Part shown: piece by piece, positions 1 through 48,224 of the stretch
Numbering within the stretch: the first letter of the stretch is position 1
Layout of the letters: every line of letters begins with the position of its first letter
DNA from: a virus
Direction: 5' to 3' (one strand)
Virus record (IMG/VR): IMGVR_UViG_3300045988_113942
Length of the DNA: 48,224 bases
The notes under the pieces: model-generated
What the model saw: the letters and a program-made list of their open reading frames with translations, nothing else
Database searches by the model: none
Told to the model about the DNA's origin: nothing
Made by a program: the position numbers and the translations under genes

Positions 1-32
1 AGAAAAACCCCAAAGTCACAAGGACTTCGGGG
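1..32 (-). terminator. Rho-independent terminator closing the early-left operon (duplicated at 48170-48201)
   Basis: Stem ccccaaagt (8-16) / acttcgggg (24-32) with one G-U pair on the minus strand. The minus-strand RNA ends ...ggggtttttct. Confidence 0.6.
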
Positions 33-55
33 TTTGTGTCTTGGCGGAGAAGGGG
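1..55. repeat. Terminal direct repeat, copy 1 (identical to 48170-48224)
   Basis: Direct read: agaaaaaccccaaagtcacaaggacttcggggtttgtgtcttggcggagaagggg occurs at both ends of the window. Confidence 0.95.
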
Positions 56-101
56 GAATACTCAAACGGGCGCGGAACAAGGGTTTGAGGAGGGATTTTA
101 G

Positions 102-127
102 AAAAAGAACCACCAAAAGAACCACCG
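102..127. repeat. 26-bp direct repeat aaaaagaaccaccaaaagaaccaccg (second copy at 48042-48067); candidate integrase arm-type sites
   Basis: Exact 26-mer at both loci, each holding two GAACCACC units. On the circular map the copies flank the tRNA-like core next to int. Confidence 0.5.
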
Positions 128-143
128 GCGAGAAAAAGTGTTT

Positions 144-413
144 TTACCGTGTTTTTTTGCTTGTTGCGTTGCGTGAGTCTCTTGCCACGCGGCTCAGGAA
201 CTCGCGTAGCGCAGCGATAGGGTACGCTGTTATCCCCGGGTAGCCCACAGGATCAGGAAAGCCGCTCTCGATCGCCCAGCGTCGTAATGTTGACTCAGAT
301 GCGCCGAAAGCCGCGAAAACCTCCTCTTGCGTCAGAAACGCATAATCGGGAACGTTTGGGTCGAAGAGTATGGCGCGGATGCGAGCGCCATCAATCGACT
401 TGTTTGATGTCAT
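144..413 (-). CDS. AlpA/excisionase-like small HTH protein
   Basis: MTSNKS...LTQEEVFAAFGASESTLRRWAIESGFPDPV is an AlpA/Xis-type HTH. GGAGG lies 7 nt upstream of the ATG at 413. It is the last gene before the terminator and lies next to int on the circular map. Confidence 0.6.
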   Translation of the reverse strand: MTSNKSIDGARIRAILFDPNVPDYAFLTQEEVFAAFGASESTLRRWAIESGFPDPVGYPGITAYPIAALREFLSRVARDSRNATSKKTR

Positions 414-424
414 GATGTACCTCC

Positions 425-1171
425 TCACGCCGCCTGTTCAAGTCGTTCGTTCTTGGTGATCTTGCCTTCCTTCAGGAGCTCCTTGTAAAGCCTGAAAAGT
501 CCCTTCGGCGTTACGTGCGCCGTGATCGACACGCTCAGTCCTTTTTCAGGATGCGTGAAGTTCGACACGCGAGGGCGCAGGACGCCTTGCTTCACGCGGT
601 CCGCGTAAGGTTCATTTTTCATTGTGATCCACGAGTGTGCGCGTAGCCAGTCAAAGAGGTGCGTGGCCGGATAGCCGAGCGTCTTTGCCGCTTCACGTAT
701 GAGCATGTCACCGTAGGATGCTTCTACCCTCTCAGCAAAGGCGACCTTCGGAGCGTCTTCCGCGACCTGGTGTTCAAGCGCTGCTTGCTTCTCCAATGAA
801 GAGGCGAGCTGTCGCAGCGCCGTTGGATAGTCCGGCAACGCCGGAGCGGTAGCCTTGGCCTTCGCGATCTTTTCGCACTCAATGAAGTAGAGGCGGGCTT
901 GCTTGCCTTTCGCATTTCGTTCGACCATTGCCAGTTCTTTTGCCATGCCGAGGGAAACGGAAAATTCCTTGCTCGGACGACCGCCAGAACTTTCGCTCAA
1001 AAATGAGCAAAAGTCCGTGTTCTCGACAAAGCCGAAGTCTTTGATGCGACGAGCTATCCAGTCCTTGAACTCGGTCTTGACGCCGAGGAACGCATGAAGG
1101 TCACGCGCGTTGACGGTCTGGATTTGTTCGCCGCCAATGGTTGCCGCACTCAGTGCGATGATTTCGGTCAT
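425..1171 (-). CDS. Phage antirepressor (AntA-like N-terminal domain plus KilAC-like C-terminal domain)
   Basis: N-terminus VNARDLHAFLGVKTEFKDWIARRI...ENTDF is AntA/AntB-like. The C-terminus (LIREAAKTLG...FDWLR) is KilAC-like. Confidence 0.8.
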   Translation of the reverse strand: MTEIIALSAATIGGEQIQTVNARDLHAFLGVKTEFKDWIARRIKDFGFVENTDFCSFLSESSGGRPSKEFSVSLGMAKELAMVERNAKGKQARLYFIECEKIAKAKATAPALPDYPTALRQLASSLEKQAALEHQVAEDAPKVAFAERVEASYGDMLIREAAKTLGYPATHLFDWLRAHSWITMKNEPYADRVKQGVLRPRVSNFTHPEKGLSVSITAHVTPKGLFRLYKELLKEGKITKNERLEQAA

Positions 1172-1180
1172 GGGTTCTCC

Positions 1181-1606
1181 TTAAAACGGTACTTCGCCGT
1201 CGTCATATGTCTGGGCTTGTTCTTGCACGCGTGAACGTCTTGCCGGTTCGGCCTGTTGCTGTTGTGCTCGATCCTTCGCACTCTGGACGAACTGGAAGTG
1301 CTCGCAGATGACTTCTGTCACCCATCGGTCGGCGCCGTTTTTGTCTTTGTACTTTCTCGTTTGAAGACGGCCACGTACCCAGATCGGCGAACCCTTGTGC
1401 AGATACTCGGCAATTGTCTCGGCAGTCTTGCCAAATGCGACGACGGTGTTCCAGTCTGTGACGTTTTCGTATTGACCGTCCGCGTTTTTCACTCTACGGT
1501 TTGTGGCGACGGCCAGGGAAACGAAAGCGAGGTTGTTCGTCCCATATCGGAGGTCAGGGTCGCGGCCAAGGCAGCCGCAAATGGTCACTTCGTTGATGTT
1601 CAGCAT
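1181..1606 (-). CDS. ssb: Single-stranded DNA-binding protein
   Basis: MLNINEVTICGCLGRDPDLRY... is an OB fold, followed by a Gln-rich linker and an acidic tail DDGEVPF. The start was moved from the track ORF (1732) to the ATG at 1606. Confidence 0.9.
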   Translation of the reverse strand: MLNINEVTICGCLGRDPDLRYGTNNLAFVSLAVATNRRVKNADGQYENVTDWNTVVAFGKTAETIAEYLHKGSPIWVRGRLQTRKYKDKNGADRWVTEVICEHFQFVQSAKDRAQQQQAEPARRSRVQEQAQTYDDGEVPF

Positions 1607-1917
1607 TGTTGTTCCTTTGAAATTCGGTTGATTTGTCGTTCGATCTTTTCGTGCATTACCCGGTCGACCTTGGCGCTGAAGCCGGGAATCAGAATGCGGA
1701 GCTGACTGATCATTACGAGGCAGTCGGCGCATTCCTCTGCAAGGTCGTTTTCAAGCACGGTGATGCACCGGTACTTTCCGCCGGATGCTTCGGCCTGTCG
1801 GGCGAGCGCAAGACGTGAAGCCGCAGTTGCAGCCTCTCCGAACTCTTCGGCAGCCTTGAGCGTCTGATGGTCTCGCCCGTAGTGTCTGGCAATGTCTTTC
1901 AGTTCTTCGTCGATCAT
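1600..1917 (-). CDS. MazG-like nucleotide pyrophosphohydrolase domain protein (putative)
   Basis: Paired EExxE/ExxAD motifs (AAEEFGEAA ... LAEECADCLVMISQL) are typical of small phage MazG-like proteins. Confidence 0.5.
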   Translation of the reverse strand: MIDEELKDIARHYGRDHQTLKAAEEFGEAATAASRLALARQAEASGGKYRCITVLENDLAEECADCLVMISQLRILIPGFSAKVDRVMHEKIERQINRISKEQQC

Positions 1918-2132
1918 TCTTCGTAGTCCTCACACCAAGGACGGAAAGAAAGCTGATACCTGCTGACGTCCAGCTGTCGATTGTGCTCGTCGAACCAGTC
2001 CCGTCCGTTGAAGTACGCGTACATGCAGAATCCTTTGTGGCCGTCACGAGGGACGAGGCTGATCTGGTAGTGCCCGCGTTCCGGGCGCTCTTTCTTAAAG
2101 GAGCGCCATTGTTCGTTGTCATGTTTGTTCAT
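1914..2132 (-). CDS. Hypothetical protein (DUF551-like pattern)
   Basis: 72 aa, overlapping its neighbours by 4 nt at both ends. The pattern W..F...RPE...Y...W resembles DUF551. Confidence 0.5.
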   Translation of the reverse strand: MNKHDNEQWRSFKKERPERGHYQISLVPRDGHKGFCMYAYFNGRDWFDEHNRQLDVSRYQLSFRPWCEDYEE

Positions 2133-2365
2133 TCCTGCTCATTGATCTCTTCAATGTCCTGCCACTCGATTCGGACGTGCGCGAGGCAGGCGCCTATCCA
2201 GATGCCGACCGTGATGCCCTCGGCAAACTCCTCGTCCGTCACACGACCGGCTTTGTGAGCATTCGCAAAGGAGGCTGCATACTTGTTCAGACGCTCGTGG
2301 AATTTGCCGCCGGACAACGTCTCTAGTTTTCTTCGCGCTTTTTCATCGCGAACTCGGTACTTCAT
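2129..2365 (-). CDS. Hypothetical protein
   Basis: MKYRVRDEKARRK... The start was set at the ATG at 2365, which forms an ATGA overlap with the upstream stop. Confidence 0.5.
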   Translation of the reverse strand: MKYRVRDEKARRKLETLSGGKFHERLNKYAASFANAHKAGRVTDEEFAEGITVGIWIGACLAHVRIEWQDIEEINEQE

Positions 2366-2841
2366 TCGATCAGTCCTTCCTCTTTCATGACACGGACCGG
2401 TTTCAGGTGATGCTTCATCACGTAGTGAAGAGCCTGGTCCATCTCTTTGTAGGTGAAGCCCTTGAATAGCTCGATCAGGTTCTGCAACAGGGCTTCTGCT
2501 TGCAGAAGGTTTTCTTTCGCAATAACGTGCTTCTCTTGCCAGATGCGCCAGGCGGCATCGACCTGACGCCATGCCGGCTCAATCTCACGCCTGAACTCTT
2601 CGCCTTCTTCGAGGTCGTAGGACAGGCGGTCAGCTAGAAGTAGAAGCCCAATCAAGTAAGCCCACGATTCATACGTGGGCTCCGTTCTGAAGGACTGCAG
2701 GTGAATGCGGTAGTCGAGCTCGATGCTGGCGGCTGCGCGGTCTGACAGTCCCTTGTTCGCCGAGATGTCGAGCATGTCGAGGTAGCCGATGCGGTGTTTC
2801 TTCGGGTTGTATTTCTTTGTCCGCTTTTTCTTGGCTTTCAT
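2362..2841 (-). CDS. Hypothetical protein
   Basis: MKAKKKRTKKYNPKK... (159 aa). The start at 2841 forms an ATGA overlap with the stop of 2838-3077. The longer track ORF (to 3210) was rejected. Confidence 0.55.
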   Translation of the reverse strand: MKAKKKRTKKYNPKKHRIGYLDMLDISANKGLSDRAAASIELDYRIHLQSFRTEPTYESWAYLIGLLLLADRLSYDLEEGEEFRREIEPAWRQVDAAWRIWQEKHVIAKENLLQAEALLQNLIELFKGFTYKEMDQALHYVMKHHLKPVRVMKEEGLIE

Positions 2842-3077
2842 TCCTTGTTTTCCTTGAAAATGCAGTGTTGCGGATCGCACGGTGCATTCGGGTTTTGGTA
2901 CTTGAGACCGAAACCAATTCCGACAAGAAGTGCCAGTGCGATGAGGATCGTCTTGTACCCGACGGTTATGCCTGACGTCGCGAGCGCCCAGACGATGAAG
3001 CAAGTGCCGGCTATGCGAAGGACGACGAAGATCGTCAGCATTACGATCTCCATCGCATTGATGGTTTGCGGGTTCAT
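2838..3077 (-). CDS. Small membrane protein (2 predicted TM helices)
   Basis: Hydrophobic runs IVMLTIFVVLRIAGTCFIVWALA and ILIALALLVGIGFGL. Confidence 0.55.
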   Translation of the reverse strand: MNPQTINAMEIVMLTIFVVLRIAGTCFIVWALATSGITVGYKTILIALALLVGIGFGLKYQNPNAPCDPQHCIFKENKE

Positions 3078-3304
3078 TCCTCGTCCTCCTTCTGTTTGAC
3101 GAAGTACTCAGTCGGAAAGAGCGTTGGCGCAATCTTGCCTTTGGCAGGGACGTGGAGGAGATAAAAGCCGCTAAGCGTACCTTTTGCGTGATACATGAAC
3201 GCTCGTCCATCGCATTCCGCTTCTGCTTCGCGGATCGCTTTTTGTGTTGTGCCCATCATGCAAGCGATTCGCTTGCGGATTTCCTTTTTCATCTTGACAG
3301 GCAT
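3074..3304 (-). CDS. Hypothetical protein
   Basis: 76-aa ORF in the translationally coupled series, ending KQKEDEE. Confidence 0.5.
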   Translation of the reverse strand: MPVKMKKEIRKRIACMMGTTQKAIREAEAECDGRAFMYHAKGTLSGFYLLHVPAKGKIAPTLFPTEYFVKQKEDEE

Positions 3305-3513
3305 TTCTCGTCCTTCTTCATAATCTGGATGCGGATCGAGCGATAGTCCTTCAGCGTCCCGACGCAGTAGGACAATCTACGGATGGCTTCGTCGATCTCC
3401 TCCACGGTCGGAGGAGTTCGACTCTTCCAGTCATTCCGACACGACGTTGCGCATACAGCTATGGCTTCCATCGCGAAGAGTGCACGGCGTCGATGCGCTT
3501 TTTCGTTCTTCAT
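3289..3513 (-). CDS. Hypothetical protein
   Basis: 74-aa ORF in operon context. Confidence 0.45.
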   Translation of the reverse strand: MKNEKAHRRRALFAMEAIAVCATSCRNDWKSRTPPTVEEIDEAIRRLSYCVGTLKDYRSIRIQIMKKDEKCLSR

Positions 3514-4061
3514 TCCTCGTCCTCCTTGATCTTCGATAGCAGGAACGTCTTGAGCACGAGTGCAGCATCGTCTTGCGAAACCTTGCTCACGTCATCCGTC
3601 ACTTTTTTGAAAAGAGGAGTGCCAGAGCCGTCAACGATGACGCACGTCCGAATTTTCTTATTCGTTGTGAAGCTATCATTCGTTGTGAAGTGGACTCCAT
3701 AACGCTTGCCGTTGACGTAGAACTCATAACCCCAGATGTTCTGAGTGCCATCGATCTCGCAGTTGAGGCGCTGCATCTGTACCCCTACCCACTCCGTTTG
3801 GGCCTTTTGGAAAGCCTTTGCGTCCTTCGCTGCCCGCAGGATCGAATTCGCGATTTGCTCGGCTTCGAAGTGCCACATGTCGGCGATATATCCCCCTTCT
3901 TTGACTAGGACTCTTACAGAGGCCCCGCTCCTTTCAATAAGCGCGAGAAAGTCACGATCCTCGTCAAGCGTGTTGTCGTAATAGTCCTTTGCCCACGGCA
4001 TGCCGACGATCTCGGCAATCGCGGCCTGAGCGGCCTCATCAATTTTTACTCTCTGGCTCAT
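3510..4061 (-). CDS. Hypothetical protein
   Basis: MSQRVKIDEAAQ... The ATG at 4061 forms an ATGA overlap with the upstream stop. Confidence 0.6.
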   Translation of the reverse strand: MSQRVKIDEAAQAAIAEIVGMPWAKDYYDNTLDEDRDFLALIERSGASVRVLVKEGGYIADMWHFEAEQIANSILRAAKDAKAFQKAQTEWVGVQMQRLNCEIDGTQNIWGYEFYVNGKRYGVHFTTNDSFTTNKKIRTCVIVDGSGTPLFKKVTDDVSKVSQDDAALVLKTFLLSKIKEDEE

Positions 4062-4324
4062 TCTTCGTTCTCCCACAGAGCGTATCTGGCGGTCACATCC
4101 TTATGCCCAAAGGCGTTTAGCCGGCCGTCCCAAAAAATCGGCAGCCGGTGGAACGAGCCGAACGGGATGAAGTCTTGGCCGTCGAAAACCGCAAACCCCT
4201 GAAAAAGGGTCTTGCCGTAGTACGGTTCCGGTGTGCCAGTGTTTTGATCTTTTTCTTTGACTTCGAGCCTGAGCGGCAAGCCGCGCGGCGGCGTCGTGTC
4301 TGGGAAGTTTTTCCATTGCGTCAT
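4058..4324 (-). CDS. Hypothetical protein (DUF551-like pattern)
   Basis: MTQWKNFPDTTPPRG... ends LWENEE. Confidence 0.5.
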   Translation of the reverse strand: MTQWKNFPDTTPPRGLPLRLEVKEKDQNTGTPEPYYGKTLFQGFAVFDGQDFIPFGSFHRLPIFWDGRLNAFGHKDVTARYALWENEE

Positions 4325-4373
4325 GCTTCGTCCTCCTTACGGAAAGCCCCGCACGAAGCGGGGCATGAGTGGG

Positions 4374-4802
4374 TTACTGGTGCTTGAAGCTCAAGCGAAT
4401 GTCGCCGTTGTCTTCAACAGTCATTGACGTACCGGCGATCTTTTTCAACGCTTCTGGATCAAACGCGGTCGTCTGTTCGGCGGGCACCGTTTCAGCAACG
4501 GGTTTGTCGACGGTTTCCTCGCTTTCTTCAGCGGTTTCTTCAGTGTCGTCATAAGCAAACATCAGAGCACTGATTTCGTCGCTTTCGATTTTGGCGCGCT
4601 CGATTGTGAGTGCGTAGTTGCAGACGGAATGGGCGAGATTCTGGAGGACTTCCTTTTGTTCGCTTTTGTGGCTTTCGAAGGCGATCAAGAGAGCAGATTC
4701 GACGAGGAGAGAAGTGTCGATGTCGTCGATCTGGTTGTCATACTGATTGTTGATGTCGAACAGAGCGGACTGGATGATTTCAGAGGATTTGGCTTTAAGC
4801 AT
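4374..4802 (-). CDS. Highly acidic hypothetical protein immediately downstream of recT
   Basis: 142 aa rich in D/E (DDTEETAEESEETVD). Confidence 0.55.
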   Translation of the reverse strand: MLKAKSSEIIQSALFDINNQYDNQIDDIDTSLLVESALLIAFESHKSEQKEVLQNLAHSVCNYALTIERAKIESDEISALMFAYDDTEETAEESEETVDKPVAETVPAEQTTAFDPEALKKIAGTSMTVEDNGDIRLSFKHQ

Positions 4803-4828
4803 GATTTTCTCCTTGTTGAGATGGTGGG

Positions 4829-5680
4829 TTAATTGTTTTCGTTGACTGCGTCGTCGATATACTCGGCGTCGTTCACGTCGCCTTTCTCGATGAACTCTGC
4901 ATCGAGGAAGTCCTGGTCCGTCGTTGCCTCGCCTCGGTCAGTCTTCTCGTCGATCTCGACGGCGCGGACGGCTTCGATGCTCACCGGCAGGTACTTGAAC
5001 AGGCGGCGGATGACGGTCTTCTTGGCCATCTCCTCCCAGTGGGAGGACCACGGGCCGGAGTTGCCAGCCTTCGAGGAGGTGCGGACCTTCTCGATCTCTG
5101 CGCGGCTCATCACTTCGAACTGGACGCCACCGCCTTTGAGTTTGGCGACGGCATAGACGTGAGTGACCTTTCCTCGATCCGCAACCGACGCAGGAATGTG
5201 CTCGATGTCCGGGTCAAGGCCGAGCTTGTAGTTGAAGGTGTCCTGTTCGTGCACGCAGTAGGCTTGCAGGCTTACGATTTGGCCTGAACGACGTGCGAGG
5301 TCGATCATTCCTCGGTAGCCGATAATCAACTGCGCGTTCGGACGGCCTTGTTTGTCCTTTCCGTTGCCGAAGGGGAGTAGGTAGCAATGCCCGAGCGCGG
5401 AGCCGGGCTCAAGGCCAAGGGCGGCGCACTGGAGGACGGCGCCGTAGAAGGACTCAGGTGCGCACTTGAGAAGCGCCGGGGTCTTCCTGCACTCGGTCAT
5501 CACGATGCGCGTCAGACGGTCGGGCGTCATGCTCTTGGGCATGGCGAGTGCCATCTGCTTCTGGAAGTTCGGCTGTCGGATCATTCCGAGAAGCGTCGTC
5601 GGATTCTTTGCGGCTTGGACGACAGCAGTCTGTGCGGCGGCAGGAGCAACCTGCGATTTGAGAACGTCAGTAGTTGACAT
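4829..5680 (-). CDS. recT: RecT-family single-strand annealing recombinase
   Basis: RecT hallmarks: QCAALGLEPGS, HCYLLPFG, IIGYRGMIDLARRSG and KKTVIRRLFKYLP. Confidence 0.9.
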   Translation of the reverse strand: MSTTDVLKSQVAPAAAQTAVVQAAKNPTTLLGMIRQPNFQKQMALAMPKSMTPDRLTRIVMTECRKTPALLKCAPESFYGAVLQCAALGLEPGSALGHCYLLPFGNGKDKQGRPNAQLIIGYRGMIDLARRSGQIVSLQAYCVHEQDTFNYKLGLDPDIEHIPASVADRGKVTHVYAVAKLKGGGVQFEVMSRAEIEKVRTSSKAGNSGPWSSHWEEMAKKTVIRRLFKYLPVSIEAVRAVEIDEKTDRGEATTDQDFLDAEFIEKGDVNDAEYIDDAVNENN

Positions 5681-5691
5681 GAGTTTCCTTT

Positions 5692-6714
5692 TTAAGCGAG
5701 TCGAAGGATTCGGGTGGAGGTGGTCTGTACGAAATCTGCGTACAGGTCAGGGTGTTCTTTCTTGAATGCGGTGGAGGAGAAGCGAGAGCTGTTCTGCGCC
5801 TTGAACGTGACGGCCTTTTGACCGCCGATCGTGAGGCCTGTCTTTTCACCGATGGCGAGGATCACGCGAGAGGCGACGGCCTTCTCTTGCTCCTGAAGCT
5901 CTTTGATCTGCTCTTTGATCGTTCGGAGCTCGCCGATGTCGGCAGCTTCGTCGTTACTGGCTTCTTTCAACTCGCCGTTGTCTCGGGAATAGAGCTTCTT
6001 GATGTCGTCGACGTTGATGGGGTCGGGGGCGACGTCAGCAAGGACCTTCTCGAACCAGAAGGCGCGGCACTTTTCGACGATGGCTTTGATCACGTCCTCA
6101 TCGCGCTGCACTTCGTACATTCGGAAGTCCTGACCGCCGATGAGAACAGCGACATAGAACTTCTTGATGCCCGTCACCGCCATGTACCACTGAATCTGCG
6201 TTTCGTAGTAGAGCGGAATCTGGTGATCGGTGACGACCTTGCCGGACACGATCTCATCTTCCTGCGAAGGTCCCCACTTGTCAGCCATGAAGGCGTTGGC
6301 GGTCTTGCACTCGAGGCCGACGTCCGTCGAAAGCATGAGGCCGGTTTCGGCTGCCTTCGCGGGCTTGTTGACACGGACCGTTTTGGCAATCTGTTCGTTG
6401 ACGATTGCTCGGTCGATGTTGCCGCGCATCCACCCGTCTTCGCCGGTCGAAAGAAGGAAGTTCACGCGCTGAATCTTCATGCCAGTGCGCTTGCTGAACT
6501 CTTTCGCAACCACGTCTTCAAGCGTGGTTCCCCAGTAGGCAGCTTCACCTGCCGGTGAGCCTTTGGTCTTGCCGGTCTTCTCTTCCCACAAGCTCAGCGG
6601 CGTCTTGTAAGGGTTGAGGCCGAGGACGGTTGCAACGTCTGAACCGCCGATGCCCTTGCTACGTTCTTGTAGCCAGGCATCGCGTTCCATCTCTGCAGTC
6701 TTAATTGCTGCCAT
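5692..6714 (-). CDS. YqaJ/lambda-Exo-like recombination exonuclease (PD-(D/E)XK)
   Basis: WLQERSKGIGGSDVATVLGLNPYKTPLSLWEEKTG and GNIDRAIV...LECKT are YqaJ-type motifs. The gene is paired with recT. Confidence 0.9.
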   Translation of the reverse strand: MAAIKTAEMERDAWLQERSKGIGGSDVATVLGLNPYKTPLSLWEEKTGKTKGSPAGEAAYWGTTLEDVVAKEFSKRTGMKIQRVNFLLSTGEDGWMRGNIDRAIVNEQIAKTVRVNKPAKAAETGLMLSTDVGLECKTANAFMADKWGPSQEDEIVSGKVVTDHQIPLYYETQIQWYMAVTGIKKFYVAVLIGGQDFRMYEVQRDEDVIKAIVEKCRAFWFEKVLADVAPDPINVDDIKKLYSRDNGELKEASNDEAADIGELRTIKEQIKELQEQEKAVASRVILAIGEKTGLTIGGQKAVTFKAQNSSRFSSTAFKKEHPDLYADFVQTTSTRILRLA

Positions 6715-6937
6715 TCAAAACTCCTTGAAAGATCGCTGCCGCAACAATTGCGAGCGCTCCTACGAGAACAACGACCTTCCAGACCAGCGATGGTTGTTCA
6801 CATGAAAAAGGCTCGACGTTCTGCCGAGCCTGCTTTGCTTTCTTACGCTGTTCGAGCGGTCGCTTTGGTGTCTTGCGTTTCATGTCGAAGTCCCTTGGAA
6901 TGTGGTCAATGATGTGGACCGGGTCGGAGAAGCTCAT
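6701..6937 (-). CDS. Small protein with a C-terminal TM segment
   Basis: VWKVVVLVGALAIVAAAIFQGVL. Confidence 0.45.
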   Translation of the reverse strand: MSFSDPVHIIDHIPRDFDMKRKTPKRPLEQRKKAKQARQNVEPFSCEQPSLVWKVVVLVGALAIVAAAIFQGVLNGSN

Positions 6938-7185
6938 GCTGCTTCCTCCTCCTCGCGCTCCTGCCAGAGCACGCGAAGCTCCTCGAGGCAGTCCTCCATG
7001 ATGTCCTTGTCGAGCCCCGCGTCGTTGGCTGCTTCGGTGAACTCTTCGATCGTGACGAGCTCGCCTCCAGCTGTAAGCGTGTCGAGATCGAGCTCGTACC
7101 CGTCAATGAGGATCGGCTGCTCGTCCGGATACTCGTCGTACACTGACGGGACGCCGCCCATGCCGAAATAGAAGCCGTTGCTCAT
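6934..7185 (-). CDS. Acidic hypothetical protein
   Basis: 83-aa ORF, the first gene after the tandem terminators. Confidence 0.5.
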   Translation of the reverse strand: MSNGFYFGMGGVPSVYDEYPDEQPILIDGYELDLDTLTAGGELVTIEEFTEAANDAGLDKDIMEDCLEELRVLWQEREEEEAA

Positions 7186-7325
7186 GCGAAGTACCTCAAC
7201 TCGAGAATGGTGATCATGGTTGACTCCAGGTCAGATAGCTGATCCAAGCACTCTCACCCGCATGGCTGTGTCAAGTGAGGAACGGGCAAGGGCGCTTGGA
7301 TCGGCTTTCTTGAGGCAATAAAAAA

Positions 7326-7348
7326 GCCCCCGGCGTGGTGCCGAGGGC
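7326..7348 (-). terminator. Rho-independent terminator (second of a tandem pair)
   Basis: Stem gcccccggc / gccgagggc with one mismatch. The minus-strand RNA ends ...gggggcttttttatt. Confidence 0.6.
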
Positions 7349-7360
7349 AGGAAAAGCAAA

Positions 7361-7388
7361 GCCCCGTCAGTTTTCACCGACGGGGCTG
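7361..7388 (-). terminator. Rho-independent terminator after the PemK-like gene (first of the tandem pair)
   Basis: Stem gccccgtc / gacggggc. The minus-strand tail is ctttgcttttcc. Confidence 0.6.
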
Positions 7389-7487
7389 AATGTCGCTACG
7401 GTCGATTGCAATCTCGGTTCCGTAGAGGCCTTCCATAGGAAAGGACTTTAAACGAGTTCGGCGAACCGAACTGTGCCACTTCTGAAA

Positions 7488-7958
7488 CTAACACAGAACG
7501 TCCCTAAAGTCAAATACCTGGAAGGTGCCGTTTTCAACTTTTACTGAACCCGTGACGCCGTATCCTGCGAGAACTCCCGTGAAGATTTCGCACATGGTGC
7601 CAGCGGGCAAAGTTAGATAGTTGTATTCGCGCTTACCATCCCCACCATCTTTACACAGGAGGGGGAGTGAAAGGCGCTTGTAGCTCAGTGTGTAAAGCAT
7701 GTCGCACTTAGCCCAACACTTCAAGCTAGGGTACGCAGGAGAAATAGGTGCACAAAGATTGATTTCAACGTTGTAAGAGCGTTTTACCATCGGCTCTGTT
7801 GTGCTCAAGGGTACGAGCGTGGCATATCCGAAGCGATTGCGGTCCTTTGGCGAAATGCACACCACGGGGCGTCGCTTGACCATTTCTGGCTTTTCGAAGT
7901 CTTTCGGGAAATCGCAGATCAAGATTTGCCCGATTGCCGGTTGGAAACGGATAGGCAT
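7488..7958 (-). CDS. PemK/MazF-superfamily protein (YifN-like) with no adjacent antitoxin ORF
   Basis: N-terminus AIGQILICDFPKDFEKPEMVKRRPVVCISPKDRNRFGYATLVPLSTTEP follows the PemK pattern G.I...DF....E..K.RP.V.IS....VPL(S/T). Confidence 0.6.
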   Translation of the reverse strand: MPIRFQPAIGQILICDFPKDFEKPEMVKRRPVVCISPKDRNRFGYATLVPLSTTEPMVKRSYNVEINLCAPISPAYPSLKCWAKCDMLYTLSYKRLSLPLLCKDGGDGKREYNYLTLPAGTMCEIFTGVLAGYGVTGSVKVENGTFQVFDFRDVLC

Positions 7959-8356
7959 GCAAATTTATCCTTGGCAAAGTGAGATGTCAGCAATTGTACG
8001 TGAAAGCCCATCGAAGCGTCCTTGGTAAAGACGCTTCGATCGGCTTTCACACGAGACTCGGGTGTGCTCCTGCCGGCTGCTTGATCTTGCGATCCGTACC
8101 CCGGAGGCCCCTACGCGGGCGGCTGTGCCATCCCGTGCTAGCTACATGCAGGTCGTCGTAGCTCGCTCGCACTCGCCCGGCTGCCGTGCCGAGGTCTTAG
8201 CGGTCCGGGACCCTTCCTCCCTTTGCTCCTCACAGCCGGCGGGTTAGGCCATTTGTGGAGAGGTTGCGTCTATTCAAGCGCTCTCACGTGTTGCTCTTTG
8301 CAGGTGCCCGCAACAGCGCTTGAATAGACCGCCTGAACAACAGGCGGAGAATTCGT
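7959..8356 (-). ncRNA. Candidate structured untranslated RNA / long 5' leader of the PemK-like gene
   Basis: About 400 bp with no ORF of 60 aa or more on the transcribed (minus) strand. The region is GC-rich and contains a 20-bp hairpin (8000-8050), a 15-bp perfect inverted repeat (8268-8282 / 8315-8329) and a 7-bp hairpin (8331-8349). Confidence 0.35.
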
Positions 8357-8515
8357 TCACTTAAGAATCGTGAGAACCAGTACGGCAATGGCCGGGATGG
8401 CGAGCATCGCGCCGAAGAACAGGTTGACGCCGAACTCGATCGTGTCTTCATCCGTGAGCGTGCGCGGGTCGGCGCTGGGCGTCGAAGCGAAGAAGAAGTT
8501 GGCGAGCTTGGACAT
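8357..8515 (-). CDS. Small membrane protein (52 aa, below the ORF-track cutoff)
   Basis: Hand translation gives MSKLANFFFASTPSADPRTLTDEDTIEFGVNLFFGAMLAIPAIAVLVLTILK. AGGAG lies upstream of the ATG at 8515. Confidence 0.4.
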   Translation of the reverse strand: MSKLANFFFASTPSADPRTLTDEDTIEFGVNLFFGAMLAIPAIAVLVLTILK

Positions 8516-8524
8516 GGTTGACTC

Positions 8525-8770
8525 CTAGAGAGACTGGAGAATCTGGTTGACGTTGCGGGCGACCTGCGAGTACTTCTGAGTGATCGTCCTTTGTGCCCTG
8601 ATTGAGGGCGTCGTGAGCATGTAGAACGTGAGCTCCTGTGCGGCCGTGAAGTCCGCCATTGTGGCGACCAGCACGTCGTGGACGAGGCATGCGTCGCGGC
8701 CGAGGCATGCGTCGCGGCCGAGGCGGTGAAGGCGGATGGCCAGCACTTGATCGAACTCGGCGGCCTTCAT
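8525..8770 (-). CDS. Hypothetical protein containing an in-frame 18-bp tandem repeat
   Basis: 81-aa ORF; LGRDAC occurs twice, encoded by 8683-8718. Confidence 0.45.
   Translation of the reverse strand: MKAAEFDQVLAIRLHRLGRDACLGRDACLVHDVLVATMADFTAAQELTFYMLTTPSIRAQRTITQKYSQVARNVNQILQSL
8683..8724. repeat. 18-bp tandem repeat cgaggcatgcgtcgcggc, 2.3 copies
   Basis: Direct read: 8683-8700 equals 8701-8718, followed by a partial third copy. Confidence 0.9.
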
Positions 8771-9096
8771 TCCCTCTCATCCCTGAGAAGGCGGTAGATC
8801 TGGATCGCGATCGCATACTCCATCGCGCCTGTCTCGACCCTCATTTCGCTCGCAAAGACGTTGTCCGGCGAGGCGGTGAAGGAGCGGGACGTGATGACGA
8901 AGAAGTCCGCCAGATCGTTCAGAAGGCACGTAGCGGCGAAGGGATCGCGCTTGGTGATGTCGCGGATGAGCTCGTGCACGCCCCAGATGTCGAGCTTCTG
9001 GAGCTCTTCGGTGATGAGGTAGAGGTCGGCTTCATCAAGGCCGTATGCGCTGGAGATGCGGGCGTCGATGCAGGCGCGGAAGTCGTCGAAGGTCAT
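8767..9096 (-). CDS. Hypothetical protein, first gene of the early-left operon
   Basis: 109-aa ORF immediately downstream of the PL-like promoter. Confidence 0.55.
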   Translation of the reverse strand: MTFDDFRACIDARISSAYGLDEADLYLITEELQKLDIWGVHELIRDITKRDPFAATCLLNDLADFFVITSRSFTASPDNVFASEMRVETGAMEYAIAIQIYRLLRDERE

Positions 9097-9107
9097 GGTG
9101 TTCTCTT

Positions 9108-9139
9108 GCAGAAAATCGGAAAACCGTTTGTGTTTTCCG
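9108..9139 (-). promoter_or_regulatory. Leader hairpin / attenuator between PL and the first early-left gene
   Basis: On the minus-strand RNA, an 8-bp stem cggaaaac/gttttccg with a 7-nt loop is followed by attttct. Confidence 0.4.
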
Positions 9140-9146
9140 TAGTCCT

Positions 9147-9177
9147 TATATTACGGCAAACCGTAATGCGCCTGCAA
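9147..9177 (-). promoter_or_regulatory. PL-like promoter with an embedded operator
   Basis: Minus strand reads TTGCAG-18 nt-TAATAT. The spacer holds the palindrome TACGGtttgCCGTA, 5 nt after the -35, the same geometry as PR. Confidence 0.55.
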
Positions 9178-9184
9178 GCAAAAG

Positions 9185-9198
9185 TTTCGGTATCCCGC
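9185..9198. promoter_or_regulatory. Weaker operator-like site (TTTCGGTATCCCGC)
   Basis: Matches the consensus T(A/T)CGG-N4-CCG(T/C)A derived from the four copies. Confidence 0.35.
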
Positions 9199-9225
9199 AA
9201 TGCACTTAACCGAAATCAAAGAAAC

Positions 9226-9251
9226 GTAAAAAAGCCCGCGCAAGGCGGGCT
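9226..9251 (-). terminator. Rho-independent terminator of the repressor gene
   Basis: Stem agcccgc / gcgggct. The minus-strand RNA continues with ttttttac. Confidence 0.7.
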
Positions 9252-9278
9252 ATAGGACGGTGGAAGGTGGTATGGGCG

Positions 9279-9992
9279 TTAGAGCCAGCTACCGCCGGAG
9301 CGGTCGCGGACGCGGCCGATGAGGTGGAATGTCTGCATGTCGGCGCCGGAAATCGTCTCGTCGGGCACCTCCGGATTGAGCGACTGGATGAGCAGTCCAT
9401 TGATGAGGGAGCGCAGGACCTTGACCCTCATCTTGCCGTGAATCATGAATACGTAGACCTTGCCACTGATGATGTCGGTCGGCGTGCAGTCCACAAGGAT
9501 CTTGTCGCCGTCCCACAGGTAGGGCTCCATGCTGTCGCCGTGGACCTCGAAGGTCTTGCAGTTCTCGGGGTTGATCTGGTGAAGCTGAAACCACGAGCGG
9601 GGCTTGATGAAGCCGCATTCCTTGCCGTCAACTTCTTCAAAGACGGGGTTTTCGTTGCCGGGGCCAGCAGATGCTTGCACATGGTACTGAGGGATCACGA
9701 TGTAGTTAGGGTCTGGGAGCGCCGCGCCTTCGCCTGTGTCCTCATAGACCTGTACCGAGGTCGAGCGCATGGCGCCGATGCCTTCAGCGAGCCAGGACGC
9801 ATTGACGCCGAGGTACTCGGCTGCGCGTAGGGCGTGCTTGTAGTTGATTGCCTTCGTCTTTCCCGAGAACCAGTCCGTCATGGATGACGGACTCAGACCG
9901 CAGTGCTTTGCGAGGCCAGCCTTGTTCTTGTAAGGGGCGGTCAACTGGGCGGCCTCAAGAGCTTCCGCCAATCGTGTCGAGAGCGTGCTCAT
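9279..9992 (-). CDS. CI/LexA-like repressor (XRE HTH plus S24 peptidase domain)
   Basis: N-terminal HTH (KAGLAKHCGLSPSSMTDWFSGK). C-terminal S24 motifs VHGDSMEP and a later Lys (GKMRVKVL). Divergent from the cro-like gene. Confidence 0.9.
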   Translation of the reverse strand: MSTLSTRLAEALEAAQLTAPYKNKAGLAKHCGLSPSSMTDWFSGKTKAINYKHALRAAEYLGVNASWLAEGIGAMRSTSVQVYEDTGEGAALPDPNYIVIPQYHVQASAGPGNENPVFEEVDGKECGFIKPRSWFQLHQINPENCKTFEVHGDSMEPYLWDGDKILVDCTPTDIISGKVYVFMIHGKMRVKVLRSLINGLLIQSLNPEVPDETISGADMQTFHLIGRVRDRSGGSWL

Positions 9993-10012
9993 AGTCTTTC
10001 TCCGTGTCTAGG

Positions 10013-10026
10013 TTTCGGCATACCTT
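10013..10026. promoter_or_regulatory. Operator-like site over the PRM start region (TTTCGGCATACCTT)
   Basis: A degenerate copy of the operator consensus, just downstream of the PRM -10 on the minus strand. Confidence 0.35.
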
Positions 10027-10027
10027 A

Positions 10028-10056
10028 AACATAGTTGAGGGTGTGTTGCCTGTCAA
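10028..10056 (-). promoter_or_regulatory. PRM-like promoter for the repressor
   Basis: Minus strand reads TTGACA (10056-10051), a 17-nt spacer, then TATGTT (10033-10028). Confidence 0.5.
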
Positions 10057-10075
10057 TTACGGAATACCGTATACT
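10046..10075 (+). promoter_or_regulatory. PR-like promoter with an embedded operator
   Basis: TTGCCT (10046-10051), an 18-nt spacer, then TATACT (10070-10075). The palindrome TACGGaataCCGTA (10058-10071) overlaps the -10. Confidence 0.55.
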
Positions 10076-10110
10076 AGCTCCGTAGCATCATTTCACCTTC
10101 CCGAACTGAT

Positions 10111-10338
10111 ATGCAAGAGAACAAGCTCAAAAAGCCGAGAAGGCTCGATCCTGCCTTCAGCGCCCGCGTCATCGACGAGCTGGGCGGCACCAGCGCTGTC
10201 GCTCGTATCTGCGGCGTCACGCCGTCAAGCGCCAGTGAGTGGAAAGTGGACGGCATCTCTCGCGGCTACTTCATGTACCTGCGCGAGCGCTTCTCCCACC
10301 TTCCCATCATGCGCGAGAAGACCGCGCGCGACTTCTGA
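10111..10338 (+). CDS. Cro/YdaS-like HTH regulator
   Basis: LGGTSAVARICGVTPSSASEWK is an HTH. It is the first gene rightward of the divergent promoters. Confidence 0.7.
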   Translation: MQENKLKKPRRLDPAFSARVIDELGGTSAVARICGVTPSSASEWKVDGISRGYFMYLRERFSHLPIMREKTARDF

Positions 10339-10357
10339 TCCGACTGTCGGAGGTCCT

Positions 10358-11134
10358 ATGAACTACTACCCGCACAACATCGGCGACTTTGCCATTGAGA
10401 CGAAGTACATGACCTTTGAGCAGAAGGGCATCTACGTCGACTTGCTCGACCGCTATCTATCCACTGGCAAGCCACTGGCTACCCAGTGGGTCGCGGCAAT
10501 CGAGCGACTGGCTAGCGACGGTGCCGTGAAGTCGGTTTTGACCCTCTGTTTTGAGGAAAAAGACGGCTTCTACTACCACGCAGGGTGCGAAAAACTGCTC
10601 GCCGACTATGCCGCAACGGTCGAAAAGAACCGCCGGAACGCCAGAAGCCGCTCGAAGAGGACTTCCGAAACCGTTGAAGACGAACAGTTTGAACCCAGTG
10701 GCAACCCAGTGTCAGCCCAGTCGCTAGCCACTGGGGTACCTAACCAAGAACCAATAACCAATAACCAAGAACCAATAACCAGTAACCAGAAACCAGAAAA
10801 AGAGGAAGCGCGGTCAAAGCCCGCGCGTCGTCCCGCGCCGAAGCTTGTCAAGCCGGAAGGCGTCTCGGACGGGGTCTGGGATGAATGGCAAGCCCTCAAG
10901 CGAAAGCTTTGCAAGTCCTGCTCACAGCGCATGGTCGACGCGATTGACCGTGAAGCCCAAAAGGCAGGCATGACGGTTGAGGAGGCAATGGTCTATCAGC
11001 TCGAAAAAGGCTGGAAGGGCTTTGAGGCCGAATGGGTCCTCCGTGACCGAGGGCAGTTTTCCGATCAACCCAAATCTCAAACCAAATTCGTCCTCCGCGA
11101 AAAGCGGCAGGAAGACCGCAGATACGGACTTTGA
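10358..11134 (+). CDS. DUF1376 (YdaU-like) replication initiation-associated protein
   Basis: MNYYPHNIGDFAIETKYMTFEQKGIYVDLLDRY is the DUF1376 N-terminal signature. GGAGG precedes the ATG at 10358. The longer track ORF from 10004 was rejected. Confidence 0.75.
   Translation: MNYYPHNIGDFAIETKYMTFEQKGIYVDLLDRYLSTGKPLATQWVAAIERLASDGAVKSVLTLCFEEKDGFYYHAGCEKLLADYAATVEKNRRNARSRSKRTSETVEDEQFEPSGNPVSAQSLATGVPNQEPITNNQEPITSNQKPEKEEARSKPARRPAPKLVKPEGVSDGVWDEWQALKRKLCKSCSQRMVDAIDREAQKAGMTVEEAMVYQLEKGWKGFEAEWVLRDRGQFSDQPKSQTKFVLREKRQEDRRYGL
10742..10796. repeat. Iteron-like repeats inside the replication gene (21-bp unit, 2.5 copies, built from a 7-bp AACCA period)
   Basis: aaccaagaaccaataaccaat / aaccaagaaccaataaccagt / aaccagaaaccag... 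Confidence 0.8.
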
Positions 11135-11988
11135 ACATGCAGCAGATTTCTGAACTTTCGCAAGCCATCCCGGCATCGAAAACCGAAACGTTTACTTGCC
11201 CCATTCACGGTGACATGGTCTATGAGACCTATCGCCTGCCGGATGGATCCTGGAAGGCTCCGTACTGCCCGAAGTGCCGAGCCCTCGAGCTCGAGCATAC
11301 CCAGCTCATCAACCGCCTGAAGTCCGAGAACGACACTCGAGCCAAGGAGCTTCGCCAGACGTTCTCGACGCCTCTCCCGCTCGACTATGAGTTCGCGTCT
11401 TTCGACACCTATTTCCCCGAAAGCGACGAGGAATGCAAAAACATCGCCGTCTGCCGACGCTTCGCAGAGCGCTTCATGGAGCGTGAGCTCGAGCGTGAAA
11501 AGGCTCATGAAGCTCAACAGCACGACTGGCAGACGCTCAACTCTATTGGGCTTTTCTTTCAGGGTAACTACGGCTCCGGCAAGACGCATCTGGCTTACTC
11601 GATCCTCAAGCGCCTGCAGGCCGACGGTATGACCGGCTTCTACATCACGATCCCCGATCTCTTTGACCGCCTCTCCGACCGCGTGAACGTGATCGACCTT
11701 CCGAAGATGATGGCCAAGCTCACCATGGTGACCTGTCTCGTCCTCGACGAGATCGGTGTCCAGTCCGGCAGCGAGTATGAGAAAAAGCGCCTCTTCCAGA
11801 TCATCGATGGTCGCATCAAGAACGGCCGCCCCACGATCCTCATCAGCAACCTTGACCGCGACGAACTCAAGGCGCTCCTTACGCCGCGCGTCATGAGCCG
11901 CATCAAGGCCAGTGTCTACCCGCTCACCTTCACGGGCCGATCCCGTCGAATCGAAGTGGCCAATAACAAAGCCGAGGACATCTTCTGA
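11131..11988 (+). CDS. DnaC/IstB-like AAA+ helicase loader with an N-terminal zinc ribbon
   Basis: Walker A GNYGSGKTHLA, Walker B LVLDEIG, and CPIHG...CPKC near the N-terminus. Confidence 0.85.
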   Translation: MNMQQISELSQAIPASKTETFTCPIHGDMVYETYRLPDGSWKAPYCPKCRALELEHTQLINRLKSENDTRAKELRQTFSTPLPLDYEFASFDTYFPESDEECKNIAVCRRFAERFMERELEREKAHEAQQHDWQTLNSIGLFFQGNYGSGKTHLAYSILKRLQADGMTGFYITIPDLFDRLSDRVNVIDLPKMMAKLTMVTCLVLDEIGVQSGSEYEKKRLFQIIDGRIKNGRPTILISNLDRDELKALLTPRVMSRIKASVYPLTFTGRSRRIEVANNKAEDIF

Positions 11989-12278
11989 TGAATCAACCCA
12001 ACAAAAAGCCCACGGACTTCACCTTCTTCCAACTCTGCGACCGTTACCCCGTCTTTTCTGACATCAACACGAGGAATCGGCAGGCTACAGAGCTCTGGGA
12101 TGAGGTCACTGGGGATCGAATCCAAGTCGAGACGGTCGGCACCACGACCAGAGTCAAGAGAATCCGCGCAGGAGAGGACCGCGCTTTCGTCCTCGAGGTC
12201 TTCAAGGCATCGAGCCGAGACGCGGCACGAAACAAGCACTACGGCGTCGTAGGACGCATCCAGAGACAGGGGATCTAG
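11988..12278 (+). CDS. Hypothetical protein
   Basis: 96-aa ORF with an ATGA overlap with the upstream stop. Confidence 0.5.
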   Translation: MNQPNKKPTDFTFFQLCDRYPVFSDINTRNRQATELWDEVTGDRIQVETVGTTTRVKRIRAGEDRAFVLEVFKASSRDAARNKHYGVVGRIQRQGI

Positions 12279-12558
12279 ACGCGGGAAGAAAGGAAATGTT
12301 CGCAGGAAACGACGTCGACGCGATCTGGATGGAACAGTGGCCCATTCGGGCACTGTCGAGATGTTGAACATGACGGCTTCTCCGTGAGGTGGTTGATAGG
12401 CTGTCTGGGGAGACACCTTCAATCATCTCACGGGGGACCTAGAAAGGAGGAGGAATGGATGCGATTGAGTGTTTGATTGGCCTGGTGTTGCTCTTCGCGA
12501 TGTACGTGGCTTGGGTATTCGAAGGAGATGACTGGAATGAATGAAAAAAGGAGGGGGC

Positions 12559-12714
12559 ATGAAAGAAAGTGACGAATATCGCCTCGGACGATCTGCCGCA
12601 TTGCGTGGTGAGTCGATGGCGAAATACCAGAGCCTCACGGCTCGAATGAATCCCAAAAAGAGAGCAGCCTTCATTCAAGGCTATTACGACGGACTGAGGA
12701 GAAAGGAAAAATGA
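12559..12714 (+). CDS. Small hypothetical protein (51 aa, below the track cutoff)
   Basis: Hand translation gives MKESDEYRLGRSAALRGESMAKYQSLTARMNPKKRAAFIQGYYDGLRRKEK. GGAGGGGG precedes the ATG, and the stop overlaps the rusA ATG (ATGA). Confidence 0.35.
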   Translation: MKESDEYRLGRSAALRGESMAKYQSLTARMNPKKRAAFIQGYYDGLRRKEK

Positions 12715-13130
12715 TTGGTTTCACGATTGAGGGGGCTCCAGTCCCCAAAGGACGCCCGCGCTTCACGCGCACTGGGCATACGTTCACACCGGCCAAGACG
12801 CGTCAATACGAAGCTCTGGTGACGGCAAGAGCAAGGGAAGCCATGATCGGCAAGAGAAAGATCGAAAAACCGAACGCAGTGCGCGTTGACATTCTCGCTG
12901 TGTTCCCTGTACCCGCATCGTGGTCGAAAAAACGCCGTCTGGCGGCTCTGCAAGGTGTCGAGCATCACGTCTCAAAGCCGGACCTTGACAACGTGCAGAA
13001 GGCGATCCTGGACGGCATGAACGGGATCGTTTTTGAGGACGACTCGCAGGTGATCGACAGTCGGACCAGAAAGGCATACGGACCCGAGCCGGGGGTAAAA
13101 GTTTTTATTGATGAGGTGAAGCATGGATGA
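12711..13130 (+). CDS. rusA: RusA Holliday-junction resolvase
   Basis: GAPVPKGRPRFTR, KPDLDNVQKAILDGMNGIVFEDDSQV. Confidence 0.9.
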   Translation: MIGFTIEGAPVPKGRPRFTRTGHTFTPAKTRQYEALVTARAREAMIGKRKIEKPNAVRVDILAVFPVPASWSKKRRLAALQGVEHHVSKPDLDNVQKAILDGMNGIVFEDDSQVIDSRTRKAYGPEPGVKVFIDEVKHG

Positions 13131-13344
13131 TGCTGACCGAGCCGCCAGAAGCGATGAATGGATCATGCGTGCGGCGATAGAGGAGAGAAAGCCAGAGGGA
13201 CCGAGCCCGGTTCTCGTGAGCTTGTGTTTGAACTGCGGAAAGGTCATTGAGAGAGTGCCCGCATCCGCTAATGGAGTGAAAAACGTTCGACGTTGGTGCT
13301 GTGCAGCCTGCCGCGATGAGTGGGAAGAGGAACATGAACGCTGA
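13123..13344 (+). CDS. Small C4 zinc-finger protein (TraR/DksA-like pattern)
   Basis: CLNCG...18 aa...CCAAC. Confidence 0.45.
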   Translation: MDDADRAARSDEWIMRAAIEERKPEGPSPVLVSLCLNCGKVIERVPASANGVKNVRRWCCAACRDEWEEEHER

Positions 13345-13756
13345 AGAAAAGATTCTCGAAGACCGTCTGATCAACTGGGGACGGTGGAACCAAGACCCGA
13401 AGCGACAGGGACGCTCTCCGCTCTGTGCCTTCATGGAAGCCGTGCCGAACGATGAGAAAGACAATGACGCGCCGGTCGAACGGCATGACGGACCGCCGCC
13501 GGTGGATGTCAGCGATGCCCTGCTTGTACAGAGGGCGTGGGAACGTCTTCCGGTTGCGCCGGAACGCTACAGAAAGGCGAAGATGGTTGTCGGTGTTGCA
13601 TACGCCTTCAACGTGCCTTTCATGGACCTGAAGCGCATCCTGAGGAAGTATCACCGCATCAATCTCCATGAGCGGGAGTTTGATGGCCTGGTGGAGATGG
13701 GTAGAAAGATGATTCGAAACAATCTTCTCAAAATCGAAGGCATGCCACCAAAATGA
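13334..13756 (+). CDS. Putative late-gene regulator (Q-antiterminator-like)
   Basis: The LEDRLINWGRWN motif and the position after rusA and before the terminase region mirror lambdoid Q. A strong hairpin lies 45 nt downstream. Confidence 0.45.
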   Translation: MNAEEKILEDRLINWGRWNQDPKRQGRSPLCAFMEAVPNDEKDNDAPVERHDGPPPVDVSDALLVQRAWERLPVAPERYRKAKMVVGVAYAFNVPFMDLKRILRKYHRINLHEREFDGLVEMGRKMIRNNLLKIEGMPPK

Positions 13757-13799
13757 GTTATACTCAGCAGTAACAATTTGAAGCTGTGTGATCAGCGGG

Positions 13800-13846
13800 G
13801 CCGTTTTCTGGGATAGGTGCATCTTCAGAAAACGGCATGCCTTTTT
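13800..13846 (+). terminator. Strong hairpin plus T-run downstream of the Q-like gene (tR'-like)
   Basis: 11-bp stem gccgttttctg / cagaaaacggc (13800-13836), then ggcatgcc ttttt. Confidence 0.5.
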
Positions 13847-13973
13847 GCGTAGGTGGGGTTGGATTCTAAAGAATGAGCCTGTTGGAGATTTCTTGCGGGC
13901 TTTTTTATTTAAAAACCACTTTATTATGCTGCTTCAATGATATGTGTGATTTTTTTCATGCTAAGAGGTAGGT

Positions 13974-14117
13974 GTGATTACTAAGGTGAGGAAGAAAATT
14001 TACTATCGAATGGCGACTTTCGAAGGTGTAGATGCTTCAATAACATTGCAGTCATTACTGAAAAAAAATCTTAGAGTCAGGGGTTGGCAGTCGACAACAA
14101 CAGCTGAATCCCGATGA
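13974..14117 (+). pseudogene. 5' fragment of the first AT-rich island gene, out of frame with 14161-14988 across an A8 tract
   Basis: AAGAGG lies 5 nt upstream of the GTG at 13974. The frame stays open to the TGA at 14115-14117. Removing one A from the A8 tract (14061-14068) joins it to the downstream frame, which is open from 14062. Confidence 0.45.
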
Positions 14118-14160
14118 AAAAACTTTTAGAGCCATCAATCAACATGCAGAATGCCAGGGG

Positions 14161-14988
14161 ATGACCTGTTGTCAGGTTATTCAAGTAGATCCAAATGCTT
14201 ATCAGCCAGTTATGATCTACGACAGTGGAACTCCTGAAGAGTATCGTATTGATGCAGTTTCGACGACCGAGCTAGGGAGAGAGGACTTAAAAAGTCATAG
14301 CGATTTTGTAAACTCTATGCTTTATTTCGGAGTGAAGGGGAATGAGGTTGTGGTTATGCCATCAAGTGCATTAACAATGCTTTCTCTAGAGCGGTATTTG
14401 GGATGGTTGCTTTTTGATAAAAAGCTTATTCCAGAGGACGCGAAATTCGCTTTGATAAAAACATTTACTCCTAATGTTGACGAATTGATACGGCAACATC
14501 CGGTTAGAAGCGTTCAAATTGGGGCGCCAATTCTTAACGAGAGTTCCTCTTTTGTTAACGAAGGGGAAAAGAAAGGAGAGTCTTCATTAAAAGACAATGT
14601 TACTGTTAAGGATGGAGTTTCTGTTAACGTAGATAGTTTAGGAGCAAAAATCCTTAAAATTTTGTTAAGAGAAGGTAATAGTCAAGACAGTTGGGTTAAT
14701 GATCTTTCTGATCAATCGAATTTGCAAGCTAAATTGGTGATTTCTTATTCTCGAAAAACAGATCCCGCTGGCCGAAAGCTTATGAATGTTATCGGTTCTA
14801 GTTTGCGTAATATTGATGATAGTGAGTTAATTCTTACATTAGATGGATGCGGCGTCTTAAGGGGAGAACAACTTAATTTGAGTAAAACTATCGATGTTGA
14901 GAAAACAACACGCGGTTTATATGCAACAGGTAATCTCTATAGAGACATGGTGGCGTGGTTAATAGAAATCCATGAAAAGAAGGAATGA
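14161..14988 (+). CDS. Soluble protein of the AT-rich two-gene cassette (RexA-like by architecture; family not established)
   Basis: 275-aa ORF at roughly 35-40% GC, against roughly 55-60% in the flanks. It is 4-nt coupled to the downstream 4-TM gene. Confidence 0.6.
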   Translation: MTCCQVIQVDPNAYQPVMIYDSGTPEEYRIDAVSTTELGREDLKSHSDFVNSMLYFGVKGNEVVVMPSSALTMLSLERYLGWLLFDKKLIPEDAKFALIKTFTPNVDELIRQHPVRSVQIGAPILNESSSFVNEGEKKGESSLKDNVTVKDGVSVNVDSLGAKILKILLREGNSQDSWVNDLSDQSNLQAKLVISYSRKTDPAGRKLMNVIGSSLRNIDDSELILTLDGCGVLRGEQLNLSKTIDVEKTTRGLYATGNLYRDMVAWLIEIHEKKE

Positions 14989-15518
14989 AAATGAGATCTT
15001 TCTTTACAAGTACACTATTTGTAGTTGTTTTGATATGTCTGTTGCTGTTGGGCGGTGGGTATCTTGGTTGGTTAATGAAAGACCTTTCTGATGCTACCAA
15101 AACGGGATTGACATATGGGTTTATTACATTTGCGATTTTGCCAATCTCTTTGTGCTTGTGGGGTGTTAAGGAATTTAATGCTGCATTTCCTAATGTTGCT
15201 CTTGAGTTGGATAAAAATGGTAGAAATCGTCTAGGTTGTTTAATTGATGATAAAATCGAAACGATTATTGTATTGGCTTTTTTTATAGTATTTATTCAAA
15301 TTATTCTGGCCTTTTGTTTGCTTTATTTCTTTGCTGGTAGTAACTACGAATTTGTAATTTTAGGGATTCTTTTTGGCGGTATATTGTCTTCTCTTGTGTA
15401 TGGTTTGTATGTTTGCTTTTCAGTTAGAAAGTTGGCCAGAACAGTTGAAGAGATTATTTCTAAAAGAGTCGCAAGAGAAAGACTTGAGAAGTATAAAAAA
15501 GAATTTGAAGACTCTTAG
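14985..15518 (+). CDS. Four-TM membrane protein of the AT-rich cassette (RexB-like topology)
   Basis: Hydrophobic helices at about aa 8-30, 41-60, 93-115 and 121-146, followed by a charged C-terminal tail. Confidence 0.7.
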   Translation: MKMRSFFTSTLFVVVLICLLLLGGGYLGWLMKDLSDATKTGLTYGFITFAILPISLCLWGVKEFNAAFPNVALELDKNGRNRLGCLIDDKIETIIVLAFFIVFIQIILAFCLLYFFAGSNYEFVILGILFGGILSSLVYGLYVCFSVRKLARTVEEIISKRVARERLEKYKKEFEDS

Positions 15519-15567
15519 CTAGGCAAGCTCGCCAGTGAAAACTGACGGGCTTTTCTATTTCGAAAGT

Positions 15568-15592
15568 GGCTACTGTCGTAGCCGCTTTTTTT
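15568..15592 (+). terminator. Rho-independent terminator closing the AT-rich island
   Basis: ggctac tgtc gtagcc followed by T7. A weaker hairpin lies at 15530-15556. Confidence 0.75.
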
Positions 15593-15957
15593 GTGTCCAG
15601 TGCGGCTGAGGCACGAGGCGGTCGTGGCTTTGGCAGCGTTCATTCTCCCGTCCTGCTCCTACGAAGAGCTATGCACCGAAGCGCACGACCGTTGTGAAGA
15701 GGAACGCGACCGTCATCAACCAGACGGTGAATCAGGTGCCGGCATCTTCCAACAGTGGCTTCTGGTCTACTGTTGCTGGATTGTTCGCGGGATCGATGGC
15801 AGGCAATGCTGTCTACGATGCTGTGACCGGTGACAAGAGCTAGGAGCCGGTGCAGGCTCAACCTCAGCCCGCTCAATAAAATTCCCAATAAAACGAAAGC
15901 CGTAGGAGCTACCAACTCTTGCGGCTTTCTCGTTCTACAACCTGAAGTAGAGGTCGT

Positions 15958-16569
15958 ATGACTAGAAAGATTGTACACAAGCCCGGCCAGATCGTTGGAT
16001 TGTTTGAGATCGTTGCATCAGCGGGATCAACGCCGCGTGGCGGGAAGCTCAGGTGCACCAACTGCGGCGCAGAGATCGTTCGACGTGGCACGTCCATTCG
16101 TACAGCTCTGAAGAACGGCGGACGATGGATCAACTGTGAATGCGGTGGGGCGGCGAGGCAGGATATATCCCGCTCCTTTGCTGAAGCAGCCCAGAAGGAT
16201 GTGATGGCTCAACAGCGTGAAGCTGAACGCCAGGCAAGACTCAGGAAGGATAACCGCCTTCTGTACTTCATCTGGGGAACTATGAAGGAGCGCTGCTACA
16301 ACGCATCAAACAAGAAGTTCAAGTACTACGGTGCACGTGGCATCTTCGTTTGCGATGAATGGCGCGATGACTTCGAGGTCTTCTGCACCTGGTCTCTCAA
16401 GCATGGTTATTGTCGAGGGCTCACCATTGATCGTATTGACAACGACCGCGAGTACAGCCCAGACAACTGCAGGTGGACGACTTACGCAGTGCAGAACAGC
16501 AATCAACGGCGAGGAAAGCGCGGGCCATACAAGCCGCGCAAGCATGCACGGGTCCTTCCGGGGGATTGA
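15958..16569 (+). CDS. HNH-type endonuclease / AP2-like DNA-binding protein next to the terminase genes
   Basis: YYGARGIFVCDEWRDDFEVF...LTIDRIDNDREYSPDNCRWTT...QNSN matches the phage HNH_3-like pattern. There is an N-terminal Cys cluster. Confidence 0.65.
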   Translation: MTRKIVHKPGQIVGLFEIVASAGSTPRGGKLRCTNCGAEIVRRGTSIRTALKNGGRWINCECGGAARQDISRSFAEAAQKDVMAQQREAERQARLRKDNRLLYFIWGTMKERCYNASNKKFKYYGARGIFVCDEWRDDFEVFCTWSLKHGYCRGLTIDRIDNDREYSPDNCRWTTYAVQNSNQRRGKRGPYKPRKHARVLPGD

Positions 16570-16578
16570 GACCCTTGC

Positions 16579-16672
16579 GGGCGGTTCCGACCCCGAAAAC
16601 GGTCTAGATGCAATTTTCAAAAGGGTGTTTATGAACATTTCACTTTACGCTTTCCGTGAACGGTTTACGCTT
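16579..16672. promoter_or_regulatory. Candidate cos region (cosN-like GGGCGGTTCCGACC plus two TTTACGCTT repeats)
   Basis: The GGGCGG..CGACC motif at 16579-16592 resembles lambda cosN (GGGCGGCGACCT) and lies about 170 bp upstream of the small terminase. The 9-bp repeats at 16644 and 16664 are 20 bp apart. Confidence 0.3.
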
Positions 16673-16747
16673 GCCGGCGCTCGCCGGTATTGAAGCGAAA
16701 GCGCGAACGCGTGAAGATGGAATTACCAAACAAAATGAGGTGTTGGC

Positions 16748-17290
16748 ATGGCGAACGATGGCGTCAGCATGCGAGAGTTTGCGCGCCAGGTCGGACGTAG
16801 TGCCGCATACGTAAGCGGGAAGTGCAAGACTGGCGAGCTGCCTCTTGTCGATGGAAAGATTCCGTTAGAAGAAGGCCTGAAAGCCTTCAAGGCTCTGGTC
16901 AAGTCTGAAGAACGAAAAAAGGCGAGCCGTCGCACGTCCAGAAAGACTGCGGACGTGTTCACGAGCGATGACGAAGACGACAAGCAAATATCGTCTGCGC
17001 TGAACGTTAACGAGGCGTTCAACAAGGCCCGGCTCGCAAAAGAGGTCGCGACCGCAAAGATCAAGGACCTCGAATACAAAAAGCTCAAGGGCGAATATGT
17101 CTCGGTTGCTGAGGTTGAGGCGGACGCGAGAGAGGCAGCAGCGATGCTCCGAAACTTCGCGATTTCCGCCCCGACTCGTTACTCGGCCCTGCTTGAGAAT
17201 CGGACGCAGCGCGAAGCCGAGGAAGTCCTTGAGGACATTTTCCGCGACCTTCTGAAAACGATCAACGGCTCGCGGTTTGCAAAGGAGTGA
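16748..17290 (+). CDS. Terminase small subunit
   Basis: N-terminal HTH (MREFARQVGRSAAYVS) and a coiled-coil middle (KARLAKEVATAKIKDLEYKKLKGEYV). It lies directly upstream of the GpA-type large subunit. Confidence 0.75.
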   Translation: MANDGVSMREFARQVGRSAAYVSGKCKTGELPLVDGKIPLEEGLKAFKALVKSEERKKASRRTSRKTADVFTSDDEDDKQISSALNVNEAFNKARLAKEVATAKIKDLEYKKLKGEYVSVAEVEADAREAAAMLRNFAISAPTRYSALLENRTQREAEEVLEDIFRDLLKTINGSRFAKE

Positions 17291-17294
17291 TGGA

Positions 17295-19133
17295 ATGGGT
17301 ATCTGGTCGAAAGCGTGGGCTACGGCCTGCCGTCCCATTTCTCGTTTGACCGGGAGCCAGTGGGCCGACAAGTTCCGCGTCGTCGCTTCTGGTACGTCTC
17401 CTGAAGCAGGTATGTGGCGCACAAGTCGAACTCCCTACCTGCAGGAGCCTATGGACTCTGCGACGGACAGGCGCACGGAAATCGTCGTCATGTGTTGCTC
17501 GTCACAGCTCGGCAAGTCGGAGATGCTCCTGAACATCATGGGCTACTACGCCGACCAGGAGCCTGCTCCTCAGCTGATGCTTCAGCCGACAGTTGAAATG
17601 GCCGAGGCGTTCTCGAAGGAGCGCATCGAGCCGATGTTCCAGAACTCTCCAGGCTTGCAAGGCAAGCTCGAAGAAGGGAAGGACGGTCGCGGCTCTGCGA
17701 AAAAGTCAAGTACGACTATTCGCATGAAGCATTTCCCGGGCGGGTATCTGGCTCTGGTCGGTGCGAACTCACCGGCTGGTCTTGCCTCTCGTCCGATCCG
17801 AGTTCTGCTTTGTGACGAAGTGGACCGTTACGGCGTGACGAAGGAAGGTGACCCTCTGAAGCTCGCGATTCAGCGAACTCAGAACTTCGGAAACAGAAAG
17901 ATCATTCTTGTCAGCACGCCGACCATCAAGGGCGCATCGAAGATTGACGACTGGTACGAACGAAGTGATCAACGTCGCTTCTTTGTCAAGTGTCCTCATT
18001 GTGGTGAGGAACACATTCTCCAATGGGCGAACGTGACGTGGCAGAAGGATGACGAAGGGAACGCGCTGCCGATGACGGCAAGCATGCATTGTCCAGAGTG
18101 CGGCTGCATGACGAGAGGTGCCTACAAGCCTGATCCAAAGTTGCTACAGAGCGGGCGGTGGATTGCAACGAACCCCGGCAGCAAGATCAAGGGCTATCAC
18201 GTCAACGCGCTTTACTCGCCGTGGGTGAACCTCAGCGATCTCGTCGAAGAGTTCGTGTCGGTCAATCACAATCGGGACAAGCACGGGCTCATGGAGTTCG
18301 TGAACCTGAAGCTCGGTGAGGCGTGGGAGGAAATCAATCCTGATGCTGACAACTGGGAACAGCTGTTCAATCGGCGCGAAAGCTATCCGGCAAACGGTGT
18401 TCTACCGGATGGCGTCTTGCTATTGACAGCCGGCATCGACGTTCAGCACGACCGACTGGAATGCTCGGTCTACGGATGGGGCGTCGGTCGAGAGTGTTGG
18501 GGAATTGAGCACCGCATTCTCTATGGCCGCCCGGATGATCCGCGAACATGGCAGCAGCTCGATGCTGTCCTACAGCGTCAGCATTCGATGCCGAACGGCG
18601 TCAACGTGGCGGTTGCTTGTGCCTGCGTTGACTCTGGTGACGGTACCTACACGACGAACGTCTACCAGTACACGAAAGCCCGCGAACGGATGCGCGTCTT
18701 CTCTGTGAAGGGGCGAGGCGGTATCGGTGTCCCGTTCATCAACACGCCGACGAAGAGCAACGCGATGAAGGCAACGCTCTTTACGCTCGGTGTTGACAGC
18801 GGGAAGTCGCTCGTCATGAACAGGCTTTCCGTGCAGGAACCCGGTCCGAACTTCGCGCACTATGCGGCGCAGGAGGATCGGGGCTTCTCTGAAAACTTCT
18901 TCAAGCAGTTGACCGCTGAGGTGCTTGAAAAACACTTTGAGAAAGGTGTCTCGAAGATGGCGTGGAAGAAAATCCGCGAACGAAACGAGGCGCTTGACTG
19001 CGCTGTCTATGCGACGGCTGCGTTGGAGCTTCTCTCTCCGAACTTTGAATATCTGGCTGAGTTTTATGCACTCAAACAGCAAACCGCACCGCGCAGACCG
19101 CGTGGAACCCTGTCAAAGGGGATCACCTTGTAA
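17295..19133 (+). CDS. Terminase large subunit, lambda GpA family
   Basis: SQWADKFR...SPEAGMWRTSRTPYLQEPMD, a Walker-like SSQLGKSE, and VLLCDEVDRY. AAGGAG lies 7 nt upstream of the ATG at 17295. Confidence 0.92.
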   Translation: MGIWSKAWATACRPISRLTGSQWADKFRVVASGTSPEAGMWRTSRTPYLQEPMDSATDRRTEIVVMCCSSQLGKSEMLLNIMGYYADQEPAPQLMLQPTVEMAEAFSKERIEPMFQNSPGLQGKLEEGKDGRGSAKKSSTTIRMKHFPGGYLALVGANSPAGLASRPIRVLLCDEVDRYGVTKEGDPLKLAIQRTQNFGNRKIILVSTPTIKGASKIDDWYERSDQRRFFVKCPHCGEEHILQWANVTWQKDDEGNALPMTASMHCPECGCMTRGAYKPDPKLLQSGRWIATNPGSKIKGYHVNALYSPWVNLSDLVEEFVSVNHNRDKHGLMEFVNLKLGEAWEEINPDADNWEQLFNRRESYPANGVLPDGVLLLTAGIDVQHDRLECSVYGWGVGRECWGIEHRILYGRPDDPRTWQQLDAVLQRQHSMPNGVNVAVACACVDSGDGTYTTNVYQYTKARERMRVFSVKGRGGIGVPFINTPTKSNAMKATLFTLGVDSGKSLVMNRLSVQEPGPNFAHYAAQEDRGFSENFFKQLTAEVLEKHFEKGVSKMAWKKIRERNEALDCAVYATAALELLSPNFEYLAEFYALKQQTAPRRPRGTLSKGITL

Positions 19134-19147
19134 GGAGTTGATGCTTC

Positions 19148-19735
19148 GTGGCACAACAGAAAACGCAGATCGAATACATCAACGTTGACGATCTGAAAGC
19201 GTACGAGCGAAACGCCCGCACGCACAGCGACGAGCAAATCAAGCAAGTCGCGGAATCGATCAAAGAATTCGGCTTTACAAACCCTGTTCTCATCGATGAA
19301 AACAACGAGCTCATTGCAGGCCACGGTCGAACATTGGCCGCGAAGTCGATCGGCATGAAGGAAGTGCCGGCGATCCGCCTGAAGGGGCTCACCGACGCGC
19401 AGAAGAAAGCACTGCGCATTGCCGACAACCAACTCGCCTTGAATTCGGGATGGGATGAAGAGCTTCTTCGCATCGAGCTCGGTGAACTTCAGGACGTTGA
19501 TTTCAATCTTGATGTCATGGGCTTTTCTGAGGAAGAGCTCGATGCACTTCTTCTGGCGGAAATCCCGGCCCAAATCGAAAACGATGAGACGGTCGACGAC
19601 GAGAGTCCTCAGAGTCAACTTGTCTTCAAGGTTACCTGCGAGACGCGAGATGAACTCGAAAGACTCAAGGAATTGACTGGAGCTGATGACAACAGTTGTC
19701 AAGCTTCCGTCCTCTTGGAGTACATCAAACAATAA
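19148..19735 (+). CDS. ParB-like nuclease (ParB/Srx N-terminal) domain protein with no methyltransferase domain
   Basis: YERNARTHSDEQI...FGFTNPVLID..NELIAGHGRTLAA...RIADNQLA. Confidence 0.8.
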   Translation: MAQQKTQIEYINVDDLKAYERNARTHSDEQIKQVAESIKEFGFTNPVLIDENNELIAGHGRTLAAKSIGMKEVPAIRLKGLTDAQKKALRIADNQLALNSGWDEELLRIELGELQDVDFNLDVMGFSEEELDALLLAEIPAQIENDETVDDESPQSQLVFKVTCETRDELERLKELTGADDNSCQASVLLEYIKQ

Positions 19736-19747
19736 GGAGGCATTGAC

Positions 19748-19975
19748 ATGTCTTGGATCACCATAGACGAGGCCCGCGCGAATCTGAAGATGTGGCTCGA
19801 TGCCGAACGCGCGGTTGCCTCTGGCCAGTCTTACAAAATCGGAACGCGTAGCTTAACGAGAGCTTCGCTTTCAGATATTGCGGCTCGCATCAAGTACTGG
19901 CGCAACGAAATCGACAAGCTCGAAAACGGACGTAAGGGGGCGCGCGTGATGCGCGCAGTCCCTCGCGACCTGTAA
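19748..19975 (+). CDS. gpW-like head-tail joining protein
   Basis: 75 aa, located between terminase and portal as in lambda. LDAERAVASGQSYKIGTRSLTRASLSDI. Confidence 0.65.
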   Translation: MSWITIDEARANLKMWLDAERAVASGQSYKIGTRSLTRASLSDIAARIKYWRNEIDKLENGRKGARVMRAVPRDL

Positions 19976-19987
19976 GGAGGCTTGCAA

Positions 19988-21559
19988 ATGAATCTGCTTG
20001 ACAAAGCAATCAGGGCGATCAGTCCTGAGCGTGCGTTGAAGCGCTTCGAGGCACGAAGAAAGCTCGAAATTCTGAACTCGGGCTATTCACGGCACGGTGG
20101 CTCATACGCAAAGAAGTCCTTGATCGGATGGCTGTCCGGCGGAAGCGATGCGGATGCGGACATCGTTGACAACTTGGAAACGCTTCGCAATCGCTCGCGC
20201 GATCTCTACATGGGGTCGCCTCTTGCGACCGGCGCTCTGAAGACGGTACGAACGAACGTTGTCGGTTCCGGTCTTGCGCTGAATGCACAGGTCGACGCGA
20301 AGTTCCTCGGTCTCACAGAGGAGCAAGCGAAGGAATGGGAAGAGAACACCGAACGCGAATGGCGTCTGTGGTCTGAAAGCGTGAACTGCGACGCCGAGCG
20401 CCGGCAGACATTCTTTCAGCTTCAGTCCTTGGTGCTCCTTTCGGCTCTGATGAGTGGAGACGTCTTTGTGACGATGCCGATCATTCCGCGCAAGGGTTGC
20501 GCCTACGACCTGCGCATCGGTCTCATTGAAGCCGACCGCGTGTGCGATCCGCTCAATGCCTCTACGACTGCAAACATTCTTGGCGGCATCGAGGTCGGGA
20601 CGTATGGTGAGACCGTTGCCTATTGGGTGGCGAAACATCATCCGGGCGCGATCCCTCGCATCGGTCAAGACCTGCAGCAGGAATGGAAGCGCGTGCTTGC
20701 TTTCGGTACGACGACAGGTCGACGAAACGTTCTGCATATCATGGCAGACGTAGAGCGTCCAGCACAGCGCCGAGGCGTGCCGATGCTTGCTCCTGTCATC
20801 GAGGCTCTGAAGCAACTATCCAGGTATTCAGAGGCCGAACTGATGGCTGCGGTCGTGTCCGGGATGTTCACAGTTTTTGTCAAGAGCAACACTCCCGATT
20901 CTCCACTCGCGACGGCCTTCAATCCGGCGATGCAGGTCGACAAGGCCCCAAACGCCTATGAGATGGGGAACGGCTCGATCGTTGCCCTTGATGAAGGTGA
21001 AGAGGTTCAGATTGCGGACCCGAGTCGACCGAACCCCAACTTTGATCCTTTCGTGATTGCTATCTGTCGTCAGATCGGTGCGGCGCTTGAGATTCCTTAC
21101 GAACTTCTCGTGAAGAACTTCACAGCGTCCTACAGCGCGTCGAGGGCTTCGCTTCTCGAGGCTTGGAAGATGTTCCGCATGCGCCGCGAATGGCTCGTGG
21201 GGAATTTCTGTCAGCCGATTTATGAGGAGTGGCTCACCGAGGCCGTCTTGAAGGGGCGTGTGCAAGCGCCCGGCTTCTTTGACGACCCGGCGATCCGTGC
21301 TGCATGGTGCGGGGCCGAATGGTTCGGCGATGCGCAGGGACAGCTCGATCCGCTGAAGGAAGCCAATGCCGCGAAGGTTCGAGTCGATGAAGGCTTCAGC
21401 ACTCGCGAACGAGAGGCGGCTGAGCTTACTGGCATGAAGTACGACCAGGTCCACGCTGTGCGCAAACGCGAGGAGGCAATGCGCAGGGAAGACGGTCTGA
21501 GTGCGACAGCTCCGGCTCAACCAATGACGGAACCGGGGAAGGAGGAAACCGATGAATAA
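19988..21559 (+). CDS. Portal protein, lambda gpB family
   Basis: NSGYSRHGGS..KKSLIGW....DADADIV.NL..LRNRSRDLYMGSPLA.GALKT. Confidence 0.92.
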   Translation: MNLLDKAIRAISPERALKRFEARRKLEILNSGYSRHGGSYAKKSLIGWLSGGSDADADIVDNLETLRNRSRDLYMGSPLATGALKTVRTNVVGSGLALNAQVDAKFLGLTEEQAKEWEENTEREWRLWSESVNCDAERRQTFFQLQSLVLLSALMSGDVFVTMPIIPRKGCAYDLRIGLIEADRVCDPLNASTTANILGGIEVGTYGETVAYWVAKHHPGAIPRIGQDLQQEWKRVLAFGTTTGRRNVLHIMADVERPAQRRGVPMLAPVIEALKQLSRYSEAELMAAVVSGMFTVFVKSNTPDSPLATAFNPAMQVDKAPNAYEMGNGSIVALDEGEEVQIADPSRPNPNFDPFVIAICRQIGAALEIPYELLVKNFTASYSASRASLLEAWKMFRMRREWLVGNFCQPIYEEWLTEAVLKGRVQAPGFFDDPAIRAAWCGAEWFGDAQGQLDPLKEANAAKVRVDEGFSTREREAAELTGMKYDQVHAVRKREEAMRREDGLSATAPAQPMTEPGKEETDE

Positions 21560-22628
21560 GTTTTGGAACGTAAAGACCGACGACGGGGCAAAGAAGGCTC
21601 GGATCGATCTTTTCGGGTATGTCGGCGGGTCCAAGGAGTGGAATGACGGATTCAACGAGAAGGATTTTCTTGACGAATTCCGCGCGATTCCGTCCGATGC
21701 CGAGCTTGAGATTTCAGTCAATAGCTTCGGTGGATCTGTTTACACGGGGCTTTCGATCTATTCGTTACTGAAGGCACATAAAGGCTCGATCACCATCCGC
21801 GTCGATGGGGCGGCCATGAGTGCGGCAACGATCATCACGAGCGTGCCAGGTGCGAAGGTCATCATGCCGAAGGGCTCAATGATGATGATCCACAAGGTCA
21901 GCTCTGGCGTCTGGGGGAACACGGACGACATGAGGAAGGCGGCCGATGACATGGAAAAGCTTGAGGAAAACCTCATCAGTATCTATGTCGAAAAGACCGG
22001 CCGCGCGGTTGATGAGATCAAGGAAAAGGTCAACGCCGAGTCCTATTTCACAGCAGAAGAGGCTGTGGAGTTTGGTCTGGCTGACGAGATTGATGAAACG
22101 ACGGAAGTCAAGAATATGACTTCTGGCGGCTTCGTCATGTTAAACGGCCTGAAGGCAGATTCGCGTTTCTTCGCGAATGCGCCGAAGGGCTTCATTCACG
22201 CGGAACAGCCCAAGGCATCCGCAGTTCAAAAGGAGGTTCACAAGATGAATCTGGAAACGTTGAAAGCGGAACATCCTGAGCTCGTTCAGGCGATCCGCAA
22301 CGAAGCAATTGCCGAAGGCGCTGCCCAGGAACGCGCTCGCATTCAGGCAATTGAAGACATCGCTGTCGTCGGTCATGAAAACCTTGTAAACGCTGCAAAG
22401 TTCGACGGCAAGACGACCGCCGAGGCGCTTGCAGTTCAGATCCTGAAGGCCGACAAGGCTCGCGGCGCACAGATGCTCAAGGATCGCAAGAGCGACGCGA
22501 AGGCTCTTGAGGGTATCGAATCGGAAGGCAATGAAGGCCTTGATCCGAAGGCAGAAGCGAAGGCAAAGCTGGACGCCGAAATGAAGGCGGCCATTGAAGC
22601 AGGTGCGCGCGCCTTCGCTCGCAAGTAA
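21552..22628 (+). CDS. ClpP/S49-like prohead protease fused to a scaffold domain (gpC/Nu3-like)
   Basis: INSFGGSVYTGLSIYSLL, GAAMSAATII, and an Ala/Lys-rich helical C-terminal half. Confidence 0.88.
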   Translation: MNKFWNVKTDDGAKKARIDLFGYVGGSKEWNDGFNEKDFLDEFRAIPSDAELEISVNSFGGSVYTGLSIYSLLKAHKGSITIRVDGAAMSAATIITSVPGAKVIMPKGSMMMIHKVSSGVWGNTDDMRKAADDMEKLEENLISIYVEKTGRAVDEIKEKVNAESYFTAEEAVEFGLADEIDETTEVKNMTSGGFVMLNGLKADSRFFANAPKGFIHAEQPKASAVQKEVHKMNLETLKAEHPELVQAIRNEAIAEGAAQERARIQAIEDIAVVGHENLVNAAKFDGKTTAEALAVQILKADKARGAQMLKDRKSDAKALEGIESEGNEGLDPKAEAKAKLDAEMKAAIEAGARAFARK

Positions 22629-22642
22629 AGGAGGAAGAAGAA

Positions 22643-23005
22643 ATGGCAATGCAAGAAACTCATACGACGACTGTCGACAATCTTTTCGCTGCGTCGCAGA
22701 TCATGCCGGTTGTTGCTGACAGCATGATGGTCAAGACTAGCCAGGGCGTGCTCAAGCGCGGCGCTCTGCTTGATAAGGACGGCACGCTCTGCAAGGTTGA
22801 CTCTGGGAAGACGACGATTTCTGCAGTGTATGCAGTCCTTGCCGAGGACGTGGATACGGCTTCCGGCGACAAGGTCGCTGCCGTGTATCTCACCGGCGAA
22901 TTCAACGAAGATGCTCTTTCTTTTAACGCTGAGAACAGCGCTGCCGTTGCGGACTTCAAGCCGTCTGCTCGTCAGGTCAGCATCTTCTTCAAGCCGAGCA
23001 TCTAA
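22643..23005 (+). CDS. Head decoration protein (gpD-like)
   Basis: GVLKRGALL...AVLAEDVDTASGDKVAAVYLTGEFNEDAL. Confidence 0.75.
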   Translation: MAMQETHTTTVDNLFAASQIMPVVADSMMVKTSQGVLKRGALLDKDGTLCKVDSGKTTISAVYAVLAEDVDTASGDKVAAVYLTGEFNEDALSFNAENSAAVADFKPSARQVSIFFKPSI

Positions 23006-23026
23006 ATCTCAGGAGGGACTACAACA

Positions 23027-24079
23027 ATGGCAATTGATATGTTTACTACTCGCACGATGCTCGCGATGGTCGAAGAAGGCCAAAAGAGCAATTCCACCTG
23101 GTTGCGCGATCGCTACTTTACGAATCGCCCGACCTTCCACACCCAGAAGATCGACTTCGACATCATCGGTCGCGGCGGTCGCAAGATTGCGCCCTTCGTC
23201 AACCCGAAGGTTGGCGGTGTCGTGCTGACGCGCGAAGGTTTCCGCACGGAAAGTTACGAAGCGCCGGAAGTTTCTCCGATGCGCGTGACGACGGCAGAAG
23301 ATATGCTGAAGCGCCTGCCTGGCGAAACGATCTACTCCGCAAAGAGCCCGACGCAGCGTGCTGCCGAAATCCTCGGCAAGGACTTGTCCGACCTCGACGA
23401 CATCATCACGCGTCGTGAAGAGGTCATGTGCGCCGAGGCTCTTTTCCAGGGCAAGGTGACGGTCAAGGGCGAAGGCTACGATGAAGTCCTGAACTACTGG
23501 GCTCACCTGGAGACGAAGGAGCAGCCGAAGACTACTTTGGGCACGAAGTGGGACGCTGCTGACGCCGCCCAGATCATGGGCGATCTTCGTACGCTTCGTC
23601 GCACGATGATTCAGTCCGGCGGCTTTACTCCGCACGAGCTGATCTGCGGCTCGAAGGTGCTTGATACGATCCTCGATAAGCTCACGACTGCCAATCAGCT
23701 CGATATGCGTCGCGTCGACATGGGCGCGATTGATCCGCAGCACTTGCCGAATGGCGTGACGTACTGGGGCTATCTCAAGGACTCCGGTCTTGACATCTAC
23801 TCTTATGACGAGTGGTACACGGATGACGCCGGCAAGGAACAGCCGATGGTTCCCGAAAAACTCTGCATGCTCGCAAGCCCGAACGCGAAGACGATGCTTG
23901 CTTACGGCCTGGTTTCCTTGACCGGTGATGATGCGGTCAAGTTCTACGAAGGCGCTCGTGTCCCTGATTCTTGGGTTCAGCGCGCCAACCCGTCTGGTCG
24001 TATTGTGCAGATCAAGAGCCGTCCGCTGCCGATCATTCAGCAGATTCACGGCTTCCATGTCATCGAAGCTCTTTCTTAA
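23027..24079 (+). CDS. Major capsid protein, lambda gpE family
   Basis: FTTRTMLAMVEE....WLRDRYF......QKIDFD.....RKIAPFVNPKVGG. Confidence 0.92.
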   Translation: MAIDMFTTRTMLAMVEEGQKSNSTWLRDRYFTNRPTFHTQKIDFDIIGRGGRKIAPFVNPKVGGVVLTREGFRTESYEAPEVSPMRVTTAEDMLKRLPGETIYSAKSPTQRAAEILGKDLSDLDDIITRREEVMCAEALFQGKVTVKGEGYDEVLNYWAHLETKEQPKTTLGTKWDAADAAQIMGDLRTLRRTMIQSGGFTPHELICGSKVLDTILDKLTTANQLDMRRVDMGAIDPQHLPNGVTYWGYLKDSGLDIYSYDEWYTDDAGKEQPMVPEKLCMLASPNAKTMLAYGLVSLTGDDAVKFYEGARVPDSWVQRANPSGRIVQIKSRPLPIIQQIHGFHVIEALS

Positions 24080-24099
24080 GAGCGACAAAAACCGAATCA

Positions 24100-24126
24100 G
24101 GGCAGGCAATACGACCTGCCCTTTTT
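24100..24126 (+). terminator. Rho-independent terminator / attenuator after the capsid gene
   Basis: gggcagg caatacga cctgccc ttttt. Confidence 0.7.
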
Positions 24127-24142
24127 CGTAGGAGGGACAGAA

Positions 24143-24415
24143 ATGAAAGTTGTTCTTTTAGAAAACCTCCTCATTTCCGGCAAACGCTACACGGCGGGTG
24201 AGGAGAGCGAGGTTGACGAGACGGTCGGACTTCAGCTTCTCAAGGACAATCTGGCGCTCGTCGGTGTGAATGAGGTCGAGAACGATCCTGTCGAAGAAGC
24301 TCCACTGCCGACGCCGGAAGCTGCTTTTGCTCCGATTCCCGAGGCGCAGGATGAGCCAGAGCCTGAAGTCAAGCAACCTGTCAAGCGTCGCGTGACGAAG
24401 AAGGTGGAGGGATGA
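24143..24415 (+). CDS. Hypothetical head-associated protein
   Basis: 90-aa ORF with a Pro/Glu-rich C-terminus. Confidence 0.5.
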   Translation: MKVVLLENLLISGKRYTAGEESEVDETVGLQLLKDNLALVGVNEVENDPVEEAPLPTPEAAFAPIPEAQDEPEPEVKQPVKRRVTKKVEG

Positions 24416-24726
24416 GCGCCTTCAAGGATGCTGTTGCGGCGGATGTGGGACGCGTCTTCCTAAACCTTGACGAGTTTGCCGAGGAGCACGAAATCGGTCA
24501 TGAGGTCGTGCCTTGCATTCTCGACAAGATCATCACGCAGGCGAACGGCGACGATTCATACCTTGGCGTTTTTGTCAACCAGTTGACGATCTATGTCGAA
24601 GTCGGCGTGATTGAAACACCGGTTGAAGGCGAGCTTCTCAACGTCGACGGCGCGCTTCATCTTGTCAAGTCCGTCAGCAATGAGGGCGGCGTACTTGTCA
24701 TCGTGACGGAGGGGAATGAGCAATGA
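24412..24726 (+). CDS. Putative head-tail connector protein
   Basis: 104-aa ORF; assigned by position between capsid and tail genes and by 4-nt overlaps. Confidence 0.4.
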   Translation: MSAFKDAVAADVGRVFLNLDEFAEEHEIGHEVVPCILDKIITQANGDDSYLGVFVNQLTIYVEVGVIETPVEGELLNVDGALHLVKSVSNEGGVLVIVTEGNEQ

Positions 24727-25331
24727 GTAAACCGCTAGAGGTAATCGTTTCCGACGGGCAGGGGCGGAACAAGAACGCTCTTGAGAAGGCGGCCAAGTTG
24801 CTCTCGGAAGTTCCGAACGGATACGAGGCAGCCGTCAGTCGTTCGATGAATCGTGCGGCCACTGCCGGACGCTCTGCTGCGGTCTCAACGATCCGGCAGG
24901 AGTACACGATCAAGGCTTCAACGGTTCGCCGTAACTTCACCATCCATAAGGCGACGCGCTCAGACCTTGAAGCGCTGGTCACGAGTAAGGGGCCTCGCAT
25001 CCCGTTGGTGAATTACAAGACTCGTCCGAAAACTGACACGACCGGCAATGCACGAAAGCCGGTGCGCGTCGCCGTCAAGGCACGGGGAGGCTTGAAGCCT
25101 TTGGGTAAGTCGTTCGTCTACCGGGGAAAGATTCTTCAGCGTTTGGATACGAGTTCGCTTCCTGTGCAGGAGGTCTACGGTCCAGCCATTCCGGTGCTGT
25201 CTGGGAATAACGAGGTCGTAGACAACGTCGAAAAGACGATGCAGGAGACCTTCCTCAAGCGTCTGGATCACGAAACCGGCTATCTCCTCGGCGGTGGGAA
25301 AACCAACAAATACACCAAACACAAGGGGTGA
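24723..25331 (+). CDS. gpZ-like minor tail / neck protein
   Basis: AVSRSMNRAATAGRSAAVSTIRQEYTIKASTVR resembles the prophage minor tail protein Z pattern. Confidence 0.5.
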   Translation: MSKPLEVIVSDGQGRNKNALEKAAKLLSEVPNGYEAAVSRSMNRAATAGRSAAVSTIRQEYTIKASTVRRNFTIHKATRSDLEALVTSKGPRIPLVNYKTRPKTDTTGNARKPVRVAVKARGGLKPLGKSFVYRGKILQRLDTSSLPVQEVYGPAIPVLSGNNEVVDNVEKTMQETFLKRLDHETGYLLGGGKTNKYTKHKG

Positions 25332-25816
25332 TTCGTATGGTCGAAAACGAGCTGACCCGCACACTTCGCGGGCTGTGTGCCGAAGCCGTGAAGAACTTCG
25401 CCTTGCCGACGAAGTCAGAACGCGGACAAGAGAAAGAGGAGCTTCGTGCTCCTCAAATCATAAATGGCTACCTACCGCCGAAGCGGTCAGGGCAGAAGGA
25501 CGATTTTCCGTTCGTTCTCGTGCGGGCCGATGAGGGTACGACCGACCAGGACTCCACAGAAGTGCAGGTGTCGATCATAGTCGGGACCTACTCCGAAGAG
25601 TACGACGGGCACGAATACTGTCTGAACGTTATGTCCCGCATTCGCACTGCGCTGTGCTCCTTGCCGGGGATGACCTTGGCTAATCGGTATCGGCTGAAGC
25701 ATCCGATCAAGTGGAGCACCTATGCGGAGCAGCCCTATCCGTACTGGCAGCTCGACATGCAGACGACGTGGGACATCCGCACGCCGCAGCCAATCAATCA
25801 AGAGGAGGACTTCTGA
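25328..25816 (+). CDS. Hypothetical neck / tail completion protein
   Basis: 162-aa ORF, assigned by position. The start could instead be the ATG at 25337. Confidence 0.45.
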   Translation: MIRMVENELTRTLRGLCAEAVKNFALPTKSERGQEKEELRAPQIINGYLPPKRSGQKDDFPFVLVRADEGTTDQDSTEVQVSIIVGTYSEEYDGHEYCLNVMSRIRTALCSLPGMTLANRYRLKHPIKWSTYAEQPYPYWQLDMQTTWDIRTPQPINQEEDF

Positions 25817-26091
25817 TGACTACGAAGAAACCCACAACTAAAAAGGCGCAAGCCACCGAGGGGAAGGCCGTTGTTTATATCGGCCCGACTCTTGGCGGCG
25901 GTGCACTGATGCGCAATGCGGTTTTCCGTGCAGGGGAGTTTCCTCCGCACATCGTATCGATGCGCGAAAAGAGTGAGGCCCTGCGCGGTCTCTTTGTCCC
26001 GGTGTCTGAACTGGCGACAGCGCGAAAGCGCATCGGCGTGAAGGGCGACATCCTGCACGCCTATGTGCGTCAACTCAAAAATGAACTCTAA
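25816..26091 (+). CDS. Hypothetical protein
   Basis: MTTKKPTTKK... The ATG at 25816 overlaps the upstream TGA. The track ORF from 25711 was trimmed. Confidence 0.5.
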   Translation: MTTKKPTTKKAQATEGKAVVYIGPTLGGGALMRNAVFRAGEFPPHIVSMREKSEALRGLFVPVSELATARKRIGVKGDILHAYVRQLKNEL

Positions 26092-26103
26092 GGAGGTCAT
26101 CAA

Positions 26104-27582
26104 ATGGCATACAACCACGGGGTAAAAATCTCCGAAGTGCCGACTTCTATCCTGCCGCCTGTGCAGGTTGAGGCGGCTATTCCTTTCATTGTCGGGACTG
26201 CTCCGGTCAATATGACCGATCCGACCAACGTCAATAAGCCCGTTCTCTGCTACTCGTATGACGAGGCTGTCGCTGCTTTTGGCTACGTGCCGCCGGTCGA
26301 GGACAGCGCGAGCGGTCTGAAAAAGTACGACTTCACACTGAGTGAGGCGATTTATTCGCAGTTCGCTCTCTTTGGCGTCGCACCGATCATCGTTGTTAAT
26401 GTGCTTGATCCTACGAAGCACAAGAAGACGGCGACGGCAAAGACGGTGACGCTTGACTCGAAGACCGGCTCTGCAACGATTGCAGAGACCGGCATCATCC
26501 TGTCGACTCTCAAGCTTTCTCAGGACGTTACGACCTACAAGGAAGGCACGGATTTCGTCGCAACATTCAATGATGCGGGGCATCTGGTCATCACTTCGAA
26601 GAAGGACGAGGACAACTTCAAGGTGCCGGTTGGCGCGTCGCTGACTTTGGCGGCCGAGAAGCTCGATCCGTCTGCTGTGACGAAGTCTGAAATCATCGGC
26701 GGCGTTTCCGTTGACGGTGCAAAGAGCGGCCTTGAGCTTGTTGGCGAGTGCTTCCCGCGCTTCCGTCTCGTACCGGGGCAGATTGTCGCTCCAAAGTATT
26801 CGAGCGATCCTGAAGTCGCGGCTGTGATGGCGGCCAAGGCCGTCAACATCAACGAACACTTCAGGGCTATTGCTCTGATTGATGTTCCGACAGATACCGT
26901 CGATTCCTACTCGAAGGTCGCTGAATGGAAGAACAACAATAACGTCGTCGATGAGGCGCAAGTCGCATGTTGGCCGATGCTTGCCCTTTCTGGCACGGCG
27001 TACCACATGAGTACTCAGCTCATGGGCCTTATCGGCAAGGTGGACGGTGAAAACGACAGCACGCCGTATGTCAGCCCGTCCAATAAGAACTTCCAGATGA
27101 CTTCCACGGTCCTTTCGAACGGCAAGGAGGTTTGGCTGGGGCCTGAAAACGGCGCTTACCTGAACGGCCAGGGCGTCGTGACAGCTCTCAACTTCATCGG
27201 CGGTTGGGTGTGCTGGGGCAATCGAATGGCCTGCTACCCGGGCAACACGGACGTGAAGGATTCCTTCATTCCGGTTCGACGAATGTTCAACTGGGTCGGC
27301 AACACGCTTGTTCAGACCTTCTGGCAGCGCGTGGATGCGCCTTTGAACCGCCGTCAGGTCGACACGATTGTTGACAGTGCAAACATTTGGCTCAACGGCC
27401 TCGCTGCTCGCCAGTACATCCTCGGCGGTCGCGTGGAGTTCCTTGAGAGCGAAAACCCGACGACGGACCTGATGGACGGCATCGCACGCTTCCATGTGTA
27501 CGTGACGCCGCCGTCTCCGAATCGCGAGATCGATTTCATCCTTGAATACGACGCTAGCTATCTCTCGACGCTGTTTGAATAA
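26104..27582 (+). CDS. Contractile tail sheath protein
   Basis: MAYNHGVKISEVPTSI..P......IPFIVGTAP is a typical sheath N-terminus. 492 aa, followed by the tube gene. Confidence 0.92.
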   Translation: MAYNHGVKISEVPTSILPPVQVEAAIPFIVGTAPVNMTDPTNVNKPVLCYSYDEAVAAFGYVPPVEDSASGLKKYDFTLSEAIYSQFALFGVAPIIVVNVLDPTKHKKTATAKTVTLDSKTGSATIAETGIILSTLKLSQDVTTYKEGTDFVATFNDAGHLVITSKKDEDNFKVPVGASLTLAAEKLDPSAVTKSEIIGGVSVDGAKSGLELVGECFPRFRLVPGQIVAPKYSSDPEVAAVMAAKAVNINEHFRAIALIDVPTDTVDSYSKVAEWKNNNNVVDEAQVACWPMLALSGTAYHMSTQLMGLIGKVDGENDSTPYVSPSNKNFQMTSTVLSNGKEVWLGPENGAYLNGQGVVTALNFIGGWVCWGNRMACYPGNTDVKDSFIPVRRMFNWVGNTLVQTFWQRVDAPLNRRQVDTIVDSANIWLNGLAARQYILGGRVEFLESENPTTDLMDGIARFHVYVTPPSPNREIDFILEYDASYLSTLFE

Positions 27583-27595
27583 GGAGGCTTGAATT

Positions 27596-28126
27596 ATGGC
27601 AACTGGAAACAAGGTGCCCGAGCGCCTGATTAACTTCCGCGTTTACAACGACGGAAACGACTTGCTCGGCGTCGCGAATGTGGACTTGCCGTCCATCGAA
27701 GCGATGAGTGACACGGTCAGCGGAGCTGGCATTGCCGGTGAAGTTGAAAGCCCGATCCTTGGTCATTTCGGCTCGATGACTGCGACCTTCACTTGGCGCA
27801 CCATCACGCCGGAGCTTGCAAAGCTCGCGAACCAAAAGGCGCATGCGCTTGACTTGCGAGGATCGCAGCAGGTATACGACGCGGCGCTCGGCGAATATTC
27901 GTCCGTTCCTGTGCGTGTTTCTCTGCGTGCGACGCCGAAGAGCATTTCCCTCGGATCGTTTGAGGTCGGTTCCACGACGGACAGCGAAACCGAGTTTGAG
28001 GTGATTTACATGAAGGTCCTTGTGAATGGCAAGGAACTCATCGAAATCGACAAGTACAACTTCATCGCCAAGTTCGACGGCGAAGACAAGCTCGCAAGTG
28101 TTCGAAAGGACCTGGGCTTGGCGTAA
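27596..28126 (+). CDS. Tail tube protein (P2 FII-like)
   Basis: VPERLINFRVYNDGNDLLGVANVDLPSIEAMSDTVSGAGIAGE. Confidence 0.9.
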   Translation: MATGNKVPERLINFRVYNDGNDLLGVANVDLPSIEAMSDTVSGAGIAGEVESPILGHFGSMTATFTWRTITPELAKLANQKAHALDLRGSQQVYDAALGEYSSVPVRVSLRATPKSISLGSFEVGSTTDSETEFEVIYMKVLVNGKELIEIDKYNFIAKFDGEDKLASVRKDLGLA

Positions 28127-28189
28127 AGCACAACGCCGGGGGCGGCATGAGCCGTGCCCCGGCAATCCCAACATAAAGGAGTGAATCTC

Positions 28190-28465
28190 ATGAAGTACAT
28201 CCTCTCGAAGGAATACGAGTTCGAAGGCCAGAAGTACACTGAAATCGAGATCGATCTCGACGTGCTCACCGGCAAGGACGTGTCTGCCGCAAAGCGCGAG
28301 TGGACCCGCGCAGGGAACTTCTCGCCGCTGATGGCGTCCGACACGGACTTCTGCGTCTACCTTTCCGCGAAGGCTGCAAAGCAGCCGATTGAATTCATGG
28401 AAGGCTTGCCGGCGAAGGACTACTGCGCGATCGGGCAGGAGGTCGCGAATTTTTTGCTGGGGTGA
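28190..28465 (+). CDS. Tail assembly chaperone (P2 gpE-like), zero-frame product
   Basis: The gene sits between tube and tape measure and ends just after the TTTTTTG slippery site. Confidence 0.8.
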   Translation: MKYILSKEYEFEGQKYTEIEIDLDVLTGKDVSAAKREWTRAGNFSPLMASDTDFCVYLSAKAAKQPIEFMEGLPAKDYCAIGQEVANFLLG

Positions 28466-28647
28466 TCGGCTTTGCAGAACGGTCTGATCCTGACGACGAG
28501 GTCAAGTCTGCGGCGGTATCCATTGCGCGCGTCATTAAAGGCGGTGCGCTTGAGTGGATGCAAGAGCCGTTGATTGAGCTCGCATCATGGAACAGGACGA
28601 TCACAAAGCAGCTCGAAGCGGAAGCTCGGGCGGCGAAGAAAAAATAA
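28190..28647 (+). CDS. Tail chaperone -1 frameshift product (gpE+E'-like)
   Basis: The heptamer T TTT TTG at 28450-28456 is in the correct zero-frame phase. The -1 frame continues AGVIGFAERSDPDDEVK... to the stop at 28645-28647. Confidence 0.7.
28450..28456 (+). promoter_or_regulatory. Programmed -1 ribosomal frameshift slippery heptamer TTTTTTG
   Basis: Direct read. The sequence and context match the P2 E/E' site. Confidence 0.7.
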
Positions 28648-28667
28648 GGCGGGAAACCGCCTTTTTT
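28646..28667 (+). terminator. Hairpin plus T-run between the chaperone and tape-measure genes (attenuator)
   Basis: aaggcgg gaaa ccgcctt tttt. Confidence 0.5.
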
Positions 28668-28684
28668 CGTAAGGAGGTGACCTC

Positions 28685-31279
28685 ATGTCGAAGGTTTACG
28701 ACATTGCCTTCAAGATCGCGGGGAAGCTTTCCGGAGACTTCGCGAACACCTTCAAGAAAGGGCAGGAGACCGTCGCCCGCATGGGTGATTCACTCGCTAC
28801 GCTGAATGCGAAAGCTGCAAAGATGGACGGCCTGGTAAAGGCACGCAAGGCTGTAGGCGAAAGTTCGCGAGAGTACATCCGTGCGAAAGAAAAGGTCGCA
28901 GCACTTGGAAGAGCAATGAGCGCGACCAAGGAGCCGTCCGCCCAGATGGTCTCCGAGTTCAATAAGGCGAAAGCCGCCCTTGAAAAGTCGAAGGCTGCTC
29001 TTGAGCGGAATCGATCTTCTTTGCGCGAACTCGACGGGCAGATGGGAACGACCGGCACGCACCTGAGGACGCTTATCGAGCGACAGAATGCGCTCGCACA
29101 ATCAGCTGACAGGGCTAGAGCGGCACAACAGAGGCTTGCGAAGATCAACGAGCGCCTAGGAAAGGCCAGTGATGCTCAAGGGAAGATGAGCGAAATGAGA
29201 TCTTCCAGCGCGGGCACTCTTATGGGCGTTGGTGCTACGGTTGCCGCAACCGCAGGTGCGCCGGTCAAGCAGGCCATGAGTTTTGAAGATCAGCAGGCCG
29301 AGCTCCGAAAGTTCTCGGACGACTACAAGCAAGTCTTTGACGGCATTCAGAAACTCTCACTCCAGTATGCGAAGAGCACTGAGGACATGACGGCAATGGC
29401 GGCGAACGCCTTCCAGTCCGGCATCGCAAAGACGGCTGACGAAGCCCTGAAGCTCGTTGAAATTCAGAACCAGATGGCAATCGCTTTCGACATGACGGGC
29501 GATGAGGTTGGTGCTGCCTATGCGGACATCCAGTCGAAGATGGGCATCAACATCGAGCAGAGTAAGGCGATGTTTGACATCGTCAACCAGATCGGCAACA
29601 CCACATCGGCATCCGCCAAGGATGTTGTCGAGGTGCTTGCTCGATCTGGTGGTGCTCTTAAGGGCTTGACTGCGATGAATGAGAAGCAGATTGCTGCTCT
29701 GGCAGGGTCCTTCCGATCCGCGTCCGTTTCGTCTGAAGTAGCTTCGACGTCGATGATGTCCTTCATTAACGCGTTGTCGTCTGGTGAAGGTGCAACAAAG
29801 GGGCAGAAGAAGGCGATGGAAGAGCTCGGCATTGATGCGGGCAAAATGGCCCACATGATGACATCGAACTCTGAGAACGCTCAGAAGGCCATTCAGGACG
29901 TTTTCAAGCGCATCAACGGCCTGCGAGAAGATCAGAAGTCGTCGATCATCGGCGCGCTCTTCGGGAACGAAGCGGGCGTCAAGTCTGCGGTTGCAACGCT
30001 TGCCAAGCAGGGCGACCTGCTTGCGGGCAACTTTGCGATGATTTCCGACCCGGCTCAGTATGCCGGGTCCATGCTGAAAGAGTTCCAGTCCAGGGCTGAC
30101 ACGACTTCGAACTCACTGCAGATTGCAGGTAACGCGGTCAAGTTAGTCGCCGGCGGAATCGGGACCGCTCTTCTTCCAGCTGTCCGAAAGTCGGCAGAAG
30201 CCTTCGTGAAAAGTAGCGAGGGCGTCATCAAGTGGGTGAGTGAGAATCAGTCGTTGATTCTGACGGCCATGAAGGTCGGCGGAGCGATTCTCGGTTCTGT
30301 GGCTGCCTTTCATGCGTTACGGCTTGGCTTCGCGCTTTTGGCGAGCCCGGTCATCTCCATGTACAAGGGCTTCCTGAACATTCAGAAGGCCATTTTGTGG
30401 ATGCGTAACAGCACGGTGCTTGCGACGATCGCGTCGAAGGCTCAGGCCGTTGCGCTCGGTGCGTGGAAGCTCGTCGTTATGGCTGCAACGACTGCAGCGA
30501 AGCTGATGCGTGGGGCGATGCTGCTACTCAATGGCGCAATGCGTGCGAATTCTGTCGGCTTCGTCATTACGGCTTTTACGTTGCTAGTAGGAGCCGGTCT
30601 CGCGGTCTACAAAAACTGGGACACGATCAAGGCGAAGGCTGTCGAGCTGTGGAGTTCGTTCTCCTCGAACTTCCCGAACATTGCTTCGGTCGTGAAGGCA
30701 AATTTCGCGATTGTCGCTGACGTTGCGAAGAATGTCTGGGGTGTCTTCTCGAATCTCATCGGGTTCGTGAAAAACGTCTTCACTGGTCAATGGTCGGCGG
30801 CCTGGGAAAACGTCAAGGGCATCTTCTCGAACGCGTTTCAGGCGCTTGTTGGTATTGCGAAGGCTCCAATCAACAACGTCATTAATCTGGTGAATGGCGC
30901 AATCGGCGCGATCAACGGCATTTCGGTTGATATTCCGGAGTGGGTTCCGAAATTCGGCGGTCAGACATTTGGTGTCAACCTACCGAAGATTCCGCAGCTT
31001 GCTACGGGCGGCATCGCAACGCGCTCAACGCTTGCCAATATCGGCGAGGGTGGGGAGCCTGAGGCGGTTATTCCGCTGTCGAAGCTCTCGAACATGCTCG
31101 GTGCCGGGGTCGGCATGGGAGGCGGCATCACCGTCAATTTCGCTCCTGTCATCAACGTTTCGGGCGGCTCTGGTGATGCCTACGAAGGCGTGAAGCGCGG
31201 CCTTGATGAAGGTCGCCGACAGCTTGAAAAGGACCTGCGCCGTCTTATGGCGGATCAGCAGCGTCTATCTTTTGCATAA
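28685..31279 (+). CDS. Tail tape measure protein
   Basis: 864 aa with a coiled-coil N-terminus, a Gly/Ala-rich hydrophobic middle, and the expected position after the chaperone. Confidence 0.92.
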   Translation: MSKVYDIAFKIAGKLSGDFANTFKKGQETVARMGDSLATLNAKAAKMDGLVKARKAVGESSREYIRAKEKVAALGRAMSATKEPSAQMVSEFNKAKAALEKSKAALERNRSSLRELDGQMGTTGTHLRTLIERQNALAQSADRARAAQQRLAKINERLGKASDAQGKMSEMRSSSAGTLMGVGATVAATAGAPVKQAMSFEDQQAELRKFSDDYKQVFDGIQKLSLQYAKSTEDMTAMAANAFQSGIAKTADEALKLVEIQNQMAIAFDMTGDEVGAAYADIQSKMGINIEQSKAMFDIVNQIGNTTSASAKDVVEVLARSGGALKGLTAMNEKQIAALAGSFRSASVSSEVASTSMMSFINALSSGEGATKGQKKAMEELGIDAGKMAHMMTSNSENAQKAIQDVFKRINGLREDQKSSIIGALFGNEAGVKSAVATLAKQGDLLAGNFAMISDPAQYAGSMLKEFQSRADTTSNSLQIAGNAVKLVAGGIGTALLPAVRKSAEAFVKSSEGVIKWVSENQSLILTAMKVGGAILGSVAAFHALRLGFALLASPVISMYKGFLNIQKAILWMRNSTVLATIASKAQAVALGAWKLVVMAATTAAKLMRGAMLLLNGAMRANSVGFVITAFTLLVGAGLAVYKNWDTIKAKAVELWSSFSSNFPNIASVVKANFAIVADVAKNVWGVFSNLIGFVKNVFTGQWSAAWENVKGIFSNAFQALVGIAKAPINNVINLVNGAIGAINGISVDIPEWVPKFGGQTFGVNLPKIPQLATGGIATRSTLANIGEGGEPEAVIPLSKLSNMLGAGVGMGGGITVNFAPVINVSGGSGDAYEGVKRGLDEGRRQLEKDLRRLMADQQRLSFA

Positions 31280-31291
31280 GGAGGCGGTGAC

Positions 31292-31516
31292 GTGAAGACA
31301 TACACGACCGTCGCGCAGGACACCTGGGACATCATCGCCAAACGAGTCTATGGCTCCGAAGCTTTGATGGACCAGTTGATCCGCGCGAATTTACAGCACC
31401 GGAAGACGGTGTTCTTTAGTGCTGGCGTTGTGCTCAATGTGCCGGACATTGACACGGAATCGGCTGAGTTTGCCGAGAATCTGCCGCCTTGGAAGCGTCC
31501 GGAGGGAACGCGATGA
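31292..31516 (+). CDS. Tail protein X (P2 gpX-like, LysM-like)
   Basis: YTTVAQDTWDIIAKRVYGSEALMDQLIRANL. Confidence 0.75.
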   Translation: MKTYTTVAQDTWDIIAKRVYGSEALMDQLIRANLQHRKTVFFSAGVVLNVPDIDTESAEFAENLPPWKRPEGTR

Positions 31517-32610
31517 GTGGCCCCATCCAGACCAATTTGAGGCTCCTCTTCACCGAAGCCGGCAAGTCGGTGTCGGAGGACATTCTGCCGGATCTGCTCT
31601 CTTTCACGTACGACGACAAAGAGACAAATGAGGCTGACGAAATCAGCATCACTTTGAAGGACCCGACGGGAAAGTGGGCGAGCAAGTGGAAGCCGGACGG
31701 CGGTGAAGTCGTCCGAGCTTACATCGCATCCGGGACGGTTGATGGGAAGAAAGGGCGCGAGCTTTTCTGCGGAAAGTTCTTCGTCGATTCGCTCCGCACC
31801 AGTGGCTCGCCTCGTGTTTTCGAGATGCGGGCCGTGTCGGTCCCGATGAATACACCGATCCGTCGAAAGATGGTGACAAAGGCATGGGAAAAGAAAACGC
31901 TAAAGGGCATCGCTCAGGAGATAGCGGCGGCCGCGAAAGTCAAGCTCCTCTTTGATTCGAAGGAGAACCCGAGCTACGACCGACAGGATCAGAAGGCAGA
32001 AAGCAACTTGAAGTTTCTCTCGCGCCTATGTGAAGACGCCGGGCTTTCGATCAAGGTGACGGACTCGCAGATTGTGATCTTCGACCAGGCTTTCTACGAG
32101 AAGAAGAAGCCGGTCAAAACACTCACGCTAGGCGTTTCGGACATTCTTTCGTGGGACTTTGAGTCGCAGCAGTCTGAGACGTACAAGAGTTGCACGATCT
32201 CATACCGCAACCCTAAGGAAAAGAAGAAGTCCTCCGCAGGCGGCTACACGTCGAACGAGTACGACATCGATGCCGTTCCAGAGAAGAAAAATCCCGCCGT
32301 CATGACGTACACCTACGTCGCCCCGAACGCCGATGACAACGGTCAGGAGTACCAGGTCAAGAAGCGTGCGACTTCAATTTCCGAAGCTAAGCGGATCGCC
32401 AAAGCGACGCTGCGCAAGCTCAATCTGCGAAAGATGACCGGTAGCCTTTCCCTTGTCGGCGACACGTCCCTTGTGGCGGGTGTCGTCATCAATCTGAAAG
32501 GCTTCGGGTCGTTCGATGGGGCGTTCATCATCGAGAGCGCTTCGCACAGCGTCAGCACGAGCGGCTACGTGACGAGCCTTTCGGTTCGACGCGTCAACAA
32601 CAACTATTGA
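31513..32610 (+). CDS. Tail protein D (P2 gpD-like)
   Basis: DLLSFTYDDKETNEADEISITLKD, about 365 aa, ATGA-coupled to gpX. Confidence 0.88.
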   Translation: MSGPIQTNLRLLFTEAGKSVSEDILPDLLSFTYDDKETNEADEISITLKDPTGKWASKWKPDGGEVVRAYIASGTVDGKKGRELFCGKFFVDSLRTSGSPRVFEMRAVSVPMNTPIRRKMVTKAWEKKTLKGIAQEIAAAAKVKLLFDSKENPSYDRQDQKAESNLKFLSRLCEDAGLSIKVTDSQIVIFDQAFYEKKKPVKTLTLGVSDILSWDFESQQSETYKSCTISYRNPKEKKKSSAGGYTSNEYDIDAVPEKKNPAVMTYTYVAPNADDNGQEYQVKKRATSISEAKRIAKATLRKLNLRKMTGSLSLVGDTSLVAGVVINLKGFGSFDGAFIIESASHSVSTSGYVTSLSVRRVNNNY

Positions 32611-32621
32611 GGAGGTGCGGC

Positions 32622-33329
32622 ATGGACGCACTTTGGAAAGTTCCTGATGTGCCGAGCCTCATCAAAATTGGTGAGGTATCGAGCATCGATCCTGCGAAAT
32701 GTACTGCTCGCGTTGTTTTCGACGACGAGGATGGACTCGTGAGCTACGACCTACCCGTTCTTCAGCGCAACACGCTCAAGAATCACGACTTTGCGATGCC
32801 CGATGTGGGTGAAGACACAATCGTACTTTTCTTCGGTGAAGGGCAGGAAGACGGCGTCATCATCGGTTCGATTTACGCGGGCGAAGTAACGCCTCCGGAA
32901 TCGACCGAGAACCGGCGCACGGTTGTCTTCGACGACGATACGCGCGTCTGCTACGACCGCCAGGAGCACAAGCTCACTGTGACGATTGAAGGTACGGAGA
33001 TCGTGTTCAATCGGCAGGACGGCTCCATTACGGTCCCGAATGCCGTCACGATCAACTGCACAACTGCGACGGTCAAGGCGTCGTCGAGCGTAACGCTTGA
33101 CACGCCGAAAACGGACGTTACTGGTGTGCTGAATGTAACGGGGCTCATTACCGGGAAAGGCGGTCTTGCTGTCAGCGGTGGTGGCGGTGCGGCCGTAACG
33201 GTCTCCGGAAACATGAATCTGGAAGGTCAGATCGATGCGTCGAGCGATGTTGTCGCAGGCGGTATCAGTCTGATGAACCACCAACACAAAGAACAAGGCG
33301 ACGGCTCTCCGACGAGTCCGCCGCTGTAA
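32622..33329 (+). CDS. Baseplate spike / assembly protein V
   Basis: IKIGEVSSIDPAKCTARVVFDD is an OB-fold start. There are beta-helix repeats and a C-terminal HQHKEQGDG apex motif. Confidence 0.85.
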   Translation: MDALWKVPDVPSLIKIGEVSSIDPAKCTARVVFDDEDGLVSYDLPVLQRNTLKNHDFAMPDVGEDTIVLFFGEGQEDGVIIGSIYAGEVTPPESTENRRTVVFDDDTRVCYDRQEHKLTVTIEGTEIVFNRQDGSITVPNAVTINCTTATVKASSSVTLDTPKTDVTGVLNVTGLITGKGGLAVSGGGGAAVTVSGNMNLEGQIDASSDVVAGGISLMNHQHKEQGDGSPTSPPL

Positions 33330-33344
33330 GGGGGCGAGAAGAAA

Positions 33345-33746
33345 ATGGGCCTGGGATTTTCGGCAGTCGGTCTTTTCGGCAAGCTGCCTTTTTTATGTAG
33401 TAGCGCAGTGACCTTTACGTTCAAGGACTTATCGGTTTCGCGTAGCACTCGGTGGGCGACGCACGAGATTATCGGAAAGAAGCCGGTGCTTGAGTACATC
33501 GGCCCAGGGCTTACGGAGGTCAGCTTCAACATTCAGCTGAACTCAATGTTGGGGACGCCGCCTTTGGCAGCGCTCATTCAGCTCAAGAAAATGCTCGAGA
33601 AGAAACAGGCTGAGCGACTGCTCATCGGGCCAGACTACCTTGGAAAGTTCGTCATTGAGTCGATTGGTGAGGAGCGCAAGTATCACAACAACCTAGGCAT
33701 CTGCGTCTCTGCAGAGGTCAGCATCAACTTGAAGGAGGCAGCGTAA
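33345..33746 (+). CDS. Tail protein U (P2 gpU-like)
   Basis: FKDLSVSRSTRWATHEIIGKKPVLEYIGPGLTEVSFNIQL. Confidence 0.8.
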   Translation: MGLGFSAVGLFGKLPFLCSSAVTFTFKDLSVSRSTRWATHEIIGKKPVLEYIGPGLTEVSFNIQLNSMLGTPPLAALIQLKKMLEKKQAERLLIGPDYLGKFVIESIGEERKYHNNLGICVSAEVSINLKEAA

Positions 33747-34073
33747 ATGGCTCAATACACAGTAACGCTACCAAGTCAAGTTGACTTCGCGCCGTCGGAC
33801 GAGGTGCGAGAGATTCTGCAGAACGTGCGGACGATTCTCAGCACGCGTAAGGGCTCCGTTCCTCTGGACCGAGACTTCGGGCTGACGTGGGCGCATATCG
33901 ACAAGCCGATGCCGGTCGCAAAGATGTTGATGCGGTCTGAGGTGATAGACGCGATTGAAGAGTACGAGCCAAGGGCAACAGTCGTTTCTGTCGACTTTGA
34001 CGAGGATACGGCGAGCGCGATGGACGGCATTTTGAAGCCGCGCGTTGTCGTTCAAATCGGAGAGGAGGAATAA
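33747..34073 (+). CDS. Baseplate protein W (gp25-like)
   Basis: EILQNVRTILSTRKGSVPLDRDFG. Confidence 0.88.
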   Translation: MAQYTVTLPSQVDFAPSDEVREILQNVRTILSTRKGSVPLDRDFGLTWAHIDKPMPVAKMLMRSEVIDAIEEYEPRATVVSVDFDEDTASAMDGILKPRVVVQIGEEE

Positions 34074-34076
34074 GAC

Positions 34077-35213
34077 ATGGCAGAAACTATTCCACGCTGG
34101 CACTTGCCAGCGGTTGAGTTTTTGGAGACGGACGCCGAGACCATCAAGGCCGAGATTATTACTGGATATGAGCAGGCGAGCGGACGAACGCTTGCGGCGG
34201 GTGACCCAGTTCGCCTCTACCTGTTGAGCCTCGCTGCTGTCATCATTCAGCAGCGCACTGCCGTGAATCTGGCGGCACAGCAGAATCTGCTTTCATACGC
34301 TCAGGACGGCTATCTCGATGCGCTCGGTACGCTTTTGAGCGTTACGCGTCTTGCCGAAAGTAGGGCCGTTACGACGATCAAATTCACGCTTTCGCAGGCT
34401 CTGGCGACGGTCTACACGATCCCAGCAGGAACCGAGGTGACGAACGGCGTTGTGACTTTCGCAACGGACCATGAGCTCAATATTGAGAAAGGGAAGCTCG
34501 AAGGGAGCGTCACTGCATCCTGCACCGTTGCGGGGACGGTCGGCAACGATTACCTTGCCGGGCAGGTCAACACGATCGTCAAGCCGATGACGTTCGTCTC
34601 GAAAGCTGAAAACACAACGATCACGACGGGCGGTTCCGAAGCGGAAAGCGACGAGTCTCTTGCAGAGCGCATTCGCCTCGCACCGAACGGCTTCTCTGTT
34701 GCAGGTCCTGAGAAGGCGTATGTCTACCATGCGAAGAGCGTGTCGAGCTCCGTGCTAGACGTTTCTGTCACCTCCCCGACACCAGGCGAGGTCGATGTTT
34801 ACGTTCTGCTCGCGGGCGGTGAATTGCCTTCAAAAGAAACGCTTGAGCAGATCGATGCGTACTTGAGTGATGAAACGCGTCGACCTCTCACGGACTTCGT
34901 CCAGGTGCTTGCGCCGAAGGCCGTGAATTATGAGCTTGAGATTCATTACTGGATCAGTCGCGAGGACAGTTCGCGCGCCGAGCAGATCAAATCTGATGTT
35001 GAAAAGGCGGTCGAAAAATACCGCGTGTGGCAGCAAGGAAAAATCGGGCGCGACATTCTCCCTGCAAGGCTCATTCAGTACGTCATGCAGGCGGGAGCTT
35101 CGCGCATCGACAACCCGACGATGAAGCCAGTTGATTTCCAGAAGCTCGAAAGCGACCAGGTCGCGCAGTGCACGGGCGTGAAGATCGTTTACGAGGGCTA
35201 CAAGGATGAGTAA
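34077..35213 (+). CDS. Baseplate protein J
   Basis: 378 aa; TIKAEIITGYEQASGRTLAAGDPVRLYL. Confidence 0.9.
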   Translation: MAETIPRWHLPAVEFLETDAETIKAEIITGYEQASGRTLAAGDPVRLYLLSLAAVIIQQRTAVNLAAQQNLLSYAQDGYLDALGTLLSVTRLAESRAVTTIKFTLSQALATVYTIPAGTEVTNGVVTFATDHELNIEKGKLEGSVTASCTVAGTVGNDYLAGQVNTIVKPMTFVSKAENTTITTGGSEAESDESLAERIRLAPNGFSVAGPEKAYVYHAKSVSSSVLDVSVTSPTPGEVDVYVLLAGGELPSKETLEQIDAYLSDETRRPLTDFVQVLAPKAVNYELEIHYWISREDSSRAEQIKSDVEKAVEKYRVWQQGKIGRDILPARLIQYVMQAGASRIDNPTMKPVDFQKLESDQVAQCTGVKIVYEGYKDE

Positions 35214-35874
35214 GGAGCTCGCGGAGGTAAGGCTGAGCGACTTGCTTCCGGACTCAATTGCTCAAGACGACAACGTCAGGCACAGCGCGACGGCGCTCGA
35301 CAAGCAGTTGCTCGATATGACGGCGGCGGTTGATCTTCCGTCGATTTACGTCAGCATTGACAAGCTCACGAGCACGCAGCTCGACCACGTCGCCTATGGG
35401 TGGGATGCGAGCGTCTGGCGCGATTCCTGGCCCGTTGCTTTGAAGCGTAGCGTCCTGAAAAACGTTGTGAGGGAAAAGCGAAAGAAAGGGACGCTTCGTG
35501 CTGTCAAAGATGCCGTTTCTTCGATCGGTTCGGCTGCGACCATCAGAGAGTGGTGGCAGATGGAACCCAAGGGAACGCCTCACACGTTCGAGATTCAGGC
35601 GACGCTTGGAAACATAGACGGCACGCTTGATGCCGAAATGCAGGAGGACCTTTTCGCGCTCGTCGACGACGCGAAGCCAGTCCGTTCGCATTACACCTTC
35701 GTGCTCGTGAGACAGCTACAGGGCGGCATGGGTGTTGACGGTTATCTTCGCCCGGTGGCTTACGCGCGTATTCGCTCTGAAGAGATTGTGAGCCGAGACA
35801 TTGATGCGGCTGTCGGCATTTTCGTCGGGGCACGGCCTATCGCGATGCGCTCGCTCGTCGGCCTCGCAAAATAA
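35206..35874 (+). CDS. Tail protein I (P2 gpI-like)
   Basis: LLPDSIAQDDNVRHSATALDKQL. Confidence 0.85.
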   Translation: MSKELAEVRLSDLLPDSIAQDDNVRHSATALDKQLLDMTAAVDLPSIYVSIDKLTSTQLDHVAYGWDASVWRDSWPVALKRSVLKNVVREKRKKGTLRAVKDAVSSIGSAATIREWWQMEPKGTPHTFEIQATLGNIDGTLDAEMQEDLFALVDDAKPVRSHYTFVLVRQLQGGMGVDGYLRPVAYARIRSEEIVSRDIDAAVGIFVGARPIAMRSLVGLAK

Positions 35875-35886
35875 GGAGGGGTTTTT

Positions 35887-36957
35887 ATGGACATCGTTTT
35901 GACGACGGCAGGTATTCAGGCCGTTATCAACGCAAAAGAGACCGGGACCAACGCCGTCACCATTTCTGAGATCGGTGTCGGCACCGGCAAATACACAGCA
36001 AGTAAGGAGCAGACACAGTTACAAGCTCAAGTCAAGCGCTTGCCGATTCTCGAAGGTGGGCAAGCAGGTGACAATGCGATTCACGTCGCATGCAAGGACG
36101 ACGGGCCGGGCGCGTACGAGGTGTGCGAGTTCGGCCTTTTCCTTTCTGACGGGACGCTTTTCGCGGTCTACTCGCAGAGCACTCCGATCATTGCAAAGCA
36201 GGAGTCAAGCAATTTGCTCCTTGCTATCGACATGAAGCTCGAAGGCGTCAGCACCGGGAACGTCACTTTCGGCGACATGTCTTTCTCTTTCACAGCCGCA
36301 ACACGTGAAAACGCAGGAATCGTTGAGCTTGCTACTGACGAAGAAACGCAGGCAGGGACCGATACGCAGCGAGTCGTGACGCCCGCCAGTCTGAAGAGCT
36401 TGACTTCTACGGCAAAGCGTGCGGGTCTCATCCGCACAGCATCGGAAGGCGAAGCGAAGGCGGGAACGGAAGGCGCGGCTGCTCTCACGCCTGCGACCCT
36501 GAAAGGCGCGGCTGCTTCCGAAGCGGAAACGATCGAAGGGAAGTCCGGGACGCTCTATGTGACGCCTCTCGGCCTTCGAGGCTTGAAAGCTACGACCGGA
36601 CGAAACGGTCTTGTCGAATTGGCGACCGAGGCAGAGGCAAAGGCAGGGACGGACAAAGAACGCGCCGTTACTCCTGCGGGTTTAAAGGCTGTCGTCGATG
36701 AGGCGACCCCGGACGCAAGTGAAGCCGCCAAGGGGCTGATTCAGATTGCTTCTGCGGTTGAAGCTACAGCCGGAACAGACGCTCTGAAGGCAATGACGCC
36801 CGCGACAGGAAAGGCTGCGCTCGATGCGCGAATTGCTACGGTTGAAGAGGCGAAGGTTGGCACGTCGACGACGAAGCTCATCACGCCAGCAACTCTGAAA
36901 GCCGTTGTTGATGCGGCTGTGGCTGCTGCTCTGGCGAAACAAGGAGGTGCCGAATAA
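35887..36957 (+). CDS. Tail fibre protein 1 (DUF3751-like N-terminus plus five fibre repeats)
   Basis: N-terminus TTAGIQAVINAKETGTNAVTISEIGVGTG. The repeat G(I/L)VELAT.EE..AGTD....VTPA.LK recurs five times. Confidence 0.8.
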   Translation: MDIVLTTAGIQAVINAKETGTNAVTISEIGVGTGKYTASKEQTQLQAQVKRLPILEGGQAGDNAIHVACKDDGPGAYEVCEFGLFLSDGTLFAVYSQSTPIIAKQESSNLLLAIDMKLEGVSTGNVTFGDMSFSFTAATRENAGIVELATDEETQAGTDTQRVVTPASLKSLTSTAKRAGLIRTASEGEAKAGTEGAAALTPATLKGAAASEAETIEGKSGTLYVTPLGLRGLKATTGRNGLVELATEAEAKAGTDKERAVTPAGLKAVVDEATPDASEAAKGLIQIASAVEATAGTDALKAMTPATGKAALDARIATVEEAKVGTSTTKLITPATLKAVVDAAVAAALAKQGGAE

Positions 36958-37853
36958 TGGCCAACACAATTTTGATCACTGATGCCGGTCTGGCAGAGGT
37001 CGTCAACGCCGAGCAGTCTGGTACCGCGCCCGTCGTCATCACCGAGGTGGGATACGGCACGGGGCAATACACGCCAACGAACGACCAGACGGCCTTGAAG
37101 GAAGAGTTCAAGCGTCTGACGACCATCGCAGGAGGTGCGGTTGGAGACAACGTCATCCACCTTGCGGCTCGTGACGATTCGACTGAGGCCTACACAGTCT
37201 ATGAGGTCGGTCTCTACACGGCGAGCGGAACCCTTTTCGCGGTTTGCTCGCAGACGGTTCCGATCATCCAGAAGGCTTCACAGTCGCAGGCGCTGCTCGC
37301 GATTGATCTTTCGGTGACGGACTTCTCTGCGGACTCTATCGCTTTCGGCGATACGAACTTCTTGAACCCGCCCGCAACGACAACGACTCTCGGCGTTGTC
37401 GAGCTTGCGACGAATGAAGAAACGATCGCGGGAACAGATGGAACGCGTGCCGTCACGCCGAATAGTCTCAGCGCTCGAACAGCGACGGAAAGCCGCACCG
37501 GTTTGATCCGCATCGCCGTTCCGGCTGAAGTGCTTTCAGGAAAGGACAACACGAAGGCTGTGACGCCGTTTGGGTTGCTGTCTGCCTTTTTGAAGAATCA
37601 TGGCGACAGCGGCTTTCAGAAGTTGCCGAATGGCTTGATTGTGCAGTGGGGTAAGACTTCGATTGCCGCCGATGGTTCGACCGTCGTTGCCTTCCCTGTT
37701 GCTTTCCCGACTGGAGTCGTTTTTGCGAACGCAACTCCGACCGGGGACGTTTCAGCAGACTTCGTCGCTACTGGCTTGACGAAGGGGAACGCGACCTTCA
37801 AGCACAACGCAAACGGTAAAGTCCCGGCGCTTTGGATGGCACTCGGATTCTGA
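36957..37853 (+). CDS. Tail fibre protein 2 (paralogue of fibre 1 with a different C-terminal domain)
   Basis: It has the same DUF3751-like N-terminus (TDAGLAEVVNAEQSGTAPVVITEVGYGTG). The C-terminus is GFQKLPNGLIVQWG...VAFPVAFP. Confidence 0.8.
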   Translation: MANTILITDAGLAEVVNAEQSGTAPVVITEVGYGTGQYTPTNDQTALKEEFKRLTTIAGGAVGDNVIHLAARDDSTEAYTVYEVGLYTASGTLFAVCSQTVPIIQKASQSQALLAIDLSVTDFSADSIAFGDTNFLNPPATTTTLGVVELATNEETIAGTDGTRAVTPNSLSARTATESRTGLIRIAVPAEVLSGKDNTKAVTPFGLLSAFLKNHGDSGFQKLPNGLIVQWGKTSIAADGSTVVAFPVAFPTGVVFANATPTGDVSADFVATGLTKGNATFKHNANGKVPALWMALGF

Positions 37854-37867
37854 AAGGAGAGGACAGA

Positions 37868-38236
37868 ATGGCTTACTTCTACAGCGCGTCTCAACGCGCT
37901 TTTTACTGCACGGAGATTGTGTCGGTGGATGTCATGCCCGCCGACAAGGTGGCGGTTTCAGACGAGGCATACAAGAGCCTCATGGCCGCACAGAATGCGG
38001 GGAAGTTGATCCGTCCGGGGGCGGGCGGAGCTCCTGAAGCCGTCGACCAGACGGGCGCTGTCGCAACTGGCATCGTCCACGAGCTGACGGCTGCAACTGC
38101 TGACAAGCTGGGTCACATCAAGATCGGCAAGAACGTCGACGTTGATGTTGACGGAACAATCTCTGTCAATCTCTCGAAGGACATAGGCGATCGAAGGGAC
38201 CGCGCTCCTGAAAAGCCCGATTACGGCCTGAGTTGA
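37868..38236 (+). CDS. Tail fibre assembly-like protein
   Basis: YFYSASQRAFY......P.D.V.VSDEAYKSLMAAQNAGKLI is Caudovirales Tfa-like. It ends RDRAPEKPDYGLS. Confidence 0.6.
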   Translation: MAYFYSASQRAFYCTEIVSVDVMPADKVAVSDEAYKSLMAAQNAGKLIRPGAGGAPEAVDQTGAVATGIVHELTAATADKLGHIKIGKNVDVDVDGTISVNLSKDIGDRRDRAPEKPDYGLS

Positions 38237-38249
38237 AGGAGGTGGAAAC

Positions 38250-38615
38250 ATGGGAGCGGTCAAAAATTTTACGCTCGATCAAGGCTCCGATAAGACGGTG
38301 TCCTTCATCCTGAGCGACAAGAACGGTCCGCTTGACCTGACAGGATATTCAGCCGCCATGCAGTTGCGCAGGTACGCATTCAGCGAGGAAGCAATTGACA
38401 CGCTGACGACGTGTAATGGTCGTCTTCTGCTCGATGAATCGGCGGGAAAGGTCACAGCGAAATTCAAACATGAAAACACAGAAGGGTACCCGGGTGACAC
38501 GGTGCTGTACGACCTGGAGCTTCAGTCTCCGGACGGCGAAATCACGCGGGTCGTTGAGGGAAAAATCAAGGTCTCCCCGGAGGTGACTCGTGTTAAATGC
38601 GCGCGCAAGGCGTGA
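38250..38615 (+). CDS. Hypothetical Ig-like / fibre-associated protein
   Basis: 121-aa ORF with GGAGG upstream. Confidence 0.45.
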   Translation: MGAVKNFTLDQGSDKTVSFILSDKNGPLDLTGYSAAMQLRRYAFSEEAIDTLTTCNGRLLLDESAGKVTAKFKHENTEGYPGDTVLYDLELQSPDGEITRVVEGKIKVSPEVTRVKCARKA

Positions 38616-38829
38616 GCTCGCAATTACTGCGCAAATCACGTCAGAAGAAGAAATTCAAGTAGATGCTCAATGTCAGGACATCGTTCCCAAGGTCGTGACC
38701 GTTGAGGTTCCTGGCATTCAGGGGCCGCCGGGAAAGGACGGTGCGCCTGGTAAGGACGGAGAGGACGGTCAGGATGGCACCTCTTTCGTCGAACGCATCG
38801 ACAACTCTTTCATTGACAATCTTTTTTAA
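38590..38829 (+). CDS. Small collagen-repeat protein
   Basis: GIQGPPGKDGAPGKDGEDGQDG is a run of seven G-X-Y triplets. GTG start. Confidence 0.45.
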   Translation: MLNARARRELAITAQITSEEEIQVDAQCQDIVPKVVTVEVPGIQGPPGKDGAPGKDGEDGQDGTSFVERIDNSFIDNLF

Positions 38830-38849
38830 TCGTAAAGGGAGTGAGAAAA

Positions 38850-39707
38850 ATGAGTGCTTTGAATGCTTTTTTAGACAAGCAAGGTTTGACTCATTACGAC
38901 AGCAAATTGAAGACGGTCGTTGCCGGGCAGATGACGATCGAGGGGCGCACGATCACGTTGAAGAGCGTCTCTGGTGCAACGCTCGCAACGGTAACGATGC
39001 CGCAGACGATCTATGAGCTTGCAACGGATCAGAAAAACGGTCTGATGAGCAAGGGAGACTTCGCCAAGTTGCAAGGTATCGCGGCTCAGGCGACGAAGGT
39101 CGAAAACTCTGAAACGAACGGGAACATCCAGATCAATGACGTGGAGACGCCCGTTTATGTCCATCCGACCGTGACGGCAGGCGCTCTTGTGTCTGGGCTC
39201 TACAAAATCACGACCGACGGCAATGGACACGTTACCCTCGGCACGAAGGTTGTCAAGGGCGACATCACGGCACTCGGTATTCCGGCGCAGGACACGACGT
39301 ATGGCCCGGCCACGGCTGATGCTGCGGGGCTGATGTCTGCTGCCGACTTCACAAAATTGCAAGGAGTCGCTGTGGGAGCTCAGGTCAACGTACTCGAAAA
39401 AGTGAGCGTCAACGGCGGTGCTCTGCCGGTCAGTTCGAAGGGCGTCAATATCGATCTCACGCCGTACGCTCTAAAAACGGATATTGCGAGTGCCGTGAAT
39501 TACAAGGGCTCTGTCGAAAACTATGAGGCTCTGCCGACCAAGGATGTGAAGGCAGGCGATATGTACAACGTCGAGAGTGCCGATCCTTCTCATCAGATTG
39601 ACGCAGGAATGAATGTCGTCTGGAACGGCGAAAGTTGGGACCCGATGGCCCCGATGATCACGATGACTGGCATTACGAACGAAGAGATCGACGCCCTCTT
39701 CGCGTAA
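38850..39707 (+). CDS. Fibre-like protein with repeated GLMS..DF.KLQG motif
   Basis: N-terminus SALNAFLDKQGLTHYDSKLK. GLMSKGDFAKLQGIA and GLMSAADFTKLQGVA both occur. Confidence 0.65.
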   Translation: MSALNAFLDKQGLTHYDSKLKTVVAGQMTIEGRTITLKSVSGATLATVTMPQTIYELATDQKNGLMSKGDFAKLQGIAAQATKVENSETNGNIQINDVETPVYVHPTVTAGALVSGLYKITTDGNGHVTLGTKVVKGDITALGIPAQDTTYGPATADAAGLMSAADFTKLQGVAVGAQVNVLEKVSVNGGALPVSSKGVNIDLTPYALKTDIASAVNYKGSVENYEALPTKDVKAGDMYNVESADPSHQIDAGMNVVWNGESWDPMAPMITMTGITNEEIDALFA

Positions 39708-39719
39708 GGGGGTGTGCTC

Positions 39720-39932
39720 ATGGCTAACAGTTTTCTCGACTTAAACGGGCTCGCCAATTTCAAAGCGAAGCTTGAGAAGAGCCTTAGCGATGAGTATGCG
39801 AAGAAAGCCGAGGTCGTCACCAAGGAGGAGGCCTCGGCCTTCGCAAGGCTCAAGACATGCAGCGAGATCCGAGACCGAGCACCGACAAAGCCGGACTACG
39901 GCTTATCAAAAACAAAGGAGGGAGCTGAATAA
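39720..39932 (+). CDS. Small fibre-associated protein
   Basis: The N-terminus SFLDLNGLANFKAKLE echoes the preceding gene. The C-terminus is RDRAPTKPDYGLS. Confidence 0.5.
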   Translation: MANSFLDLNGLANFKAKLEKSLSDEYAKKAEVVTKEEASAFARLKTCSEIRDRAPTKPDYGLSKTKEGAE

Positions 39933-41269
39933 TGGCTCTGAAAGAACAGGATATCGTCTTTACGACGACGGATGAGGCGGGTAACACCGTCATTCAGTTT
40001 CCGATTACGCGCGTCGAAAATGTTGAAGACGCCGTGCGTACTGTGAACAAGAAGAAGCCTGACAGCAATGGCGACATTCAGATCGATGTCGACATGAGTC
40101 ATCTGGCGACAAAAGATGAGCTGACGAAGGGCTTGGCGAATAAGCGAGATCACACGATCCAGATCGCCAACGCGGACCTGAACACGCTGCTTGATGACAA
40201 AACATGGGCCTGTAGTGGGACGCTGAAGAATACTCCGATTGCTTGCACGTTCTGCATTGTGCAGGCCTACGACACGGGGGCGCCCATCAGCGGGAACATC
40301 GTGCAAGTCTGCTACGTTCCGAACCAAACCGACAACACAGTCCGCACCTTTTGGCGCAACTGCAATAATGGGGTGACCTTCGGGAAGTGGAGCGAGCCCG
40401 GGGCCGTGAAGACGGTGAACAGCGTCGCGCCTGATGCTTCTGGCGAAGTGACGTTGCCGAACGCGACGACGAGTAAATTTGGTCTTGTGCGCCTTGCTGC
40501 CGAAGAGGACGTTTTGAACGAAGCTCCCCAGACAGTGGTCTGCACTCAGCTGATCTACGAAATCAACGAGTTCCGACGTAAGTCTACGGCCTACAACGTC
40601 GGCGATAAGGTGGACTGTGCCTTCCAGTACGAGCGCTTCCTCGAATGCACGAAAGCGGGGACTACGAGTGCGGACCTGCTCGATACGCGTAGTGTCACGC
40701 ATGGTCAGGTCATTGCAGACGGGACGGTTGAATGGACCGTTCGGACGCATGTGCGTTCGATCAATGGCTATTTTGCAGATGGAAATGGCGATGTGTCGCT
40801 TGCGGTAGCCGTCAAAAAGATTGTTTTGGATGCATATTTCCCTGTTGGTACGACCTATCTCTCTGCCGATGTAGCTTTCGACCCTAACGTCTCATGGGGC
40901 GGTACTTGGGTAAAGGTTGAAAATCGCTTCTTGCTTGGTGCGGGTAGTCGGGGAGTCGGAGCGACGGGTGGCGAAGAGATGCATACGCTTACTGAAAGCG
41001 AAATGCCGCGGCACAAACACGGTATTGGTAGCGTTAGTTCGACTGGTCAGTTTACCGCAACGCATTGTTGGAACGGCGATGCTACGAACGGGGCGTTTTC
41101 TCAAACCGCTAAAGGTAATGGTGCTGGTGGCGGTGCAGCTAATGGTGCAACGTATAAGTACAGTTTTTACACGACTAGTGGTGGCTCTGTAGCAGAATCT
41201 GGTAGTGGTAATGCTCATAACAACATGCCGCCGTATGAAGTCGTTAATATTTGGAAACGCACGGCTTAA
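39932..41269 (+). CDS. Tail fibre / receptor-binding protein with a C-terminal tail-collar-like domain
   Basis: FPVGTTYLS......WGGTWVKVENRFLLGAG....TGGEEMHTLTESEMPRHKH ... NAHNNMPPYEVVNIWKRTA. Confidence 0.8.
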   Translation: MALKEQDIVFTTTDEAGNTVIQFPITRVENVEDAVRTVNKKKPDSNGDIQIDVDMSHLATKDELTKGLANKRDHTIQIANADLNTLLDDKTWACSGTLKNTPIACTFCIVQAYDTGAPISGNIVQVCYVPNQTDNTVRTFWRNCNNGVTFGKWSEPGAVKTVNSVAPDASGEVTLPNATTSKFGLVRLAAEEDVLNEAPQTVVCTQLIYEINEFRRKSTAYNVGDKVDCAFQYERFLECTKAGTTSADLLDTRSVTHGQVIADGTVEWTVRTHVRSINGYFADGNGDVSLAVAVKKIVLDAYFPVGTTYLSADVAFDPNVSWGGTWVKVENRFLLGAGSRGVGATGGEEMHTLTESEMPRHKHGIGSVSSTGQFTATHCWNGDATNGAFSQTAKGNGAGGGAANGATYKYSFYTTSGGSVAESGSGNAHNNMPPYEVVNIWKRTA

Positions 41270-41290
41270 TTTTTAATGGGAGTAAAAGAC

Positions 41291-41956
41291 ATGAAAGATT
41301 TAGAGGTATTAGTTCAATTTGATCGGCAAACTATTTATGTCAATAAATACGGGCTTAGTTTTTCTTTTACGCGCGAACAAATGAAAAAATTGCCGACTGA
41401 TGTAGATGCCAATGAAATTATTGAAATTTGGTGGAATGTTAGTGGGCAATGTTCGTATCAGATTAAAGGGGAATCTACCGCAAATCATTTCGGCGAAGAA
41501 CACTATGATGACTATGTGAAGCCTTTCGTTGATTTGTGGCAAGCCGAAAAAGACAAACTCGAGAAAGAGCGTCAAGAGGCTGAGGCGGAATACAACAGTT
41601 TTCCGAATGTCAAAGCCAGAAAACTCGATGGACTCAACGCGGCGCATGAAACAGCAGAATCGGACGCTCACGTTTTCTCCTCGTTGGGATTTGAGATTGA
41701 TGCGAACGACAGAGCGAATCGCGACGTTGAAGGCATCCTTAGAACAATCGGCGATGGCACTACGATGTTTTGTGACTACAATAACGAGTTTCACGAGCTG
41801 AACAAGGCTCAGGTAGAAACACTTCAGGTCGAGATTATTCAGAATGCCCAGGCGCTCTACGCTCAAAAATGGGCGTATCGTACTCAGGTAGAGGCAGCAG
41901 AAAACGTTGATGAGCTTGATGCCATTGAGTTTACGTTCTCGCAAATGAGGTTTTGA
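41291..41956 (+). CDS. DUF4376-like fibre-associated protein (AT-rich)
   Basis: The C-terminal half (FEIDANDRANRDVEGIL...LNKAQVETLQVEIIQNAQALYAQKWAYRTQVEAA..VDELDAIEF) fits the DUF4376 pattern. Confidence 0.5.
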   Translation: MKDLEVLVQFDRQTIYVNKYGLSFSFTREQMKKLPTDVDANEIIEIWWNVSGQCSYQIKGESTANHFGEEHYDDYVKPFVDLWQAEKDKLEKERQEAEAEYNSFPNVKARKLDGLNAAHETAESDAHVFSSLGFEIDANDRANRDVEGILRTIGDGTTMFCDYNNEFHELNKAQVETLQVEIIQNAQALYAQKWAYRTQVEAAENVDELDAIEFTFSQMRF

Positions 41957-42092
41957 TGGGGCATCGTGTTCTATCAACTCCTCAAAAGTCTATAGGGAGG
42001 TGTGCCGACATAGGAAGGCTTCCCGCGCGAAGATGCACCGATTGTGCTTACGGATAGGTGATTTTGAGCGAACCACATAGAGATTAAGGCTG

Positions 42093-42881
42093 TCAATTTC
42101 TATTGACTGCAATCCCGATCGTTCGCTTGGTTAGGTCGTTCACCGTAGAATACGGCGTCCATTCGCCGGCTTTCAGAGCTTTGGAGTCAAAGCGCTGAAT
42201 GTAAATTTCACAACCGTCTCGTTCATAAACATCGGTGAAGTTGTAATTCTGGTCAGATTTTATGCACAAAATGACGGATAGTCGTCTTGCATTCAAGTTG
42301 CGTTTAACGCGGCAAGTGGCCTCGATTACGTCGTCAATATTTTCGACGTAATCGTAGTTGTCGTTGCCGCCTTCGATATACAGCAACATAACCTTGGCGT
42401 TGGTTGTCAATGAAAAGAAACGCTTCTGTCTTCTGGCGTACTTTTCCGTTACGCGCTGATAATCTTCTTCTGAGTCGTCTTTGAAGTCGTGGATGAATAG
42501 AGCGTTATTTTTGCGATTGAAAACATGAATGGTGCCTTCCGGTGCTTTTTGTTCCGTGTATTCCAGATCTTCGCGGTTCAACATTCCTGAGAAACGTTTC
42601 TCAATGAGTTCCAACTTTGTCAGGTACGGAAGGCCGGCAATCCAGTCGAATGGACCGCTGCATTTTCGAAGGTTGATCTCCCTAAGGATCGTGGCGGCCA
42701 AACAGTTACTACCGAGAGAGAAACAACTATCGAATGCATCGATACTGATCTTGTAGATGTACTGTTCCACCAGTGGACGGACGATTTTTGGGAAAAACTT
42801 TCGGTATTTCGAATAGGTGGATGCTAGGGTGGCGTTCAGATGTGGGATTCTAGTATGGAGGTTGGCGACATTTTGAAACAT
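42093..42881 (-). CDS. DUF1796-like (putative papain-like cysteine peptidase family) protein; reverse-strand moron
   Basis: FSLGSNCLAATILREINLRKCSGPFDWI fits the DUF1796 N-terminal signature. It is the only minus-strand gene inside the late region, and GC is lower than in the flanks. Confidence 0.6.
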   Translation of the reverse strand: MFQNVANLHTRIPHLNATLASTYSKYRKFFPKIVRPLVEQYIYKISIDAFDSCFSLGSNCLAATILREINLRKCSGPFDWIAGLPYLTKLELIEKRFSGMLNREDLEYTEQKAPEGTIHVFNRKNNALFIHDFKDDSEEDYQRVTEKYARRQKRFFSLTTNAKVMLLYIEGGNDNYDYVENIDDVIEATCRVKRNLNARRLSVILCIKSDQNYNFTDVYERDGCEIYIQRFDSKALKAGEWTPYSTVNDLTKRTIGIAVNRN

Positions 42882-42963
42882 ATTTGATATGGATGCAAAA
42901 ATGGCTCAAGGTTGTTGGATCAACCATGAGCAGAGCAGGGTACGTACACATAACTTTATCACA

Positions 42964-42983
42964 CCGCCTTCTGGCGGTTTTTT
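42964..42983 (+). terminator. Rho-independent terminator
   Basis: ccgcc ttct ggcgg tttttt. Confidence 0.7.
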
Positions 42984-42986
42984 CAT

Positions 42987-43244
42987 ATGTGGGATTTGAT
43001 TGTCAAGGCGCTGAAAGAGGCGCTGAAGGAAAAGGTGACTGAAATGACGAAAGAAGAAGTGAAGGAATGGCTCGACAAGATCGGCGTCAAGGTCGAGGAA
43101 GTGACGGATGAAATCATCGCCAAGGTGGAGGCTCAGAAGGCTCTGCTTGATACGGAGACCCGACGCAAGACTAGGCTCTTCTGGGGACCGGTTGGTTTTT
43201 TGGTTGGCGCGGTCGCCGGCTATGTCTGCGCGGCCTTTTTCTGA
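42987..43244 (+). CDS. Small tail-anchored membrane protein (lysis-cassette associated)
   Basis: Helical, charged N-terminus and a C-terminal TM segment LFWGPVGFLVGAVAGYVCAAFF. Confidence 0.5.
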   Translation: MWDLIVKALKEALKEKVTEMTKEEVKEWLDKIGVKVEEVTDEIIAKVEAQKALLDTETRRKTRLFWGPVGFLVGAVAGYVCAAFF

Positions 43245-43281
43245 GAACTGTGGGGTTTGCGTCCATAGACCAATATCAACT

Positions 43282-43313
43282 CCCTCGAGGATATTCCTCG
43301 GGGGATTTTTTTT
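43282..43313 (+). terminator. Rho-independent terminator
   Basis: 9-bp stem ccctcgagg / cctcggggg (one G-U pair) followed by T8. Confidence 0.7.
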
Positions 43314-43324
43314 ATGAGGAGAAG

Positions 43325-43642
43325 ATGCCAGAGAAAGAAGTGATAACGGAGACCCAGGCGCTTGCCGCGTCTGGGGGCTTCGCCGCCCTATGCGGTTGGC
43401 TGAACTATCTGCTCCTGATTGAGGAAGGGCGGGAGTTCTCGTGGGGAGGGATGTTCTTGCACTGCGCGATCAGTGCGGTGTGCGGTCTGATCTCTTACGA
43501 AATCTTGGCTTACGAAGGCTTCCCGCCGGGGTTTTGCGGAGCGCTGTCAGGCTTGGCAGGTTGGGGCGGCACACGAGTCTTGAGGCTGATAGAGATTGTC
43601 GCGACAAAGAGGGCGGGGATTAAAAAGGAGGATTTGGAATGA
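43325..43642 (+). CDS. Holin (three predicted TM segments)
   Basis: GAGGAG precedes the ATG at 43325. TM segments: SGGFAALCGWLNYLLLI, MFLHCAISAVCGLISYEIL and FCGALSGLAGWGG. ATGA-coupled to the endolysin. Confidence 0.7.
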   Translation: MPEKEVITETQALAASGGFAALCGWLNYLLLIEEGREFSWGGMFLHCAISAVCGLISYEILAYEGFPPGFCGALSGLAGWGGTRVLRLIEIVATKRAGIKKEDLE

Positions 43643-44103
43643 AGAACTTTTCTGAGTACCAGGCTGAGTCCGCGATGGACTTCATTGAGGCGTGGGAAGG
43701 GTGTCGCTTGCAGGCGTACAAGTGTCCTGCTGGCGTTTGGACGATCGGCGTGGGGCACACGAAGGGTGTGACGGAGCACGACGAGATCACGTATGAGCAG
43801 TCGAGGGAGCTACTTCGAAAGGACATCGAGGAGGTCAAGCGCGGGCTCGCGCCGTTCGTCAACATTCACGTGACGGAGGGGCAGTTCATTGCGCTGGTGA
43901 GCCTCGCTTTCAACGTAGGCGTCTCTTATGTCGTGCACAAGTGCCCGAAGCTTATGCAGGCGCTCAATGCGGGCGATGTCGAGGCCTGCGCTCATGAGTT
44001 CTTGGACATTGATTCTGCGAACGGCGTGAAGCTTCCTGGCTTGACACGCAGGCGTCAGTCAGAAGCCAGGCTTTTCTTAGGCGAGGGTGTCCCAGCGATA
44101 TAA
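43639..44103 (+). CDS. Endolysin, GH24 (T4/lambda-type lysozyme fold)
   Basis: IEAWEGCRLQAYKCPAGVWTIGVGHT contains the catalytic Glu context. Also GQFIALVSLAFNVG. Confidence 0.92.
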   Translation: MKNFSEYQAESAMDFIEAWEGCRLQAYKCPAGVWTIGVGHTKGVTEHDEITYEQSRELLRKDIEEVKRGLAPFVNIHVTEGQFIALVSLAFNVGVSYVVHKCPKLMQALNAGDVEACAHEFLDIDSANGVKLPGLTRRRQSEARLFLGEGVPAI

Positions 44104-44188
44104 GGTGCACTAGTAGAGAAAAAGGAAAAGCCGCTCAGTTGTGGGGCTGGGCGGCTTTGGATATATAGACCAATTGGAATAGGTGTCT

Positions 44189-44365
44189 ATGGAGAGTATT
44201 TTATCAAACTTGATCGTTGCTTTGCGGCTTGGGGAGTTGATGATGGTCGAGAATTTGACTTGGCAAGCGATTGGTACTTACGCCGTGTTCTTTGGAATTG
44301 GTGGCGTAGCTATTGCATGGGGGCTTGCCAAAACGGTCAAGGCTTGGAAGGATGCCTTGAAATGA
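44189..44365 (+). CDS. Small membrane protein
   Basis: TM segment AIGTYAVFFGIGGVAIAWGLA. The stop overlaps the Rz-like ATG. Confidence 0.45.
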   Translation: MESILSNLIVALRLGELMMVENLTWQAIGTYAVFFGIGGVAIAWGLAKTVKAWKDALK

Positions 44366-44781
44366 GTGTTCAAGTTTTGAAGGGAGTGGCGGTGCTCGTT
44401 TTGAGTGCTGCATTTTTTGTTGCTGGCTACCAGTACGCGGCCGCGCTCTACGGCGAGGACATCGCCAACTTCAAACTGGAGGCCGCGATAGTTCGCGCAA
44501 ACGATGGGAGAAAGGCTTATGAAAAACTGGTTGCAGCGCAAAATGCGCTTGACGCTTCTCGTCGCGATGCAGTGCGCCTTTCTGGCGACCTTGATCGGGT
44601 GCAGCGTGCCTACCAAAATCGAGAGAGAAGAGCCTCTGCCGATGCCTGCAGAGTGGAACGAGCTGCAATTGCCAGGTGCGAAGGACTTCTCAGAGAAAGC
44701 ACAGAGCTTCTTGCAGAGGGTTCAGGCCTACTTCAAAGAAACGCCGGAGTTCACGACGCCAGAGCAACCCTGAATAAATGA
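44362..44781 (+). CDS. i-spanin (Rz-like)
   Basis: N-terminal TM (GVAVLVLSAAFFVAGY), followed by a coiled-coil, Arg-rich periplasmic domain. Confidence 0.75.
   Translation: MSVQVLKGVAVLVLSAAFFVAGYQYAAALYGEDIANFKLEAAIVRANDGRKAYEKLVAAQNALDASRRDAVRLSGDLDRVQRAYQNRERRASADACRVERAAIARCEGLLRESTELLAEGSGLLQRNAGVHDARATLNK
44519..44773 (+). CDS. o-spanin lipoprotein (Rz1-like) embedded in the +1 frame of the Rz-like gene
   Basis: Signal peptide plus lipobox LLVAMQCAFLATLIGC. The mature part is Pro-rich. GGGAGAAAGG precedes the ATG at 44519. Confidence 0.75.
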   Translation: MKNWLQRKMRLTLLVAMQCAFLATLIGCSVPTKIEREEPLPMPAEWNELQLPGAKDFSEKAQSFLQRVQAYFKETPEFTTPEQP

Positions 44782-44783
44782 AA

Positions 44784-44808
44784 CCCCCGTCTGGTTTGCC
44801 AGCGGGGG
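44784..44808. terminator. Bidirectional terminator between convergent genes
   Basis: cccccg(t)ctgg tttg ccagcggggg. Confidence 0.65.
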
Positions 44809-44827
44809 CTTGGTTTAGATTAGAAGG

Positions 44828-46486
44828 TTAACCGGCAGTCGCTTTCGCCTGTTCAATGTTGCGGGTTTCACGGTATTCTTCAGCCTTCGCCAACGTGGTG
44901 AAGTGAACCTGAAGACCTAACTTCTGAACTTCGCTTTCGATGTCATCAAGTGAGACGCGGAAGAATTCCTTTCGCAAATTCACCTTGTTGATACGCTTCG
45001 GATCAAAGACCTCGTGAAGCTTGCGTTCAAGGTCAGGGGCGTTCTCGCTGTAGATCATGGCGTGAATGTCGAACGGGAACGGCACGGACGCATTGCTCAG
45101 TTCGTCAATTCGGTCCTCGGGATCGAGACGACGAGTCATGCCGATTTTGAACACGCGTTCGCCGAAGGAACCGATGTTCGAGATGACGTAAACGTGGCCG
45201 GCCTTCGTGAGCTCCGCCATGGACTGCGCACGTTTTGATTGCTCTTCGGCAGTACGAAGCTTTTCTTGAAGTTCTTGAAGTTGCTTTTCATACTTTTGGC
45301 GCTGACTTTCGGTAGCGTGCAAGAGCGCCTGTTCCATCTTTTCTTGTGCGGCACGCAGGCGAGCTTCTTCCTTCTCTGCTTGCTGTTTTGCTTTCTCAAA
45401 CTCAGCTTGAGCACGGGCTTCTTCACGCATGCGTTCGCGAATTGTTCGTTGCTCTTCCTGTTCCTTCTTCTTGAGCTCAAGCAAAACGGTGGCCCACTTG
45501 AGTTCATTCAGTCGGGATTCCAAGAATTCGTCCGTGATTCTGGCATTTCGGAAGGCGGCCCCTCCTTGGTTCACAAGCGCACATGCATCAAGGATTGCTT
45601 GCTTGCACTTCCCGAAATTTTCTCCACCCTTGAGCTTTGAGAGGATGCTGTCAACCTTGCCGTTGAATGCGTCAACGACGAAATTGCTGGCCGTCTGGCT
45701 TCGGTTTTGTTCTACGTAGTCACAAGCGCCGGCCTTGGAAATCTTCATCAAGCGCTTGGTGTTTGCTTTGGCTTCTTTGAACTTTTCACTGGCTTCCGCA
45801 AACCCGAAGTGTTCGGCAAGCTCATCAAGGAGTGTGTTGGCGGGAATCAAATATTCGTCGCCGTACCCTTCGATGACATTCTTCAACGCTTGAGCCGTTT
45901 TTTCTAAGTTGGTTACCTTGCGTTGAGCGTCGTCGACGATGGCAAGAGCCTGAAGGTTGGCTGTCTCGATAGCTTCACGTGCGGTCTGTTCGTGCTTTTC
46001 AGCTTCAGCTCGAATGCGGCGAATATCTCGTTCAAGTTCACGCGCATGCTGAACTTCGTCATTTGCGTCCTGAATGATTTTTTGGGCTTGCTTTTCTGCG
46101 TCTGAAATTTTCTGCTTACTCTCAGCAAGCTCTTTTTCGGAACGCTCAAAGTTGTTCCTGGCTCGCTCCTCGATGTCGGCCATCCGACTGTGAGCAAGCT
46201 TTTCAGCTTCGATCAGACGCTCCTGGGCAACTGTCTCGGCCTCGTCGATGCGAGATTGGATAGTCGTTTCATAATCACGAACCTTCTCTCTGAGGCCAGT
46301 AACAGTTTCATCGAGATTGTTGTTCGCCGTCTCATATTGGCCGCATTGTTCTTCCAAGGCCTTTTTCTGAGCGGTAAGTTCGCGGGTTTTCAAAATCCAT
46401 AGAAGAAGCCCGACTGGAATTAGAAAAAAGCTTAAAAAGCAAATGGCGATGAACCACCATCGATAAATGATTTTGGGTTTTGTCAT
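44828..46486 (-). CDS. Membrane-anchored coiled-coil protein with DUF4041-like region and a C-terminal T5orf172 (GIY-YIG-like) domain
   Basis: N-terminal TM WWFIAICFLSFFLIPVGLLLWIL, about 200 aa of heptad-rich E/K/Q sequence, then the C-terminus GHVYVISNIGSFGERVFKIGMTRRLDPEDRIDELSNASVPFPFDIHAMIYSENAPDLERKLH. Confidence 0.8.
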   Translation of the reverse strand: MTKPKIIYRWWFIAICFLSFFLIPVGLLLWILKTRELTAQKKALEEQCGQYETANNNLDETVTGLREKVRDYETTIQSRIDEAETVAQERLIEAEKLAHSRMADIEERARNNFERSEKELAESKQKISDAEKQAQKIIQDANDEVQHARELERDIRRIRAEAEKHEQTAREAIETANLQALAIVDDAQRKVTNLEKTAQALKNVIEGYGDEYLIPANTLLDELAEHFGFAEASEKFKEAKANTKRLMKISKAGACDYVEQNRSQTASNFVVDAFNGKVDSILSKLKGGENFGKCKQAILDACALVNQGGAAFRNARITDEFLESRLNELKWATVLLELKKKEQEEQRTIRERMREEARAQAEFEKAKQQAEKEEARLRAAQEKMEQALLHATESQRQKYEKQLQELQEKLRTAEEQSKRAQSMAELTKAGHVYVISNIGSFGERVFKIGMTRRLDPEDRIDELSNASVPFPFDIHAMIYSENAPDLERKLHEVFDPKRINKVNLRKEFFRVSLDDIESEVQKLGLQVHFTTLAKAEEYRETRNIEQAKATAG

Positions 46487-46647
46487 GGGCTTCCTTGTGA
46501 TGAGGCTGTTGAAACGACAAAAGCGCGGAGGTTATCCGCGCATGAAGATTGTCAAATTGTAACTTACTTTTAGGAGAGAGCCTCAAGGCGTGCGGCGATC
46601 GCGTCGCGTTCGTCGCAAAGCGTCAGGAACGCCTTGACAAGGCTCCG

Positions 46648-46767
46648 CTACTCTACTTTCTTACCGGCTGCATAAGCGTCGGCAGCCTCGTCGCTCTTGA
46701 GGTCGATGGCAAGTTCGAGCTGTTCGAGGGCTTTTTCGAGTTCGCGGCGGTTGTCGGTGTTCGTCAT
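46648..46767 (-). CDS. Small helical ORF (39 aa) ending at an in-frame TAG; the frame continues 25 more codons
   Basis: GGAGA precedes the ATG at 46767. Translation is MTNTDNRRELEKALEQLELAIDLKSDEAADAYAAGKKVE, then TAG, then RSLVKAFLTLCDERDAIAARLEALS and TAA (46570-46572). Confidence 0.3.
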   Translation of the reverse strand: MTNTDNRRELEKALEQLELAIDLKSDEAADAYAAGKKVE

Positions 46768-46856
46768 GTTTGTCTCCGGTGTTTGTGTTCTGGTGAGGTC
46801 ATGTTCGCTCTGTGTCCCAGAGACATCAAGTCGATGTGGGATTGACTTGCTTTACA

Positions 46857-48020
46857 TCATTCCGTTGGAAGGATCGCATCCGCCCACTGTTGCATGATCG
46901 GGCGGCGTTGCTCAAGGAGGTCTGAGCGTTGGTAGGCCTGCACGACCTTGTCGCCCTTTACGTGAGCCAGAGCGCGCTCGGCAAGGGCCTCATGGATGAA
47001 GTTCTCCTCGCACCAGTCGCGGAACGTTGATCTGAAGCCGTGCATTGTGAAAGACTCGCCTGTAGCCTTCCGGATAAAAGCCCGAGGGCTGTCGATAACC
47101 ATCTCTTTGTCTGATCGTGGCGCAGGAAAGACGAGCTCAGACTTCCGTTCGCATCGTTCTAGGACTGCCAGTGCCTGACGTGAGAGCGGGACGCGGTGCT
47201 CAAGACCGCACTTCATCCTAGAGGCTGGGATCGTCCACGTCGCGCGCTGGATGTCGATCTCGTCCCATCGTGCGCAAAGGAACTCTTGCACGCGTGTAGC
47301 AGTGAGGATGCCGAAAAGGACGGCGCGAGACACGACAGAAGTCTTTTTCGCCGTCTCCGGTGCAAAACTTTTCAGAATTTCAAGAGGCATTGCTTCATGG
47401 TGCTTGACTTCGTGGACCTTTGAGATCGGCGGCAGGAAGAAAGCTAGCCCGTCTTTCCAAGTAGCAGGGTTTGTTTGTATGAGTTCTTCAGCGATTGCTT
47501 GAGAGAAGAGACTTTCGAGGCGGCCTCGTAGGCGGCTGGCTGTCTCTGGCTTTTCTGTCCAGATCGGTTTGAGGACTTCGAGGATGTCGCCACGCGTGAT
47601 GTCTTTGACGCGTAGTTGACCGAGGATCGGGACGGCATACGTCTCGATGGTCGAGGTCCACTGCTCAGCGTGCTTGGAATTCTTCCAACGCTTTACATCC
47701 TTGATGGTGGCGATGGCGCCAGGGTAGAAGTCTTTGAAAGTGATGTTTTCCTTACTGTCGGCTTCGTCGTGCTTCAAAGACATCGGGTCAATGCCGTCGG
47801 TGACCATTGCCATGATTTTGGCAGCACGTGCTTTGGCGGCGCTGATTGAGACACGAGAAGCTCCTCCGATGGACAAGTCCTTTCGGGTTCCGGCGAAGCG
47901 GTAGCGGACAACCCACTGGCGAGAAGACTCAGATCGAACCAACAGCATTAGACCGCCGCCGAGAGAGTAGCGACCGACAGGAAGTGTTAAGACGTTCTTC
48001 GAAGTTACTTGAACCTTCAC
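46857..48020 (-). CDS. int: Tyrosine integrase, P4-like (DUF4102-type N-terminus)
   Basis: GRYSLGGGLMLLVRSESSRQWVVRYRFAG is P4-int-like. The catalytic region is HGFRSTFRDWC...LAHVKGDKVVQAYQRSD. GGAGG lies 5 nt upstream of the GTG at 48020; the track ORF start at 48065 lies inside the arm repeat. Confidence 0.92.
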   Translation of the reverse strand: MKVQVTSKNVLTLPVGRYSLGGGLMLLVRSESSRQWVVRYRFAGTRKDLSIGGASRVSISAAKARAAKIMAMVTDGIDPMSLKHDEADSKENITFKDFYPGAIATIKDVKRWKNSKHAEQWTSTIETYAVPILGQLRVKDITRGDILEVLKPIWTEKPETASRLRGRLESLFSQAIAEELIQTNPATWKDGLAFFLPPISKVHEVKHHEAMPLEILKSFAPETAKKTSVVSRAVLFGILTATRVQEFLCARWDEIDIQRATWTIPASRMKCGLEHRVPLSRQALAVLERCERKSELVFPAPRSDKEMVIDSPRAFIRKATGESFTMHGFRSTFRDWCEENFIHEALAERALAHVKGDKVVQAYQRSDLLEQRRPIMQQWADAILPTE

Positions 48021-48041
48021 TTTTACCTCCGACGATGTACC

Positions 48042-48067
48042 AAAAAGAACCACCAAAAGAACCACCG
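48042..48067. repeat. Second copy of the 26-bp GAACCACC-containing repeat, just upstream of the int start
   Basis: Identical to 102-127. Confidence 0.5.
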
Positions 48068-48169
48068 TTGCAGTGTACTATGTGGCGAAATGTGGCGCAA
48101 TTTGACGGTTTTTGAGGAAGGCGTGTGAGTAGTTAAGTGCTGAAAGTGCTTGATTTACAAGGGAAATAA

Positions 48170-48224
48170 AGAAAAACCCCAAAGTCACAAGGACTTCGGG
48201 GTTTGTGTCTTGGCGGAGAAGGGG
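48170..48224. repeat. Terminal direct repeat, copy 2
   Basis: Identical to bases 1-55. Confidence 0.95.

Follow-up and report, generated by a model that had tools for sequence, protein, structure and literature searches.

A PemK/MazF-fold gene in the early-left region of a phage genome and the conserved small RNA gene that adjoins it, a candidate RNA antitoxin

A PemK/MazF toxin that stands alone is, as a rule, annotated as a type II toxin whose antitoxin is missing, and the gene considered here raises the question of what, if anything, holds such a protein in check. It lies in a 48,224-nucleotide stretch of viral DNA (IMG/VR virus record IMGVR_UViG_3300045988_113942, referred to as the window), where the initial annotation, made from the sequence alone, described it as an orphan PemK/MazF-like gene with a stretch free of ORFs upstream and terminators downstream. 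We analysed the predicted protein, its flanks and related loci; the coordinates of all features are collected in Table 1.

Table 1. Features of the PemK locus and its surroundings in the window
Feature	Position	Strand	Basis or remark
CDS, 156-aa PemK/MazF-fold protein, YifN-like subfamily	7488..7958	-	ORF, Pfam, alignment, AF2, Foldseek
Shine-Dalgarno AAGGA of the PemK gene	7972..7968	-	9 nt 5' of the ATG
Predicted sigma-70 promoter of the sRNA	7485..7513	-	read from sequence; similar layout in relatives
Structured sRNA gene next to the PemK gene, ~130 nt, candidate RNA antitoxin	7351..7479	-	covariance model R1, RNAfold, covariation, synteny
sRNA helix P1	7472-7466/7461-7455	-	sRNA consensus structure
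sRNA junction motif AAGUCC	7448-7443	-	
sRNA helix P2	7444-7439/7434-7429	-	
sRNA helix P3, enclosing an inner 3-bp stem	7425-7420/7401-7396	-	
Conserved 8-nt P3 loop GAUUGCAA	7413-7406	-	
sRNA intrinsic terminator, U-tract behind	7387-7360	-	
Second intrinsic terminator-like hairpin and T-run, just past the sRNA terminator	7326..7348	-	terminator scan
PemK and sRNA cassette, ~720 bp, moron-like insertion	7310..8029	-	empty site in L178, repeats, GC
19-bp direct repeat flanking the cassette, GAAAGCCGATCGAAGCGTC	8048-8030		
19-bp direct repeat flanking the cassette, GAAAGCCGATCCAAGCGCC	7309-7291		
Element X, structured leader-type RNA	8000..8210	-	conservation, compensatory changes
CI-like repressor	9279..9992	-	
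RecE/RecT-like genes	5692..6714 and 4829..5680	-	

The predicted protein and its protein-coding neighbours

The protein matches the Pfam family PF02452 (PemK_toxin) over residues 10–96 with E=2.8e-11 and 44 bits, relative to a gathering score of 23.1 bits; its PHROG match is phrog_1936 ('MazF-like growth inhibitor'), and PF02452 is present in every homologue found. The AlphaFold2 model has a pLDDT of 92.3 and a pTM of 0.87, and when it is compared with the PDB using Foldseek the top 50 matches are all MazF or MoxT (TM to target 0.70–0.83, probability 1.00); its viral structure matches are labelled 'PemK-like protein'. Residues K28, R30, P50, L51, S52, T53, W82, K84 and R95 are invariant in an alignment of 38 diverse homologues, and in a profile-to-PDB alignment R30 and T53 correspond to R29 and T52 of E. 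coli MazF, which we take from the established MazF literature to be the catalytic residues. The subfamily has the signature motifs PEMVKRRPVV, VPLSTTEP and CWAKCDMLYT, and the phage clade carries a C-terminal beta-hairpin extension of about 25 aa. We conclude from the modelled fold and the conserved catalytic site that the gene product is a genuine member of the MazF/PemK fold, in the YifN-like subfamily, and a predicted endoribonuclease; the initial assignment, proposed from the N-terminal 50 residues, is borne out by both profile search and structure prediction. The protein is presumably toxic.

The YifN-like family is large, with 790 clusters at 50% identity (counted at E<=1e-10) and 558 loci across GTDB species genomes, and it is single-copy and chromosomal in many Alphaproteobacteria. 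Among cultured relatives, megablast and blastn searches of the GenBank phage set and of E. coli genomes found nothing, and at the protein level the only matches are 11 Vibrio tectivirus-like elements.

A small antitoxin-like ORF had been reported as absent from both sides of the gene, and the related loci agree. All-against-all clustering of the ORFs located within 1.2 kb of the PemK gene in 87 loci identified no conserved flanking protein family; all it returned were shadow ORFs of the PemK gene and neighbours confined to a single phage. A translationally coupled ORF of the XRE-type HTH class is positioned upstream of the PemK gene in only four loci, all of them bacterial, where it may act as a protein antitoxin or as a regulator. 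There is no adjacent antitoxin ORF in the window, and the neighbouring small ORFs have no PADLOC, PHROG or other family matches; an upstream 52-aa membrane-type ORF was considered as an antitoxin and rejected, as it is not conserved in the related loci L002 or L004. The adjacent, co-transcribed protein antitoxin gene of type II systems (i.e. MazEF or PemIK) is therefore absent from the window and not conserved in the related loci.

A conserved structured RNA gene beyond the stop codon

The hairpins previously noted downstream as terminators are present, but the first of them is the 3' end of a conserved small RNA (sRNA) gene that starts about 10 nt beyond the PemK stop codon. Covariance model R1, searched over the whole window, gives a single match (7480..7376, minus strand; 66.7 bits, E=1.4e-16), and the RNAfold structure of the window sRNA agrees with the consensus (z=-4.55). 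Compensatory changes are seen at nine of 15 pairs in an independent MAFFT alignment and at 13 of 15 in the model-fitted alignment, in which 94.5% of cells are paired, compared with 38–58% when the partners are slid. The outer helix of P1 covaries through CCCG/CGGG, GCGG/CCGC, CCUG/CAGG, GUGG/CCAC and GGGG/CCCC. From this strong covariation we conclude that the predicted three-helix structure is real. In the window P1 is of the phage type: it departs from the canonical helix, and the conserved C(U)CU/AU internal loop is missing.

The sRNA is single-copy in the window, with no tandem repeats in 7200..8500. A tRNA or tmRNA was rejected as the identity of the downstream element, as none was found, and comparison of the window and 17 loci with Rfam 15 gave nothing at a family's gathering score; at E<=10, the search of the region and two representative loci returned only chance-level matches (terminator-like sRNAs, sX12, abiF and others).

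Of 87 bacterial or prophage loci, about 83 have the sRNA directly beside the PemK gene, as do about 75 of the 79 viral loci. R1 alone recovers it in 71 of the 87 genome loci, always beside the PemK gene and nowhere else in 829 kb, and a two-motif regular expression with a background rate of 0.9% adds 12 further genome loci; among the viral loci R1 finds it in 57 of 80, with about 18 more carrying variants recognised by eye. Inspection by eye places a conserved RNA immediately 3' of the PemK gene in nearly all loci; in two (L044 and L021) the sRNA is on the opposite strand and convergent with the PemK gene. The sRNA occurs without a PemK gene at 12 of 45 evaluable viral RNA loci, and L117 and L131 have a precise or partial PemK deletion that leaves the sRNA and its promoter in place. 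The PemK protein without a detectable RNA is rare, and is seen in the divergent loci L296, L309 and L316 and the variant loci L047 and L069. This asymmetry, with RNA-only loci common and protein-only loci rare, fits what toxin/antitoxin logic predicts.

The PemK gene is thus not an orphan, because a conserved sRNA gene adjoins its stop codon, and the adjacent partner conserved in homologous loci is an RNA gene located downstream. The initial annotation had allowed for a conserved adjacent antitoxin gene that it had missed; such a partner does exist, in the form of an RNA gene, and no protein antitoxin is conserved beside the PemK gene at the 167 related loci. We favour the interpretation, with a probability of about 0.6, that the PemK gene and the sRNA constitute a type III-like toxin/RNA-antitoxin cassette with the sRNA as the candidate antitoxin.

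A possible though unlikely explanation of the same pairing is a dedicated RNA–protein particle, in which the MazF-fold protein processes, stabilises or chaperones an effector sRNA (e.g. a regulator of host or phage genes) and is non-toxic at native levels. The tight one-to-one pairing of gene and RNA would suit such a particle, as would the 12 phage contigs with the RNA alone, where it is presumably functional, and the strongly conserved single-stranded RNA motifs, which could bind either a target or the protein; the widespread single chromosomal copies in many Alphaproteobacteria also fit a housekeeping RNA–protein particle. However, the MazF catalytic Arg and Thr are invariant, and the module is patchy and mobile (it is found in lambdoid and tectivirus-like phages, adjacent to integrases, and as a discrete insertion), as is typical of selfish or defence cassettes; the prevalence of RNA-only over protein-only loci is also better accommodated by an antitoxin and its toxin.

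The sRNA has a predicted sigma-70 promoter of its own, with a -35 element TTGACT (7513-7508), a 17-nt spacer and a -10 element TAGTTT (7490-7485). The PemK stop codon TAG is inside the -10 element, and the -35 element is inside the C-terminal 'FDF' codons. At least 9 of 12 promoter positions are matched directly 5' of the sRNA in 56% of 64 distinct loci, compared with 1.3% of random windows. The -10 element of the window is weak, and a generic promoter scan did not return this site.

That the RNA acts in cis (as a 3' UTR, terminator or stability element) or pairs with the toxin mRNA as a type I-like block to translation, with no protein binding, is distinctly improbable. With a gap of about 10 nt after the stop codon and a terminator at its end, the element would form the 3' UTR of any read-through PemK transcript, and the weak -10 element of the window is in keeping with this. 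Against it are the sigma-70 promoter that most loci conserve between the end of the ORF and the RNA, the opposite-strand RNAs of L044 and L021, and the 12 phage contigs in which the RNA is a stand-alone gene after other genes. The duplex energies do not indicate base pairing with the toxin mRNA of the kind used by type I systems: for the sRNA and the translation-initiation region the mean is -39.6 for cognate and -36.9 for non-cognate combinations, with the cognate ranking 16th of 40, and for the P3 loop and the whole mRNA the values are -11.8 and -11.5, with a cognate rank of 18.5 of 36. Cognate sRNA–mRNA duplexes being no better than non-cognate ones, we reject an antisense mechanism; conservation of the loop sequences across phyla is likewise unlike an antisense RNA that tracks its own mRNA. 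The sRNA appears instead to be an independent trans-acting gene with its own predicted promoter and terminator.

The inserted cassette and the upstream element

As initially described, the PemK gene occupies a slot between the immunity and recombination genes, with a CI-like repressor on one side and RecE/RecT-like genes on the other. Together with the sRNA it forms a discrete insertion flanked by direct repeats. A sister phage contig (L178) matches the window across 8207..8024 (93%) and then continues directly with 7309..7242 (87%), the cassette being absent, and GC content is 0.49–0.52 within the cassette and 0.55–0.64 in its flanks. The closer relatives L244 and L245 have only about 55 nt in common with the window upstream of the ATG. 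A discrete insertion with its own terminators and deviant composition is what characterises phage morons and, judged by its junctions and composition, the cassette is a horizontally acquired moron in the early-left region.

We identified no convincing promoter for the PemK gene in the approximately 70 nt of cassette DNA 5' of the ATG, and nothing promoter-like is convincingly conserved in the ~55 nt common to the window, L244 and L245. One scan site (CTGACA-17-TAAATT, 7990..7962) was rejected because it is located between the Shine-Dalgarno sequence and the ATG, and its transcript would begin inside the ORF. In view of the lack of a convincing promoter, the toxin gene may rely on read-through from the phage operon, the sRNA having its own predicted promoter.

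The upstream interval was noted initially as about 400 bp without ORFs, and the 398 bp from 7959 to 8356 contain no convincing ones. This region does include a structured leader-type RNA, which we refer to as element X. Its 5' domain consists, in order, of GACCGCnAAGACC, a first hairpin (loop CGGCA), GCGAGUGCGAG and a second hairpin (loop ACGACCUG), and in the window its 3' end is a 24-bp hairpin (8050-8000). Element X is conserved with the AT-rich phages L002–L006, with compensatory changes in the first hairpin; it is present without either the PemK gene or the sRNA in seven contigs (L172, L178, L183, L190, L195, L201 and L217), and is absent from most PemK loci. It has no match to R1 or to Rfam, and a loose pattern scan of viral contigs for element X gave mostly chance matches in coding DNA. 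Full-text searches of the literature available without subscription returned no description of the YifN/PemK–sRNA pair and no paper on element X.

These patterns indicate that element X is separate from, and independent of, the PemK/sRNA module. We reject it as the toxin partner, as it lies outside the inserted cassette and is found in phages with no PemK gene, and we reject the upstream 400 bp as an antitoxin or second sRNA copy, there being no second R1 match in the window. Of the non-canonical antitoxins suggested initially, an RNA is therefore favoured, in the form of the adjacent conserved sRNA, and an upstream or distal factor is disfavoured; the candidate partner lies downstream, outside the upstream 400 bp that had been put forward for testing. 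A true orphan toxin that serves to shut off the host or exclude competitors once induced, and that is neutralised by nothing, by the upstream 400 bp or by a distal phage factor, is very improbable. In its favour are the lack of a protein antitoxin, a gene oriented as in the early-left operon and lacking a convincing promoter, and the structured RNA in the upstream gap; against it, nearly all relatives conserve the adjacent sRNA partner, and the distribution and position of element X are as described above.

A candidate type III-like system and its relationship to known systems

For the type III-like toxin/RNA-antitoxin interpretation, we infer the toxicity, RNA–protein binding, neutralisation, trigger and biological role, and propose the following scheme. 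The sRNA would be transcribed from its own constitutive-type sigma-70 promoter overlapping the end of the toxin ORF, and would stop at its own terminator. It would then bind the RNase, presumably a dimer, through its single-stranded motifs (the AAGUCC junction and the GAUnnCAA loop), and keep the enzyme inactive as type III antitoxin RNAs do with ToxN or AbiF. A shortage of sRNA compared with protein would release the RNase to cleave RNA of the cell or of a phage; possible triggers are transcription shut-off by an invading phage, prophage loss, or a surge in transcription of the toxin gene from the early-left operon. The role of the cassette would most likely be exclusion, abortive infection or prophage addiction.

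Some features count against a type III reading. The sRNA is downstream with a promoter of its own and has no tandem repeats, and in a few divergent members of the family no RNA could be detected. The atypical P1 and weak -10 element of the window, the coupled XRE-type ORFs of four bacterial loci and the single chromosomal copies in many Alphaproteobacteria also count against it.

The closest protein relatives are the MazF/PemK (Kid) type II toxins (E. coli MazF, B. subtilis MazF/YdcE and S. aureus MazF), which have PF02452 in common with the protein described here. The folds are alike, including the C-terminal helix, the core domains are of similar size and the Arg and Thr positions are kept, but here there is no MazE/PemI-type gene upstream and a conserved sRNA gene is present downstream instead; the signature motifs and the phage-clade extension also set this subfamily apart.

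The ToxIN, CptIN and TenpIN systems, which are borne by phages and plasmids, similarly combine an endoribonuclease toxin with an adjacent ncRNA gene, and ToxN has a Kid/MazF-like fold. Their antitoxin, however, is an array of tandem 34–36-nt repeats that lies upstream of the toxin in a shared operon containing an internal terminator, and the toxin processes this RNA, whereas the RNA here is a single ~100-nt three-helix fold without repeats, downstream, with its own predicted promoter; the toxin here belongs to PF02452 proper, outside the ToxN/AbiQ families. Blower and colleagues are said to have described in 2012 a pseudo-ToxI of phage PhiTE, antitoxin-RNA look-alikes reportedly letting phages escape type III systems, and the RNA-only phage contigs are analogous to these. 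Relative to the general definition of type III systems (as summarised in PMC12737573), the locus has an ncRNA gene adjacent to and conserved with an endoribonuclease toxin gene, and does not have an upstream tandem-repeat antitoxin in one operon.

The candidate pair also differs from the RNA element associated with pemK genes, the Rfam 'pemK' 5'-UTR motif, in that the RNA is 3' of the gene and predicted to be independently transcribed, with no Rfam 15 family at threshold. AbiF–AbiFr, the ancestor of Cas13, has one structured ncRNA and an RNase toxin, as does the candidate pair, but AbiF is a HEPN protein without the MazF fold and the RNA family is different, the Rfam abiF (RF03085) match being only 15.6 bits and at chance level. 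AbiF–AbiFr is a type III system in which a toxin dimer binds structured RNAs (PMC12737573), and it too is encoded by phages or prophages (PMC12373285).

We consider the chances about even that YifN-like PemK/MazF proteins and three-helix sRNAs make up a widespread, previously undescribed RNA-antitoxin class, in which a MazF-family RNase is checked by one independently transcribed sRNA. The proposed class would span about 790 protein clusters and be found in over 550 bacterial species genomes as well as in phages of the lambdoid and tectivirus-like kinds. If this is correct, the RNA partner would explain the whole YifN (COG) subfamily while having been invisible to protein-centred annotation, would connect RNA-antitoxin (type III-like) control with the MazF family proper, and would represent a new toxin–antitoxin architecture with a downstream RNA, its own promoter and no repeats. 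The 720-bp cassette is compact and directly testable. Phages would then carry either the whole module, for exclusion or addiction, or the sRNA alone, as a counter-defence where hosts or rival prophages are armed with PemK. That such counter-defence occurs naturally is suggested by the RNA-only phage loci, and this bears on phage–host arms races and on phage and RNase-switch engineering.

The PemK gene, its product and its neighbours

In Pfam the predicted product of the PemK gene matches PF02452 (PemK_toxin), scoring 44 bits where the gathering score is 23.1 (E=2.8e-11). Among PHROG families it matches phrog_15698, which carries no annotation, and PHROG 1936 'MazF-like growth inhibitor'; a PADLOC search with the protein gave no match. 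A search of 5.8 billion proteins recovered 54 relatives, every one with PF02452, which two sources name 'YifN (PemK superfamily)' and 'type II TA system PemK/MazF family toxin'. A profile run against 1.84 billion cluster representatives places 790 clusters in the family at E<=1e-10, and a scan of GTDB with one genome per species gives 558 loci, mainly in Pseudomonadota. Alignment of 38 diverse members gives nine invariant positions (K28, R30, P50, L51, S52, T53, W82, K84 and R95) and the signature motifs PEMVKRRPVV, VPLSTTEP and CWAKCDMLYT; in a profile search of PDB sequences R30 and T53 fall opposite E. coli MazF R29 and T52, which we take from established MazF biochemistry to be catalytic. 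AlphaFold2 models the protein with high confidence (pLDDT 92.3, pTM 0.87). Only MazF and MoxT structures appear among the 50 best matches of the model in the PDB, with TM to target reaching 0.83, and the viral structures that it matches are 'PemK-like' proteins. The PemK/MazF pattern noticed in the initial annotation is thus borne out by the HMM search and structure prediction suggested there, and the family assignment is solid; RNase activity and toxicity are predicted. Proteins of the phage clade have an extra C-terminal beta-hairpin (residues ~138–149) beyond the MazF C-terminal helix.

The neighbouring genes, and an upstream stretch of about 400 bp lacking credible ORFs, are as first described, with the repressor on one side and the recombination genes on the other. 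Both hairpins previously read as downstream terminators are present, and the first is the 3' end of the RNA gene described below. The 81-aa ORF at 8525..8770 (minus strand) contains an 18-bp tandem duplication at 8674-8709 (CGTCGTGGACGAGGCATG / CGTCGCGGCCGAGGCATG) that doubles 'GRDACL' in the protein; in near-identical contig L001 the corresponding ORF is 75 aa long, and the length polymorphism is therefore one of six codons. The only hint of a host is that the nearest relatives are from gut Sutterellaceae-type bins.

Features of the PemK region (window coordinates)
Feature	Position	Strand	Remarks
RecT	4829..5680	-	neighbour of PemK gene
RecE/YqaJ-like exonuclease	5692..6714	-	neighbour of PemK gene
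Two intrinsic-terminator-like hairpins	7387..7360 and 7348..7326		downstream of PemK gene
sRNA gene	about 7479..7351	-	shared element downstream of PemK gene
Predicted sRNA promoter	TTGACT 7513-7508, 17 nt, TAGTTT 7490-7485	-	sequence reading
PemK ORF, 156 aa	7488..7958	-	ORF call
Stretch without credible ORFs, 398 bp	7959..8356		upstream of PemK gene
24-bp hairpin	8000-8050		at cassette junction
Element X	~8210..8000	-	GACCGCnAAGACC, hairpin loop CGGCA, GCGAGUGCGAG, hairpin loop ACGACCUG
Perfect 15-bp inverted repeat, 32-nt loop	8268-8282/8315-8329	-	one of two hairpins after 52-aa ORF
Short GC hairpin CCGCCUG-UUGUU-CAGGCGG	8330-8350	-	precedes 15-bp inverted repeat
52-aa ORF	8357..8515		immediately before both hairpins
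CI/LexA-type S24 repressor	9279..9992	-	neighbour of PemK gene

We clustered the ORFs within 1.2 kb of the PemK gene at 87 loci (phage contigs L001-L007 and 80 genome loci) and found no conserved flanking protein, the only shared families being shadow ORFs of the PemK gene itself. At four loci (L053, L059, L063 and L082) an XRE-type HTH ORF of 76-104 aa with a conserved C-terminus (AGVEFIPENGGGAGVRLKK) lies upstream and is translationally coupled, ending 0-4 nt from the start codon of PemK; the others have no consistent flanking ORF, in agreement with the earlier view that no protein antitoxin lies beside the gene. These four loci also carry the downstream RNA, and may be three-component variants.

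A structured RNA gene beside the PemK gene

Short 'ORFs' just 3' of the PemK gene have odd peptide motifs in common between loci, and we therefore inspected the DNA after each stop codon by eye. Nearly all loci carry the same RNA element (the sRNA) 10-110 nt past the PemK stop: a P1 hairpin of canonical form CCCG-CUCU-GC...GC-AU-CGGG, a junction UUAAG(U/A)CC, a P2 hairpin with closing pairs CC/GG, a P3 hairpin with an 8-nt loop GAUnnCAA (GAUUGCAA or GAUAACAA) on its inner stem, and a GC-rich terminator with a U-tract at the 3' end.

The sRNA structure is real. From 21 sequences aligned independently with MAFFT, RNAalifold predicts P2 and P3, with compensatory double changes at 9 of 15 pairs. 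When the sequences are aligned to the covariance model R1 (71 matches, 65 distinct), 94.5% of cells are paired versus 38-58% with the 3' partners slid by 1-3 columns, compensatory changes occur at 13 of 15 pairs, and the covariation score is 0.73 versus 0.05-0.16 in the slid controls; since the sequences were here fitted to R1 itself, the MAFFT alignment gives the cleaner control. In 56 loci P1 has a conserved C(U)CU/AU internal loop, and the outer helix around it covaries (CCCG/CGGG 30, GCGG/CCGC 11, CCUG/CAGG 6, GUGG/CCAC 3, GGGG/CCCC 3). The window sRNA folds to the consensus of P1, P2, P3 and terminator (z=-4.55 versus shuffles), with a phage-type P1 variant that has no canonical internal loop. 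In the window (7406-7415, minus strand), as in most gamma/beta/delta-type copies, the sequence GAUUGCAAUC of the P3 loop region is perfectly palindromic, such that loop-loop (kissing) dimerisation of two sRNAs would be possible; the palindrome is not kept in alphaproteobacterial variants (GAUAACAA).

Within the 48 kb searched there is exactly one R1 copy, at 7480..7376 (minus strand; 66.7 bits, E=1.4e-16, R1 E-values being rough because model calibration was shortened). R1 at E<=0.1 detects the RNA at 71 of the 87 genome and prophage loci with PemK genes, always adjoining the gene and nowhere else in 829 kb, and a two-motif regex adds 12 more loci (background 0.9% of random windows); exceptions include L009, cut by a contig end, and L047 and L069, with a divergent variant. 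For PemK genes on viral contigs, 57 of 80 loci are detected by R1 and ~18 more have alphaproteobacterial-type variants; these, and a few genome variants, were scored by eye or regex rather than by R1. Among the viral exceptions, L296, L309 and L316 encode divergent PemK proteins and have no visible RNA, L245 meets a contig end, and L313 has a weak RNA match upstream of the gene instead of downstream. Many loci are in metagenomic bins and their taxonomy is uncertain.

Starting from the RNA pattern, 33 of 49 loci on viral contigs have a PemK gene just upstream, 4 are at a contig edge, and 12 have room but no PemK gene (L089, L092, L094, L095, L106, L109, L113, L117, L120, L129, L132 and L136). 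L117 has a precise PemK deletion that keeps the last ~24 nt of the gene with the RNA and promoter, L131 a partial one that keeps just the last 20 codons, with sRNA and promoter, and in L132 and L113, relatives of this phage, the RNA follows an unrelated 87-aa gene. GenBank phage matches of the PemK protein are Vibrio tectivirus-like elements only; in 11 such elements (Vinavirales) of Vibrio cyclitrophicus the homologue lies at the element end, after a LexA/S24 repressor gene. The order of LexA-like repressor, PemK gene 20 nt on and then an RNA that matches weakly but has the expected architecture is exemplified by Vibrio phage 10N.237.312.D05_PE001 (PQ189291.1, 2369-3647), with a weak sRNA-like match ~110 nt downstream of PemK, and suggests that in the carrier state PemK and the repressor are expressed together. 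We regard the gene-RNA module as almost certainly real.

Most loci have a sigma-70 promoter close to consensus (TTGACA/TTGACT, 17 nt, TATAAT-like) directly 5' of the RNA, often with its -35 within the last PemK codons; a match at 9 or more of 12 positions is present at 56% of 64 distinct loci versus 1.3% of random windows. In the window the PemK stop codon falls inside the -10, which is weak and absent from the list of a generic promoter scan. The phage-clade C-terminal tail ...VFDF(R/Q)D(V/I)L-stop overlaps this promoter (window 7500-7513, minus strand), with TTTGACTTT both coding F-D-F and holding the -35, and part of the tail's conservation may thus reflect promoter constraint. A pure 3'-UTR element is incompatible with the retained promoter in the PemK-deleted L117 (TTGACT-17-TAGATT), with stand-alone survival of the RNA, and with L044 (also read by eye) and L021, where RNA and PemK gene are convergent on opposite strands. 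As judged from these arrangements, the sRNA is an independent, predicted trans-acting gene.

The cassette and the upstream region

In the sister contig L178 a 93% match to window 8207..8024 passes straight into sequence of window 7309..7242; the ~720 bp between them are missing, and L178 thus has an empty site. Direct repeats of 19 bp (8048-8030 and 7309-7291; 17 of 19 positions identical) flank the insertion, GC is 0.49-0.52 within it versus 0.55-0.64 outside, and in L244 and L245, closer relatives in other contexts, the common sequence 5' of the ATG is limited to ~55 nt. PemK gene, sRNA and terminator are thus a discrete, mobile, moron-like unit. We found no convincing PemK promoter within the cassette, a CTGACA-17-TAAATT site being rejected as it sits between the Shine-Dalgarno and ATG, and the toxin may therefore be transcribed from the surrounding operon, here the CI-side or early-left transcription unit and, in the Vibrio elements, the repressor gene.

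The 400 bp upstream of the PemK gene folds strongly (z=-5.3), owing to the two hairpins after the 52-aa ORF, which have no T-run, to element X, a separate structured RNA, and to the 24-bp junction hairpin. Element X is conserved with AT-rich phages L002-L006, shows compensatory changes in its first hairpin, and has no match in Rfam. Seven phage contigs with neither PemK gene nor sRNA (L172, L178, L183, L190, L195, L201 and L217) contain it, and it is therefore independent of the module. A ribosome-binding site and ATG follow it directly in L201, L172 and L195; in some phages it directly precedes the first early-left gene or follows a CI-proximal promoter, and in L004 it follows a promoter/operator-like region beside CI. 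Element X has the appearance of a leader RNA for the early-left operon, and may serve as such or in antitermination. The initial ~30 nt of the element (CGCnAAGACC and hairpin) loosely resemble the sRNA junction and P2.

A candidate RNA antitoxin

The system does not fit type II, having no protein antitoxin, or type I, having no antisense pairing: duplexes of the sRNA with the cognate translation-initiation region are no better than non-cognate ones (-39.6 versus -36.9; cognate rank 16th of 40), nor are those of the P3 loop with the whole cognate mRNA (-11.8 versus -11.5; rank 18.5 of 36). With type III it shares the principle of an RNase toxin and an adjacent RNA, but not the ToxIN-type hallmarks of tandem repeats, of which we found none, and an upstream RNA in one operon. 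The nearest functional analogue is AbiF-AbiFr, in which a single structured ncRNA is bound by an RNase dimer (PMC12737573), although fold and RNA are unrelated. We found no Rfam 15 family and, in the openly accessible literature, no description of the PemK-sRNA pair; a prior description elsewhere is therefore possible.

The sRNA has invariant single-stranded motifs in a structured RNA encoded beside a predicted RNA-binding RNase, and RNA-only loci are common and protein-only loci rare, the pattern expected of a protein-binding RNA antitoxin. We infer, with a probability of roughly 0.6, that the sRNA is a type III-like antitoxin acting on the PemK protein. The toxin may be transcribed from any operon into which the cassette inserts and the candidate antitoxin RNA from its own promoter, and the RNA-only phage loci may be antitoxin-only counter-defence genes.

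Follow-up and report, generated by a model that had tools for sequence, protein, structure and literature searches.

We identified, on the minus strand of a viral DNA sequence of 48,224 nucleotides (IMG/VR record IMGVR_UViG_3300045988_113942, henceforth referred to as the window), a structured non-coding RNA of a family that had not been described before and whose members are ~250-350 nt long. The conserved RNA of the window spans positions 8051-8347 (~300 nt), and the family is a constant component of the early-left (PL) operon in a set of lambdoid prophages recovered from human-gut metagenomes, whose hosts are probably gut Proteobacteria. If the family is as it appears, it is a well-supported and sizeable addition to the short list of phage non-coding RNAs, with a clear genetic handle: its position is fixed, natural variants are abundant and reporter tests are simple.

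A conserved RNA family in the PL operon

The RNA lies in a gap (7959-8356) that the original prediction described as the longest non-coding stretch of the genome, ORF-free, GC-rich, dense in hairpins and placed inside an operon. It is indeed the longest such stretch provided that the short ORFs within it are discounted as spurious, the next-longest being 13823-14160 (338 nt) and ~7186-7487. Our automatic gap listing, which is a rough guide only, split the region because its greedy ORF picker took two spurious GC-rich ORFs. The term ORF-free is approximately true: each frame of both strands contains 2-6 stops, and the ORFs that exist there are all ≤61 aa, lack conservation and show 1-nt indels in relatives. 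At 8051-8330 the GC content is 0.636, whereas the window as a whole has 0.543 and the PemK-like gene next to the gap 0.503. The operon location is supported by a PL-like promoter and a cI-like gene on the upstream side and by exo and RecT on the downstream side, all on one strand; the sense strand of the gap is the minus strand. No tRNA or tmRNA was found in the window.

For the minus strand of the gap the folding energy is -172.9 kcal/mol (z = -5.3 relative to dinucleotide shuffles), and the plus-strand fold has a z of -3.7. All three hairpins named in advance were found, bearing out the predicted density. The gap is nevertheless two separate things, the conserved RNA at 8051-8347 and a 51-nt hairpin at 8000-8050.

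We gathered related loci through PemK homologues and a motif scan and ran covariance models on the retrieved loci. The relatives of the window RNA comprise ~60 phage or metagenome loci that fall into six sequence types, A to F, with the window as type A. They share an architecture in which a hairpin lies directly 5' of a box GGAC(C)GCU..GA and is followed by a variable hairpin, a box GAGCG, two more hairpins (the loop of the second ending in GCCG), a box AGGCC and, at the end, a GNRA-type hairpin. The boxes GGAC(C)GCU..GA and GAGCG are single-stranded and nearly constant among types.

The proposal of a structured RNA is strongly supported, as the stems are kept in related phages through compensatory changes. 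Among 18 distinct type B and type C cores, 97.3% of cells are paired, versus 44-53% in controls with slid 3' partners. Double-sided changes occur in nine pairs of these cores, and the observed values were reached in 0 of 500 shuffles. RNAalifold independently finds two of the stems described below (P6 and P7) and an ACGG/CCGU helix. The sequences of P3 and P4 differ in each type and complementarity is always kept, and G-U pairs are restricted to the operon-sense strand. No homologue carries a gene in place of the core, a result that also favours an RNA.

The window was tied to the other types by sequence and by structure. A sequence profile built from type C only has its top match at 8117-8217(-) of the window (E = 8.4e-5). 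The structure model R1, from whose build type A was left out, ranks 8110-8230(-) first (E = 0.0057, 11 kb, filters off). Only these two find the window; profiles built from type B or from types B and C do not. With the window core as the query, type F is retrieved in three loci (L010-L012) at E = 6e-5 to 2.5e-4. In larger searches, types A and E are tied to B and C by borderline covariance-model scores (14 bits, E = 0.05-0.14). Type D (L008 and L009) is undetected by every model or profile, and its membership is a matter of manual motif matching only. Wider motif scans, one viral and one of a metagenome, returned copies of type C only, all in human-gut assemblies, together with chance matches.

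A scan with Rfam covariance models, suggested at the outset as a check, placed the window RNA in no described family, including the pemK motif, riboswitches, ribozymes, 6S, ROOL and GOLLD. The whole window has no match in Rfam 15 at gathering scores; permissive searches (E up to 10) gave nothing relevant in 7200-9300 or in L008, and the loci of types B, C and E yielded only a tRNA (in L184). We did not find a description of this RNA in the literature, and BLAST against 50,697 GenBank phage records returned no match to the window region or to a type B RNA.

Parts of the RNA

All parts are on the minus strand and are given here from 5' to 3'. The 5' edge of the element is P0 (8329-8347), a 7-bp hairpin (CCGCCUG/CAGGCGG) that begins 9 nt past the stop codon of a 52-aa membrane ORF. 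The hairpin had been predicted at 8331-8349; it exists, and its true place abuts the next hairpin at 8268-8329. Types B (CAGAAGG..CCUUCUG) and C also have a hairpin at this site, of unrelated sequence. P1 (8268-8329) is a long hairpin in which the predicted perfect 15-bp inverted repeat forms the outer stem around an inner stem GUUGC/GCAAC at 8290-8314; it contains the motif AUUCAAGCG..CGCUUGAAU. Its equivalent in type B is a two-tier hairpin of other sequence (UCUGCCGC..GCGGCAGA around AUCGAGC..GCUCGAU), and in L184 the sequence is different again.

P1 is followed by a variable 5' domain or linker (8222-8267) whose length and sequence differ among types. It could pair locally (CUCCACA/UGUGAGGAG) or form a long-range helix between 8233-8243 and 8069-8079. 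A second possible long-range helix joins 8110-8127 with 8231-8248. The CAGCCGG/GCCGGC segments at 8050-8265 that had been read as repeats are not repeats; they are the arms of these possible helices.

P3 (8207-8221) is a hairpin, GGGA-GGAAGGG-UCCC, directly 5' of the GGAC box. It is present in types A, B, C and E with varying stems (GGUGG/CCACC, GGGG/CCCC, CCGG/CCGG, GGAG/CUCC and GAGG/CCUC). The conserved single-stranded box itself (8194-8206) reads GGACCGCUAAGAC in the window and GACCGCGAAGAC in type F, with the family consensus GGAC(C)GCU-R-UGA. Candidate partners for it are CGCUA/UAGCG or GCUAUGA/UCAGGC, both helices being made of invariant bases. The conserved boxes of the RNA include GGACCGCU and GAGCG.

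P4 (8176-8193) is a hairpin, CUCGGC-ACGGCA-GCCGGG, with a U-G pair that is possible on the minus strand only. The stems of the other types are CCUGCC/GGCAGG, CCCGCC/GGCGGG, CACGU/AUGUG, CUCCC/GGGAG, CCGCA/UGCGG, CAGU/ACUG and CUCUU/AAGAG; pairing is kept in all of them, and nearly all positions differ among types. The next conserved box (8164-8175) is CGAGUGCGAGCG in the window, GAGUGCGAGCG in type C, GCCGAGCG in type B and GAGUGCGAGUG in type F.

P5 (8136-8163) is a hairpin AGCUAC..GUAGCU followed by AGCA, and its loop contains ACGACCUG, as it does in type F; stems in other types are AUCC/GGAU, AUGG/CCAU and CUACG/CGUAG. P6 (8106-8135) is a hairpin CGGG-AUGGCACAGCCG-CCCG whose loop has the conserved GCCG at its end, and it is followed by the box CGUAGGGGCC (family consensus GUCAGGCC). 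The P6 region is aligned by R1, and the nhmmer match spans 8117-8217. The 3' domain (8051-8104) consists of CCGG..CCGG around GAUC-GCAA-GAUC, with a GNRA-type loop, and a short linker. We infer that this domain is equivalent to P7 of types B, C and E (GCUCCUUUC-GCAA-GAGAGGAGC), a hairpin that shows compensatory changes in the type B and C cores.

Operon position and candidate functions

The RNA is always within the PL operon. In types D, E and F it begins 50-100 nt past a PL-like promoter, and no conserved ORF was seen between the two when the sequences were read. In types A, B and C, two or three ORFs stand between PL and the RNA, which are ~0.75-1 kb apart. The PL/OL region of the window (9097-9232, minus strand) is downstream of the cI terminator (9233-9251) and includes a palindrome ATTACGGTTTGCCGTAAT and a leader hairpin at 9117-9139. 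Within it, TTGCAG-18-TAATAT is a candidate PL promoter, assigned by reading the sequence and not by a tool.

No strong terminator separates the PL region from the RNA in any locus examined. In a terminator census, 0 of 67 strong sense-strand terminators fell in the 900 nt before the RNA core and 31 of 67 fell 0.5-1.5 kb past it. The upstream terminators are 0.94-2 kb before the core, at the end of the cI/immunity genes where this was checked (L223, L184). In types C, E and F a hairpin with a U run follows 30-130 nt past the RNA. A tRNA gene comes after the RNA in four loci, in L184 only 6 nt past its 3' end.

Variable cassettes with terminators are inserted just 3' of the RNA. They are of the defence or toxin-antitoxin kind, and among them are cassettes for PemK, a Panacea-domain protein and an NYN-domain protein. 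In the window, the PemK-like cassette ends in tandem intrinsic terminators (7326-7387, minus strand) with GC-rich stems of 12 bp and 9 bp and U runs, and PL transcripts reach exo and RecT only by passing them. The ORFs between PL and the RNA have pIs of 4.4, 8.8 and 4.4 and are neither basic nor N-like. No N-like ORF was seen, nor any conserved ORF after the RNA or conserved protein partner adjoining it.

Because of this position, our leading guess is that the RNA is a put-like cis antiterminator of the PL operon that enables read-through of the cassette terminators, a tentative proposal to which we give somewhat less than an even chance. Transcribed from PL, the RNA would fold and act in cis on the RNA polymerase that is transcribing it. 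The polymerase so modified would resist the intrinsic terminators of downstream cassettes (7326-7387 in the window), and transcription would then get to exo and RecT without an N-like protein. In its wider form, in which the family is a new class of large protein-independent antiterminator RNA that lets defence and toxin cassettes with terminators of their own land safely in the early-left operon and in effect licenses a cassette hotspot there, the proposal is possible though doubtful. An antiterminator of this kind would bring the RNA-based systems known, so far put, EAR and conAn2, to four and would be the first large one in Gram-negative temperate phages, and it would explain how terminator-bearing cassettes can accumulate in an essential early operon without polar effects.

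There is precedent for both RNA-only antitermination, in HK022 put just downstream of PL (PMC9378689), and large antiterminator RNAs, in the conAn2 regions, which are 260-600 bp and confer read-through of many terminators (PMC8191782). The put elements are ~70 nt, fold into two stem-loops in a V shape, have copies downstream of PL and PR, and suppress termination in cis via the RNA polymerase beta-prime zinc-binding domain (PMC9378689). Like put, the window RNA would be a cis element in a lambdoid early operon, situated after PL and ahead of the first terminators without an N-like protein encoded between promoter and element, and it would explain read-through of intrinsic terminators. The order of promoter, element and first terminators without an antitermination protein is thus the same in both. 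This part of the prediction stands, whereas membership in the put family does not: the RNA is ~250-350 nt (~300 nt in the window) with at least seven helices, and it occurs once, in the left operon only. We know of no sequence or structural resemblance between this RNA and put, and the two were compared by description.

A second copy of the RNA was found neither by nhmmer and blastn nor by R1, which over 6000-17000 with filters off gives no other match under E = 0.079. As the rightward operon of the window lacks both a strong terminator ahead of the Q-like gene and a second copy of the RNA, antitermination would be needed only on the left.

The conAn2 and EAR RNAs resemble the window RNA as large, GC-rich, structured intergenic RNAs in long operons of mobile elements. 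However, conAn2 belongs to conjugative plasmids of Firmicutes (Gram-positive) and needs an upstream protein, ConAn1, for action at a distance, whereas the window RNA is without a conserved adjoining protein partner. The lambda nut site consists of boxA and a 15-nt boxB hairpin and requires N. The window RNA matches nutL in map position, as each comes first in the PL transcript, ahead of the first terminator, and differs from it in that no N-like ORF is seen.

Several observations weigh against an antiterminator. The RNA is four times the size of put, has an unrelated architecture and is present in a single early operon rather than in both. In types A, B and C it is ~0.75-1 kb from PL, and the genes downstream might have their own promoters. 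The terminator directly past the RNA in types C, E and F fits a discrete stable RNA equally well, and the tRNA gene after the RNA in four loci also counts against antitermination. L209 and other cassette-free loci have no strong terminator past the RNA, so that the RNA is conserved even where there is none to bypass.

A processed stable RNA with another role would, in our judgement, be nearly as likely as a put-like antiterminator. Specifically, a discrete non-coding RNA could be made early from PL, released by termination or processing, and act in trans, a reading that we consider somewhat unlikely. Its release could involve RNase P at the following tRNA, or RNase III or E at the flanking hairpins, and its roles could be, for example, to sequester a host protein or defence factor or to serve as a scaffold like other large ornate phage RNAs. 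The complex multi-helix fold with its invariant unpaired boxes, the strong hairpins that bracket both ends, the hairpin and U run directly past the RNA in types C, E and F, the four tRNA genes and the conservation in L209 are all consistent with such an RNA.

The ROOL and GOLLD RNAs are also big, highly structured and phage-associated; they are found in prophages, often beside tRNA genes, and are of unknown function (PMC12286853). They share with the window family the proximity to tRNA genes, but they are 500-800 nt, come from Firmicutes or from lake or rumen samples, and their Rfam models do not match. Against a stable RNA, types A, B and C lack a promoter of their own and their RNA begins 5-10 nt past a stop codon; the 3' end is without a terminator in most type B loci, and complementarity to the rest of the phage is ≤11 nt. 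Action in trans would also leave the strict position upstream of all terminators unexplained. If the RNA does act in trans, it is a candidate host-takeover or anti-defence RNA of abundant human-gut phages.

It is improbable that the RNA works as a riboswitch- or attenuator-type leader that senses a ligand or factor and gates PL transcription into the delayed-early left genes. The order of promoter, structured RNA, terminator and genes in types E and F fits such a leader, as does the placement of highly conserved unpaired nucleotides in a junction. However, the terminators are separate hairpins 30-130 nt away, with no alternative pairing to the conserved core seen, and many loci have no following terminator. 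In types A, B and C the RNA is internal to the operon, the genes downstream are variable cassettes, and none of the Rfam 15 riboswitch classes matches. The ~300-nt length also exceeds that of any aptamer known to us.

The PemK-like cassette

It would be natural to assume that the spacer serves the toxin-like gene beside it; this is corrected here, whichever function the RNA has. That gene (7488-7958, minus strand) encodes a PemK/MazF-like (YifN-type) protein of 156 aa and is the solitary gene of a cassette inserted just 3' of the RNA. The gap could in principle be its control region, as a type III RNA antitoxin, a translational control element or an RNase III processing leader, all put forward in the original prediction; we assign this a low probability. 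The first two are unsupported for the core RNA, because, of the 37 viral loci that bear the RNA, only 8 have a PemK homologue and 29 show none (19 of the 29 extend at least 2 kb downstream). In every PemK clade of ≥57% identity that we examined the RNA is within 1.3 kb upstream, but it is absent at ~150 loci of more distant homologues, and elsewhere the same place is held by other cassettes or by none. These co-occurrence counts rule out a PemK-specific RNA.

Like the ToxI-type antitoxins of type III systems, the gap is non-coding and immediately precedes a gene for an endoribonuclease-fold toxin without a protein antitoxin. ToxI-like antitoxins, however, have tandem direct repeats, and there are none in 7959-8356 (TRF, minimum score 30), the sole array being at 8674-8724 within an ORF. 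The toxin here is of the PemK/MazF family and not ToxN, CptN or TenpN, and the RNA mostly occurs without it. A type II PemK/MazF module would have an adjacent co-transcribed protein antitoxin gene, and there is no conserved ORF in 7959-8356 or 7388-7487. The toxicity of the PemK-like protein is itself putative.

The sole element of the gap that is linked to the cassette is the 51-nt hairpin (8000-8050, minus strand), which belongs to it and not to the conserved RNA. The hairpin is present as predicted, with 24-nt arms that are 92% complementary; of its 21 positions 20 are paired and one is a G-G mismatch, and it is perfect in L002. Similarity to L008 and L009 starts at 8011, within the hairpin. 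The motif GAAAGCCGAU-Y-N-AAGC..GCUU-N'-R-AU is also found upstream of 41%-identical PemK homologues in other contexts (L077, L081-L084), so that the hairpin accompanies homologues of 92% to 41% identity, and its central pair changes in a compensatory way (G-C in the window, U-A in L008 and U-A in L077). A further copy, GAAAGCCGAUCCAAGCG..GCUUGGAUC (7233-7310, minus strand), lies just past the terminators on the other flank of the cassette. There are three copies of the motif in 48 kb, all in 7233-8329, where shuffles expect 0.14.

These features, together with the missing protein antitoxin, are what favour a control function. The 21-bp duplex suffices in length for RNase III, whose type of substrate is a near-perfect duplex of ~20 bp or more, and an RNase III processing site at 8000-8050 is plausible from the pairing; P1 has 15 perfect bp and an inner stem. 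Against it, the L077-type hairpin is upstream of a good promoter with its own operator and may therefore be off the toxin mRNA, and upstream palindromes of unrelated sequence are common among PemK homologues.

It is very improbable that the region is non-functional, as a decayed gene, a recombination scar between cassettes or a DNA-level element of protein-binding palindromes: the region is mosaic, a 66-aa ORF without a Pfam match that stands between hairpin and PemK in L008 and L009 is missing from the window, a relic ORF attests a deletion nearby and hairpin copies sit at the cassette borders, but this reading is largely refuted by the covarying stems and fixed boxes of six diverged types, by the strand-specific G-U pairs, and by the lack of any homologue with a gene replacing the core. 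A decayed gene in particular was rejected, as all frames contain stops, 1-nt indels among types exclude a common reading frame, and no remnant of the 66-aa ORF was found in the window.

The PemK-like protein matches Pfam PF02452 (E = 2.8e-11), phrog_15698 and phrog_1936, with no PADLOC model and no PDB sequence relative, and a protein search of GenBank phages returned only distant PemK-like genes of Vibrio phages. The relic ORF, of 11 aa, is at 7182-7217 and marks the nearby deletion. The 5' UTR of the gene occupies 7959-7999 on the minus strand and carries the Shine-Dalgarno sequence AAGGA at 7968-7972. A promoter call at 7962-7990 is probably spurious, as its -10 element falls between this AAGGA and the ATG of the PemK-like gene.

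Genome setting and folding of the gap

The window is a lambdoid prophage-like genome. On its minus strand, a cI-like repressor gene (9279-9992) and its terminator (9233-9251) are followed by the operator/promoter region (about 9100-9230), three small ORFs (8767-9096, 8525-8770 and 8357-8515), the gap (7959-8356), a PemK/MazF-like gene encoding 156 aa (7488-7958; Pfam PF02452, E = 2.8e-11), two strong tandem terminators (7326-7387), two small ORFs, an exonuclease gene (5692-6714) and RecT (4829-5680), where the operon ends. The rightward genes encode a Cro-like protein, replication proteins, RusA and a weak Q-like protein. Because of the minus-strand gene order around the gap, we place it inside the early-left (PL) operon, with the minus strand as the transcribed sense. 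ORF 8525-8770 (81 aa) contains an 18-nt tandem repeat (8674-8724; 2.8 copies, 93% matches) that encodes a repeated GRDACL peptide.

The original prediction described the gap as an ORF-free, GC-rich, hairpin-dense spacer within an operon, and our analysis bears this out. The gap sits between minus-strand PL-region ORFs and the PemK-like, exonuclease and RecT genes, and has stops in all six frames. GC content is 0.636 at 8051-8330 versus 0.543 in the whole window, and relative to dinucleotide shuffles the folding z score is -5.3 for the sense strand and -3.7 for the opposite strand. All three hairpins that had been read by eye exist, with the short one at 8329-8347 rather than 8331-8349. No tandem repeat or tRNA was detected in the gap. 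The suggested Rfam scan (Rfam 15) gave no match at the gathering score for the window, and nothing relevant at E values up to 10.

A family of related RNAs

We searched with the PemK-like protein and obtained nine viral contigs, seven of which are 96-99% identical to the window across 7300-9300. For the other two, L008 and L009, similarity is limited to 7310-8011, which takes in the PemK-like gene and, of the 8000-8050 hairpin, its 3' arm. Other lambdoid prophages have more distant PemK homologues (57-66% identity) at the corresponding site, with a Peptidase_S24 repressor on one side and YqaJ-exonuclease/RecT on the other, and always with a sizeable 5' stretch without credible genes. These stretches and the window (element at 8051-8347, minus strand) share one layout. 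The stop of a small membrane ORF is followed by a short hairpin and a long two-tier hairpin. The core starts with a hairpin immediately 5' of GGAC(C)GCU-R-UGA, then a variable hairpin, GAGCG(C)G and two further hairpins, the second with GCCG at the end of its loop; AGGCC and a terminal hairpin, whose loop is of the GNRA type, complete it. A scan of the viral collection with the two near-constant single-stranded boxes (GGACN{0,1}GCTNNGAN{15,40}CGAGCGNGNNACG) returned 71 matching stretches, of which 37 are true copies with the full layout. A second motif scan retrieved only type C copies from the viral collection and 13 additional copies from the metagenome collection; the latter stem from gut-type assemblies (ENA or ERZ), and three carry the title human gut metagenome. 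The copies fall into six sequence types (A-F), the window being type A.

We assessed covariation in 18 distinct type B and C cores, using a hand-drawn structure of 29 pairs (P3, a closing helix, ACGG/CCGU with P5, P6 and P7; hairpins are numbered P0-P7 from the 5' end). Pairing was found in 97.3% of cells versus 44-53% when the 3' partners were slid by 1-3 columns, two-sided changes occur in nine pairs (44 cells), and none of 500 shuffles matched the observed values. A blind RNAalifold run recovered P6, P7 and the ACGG/CCGU helix. It paired the GGAC box as GCUAUGA with UCAGGC, where the hand-drawn structure has CGCUA with UAGCG; both candidate helices consist of invariant bases. P4 could not be aligned by MAFFT and was tabulated directly: the stem is CUCGGC/GCCGGG in type A, CCUGCC/GGCAGG or CCCGCC/GGCGGG in type C, CACGU/AUGUG or CUCCC/GGGAG in type F, CCGCA/UGCGG in type E, and CAGU/ACUG or CUCUU/AAGAG in type B. 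P3 takes five different forms, each complementary. G-U/U-G pairs occur on the operon-sense strand only (one is invariant in all 18 type B and C sequences), which argues for an RNA of that strand. Because types differ by 1-nt indels (GGACGCU versus GGACCGCU), they have no shared reading frame. Stems thus keep pairing while changing sequence among related phage loci, as expected of the candidate structured RNA originally predicted, and these comparisons show a structured RNA family.

Profile searches place the window in this family. A sequence profile of type C alone had its best match at window 8117-8217 (minus strand; E = 8.4e-5, runner-up E = 3.7). R1, a covariance model made from types B and C only, ranked window 8110-8230 (minus strand) first with 14.2 bits and an alignment that agrees with the manual one; an exhaustive search of 11 kb gave E = 0.0057, and larger searches gave 0.06-0.14. 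The window core as query matched type F in L010-L012 (E = 6e-5 to 2.5e-4), and the two have identical P4 loops (ACGGCA) and P5 loop motifs (ACGACCUG). Type E (L014) scored 14.5 bits with R1 and E = 0.033 with the type C profile. The weakest link is type D (L008 and L009), tentatively included by manual matching of boxes and hairpins.

No match was found in Rfam 15 for any type tested, none of 50,697 GenBank phage records contained anything resembling the RNA, and full-text literature searches turned up no description of it. We rate it as a new RNA family.

The PemK-like cassette and its flanking hairpins

The suggestion that the gap encodes an RNA antitoxin or control element for the PemK-like gene is not supported for the conserved RNA. 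Among the 37 viral loci with the RNA, 8 have a PemK homologue (L183 and the seven of window type) and 29 do not; of these 29, 19 have at least 2 kb of downstream sequence. Conversely, loci with more distant PemK homologues, about 150 in all, had no detectable RNA. The RNA and the PemK-like gene are not partners, and the link between them is one-way: this PemK clade occupies a cassette hotspot just 3' of the RNA, where relatives have a gene for a Panacea/SocA-domain protein, an NYN-domain protein or a 323-aa protein of unknown family, a tRNA gene, or nothing. Such variable cassettes are seen in L223, L221/L230 and L214/L203, and the Panacea/SocA-domain protein is accompanied by a membrane partner. 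The PemK gene has its nearest genome matches in gut MAGs that carry the labels Collinsella, Bacteroidaceae, Duodenibacillus and Sutterella, which are weak evidence for the host.

The 51-nt hairpin at 8000-8050, beside the PemK-like gene, is separate from the conserved RNA. The similarity of the window to L008 and L009 begins within it, and its motif (GAAAGCCGAU-Y-N-AAGC..GCUU-N'-R-AU) also lies 5' of PemK homologues of only 41% identity (L077, L081-L084), after unrelated genes and ahead of a good promoter that has an operator of its own. P1 of the window RNA (AUUCAAGCG..CGCUUGAAU) shares the motif, and a further copy lies at 7233-7310, just beyond the cassette terminators. As AYYNAAGC..GCUUN'RRU, the motif occurs at 7233-7310, 8000-8050 and 8268-8329. 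The whole 48 kb has only these three copies, which fall within 1.1 kb (chance expectation 0.14), and the PemK-like cassette is flanked by two of them. Both between copies and between phages, the central pair shows compensatory variation (G-C at 8000-8050, C-G at 7233-7310, U-A in L008 and L077). The 8000-8050 hairpin may be an RNase III site, a protein-binding site or a recombination border.

L008 and L009 encode a 66-aa acidic ORF without a Pfam match (3710-3910) between the hairpin and the PemK-like gene; in L008 it lies between the hairpin and a residual 3' arm. The window retains no remnant of it and looks like a deletion between these hairpin repeats. As the seven window-type contigs lack the ORF, it is not indispensable as an antitoxin. 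Elsewhere, an 11-aa ORF (MITILELRYFA; 7182-7217, minus strand) overlapping the next gene's start is the end of a 63-aa membrane ORF that L008 retains in full (5077-5268), and therefore marks a deletion in the window. In L014, copies of the RNA terminal hairpin (CCUUGAAG..CUUCAAAGG type) at 2320-2385 and 2860-2920 border genes on the opposite strand that are inserted between RNA and PemK, which echoes the hairpin duplication in the window.

Position in the PL operon and possible functions

The RNA of types D, E and F starts 50-100 nt past a PL-like promoter (TTGACT-18-TATTAT in L012 and TTGCCA-17-TATAGT in L014, each with 10/12 matches), with no conserved ORF between promoter and RNA in the sequences read; that of types A, B and C is preceded by two or three ORFs. 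A census of strong sense-strand terminators at distinct RNA loci found none within 900 nt before the core. Upstream terminators are 0.94-2 kb away from it and, in the loci checked (L223 and L184), sit at the end of cI or immunity genes; 31 terminators lie 0.5-1.5 kb after it. The window has three between the RNA and exo/RecT (7360-7387, 7326-7348 and 6809-6831). The last, a terminator-like hairpin on the minus strand (9 pairs and a U run), falls within a conserved 78-aa basic-plus-transmembrane ORF (6701-6937) that is also intact in L008. No N-like ORF precedes the RNA (pI 4.4, 8.8 and 4.4), no ORF conserved across types follows it, and the rightward operon has neither a strong terminator before the Q-like gene nor a second RNA copy.

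The RNA thus has the same map position as nutL and putL. RNA alone can perform antitermination in HK022 (PMC9378689), and such RNAs can reach several hundred bases, as in conAn2 (PMC8191782). On these grounds we place first, as a tentative reading, that the RNA would act as a cis-acting antiterminator of the PL operon; if so, it would represent a new variant of RNA-mediated antitermination. We rate this reading no higher because the RNA is also conserved in loci without a downstream terminator (L209).

The features just downstream of the RNA would fit a released stable RNA equally well. From reading the sequences, a hairpin and U run lie 30-130 nt past the RNA in types C, E and F, before the rest of the operon, and such a terminator directly 3' of the RNA suits release. 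In four loci (L184, L203, L210 and L214) a tRNA gene lies just 3' of it; that of L184 (10718-10788; Rfam tRNA, 67.9 bits) begins 6 nt past the RNA 3' end, and RNase P cleavage there would free the RNA with a defined 3' end. The large size and many invariant unpaired bases would also suit a ribonucleoprotein or RNA-only machine of another kind, which likewise tempers the antiterminator reading. A sensing leader would be a further, poorly supported option, since the core and the terminators are not interleaved and the genes downstream vary.

Two other non-coding features were observed in the window. An 8-bp hairpin followed by AUUUUCU (9117-9139, minus strand) lies in the leader between the putative PL and the first ORF, and could be an attenuator or pause site. 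The second-longest non-coding gap (13823-14160, 338 nt) lies 3' of the weak Q-like gene (13301-13756) and probably represents the region of the late promoter and Q utilisation.

Follow-up and report, generated by a model that had tools for sequence, protein, structure and literature searches.

A Candidate RexAB-Type Cassette with a Frameshifted Sensor Gene in a Prophage of Sutterella wadsworthensis

Introduction

The Rex system of bacteriophage lambda was the first abortive-infection system to be discovered, and to our knowledge its trigger and the mechanism of its activation are still not understood. The two proteins, RexA and RexB, correspond to the Pfam families PF15969 and PF15968, and PDB entry 8TWQ is the structure of RexA. 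The fold of RexA consists of a split globular domain, made of a seven-stranded sheet with helices and closed by a C-terminal helix, into which an alpha/beta dimerisation domain is inserted (PMC11077077). The same account describes RexA as binding DNA non-specifically and as biasing the bistable switch of the phage (PMC11077077).

RexAB-type systems that are negative in Pfam have been validated experimentally, namely Sucellos (bioRxiv 10.1101/2024.07.02.601686) and RexABpp (PMC12894663). RexABpp is encoded by prophage P1 of P. putida (PP_5643/PP_5644) and provides a phage defence that requires both genes (PMC12894663). Overexpression of the RexABpp sensor leads to an effector-dependent growth arrest with membrane damage, and the membrane protein is mostly the effector in the Rex-type pairs characterised so far (PMC12894663). 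The Sucellos preprint describes a pair of genes (SclA/SclB), carried as a cassette of the V. cholerae superintegron, with a RexAB-like structure that Pfam domains miss (bioRxiv 10.1101/2024.07.02.601686). According to the same preprint, neither gene is dispensable, a membrane pore is the predicted structure of SclB, the cassette has its own promoter, and homologues lie often in prophages and also in a P4-like satellite (bioRxiv 10.1101/2024.07.02.601686). Later papers name Sucellos among the systems reported by DefenseFinder. Among the Rex-like pairs of actinobacteriophages, some are described as adjoining the immunity repressor (PMC12894663).

Here we examine a two-gene cassette within a stretch of viral DNA of 48,224 nucleotides (IMGVR_UViG_3300045988_113942), which as a whole is called the window below. 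The carrier is a temperate myovirus prophage of Sutterella wadsworthensis. A first-pass annotation, made from the sequence alone, had proposed that the cassette encodes a RexAB-like abortive-infection or exclusion system, and we find that this proposal is supported by fold and architecture, but not by sequence.

Results and Discussion

Setting and Composition of the Cassette

The two genes of the cassette are tightly coupled and form a single operon, which is foreign in base composition and is provided with terminators of its own. Its GC content of 34-41%, against 55-58% in the flanks, is the lowest of any stretch in the window, in agreement with the foreign composition noted for it at first inspection. 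The proposed bracketing by terminators was confirmed as well, with two terminator-like hairpins followed by U-runs found on each side, all on the plus strand. The first (13800-13847), detected by RNA folding, has a long stem (13800-13836) followed by AUGCCUUUUUG and lies downstream of a weakly Q-like gene at 13301-13756. The second (13875-13908) has an 8-bp GC-rich stem and U6, with an RNA-fold z-score of -3.06, and is placed at the boundary where the GC content drops. Downstream of the genes, a hairpin at 15520-15561, also from RNA folding (region z-score -3.73), is followed by another at 15562-15592 with a 12-bp stem and then U7, placed where the GC content returns to the backbone level. A promoter scan of the plus strand upstream of gene 1 found no sigma-70-like promoter.

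The order in the window is RusA, the weakly Q-like gene, the cassette, and then the HNH/terminase genes. The description of this site as a Q-proximal moron slot was correct in that the cassette follows a Q-like gene, but the match of this neighbour to Q is weak (phrog_79, E 1e-4). The minus strand carries a cI-like repressor gene (9279-9992) some 4 kb from the cassette; as had been noted, the cassette is not downstream of the repressor gene, and the position after cI, with co-transcription in the lysogen, that is seen for lambda rexAB does not occur in the window. No close DNA relatives of the cassette or of 24 kb of the phage were found by megablast in the phage collection, and no match to the cassette DNA was found in complete E. 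coli genomes. The same prophage also encodes a homologue of PD-Lambda-1 (E 8e-111).

Reading Frame of Gene 1

The three open reading frames reported previously were found again at 13974-14117 (47 aa), 14161-14988 (275 aa), and 14985-15518 (177 aa). Gene 1 had been given as 275 aa, or about 337 aa if joined to the upstream fragment. The longer form is the correct one, and the frames of 47 and 275 aa are not separate but belong to one gene (13974-14988, plus strand) that is interrupted by a +1 frameshift. As read from the sequence, a Shine-Dalgarno element (AAGAGG, 13963-13968) lies 5 nt before the GTG start. Frame 0 ends at a stop codon at 14115-14117, and the remainder of the gene continues in the +1 frame to the TGA at 14986-14988. 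The frameshift site is a run of eight adenines (A8, 14061-14068), within codons 30-32, which is A7 in intact alleles, including five relatives that are otherwise identical to the window over 300 nt. When repaired, the gene encodes a predicted cytoplasmic protein of 337 aa that matches positions 8-340 of the 344 positions of phrog_3482 (E 8e-53) and is identical to a protein (P0308) present on 19 contigs.

The A8 allele is present in the window and in four related loci (L017, L020, L021, and L023), and the A7 allele in eight others (L001-L005, L018, L019, and L022). All three cassette haplotypes occur with A7 and with A8, so that a minimum of three independent slippage events is implied. Gene 1 is intact on about 47 of the listed contigs, truncated on 33, and carries a nonsense mutation on 3. 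A broken sensor gene together with an intact gene for the putative effector, as in the window, is found in about 40% of the sampled contigs. Since the disruption recurs in this manner, the intact pair may be costly or dispensable. Gene 1 of the window, as judged from its reading frame, is a pseudogene or an OFF allele. The reading frame of the sensor is disrupted, by A8 in place of A7, and this copy of the prophage is probably OFF, or makes the full-length sensor only at a low level by slippage on the A run.

It is possible, and we propose it tentatively, that the A7/A8 tract is a reversible ON/OFF contingency switch, selected for a costly sensor, with the effector always kept. Populations of Sutterella lysogens would then toggle a costly Rex-type abortive-infection sensor. 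We know of no description of phase variation of an abortive-infection sensor.

The same alleles can be read in another manner, in which only gene 2 matters in this lineage, for example as a membrane protein for superinfection exclusion or host modulation, and gene 1 is a decaying remnant. Lambda RexB is reported to have activities that are independent of RexA, and gene 2 is identical or nearly so in all relatives, among which gene 1 is often A8-frameshifted or has a nonsense mutation. However, intact copies of gene 1 are still in the majority on the listed contigs, nearly all of the lesions are at one reversible homopolymer and not scattered as in decay, and the two genes are always together in the wider family. 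We consider this reading unlikely.

Predicted Fold of Gene 1

The gene 1 protein was modelled with AlphaFold2 (pLDDT 76, pTM 0.72). Seven strands with helices make up the N-terminal part of the model, an alpha/beta domain is inserted, and a long helix is present at the C-terminus; the order of these elements agrees with the published description of RexA (PMC11077077). When the model was compared with the PDB using Foldseek, the two chains of lambda RexA, 8TWQ_B and 8TWQ_A, were the sole matches at E <= 0.001 (E 1.3e-4 and 3e-4, each with a probability of 1.00, over alignments of 307-357 columns), with the next match at E 0.12. The TM-scores reported by Foldseek are low (0.24-0.37, with an rmsd of 17-18 A), and what underlies the match is local 3Di similarity along a protein of two hinged domains. 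On the strength of this model, gene 1 is predicted to have the RexA fold.

The relationship is not visible at the level of sequence. No Pfam match was obtained for the protein of 275 or 337 aa, even at E <= 10, and PF15969 was found in 0 of 147 members of the gene 1 family. Searches of Pfam, NCBIfam, and PADLOC with both proteins of the cassette, the repaired protein, ten distant family members, and the 147 members gave no meaningful match. Searches of PDB sequences with three profiles gave no match, and the profiles built from 17 and 147 sequences miss 8TWQ. Lambda RexA and 31 homologues were aligned (32 sequences) for a local profile-profile comparison with 169 sequences of the gene 1 family; hhalign gave a probability of <= 0.5% for gene 1 against either lambda RexA alone or this alignment. 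The profile checks that had been suggested against the RexA, RexB, Kiwa, and DUF4747-type families likewise returned no match. The first-pass annotation had also pointed to a colinear resemblance to motifs of RexA. The sequence of lambda RexA that it gave was accurate and a permissive profile alignment is colinear through the motifs, but the resemblance is not statistically significant (probability 0.5%).

The gene 1 family itself comprises at least 920 clusters at 50% identity (E <= 1e-3). It is very large and unannotated, and its members reside in prophages, in satellites or islands, and in defence-rich neighbourhoods. In Pfam, NCBIfam, PADLOC 2.0, and PGAP, these proteins carry the label "hypothetical protein".

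Gene 2, the Putative Effector

Gene 2 (14991-15518, plus strand) encodes a membrane protein of 175 aa, or 177 aa if translation starts at the ATG at 14985. The ATGA overlap at 14985-14988 that was proposed to couple the two genes does exist, but the ATG at 14991, 2 nt after the stop codon of gene 1, is the better start; it is preceded by AGGA (14981-14984) with a 6-nt spacer, it is the start in all homologues, and the product predicted by gene callers has 175 aa. We conclude from these features that ATG 14991 is most likely the start. The four hydrophobic segments and the charged C-terminal tail noted earlier were confirmed, and the predicted topology is that of a four-transmembrane (4-TM) protein with both termini inside, in which a loop of about 32 aa faces the cytoplasm and the C-terminal helix, about 38 aa in length, is highly charged. 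The protein is highly conserved and its TM helices are rich in glycine. The structural model is of low confidence (pLDDT 62), and with this poor model Foldseek found no significant structural neighbour in BFVD. Against RexB, gene 2 gave no Pfam match (PF15968) and an hhalign probability of 0.2%.

The topology and position of gene 2 raise the possibility of a lysis or holin-type module, since lambdoid phages keep their lysis genes after Q and many holins combine TM helices with a charged C-terminal tail. Kiwa (KwaAB), in which a 4-TM protein is accompanied by a soluble one of about 310 aa, is comparable in architecture. Both assignments are very improbable and were rejected. The prophage has a holin gene (43250-43642) and an endolysin gene (43639-44103) away from the cassette, and in phage SfIV and the Stx2a phage the lysis genes are likewise separate, with the pair on the opposite strand. 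Kiwa was found by PADLOC in 0 of 10 family proteins, the Pfam domains DUF4868 and DUF4747 were found in 0 of 147 members, and the gene order is reversed relative to kwaA-kwaB, with the soluble protein first and the TM protein second.

Conservation of the Pair and Its Neighbourhoods

A 4-TM partner of 167-208 aa was found directly after the gene 1 homologue in all of the complete loci that were examined, including those with identities as low as 25%. These loci include eight from the related set (L006 and L008-L014), 12 metagenome loci, the phage Stx2a_WGPS2 (gp27/gp26), the Acinetobacter phage phi1_092021, and the branch of P0012/P0042. The neighbourhoods differ. In L009-L015 and in phi1_092021, the pair is directly downstream of a cI/LexA-like repressor gene on the same strand; in the Stx2a and SfIV phages it adjoins Q; and in one island it adjoins an integrase gene, near AAA_15/AAA_21 ATPases. 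The pair has the behaviour of mobile cargo, carried as a cassette of foreign GC content. The gene 1 homologue of phi1_092021 (27-33% identical) is annotated as "DefenseFinder protein". Damona was considered as the source of this label and rejected, because Damona has DUF6602 and the gene 1 family is without any Pfam match.

The location beside a repressor bears on whether the pair serves the life cycle of the prophage rather than defence, for example by biasing the choice between lysogeny and lysis or by aiding induction, a role that lambda RexA has without the involvement of RexB. The DNA binding and the effect on the bistable switch described in the RexA study (PMC11077077) would agree with such a role, as would the many relatives in which the pair adjoins, and is co-oriented with, a cI-like repressor gene. 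On the other hand, the pair is far from the immunity region in the window, in the Stx2a and SfIV phages, and in the island where it adjoins an integrase gene, it behaves as mobile cargo of foreign composition, and gene 1 has been lost in about 40% of copies, which shows that the prophage can be maintained without gene 1. A function in the prophage life cycle has, in our estimation, a low probability.

Comparison with Characterised Systems

The cassette shares with lambda RexAB the organisation of a two-gene operon in which a soluble protein is encoded first and a 4-TM protein immediately downstream. Gene 2 and RexB both have an N-in/C-in topology, and in both a basic loop connects TM2 to TM3. 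Both pairs are cargo of temperate phages, and distant relatives of the present pair lie directly downstream of cI. The claim that size, order, and topology match those of lambda was upheld for the order and the topology, but the sizes differ (337 versus 279 aa and 175 versus 144 aa). The sensor here includes an insert, about 30 aa long and disordered, and RexB is without the loop of about 32 aa and the charged helix of about 38 aa. In further contrast to lambda RexAB, there is no detectable sequence similarity, the pair is between the Q-like gene and the HNH/terminase genes and not beside cI, and the sensor gene of the present copy is frameshifted.

RexABpp is similar in having a sensor of about 37 kDa with no BLAST similarity to RexA, for which RexA is nevertheless the best structural neighbour, and a 4-TM partner of at least 181 aa, both as prophage cargo. 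PP_5643 reaches RexA by HHpred (98%), however, and the present family does not do so by hhalign. Compared by terminal peptides only, the termini of RexABpp as given by the published primers (MHRTATFV... and ...VYNKQSRLMV) are unlike the conserved termini here. These peptides gave no match among the 150 best representatives of the gene 1 family, and no exact match to the primer sequences was found in the viral and metagenome contigs.

Sucellos, set beside the present pair by description only, is also a Pfam-negative two-gene pair with a RexAB-like structure, and the "DefenseFinder protein" label in the Acinetobacter phage is a possible hint of a connection. In contrast, Sucellos is said to be frequent in Salmonella prophages, and no Salmonella phage is among the matches to the gene 1 family in the phage collection. 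The actinobacteriophage pairs Sbash gp30/31, CarolAnn gp44/43, and Butters gp30/31 consist of a cytosolic and a membrane protein, are encoded by prophages, and exclude heterotypic phages. This comparison is by description only; these pairs differ in their Gram-positive hosts and, for Butters, in a reversed logic.

Proposed Mechanism

We regard it as probable, from the predicted fold and the architecture, that the cassette is a horizontally acquired moron of the S. wadsworthensis prophage that encodes a RexAB-type abortive-infection or exclusion system. With lambda RexAB, P. putida RexABpp, and V. cholerae Sucellos taken as models, we infer that the gene 1 product would be a cytoplasmic, probably dimeric, DNA-binding sensor of the replication or recombination complexes, or of the proteins, of an invading phage. 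Once triggered, it would activate the gene 2 product, which would form an oligomeric channel or pore. As a result of this channel the membrane potential would collapse, and the cell would be arrested or killed before the invader completes its cycle.

The roles of the two proteins could also be exchanged, with the RexA-fold protein as the toxic or antiviral effector that the membrane protein only sequesters or holds back, as described for gp30/gp31 of mycobacteriophage Butters (PMC12894663). The recurrent inactivation of gene 1 beside an always intact gene 2 would be expected if gene 1 were dangerous. The same pattern is expected under the lambda-type logic, in which an excess of RexA triggers RexB (PMC12894663). 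The conservation of gene 2, its glycine-rich TM helices, and its charged tail are more like those of an active effector than of a tether, and the membrane protein has the effector role in most of the characterised Rex-type pairs (PMC12894663). The chance that the roles are exchanged is therefore judged to be small.

Implications

The evidence also fits the view that systems combining a RexA-fold protein with a 4-TM partner are a widespread and essentially unannotated branch, given the at least 920 clusters of the family. The members of this family are found in gut Sutterella, Stx2a phages of E. coli O157, Shigella phage SfIV, and Acinetobacter prophages. If this view is correct, Rex-type immunity is much more widespread than would be expected from the Pfam families, and Rex-type systems are overlooked by the current annotation in Pfam, NCBIfam, PADLOC 2.0, and PGAP. 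A family of this kind, invisible at the level of sequence, would greatly widen the comparative material for Rex. In addition, the A7/A8 polymorphism would offer ready-made ON and OFF alleles with which to measure how costly and how beneficial a Rex-type sensor is to a commensal of the human gut.

Organization of the Cassette

ORF calling located the three ORFs claimed in the first-pass annotation on the plus strand: a 47-aa ORF at 13974-14117 with a GTG start and AAGAGG 5 nt upstream of it, a 275-aa ORF at 14161-14988, and a 177-aa ORF at 14985-15518. The GC content of the cassette is 34-41%, compared with 55-58% in the flanks; the drop coincides exactly with 13.8-15.6 kb, which is the lowest-GC stretch in the whole 48-kb window. 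By RNA folding, hairpins with U-runs were found upstream at 13800-13847 and 13875-13908 (segment z-score -3.1) and downstream at 15520-15561 and 15562-15592 (region z-score -3.7). The earlier description of the cassette as bracketed by terminators is thus fair, with two such hairpins on each side. A promoter scan found no sigma-70-like promoter on the plus strand upstream of gene 1. Between the cassette and an HNH gene, at 15694-15843, a 49-aa ORF encodes a hydrophobic segment rich in glycine, GLFAGSMAGNAVYDAV. The region from the cassette to the small terminase gene differs among relatives, where calls of 67, 79, or 84 aa take the place of this ORF and the HNH gene is present or absent.

Gene 1 (the putative sensor) is a single gene carrying a frameshift. 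Taken alone, the 275-aa ORF aligns with PHROG 3482 (function unknown) no earlier than profile position 71. When the 47-aa fragment is read on into the +1 frame at the A run (14061-14068), a 337-aa protein results that matches positions 8-340 of 344 (E 8e-53). The window has A8 at this run, whereas A7 is found in five metagenome contigs that show no other difference across 300 nt, and the repaired protein is exactly P0308, a member of the gene 1 family (337 aa, on 19 contigs). Gene 1 had been proposed as either 275 aa or about 337 aa when joined; the PHROG match, the A7 relatives, and P0308 uphold the joined form, and a separate 275-aa gene is not retained. The window copy of the cassette is probably OFF.

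The ATGA overlap is present at the junction with gene 2 (the putative membrane effector). The 177-aa coupled form proposed previously is the less likely one: ATG 14991 is favoured as the start, because AGGA at 14981-14984 leaves a 6-nt spacer to it, homologues all start at the matching position, and gene callers give 175 aa. The four hydrophobic helices and charged tail described earlier were recovered. TM1 and TM2 come after a short basic N-terminus, and a charged loop of ~32 aa separates TM2 from TM3; a short loop leads on to TM4, which is followed by a highly charged ~38-aa tail. The topology predicted from the positive-inside rule is N-in/C-in with 4 TMs, the same as that of RexB, although the RexB loop is shorter and its tail is almost absent. 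No significant match between RexB and gene 2 was obtained with hhalign. The AlphaFold2 model of the gene 2 product is weak (pLDDT 62), and the Foldseek search proposed for it returned no significant match.

Relationship of Gene 1 to RexA

Neither protein has a match in Pfam, PADLOC 2.0, or NCBIfam, or among PDB sequences; the profile searches suggested in the first-pass annotation (RexA, RexB, DUF4747-type, and KwaA/KwaB) were thus negative in Pfam, which includes RexA, RexB, DUF4868, and DUF4747, and in PADLOC 2.0. An exhaustive profile search placed gene 1 in a family of 920 clusters at 50% identity (E <= 1e-3; 232 clusters at E <= 1e-30), nearly all of 315-360 aa, and none of 147 diverse members had a meaningful match in Pfam. 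One member, P0028, lies on a short contig and has an unrelated C-terminal extension of ~90 aa; a chimeric or frameshifted gene call is the probable explanation.

The structural search, also suggested at that stage, led to RexA. The intact gene 1 protein was modeled with AlphaFold2 (pLDDT 76, pTM 0.72), and the only two significant Foldseek matches in the PDB were both lambda RexA chains (8TWQ; E 1.3e-4 and 3e-4, probability 1.00, 307-357 aligned columns), the next match having E 0.12. The TM-scores against 8TWQ are low (0.24-0.37), and RexA is a hinged two-domain protein with a reported domain rearrangement (PMC11077077). Its split globular domain (1-139 and 248-279) is interrupted by a dimerisation domain at 143-234 (PMC11077077). 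In the gene 1 model, residues 1-150 form seven strands plus helices, 157-310 an alpha/beta domain with a disordered insert at 190-216, and 317-335 a long C-terminal helix. This order of elements appears to fit the published RexA topology, as judged from the paper's description rather than from a superposition. In BFVD, Foldseek matched the model to five uncharacterised phage proteins (E 1e-7 to 2e-11).

Profile-profile comparison of gene 1 with lambda RexA, using either the single sequence or a 32-sequence family alignment, was not significant. The lambda RexA sequence given in the first-pass annotation was accurate, and its motif pairs are paired in a permissive, colinear alignment (9-335 versus 7-273) that carries no statistical significance. 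By sequence, the cassette falls outside the Pfam RexA and RexB families; what it shares with them is the fold (gene 1) and the architecture.

Conservation and Mobility of the Pair

The pair is conserved and mobile across several cargo slots. A protein of 167-208 aa with four hydrophobic segments abuts or overlaps the 3' side of the gene 1 homologue in every complete locus examined, down to 25% identity (relatives' loci L006 and L008-L014, twelve metagenome loci, gp27/gp26 of Stx2a_WGPS2, Acinetobacter phage phi1_092021, and the P0012/P0042 branch of the gene 1 family). In L009-L015 and the Acinetobacter phages, the pair is directly 3' of a cI/LexA-like repressor gene on the same strand, which matches the cI-rexA-rexB arrangement of lambda; the Acinetobacter phage gene 1 homologue is annotated 'DefenseFinder protein'. 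In the E. coli O157:H7 phage Stx2a_WGPS2 (L027, NC_049941.1 15083-16646), the pair adjoins Q on the opposite strand, with stx2 a few kb away. It is annotated 'hypothetical protein' in RefSeq, and 14 of 5,426 complete E. coli genomes contain at least 80% of the 1.7-kb Stx2a query. In Shigella SfIV (L026, gp49/gp48), the pair is also beside Q on the opposite strand, with a short partner gene (108 aa) followed directly by an IS transposase gene. In the P0012/P0042 branch (L028-L032), a 44%-identical pair directly follows an integrase gene; the AlpA-type island to which they belong is inserted next to pheT-ihfA and has an AAA_15/AAA_21 ATPase gene a few kb away. This context looks like a defence-island setting. 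In L040, a 609-aa ATPase-like gene is located just 3' of the pair.

In the window, the cassette lies within a prophage whose small terminase protein has an identical counterpart in a Sutterella wadsworthensis MAG and whose tail sheath protein falls in a cluster with Sutterella-named proteins. The gene order begins with a cI-like repressor on the minus strand (9279-9992) and continues with replication genes (O-like and DnaC-like), RusA, a weakly Q-like gene, the cassette, an HNH endonuclease (15958-16569) directly 5' of the small and large terminase genes, a ParB-like nuclease-domain gene (19148-19735) directly after the latter, and portal. HNH beside terminase genes is the usual packaging association. 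The cassette directly follows the Q-like gene, as the proposed Q-proximal slot requires, and the Q assignment itself is weak (phrog_79, E 1e-4). A lysis module was rejected for the cassette because holin and endolysin are at 43250-44103. Between these lysis genes and the integrase (46857-48065), near the latter, is a strong 552-aa homologue of the single-gene defence system PD-Lambda-1 (44828-46486, minus strand; PADLOC PDLC03976, E 8e-111; also phrog_1847), and the prophage therefore carries a second defence cargo. A milder low-GC stretch (45-48%) at 40800-43200, after the tail-fibre genes, may be another moron; it includes a 262-aa ORF (42093-42881, minus strand) with no PHROG or PADLOC match.

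Frameshift Polymorphism in Gene 1

The A7/A8 length polymorphism was seen in relatives L001-L005, L017-L023, and L033. Contigs fetched via gene 2 are unbiased for the state of gene 1. Seven of them were informative: L017, L020, L021, and L023 share A8 with the window, L019 and L022 are A7 and intact, and L018 combines A7 with two nonsense mutations (14155 C>T and 14585 C>A). Three haplotypes are defined by an 18-nt tandem duplication at 14674/14675 (NSQDSC-NSQDSW), where the gene 1 model has low confidence, and a 3-nt Leu indel at 14586-14588, in the disordered insert.

Wider counts rest on cluster membership, with 15 of 39 cluster members listed. Among these, the 3-nt deletion haplotype has intact forms of 336 aa (3 and 2 contigs) and 324 aa (4) and a truncated form of 274 aa (3); the window type has 337 aa (19) and 325 aa (2) against 275 aa (7 and 3); and the 18-nt duplication haplotype has 343 aa (14) and 331 aa (3) against 281 aa (18 and 2), with the nonsense form on 3 contigs. 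The total among the members listed is roughly 47 intact versus 36 disrupted contigs, with truncated calls at ~40%; the DNA-level check covered five truncated calls, and all five are A8. Illumina assembly error cannot explain so high a frequency, and the occurrence of both alleles on all three haplotypes implies recurrent slippage.

Every contig that spans gene 2 has it intact. Gene 1 is broken beside an intact partner in other lineages too: a 1-nt deletion splits the homologue at 4179-5191 of L015, and L047 and L048 show T6/T7 and G4/G5 run-length differences. These splits may be real or may be low-coverage assembly errors. The pattern points either to a costly sensor that is lost again and again at a mutational hotspot or to an A tract that serves as an ON/OFF switch. 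We speculate that the frame of the A8 allele would be restored by +1 slippage on the A run or if one A were dropped during transcription.

Systems of this kind are already known, as two recent studies describe exactly such systems, likened here by their descriptions: RexABpp of P. putida, PP_5643/PP_5644 (PMC12894663), and Sucellos, SclA/SclB (bioRxiv 10.1101/2024.07.02.601686). Terminal peptides of PP_5643, deduced from primers only, do not fit the conserved termini of the gene 1 family. Sucellos comes from the V. cholerae superintegron and depends on both of its genes; a pore is predicted for SclB, and homologues of the system often lie in prophages (bioRxiv 10.1101/2024.07.02.601686). The RexAB-like reading is supported at the levels of fold, architecture, and genomic behaviour, and its functional claim is a proposal by analogy. 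The cassette is probably a RexAB-type abortive-infection system, Sucellos-like by description, from a large unannotated family, of which the natural frameshift polymorphism in the sensor gene is an interesting feature.
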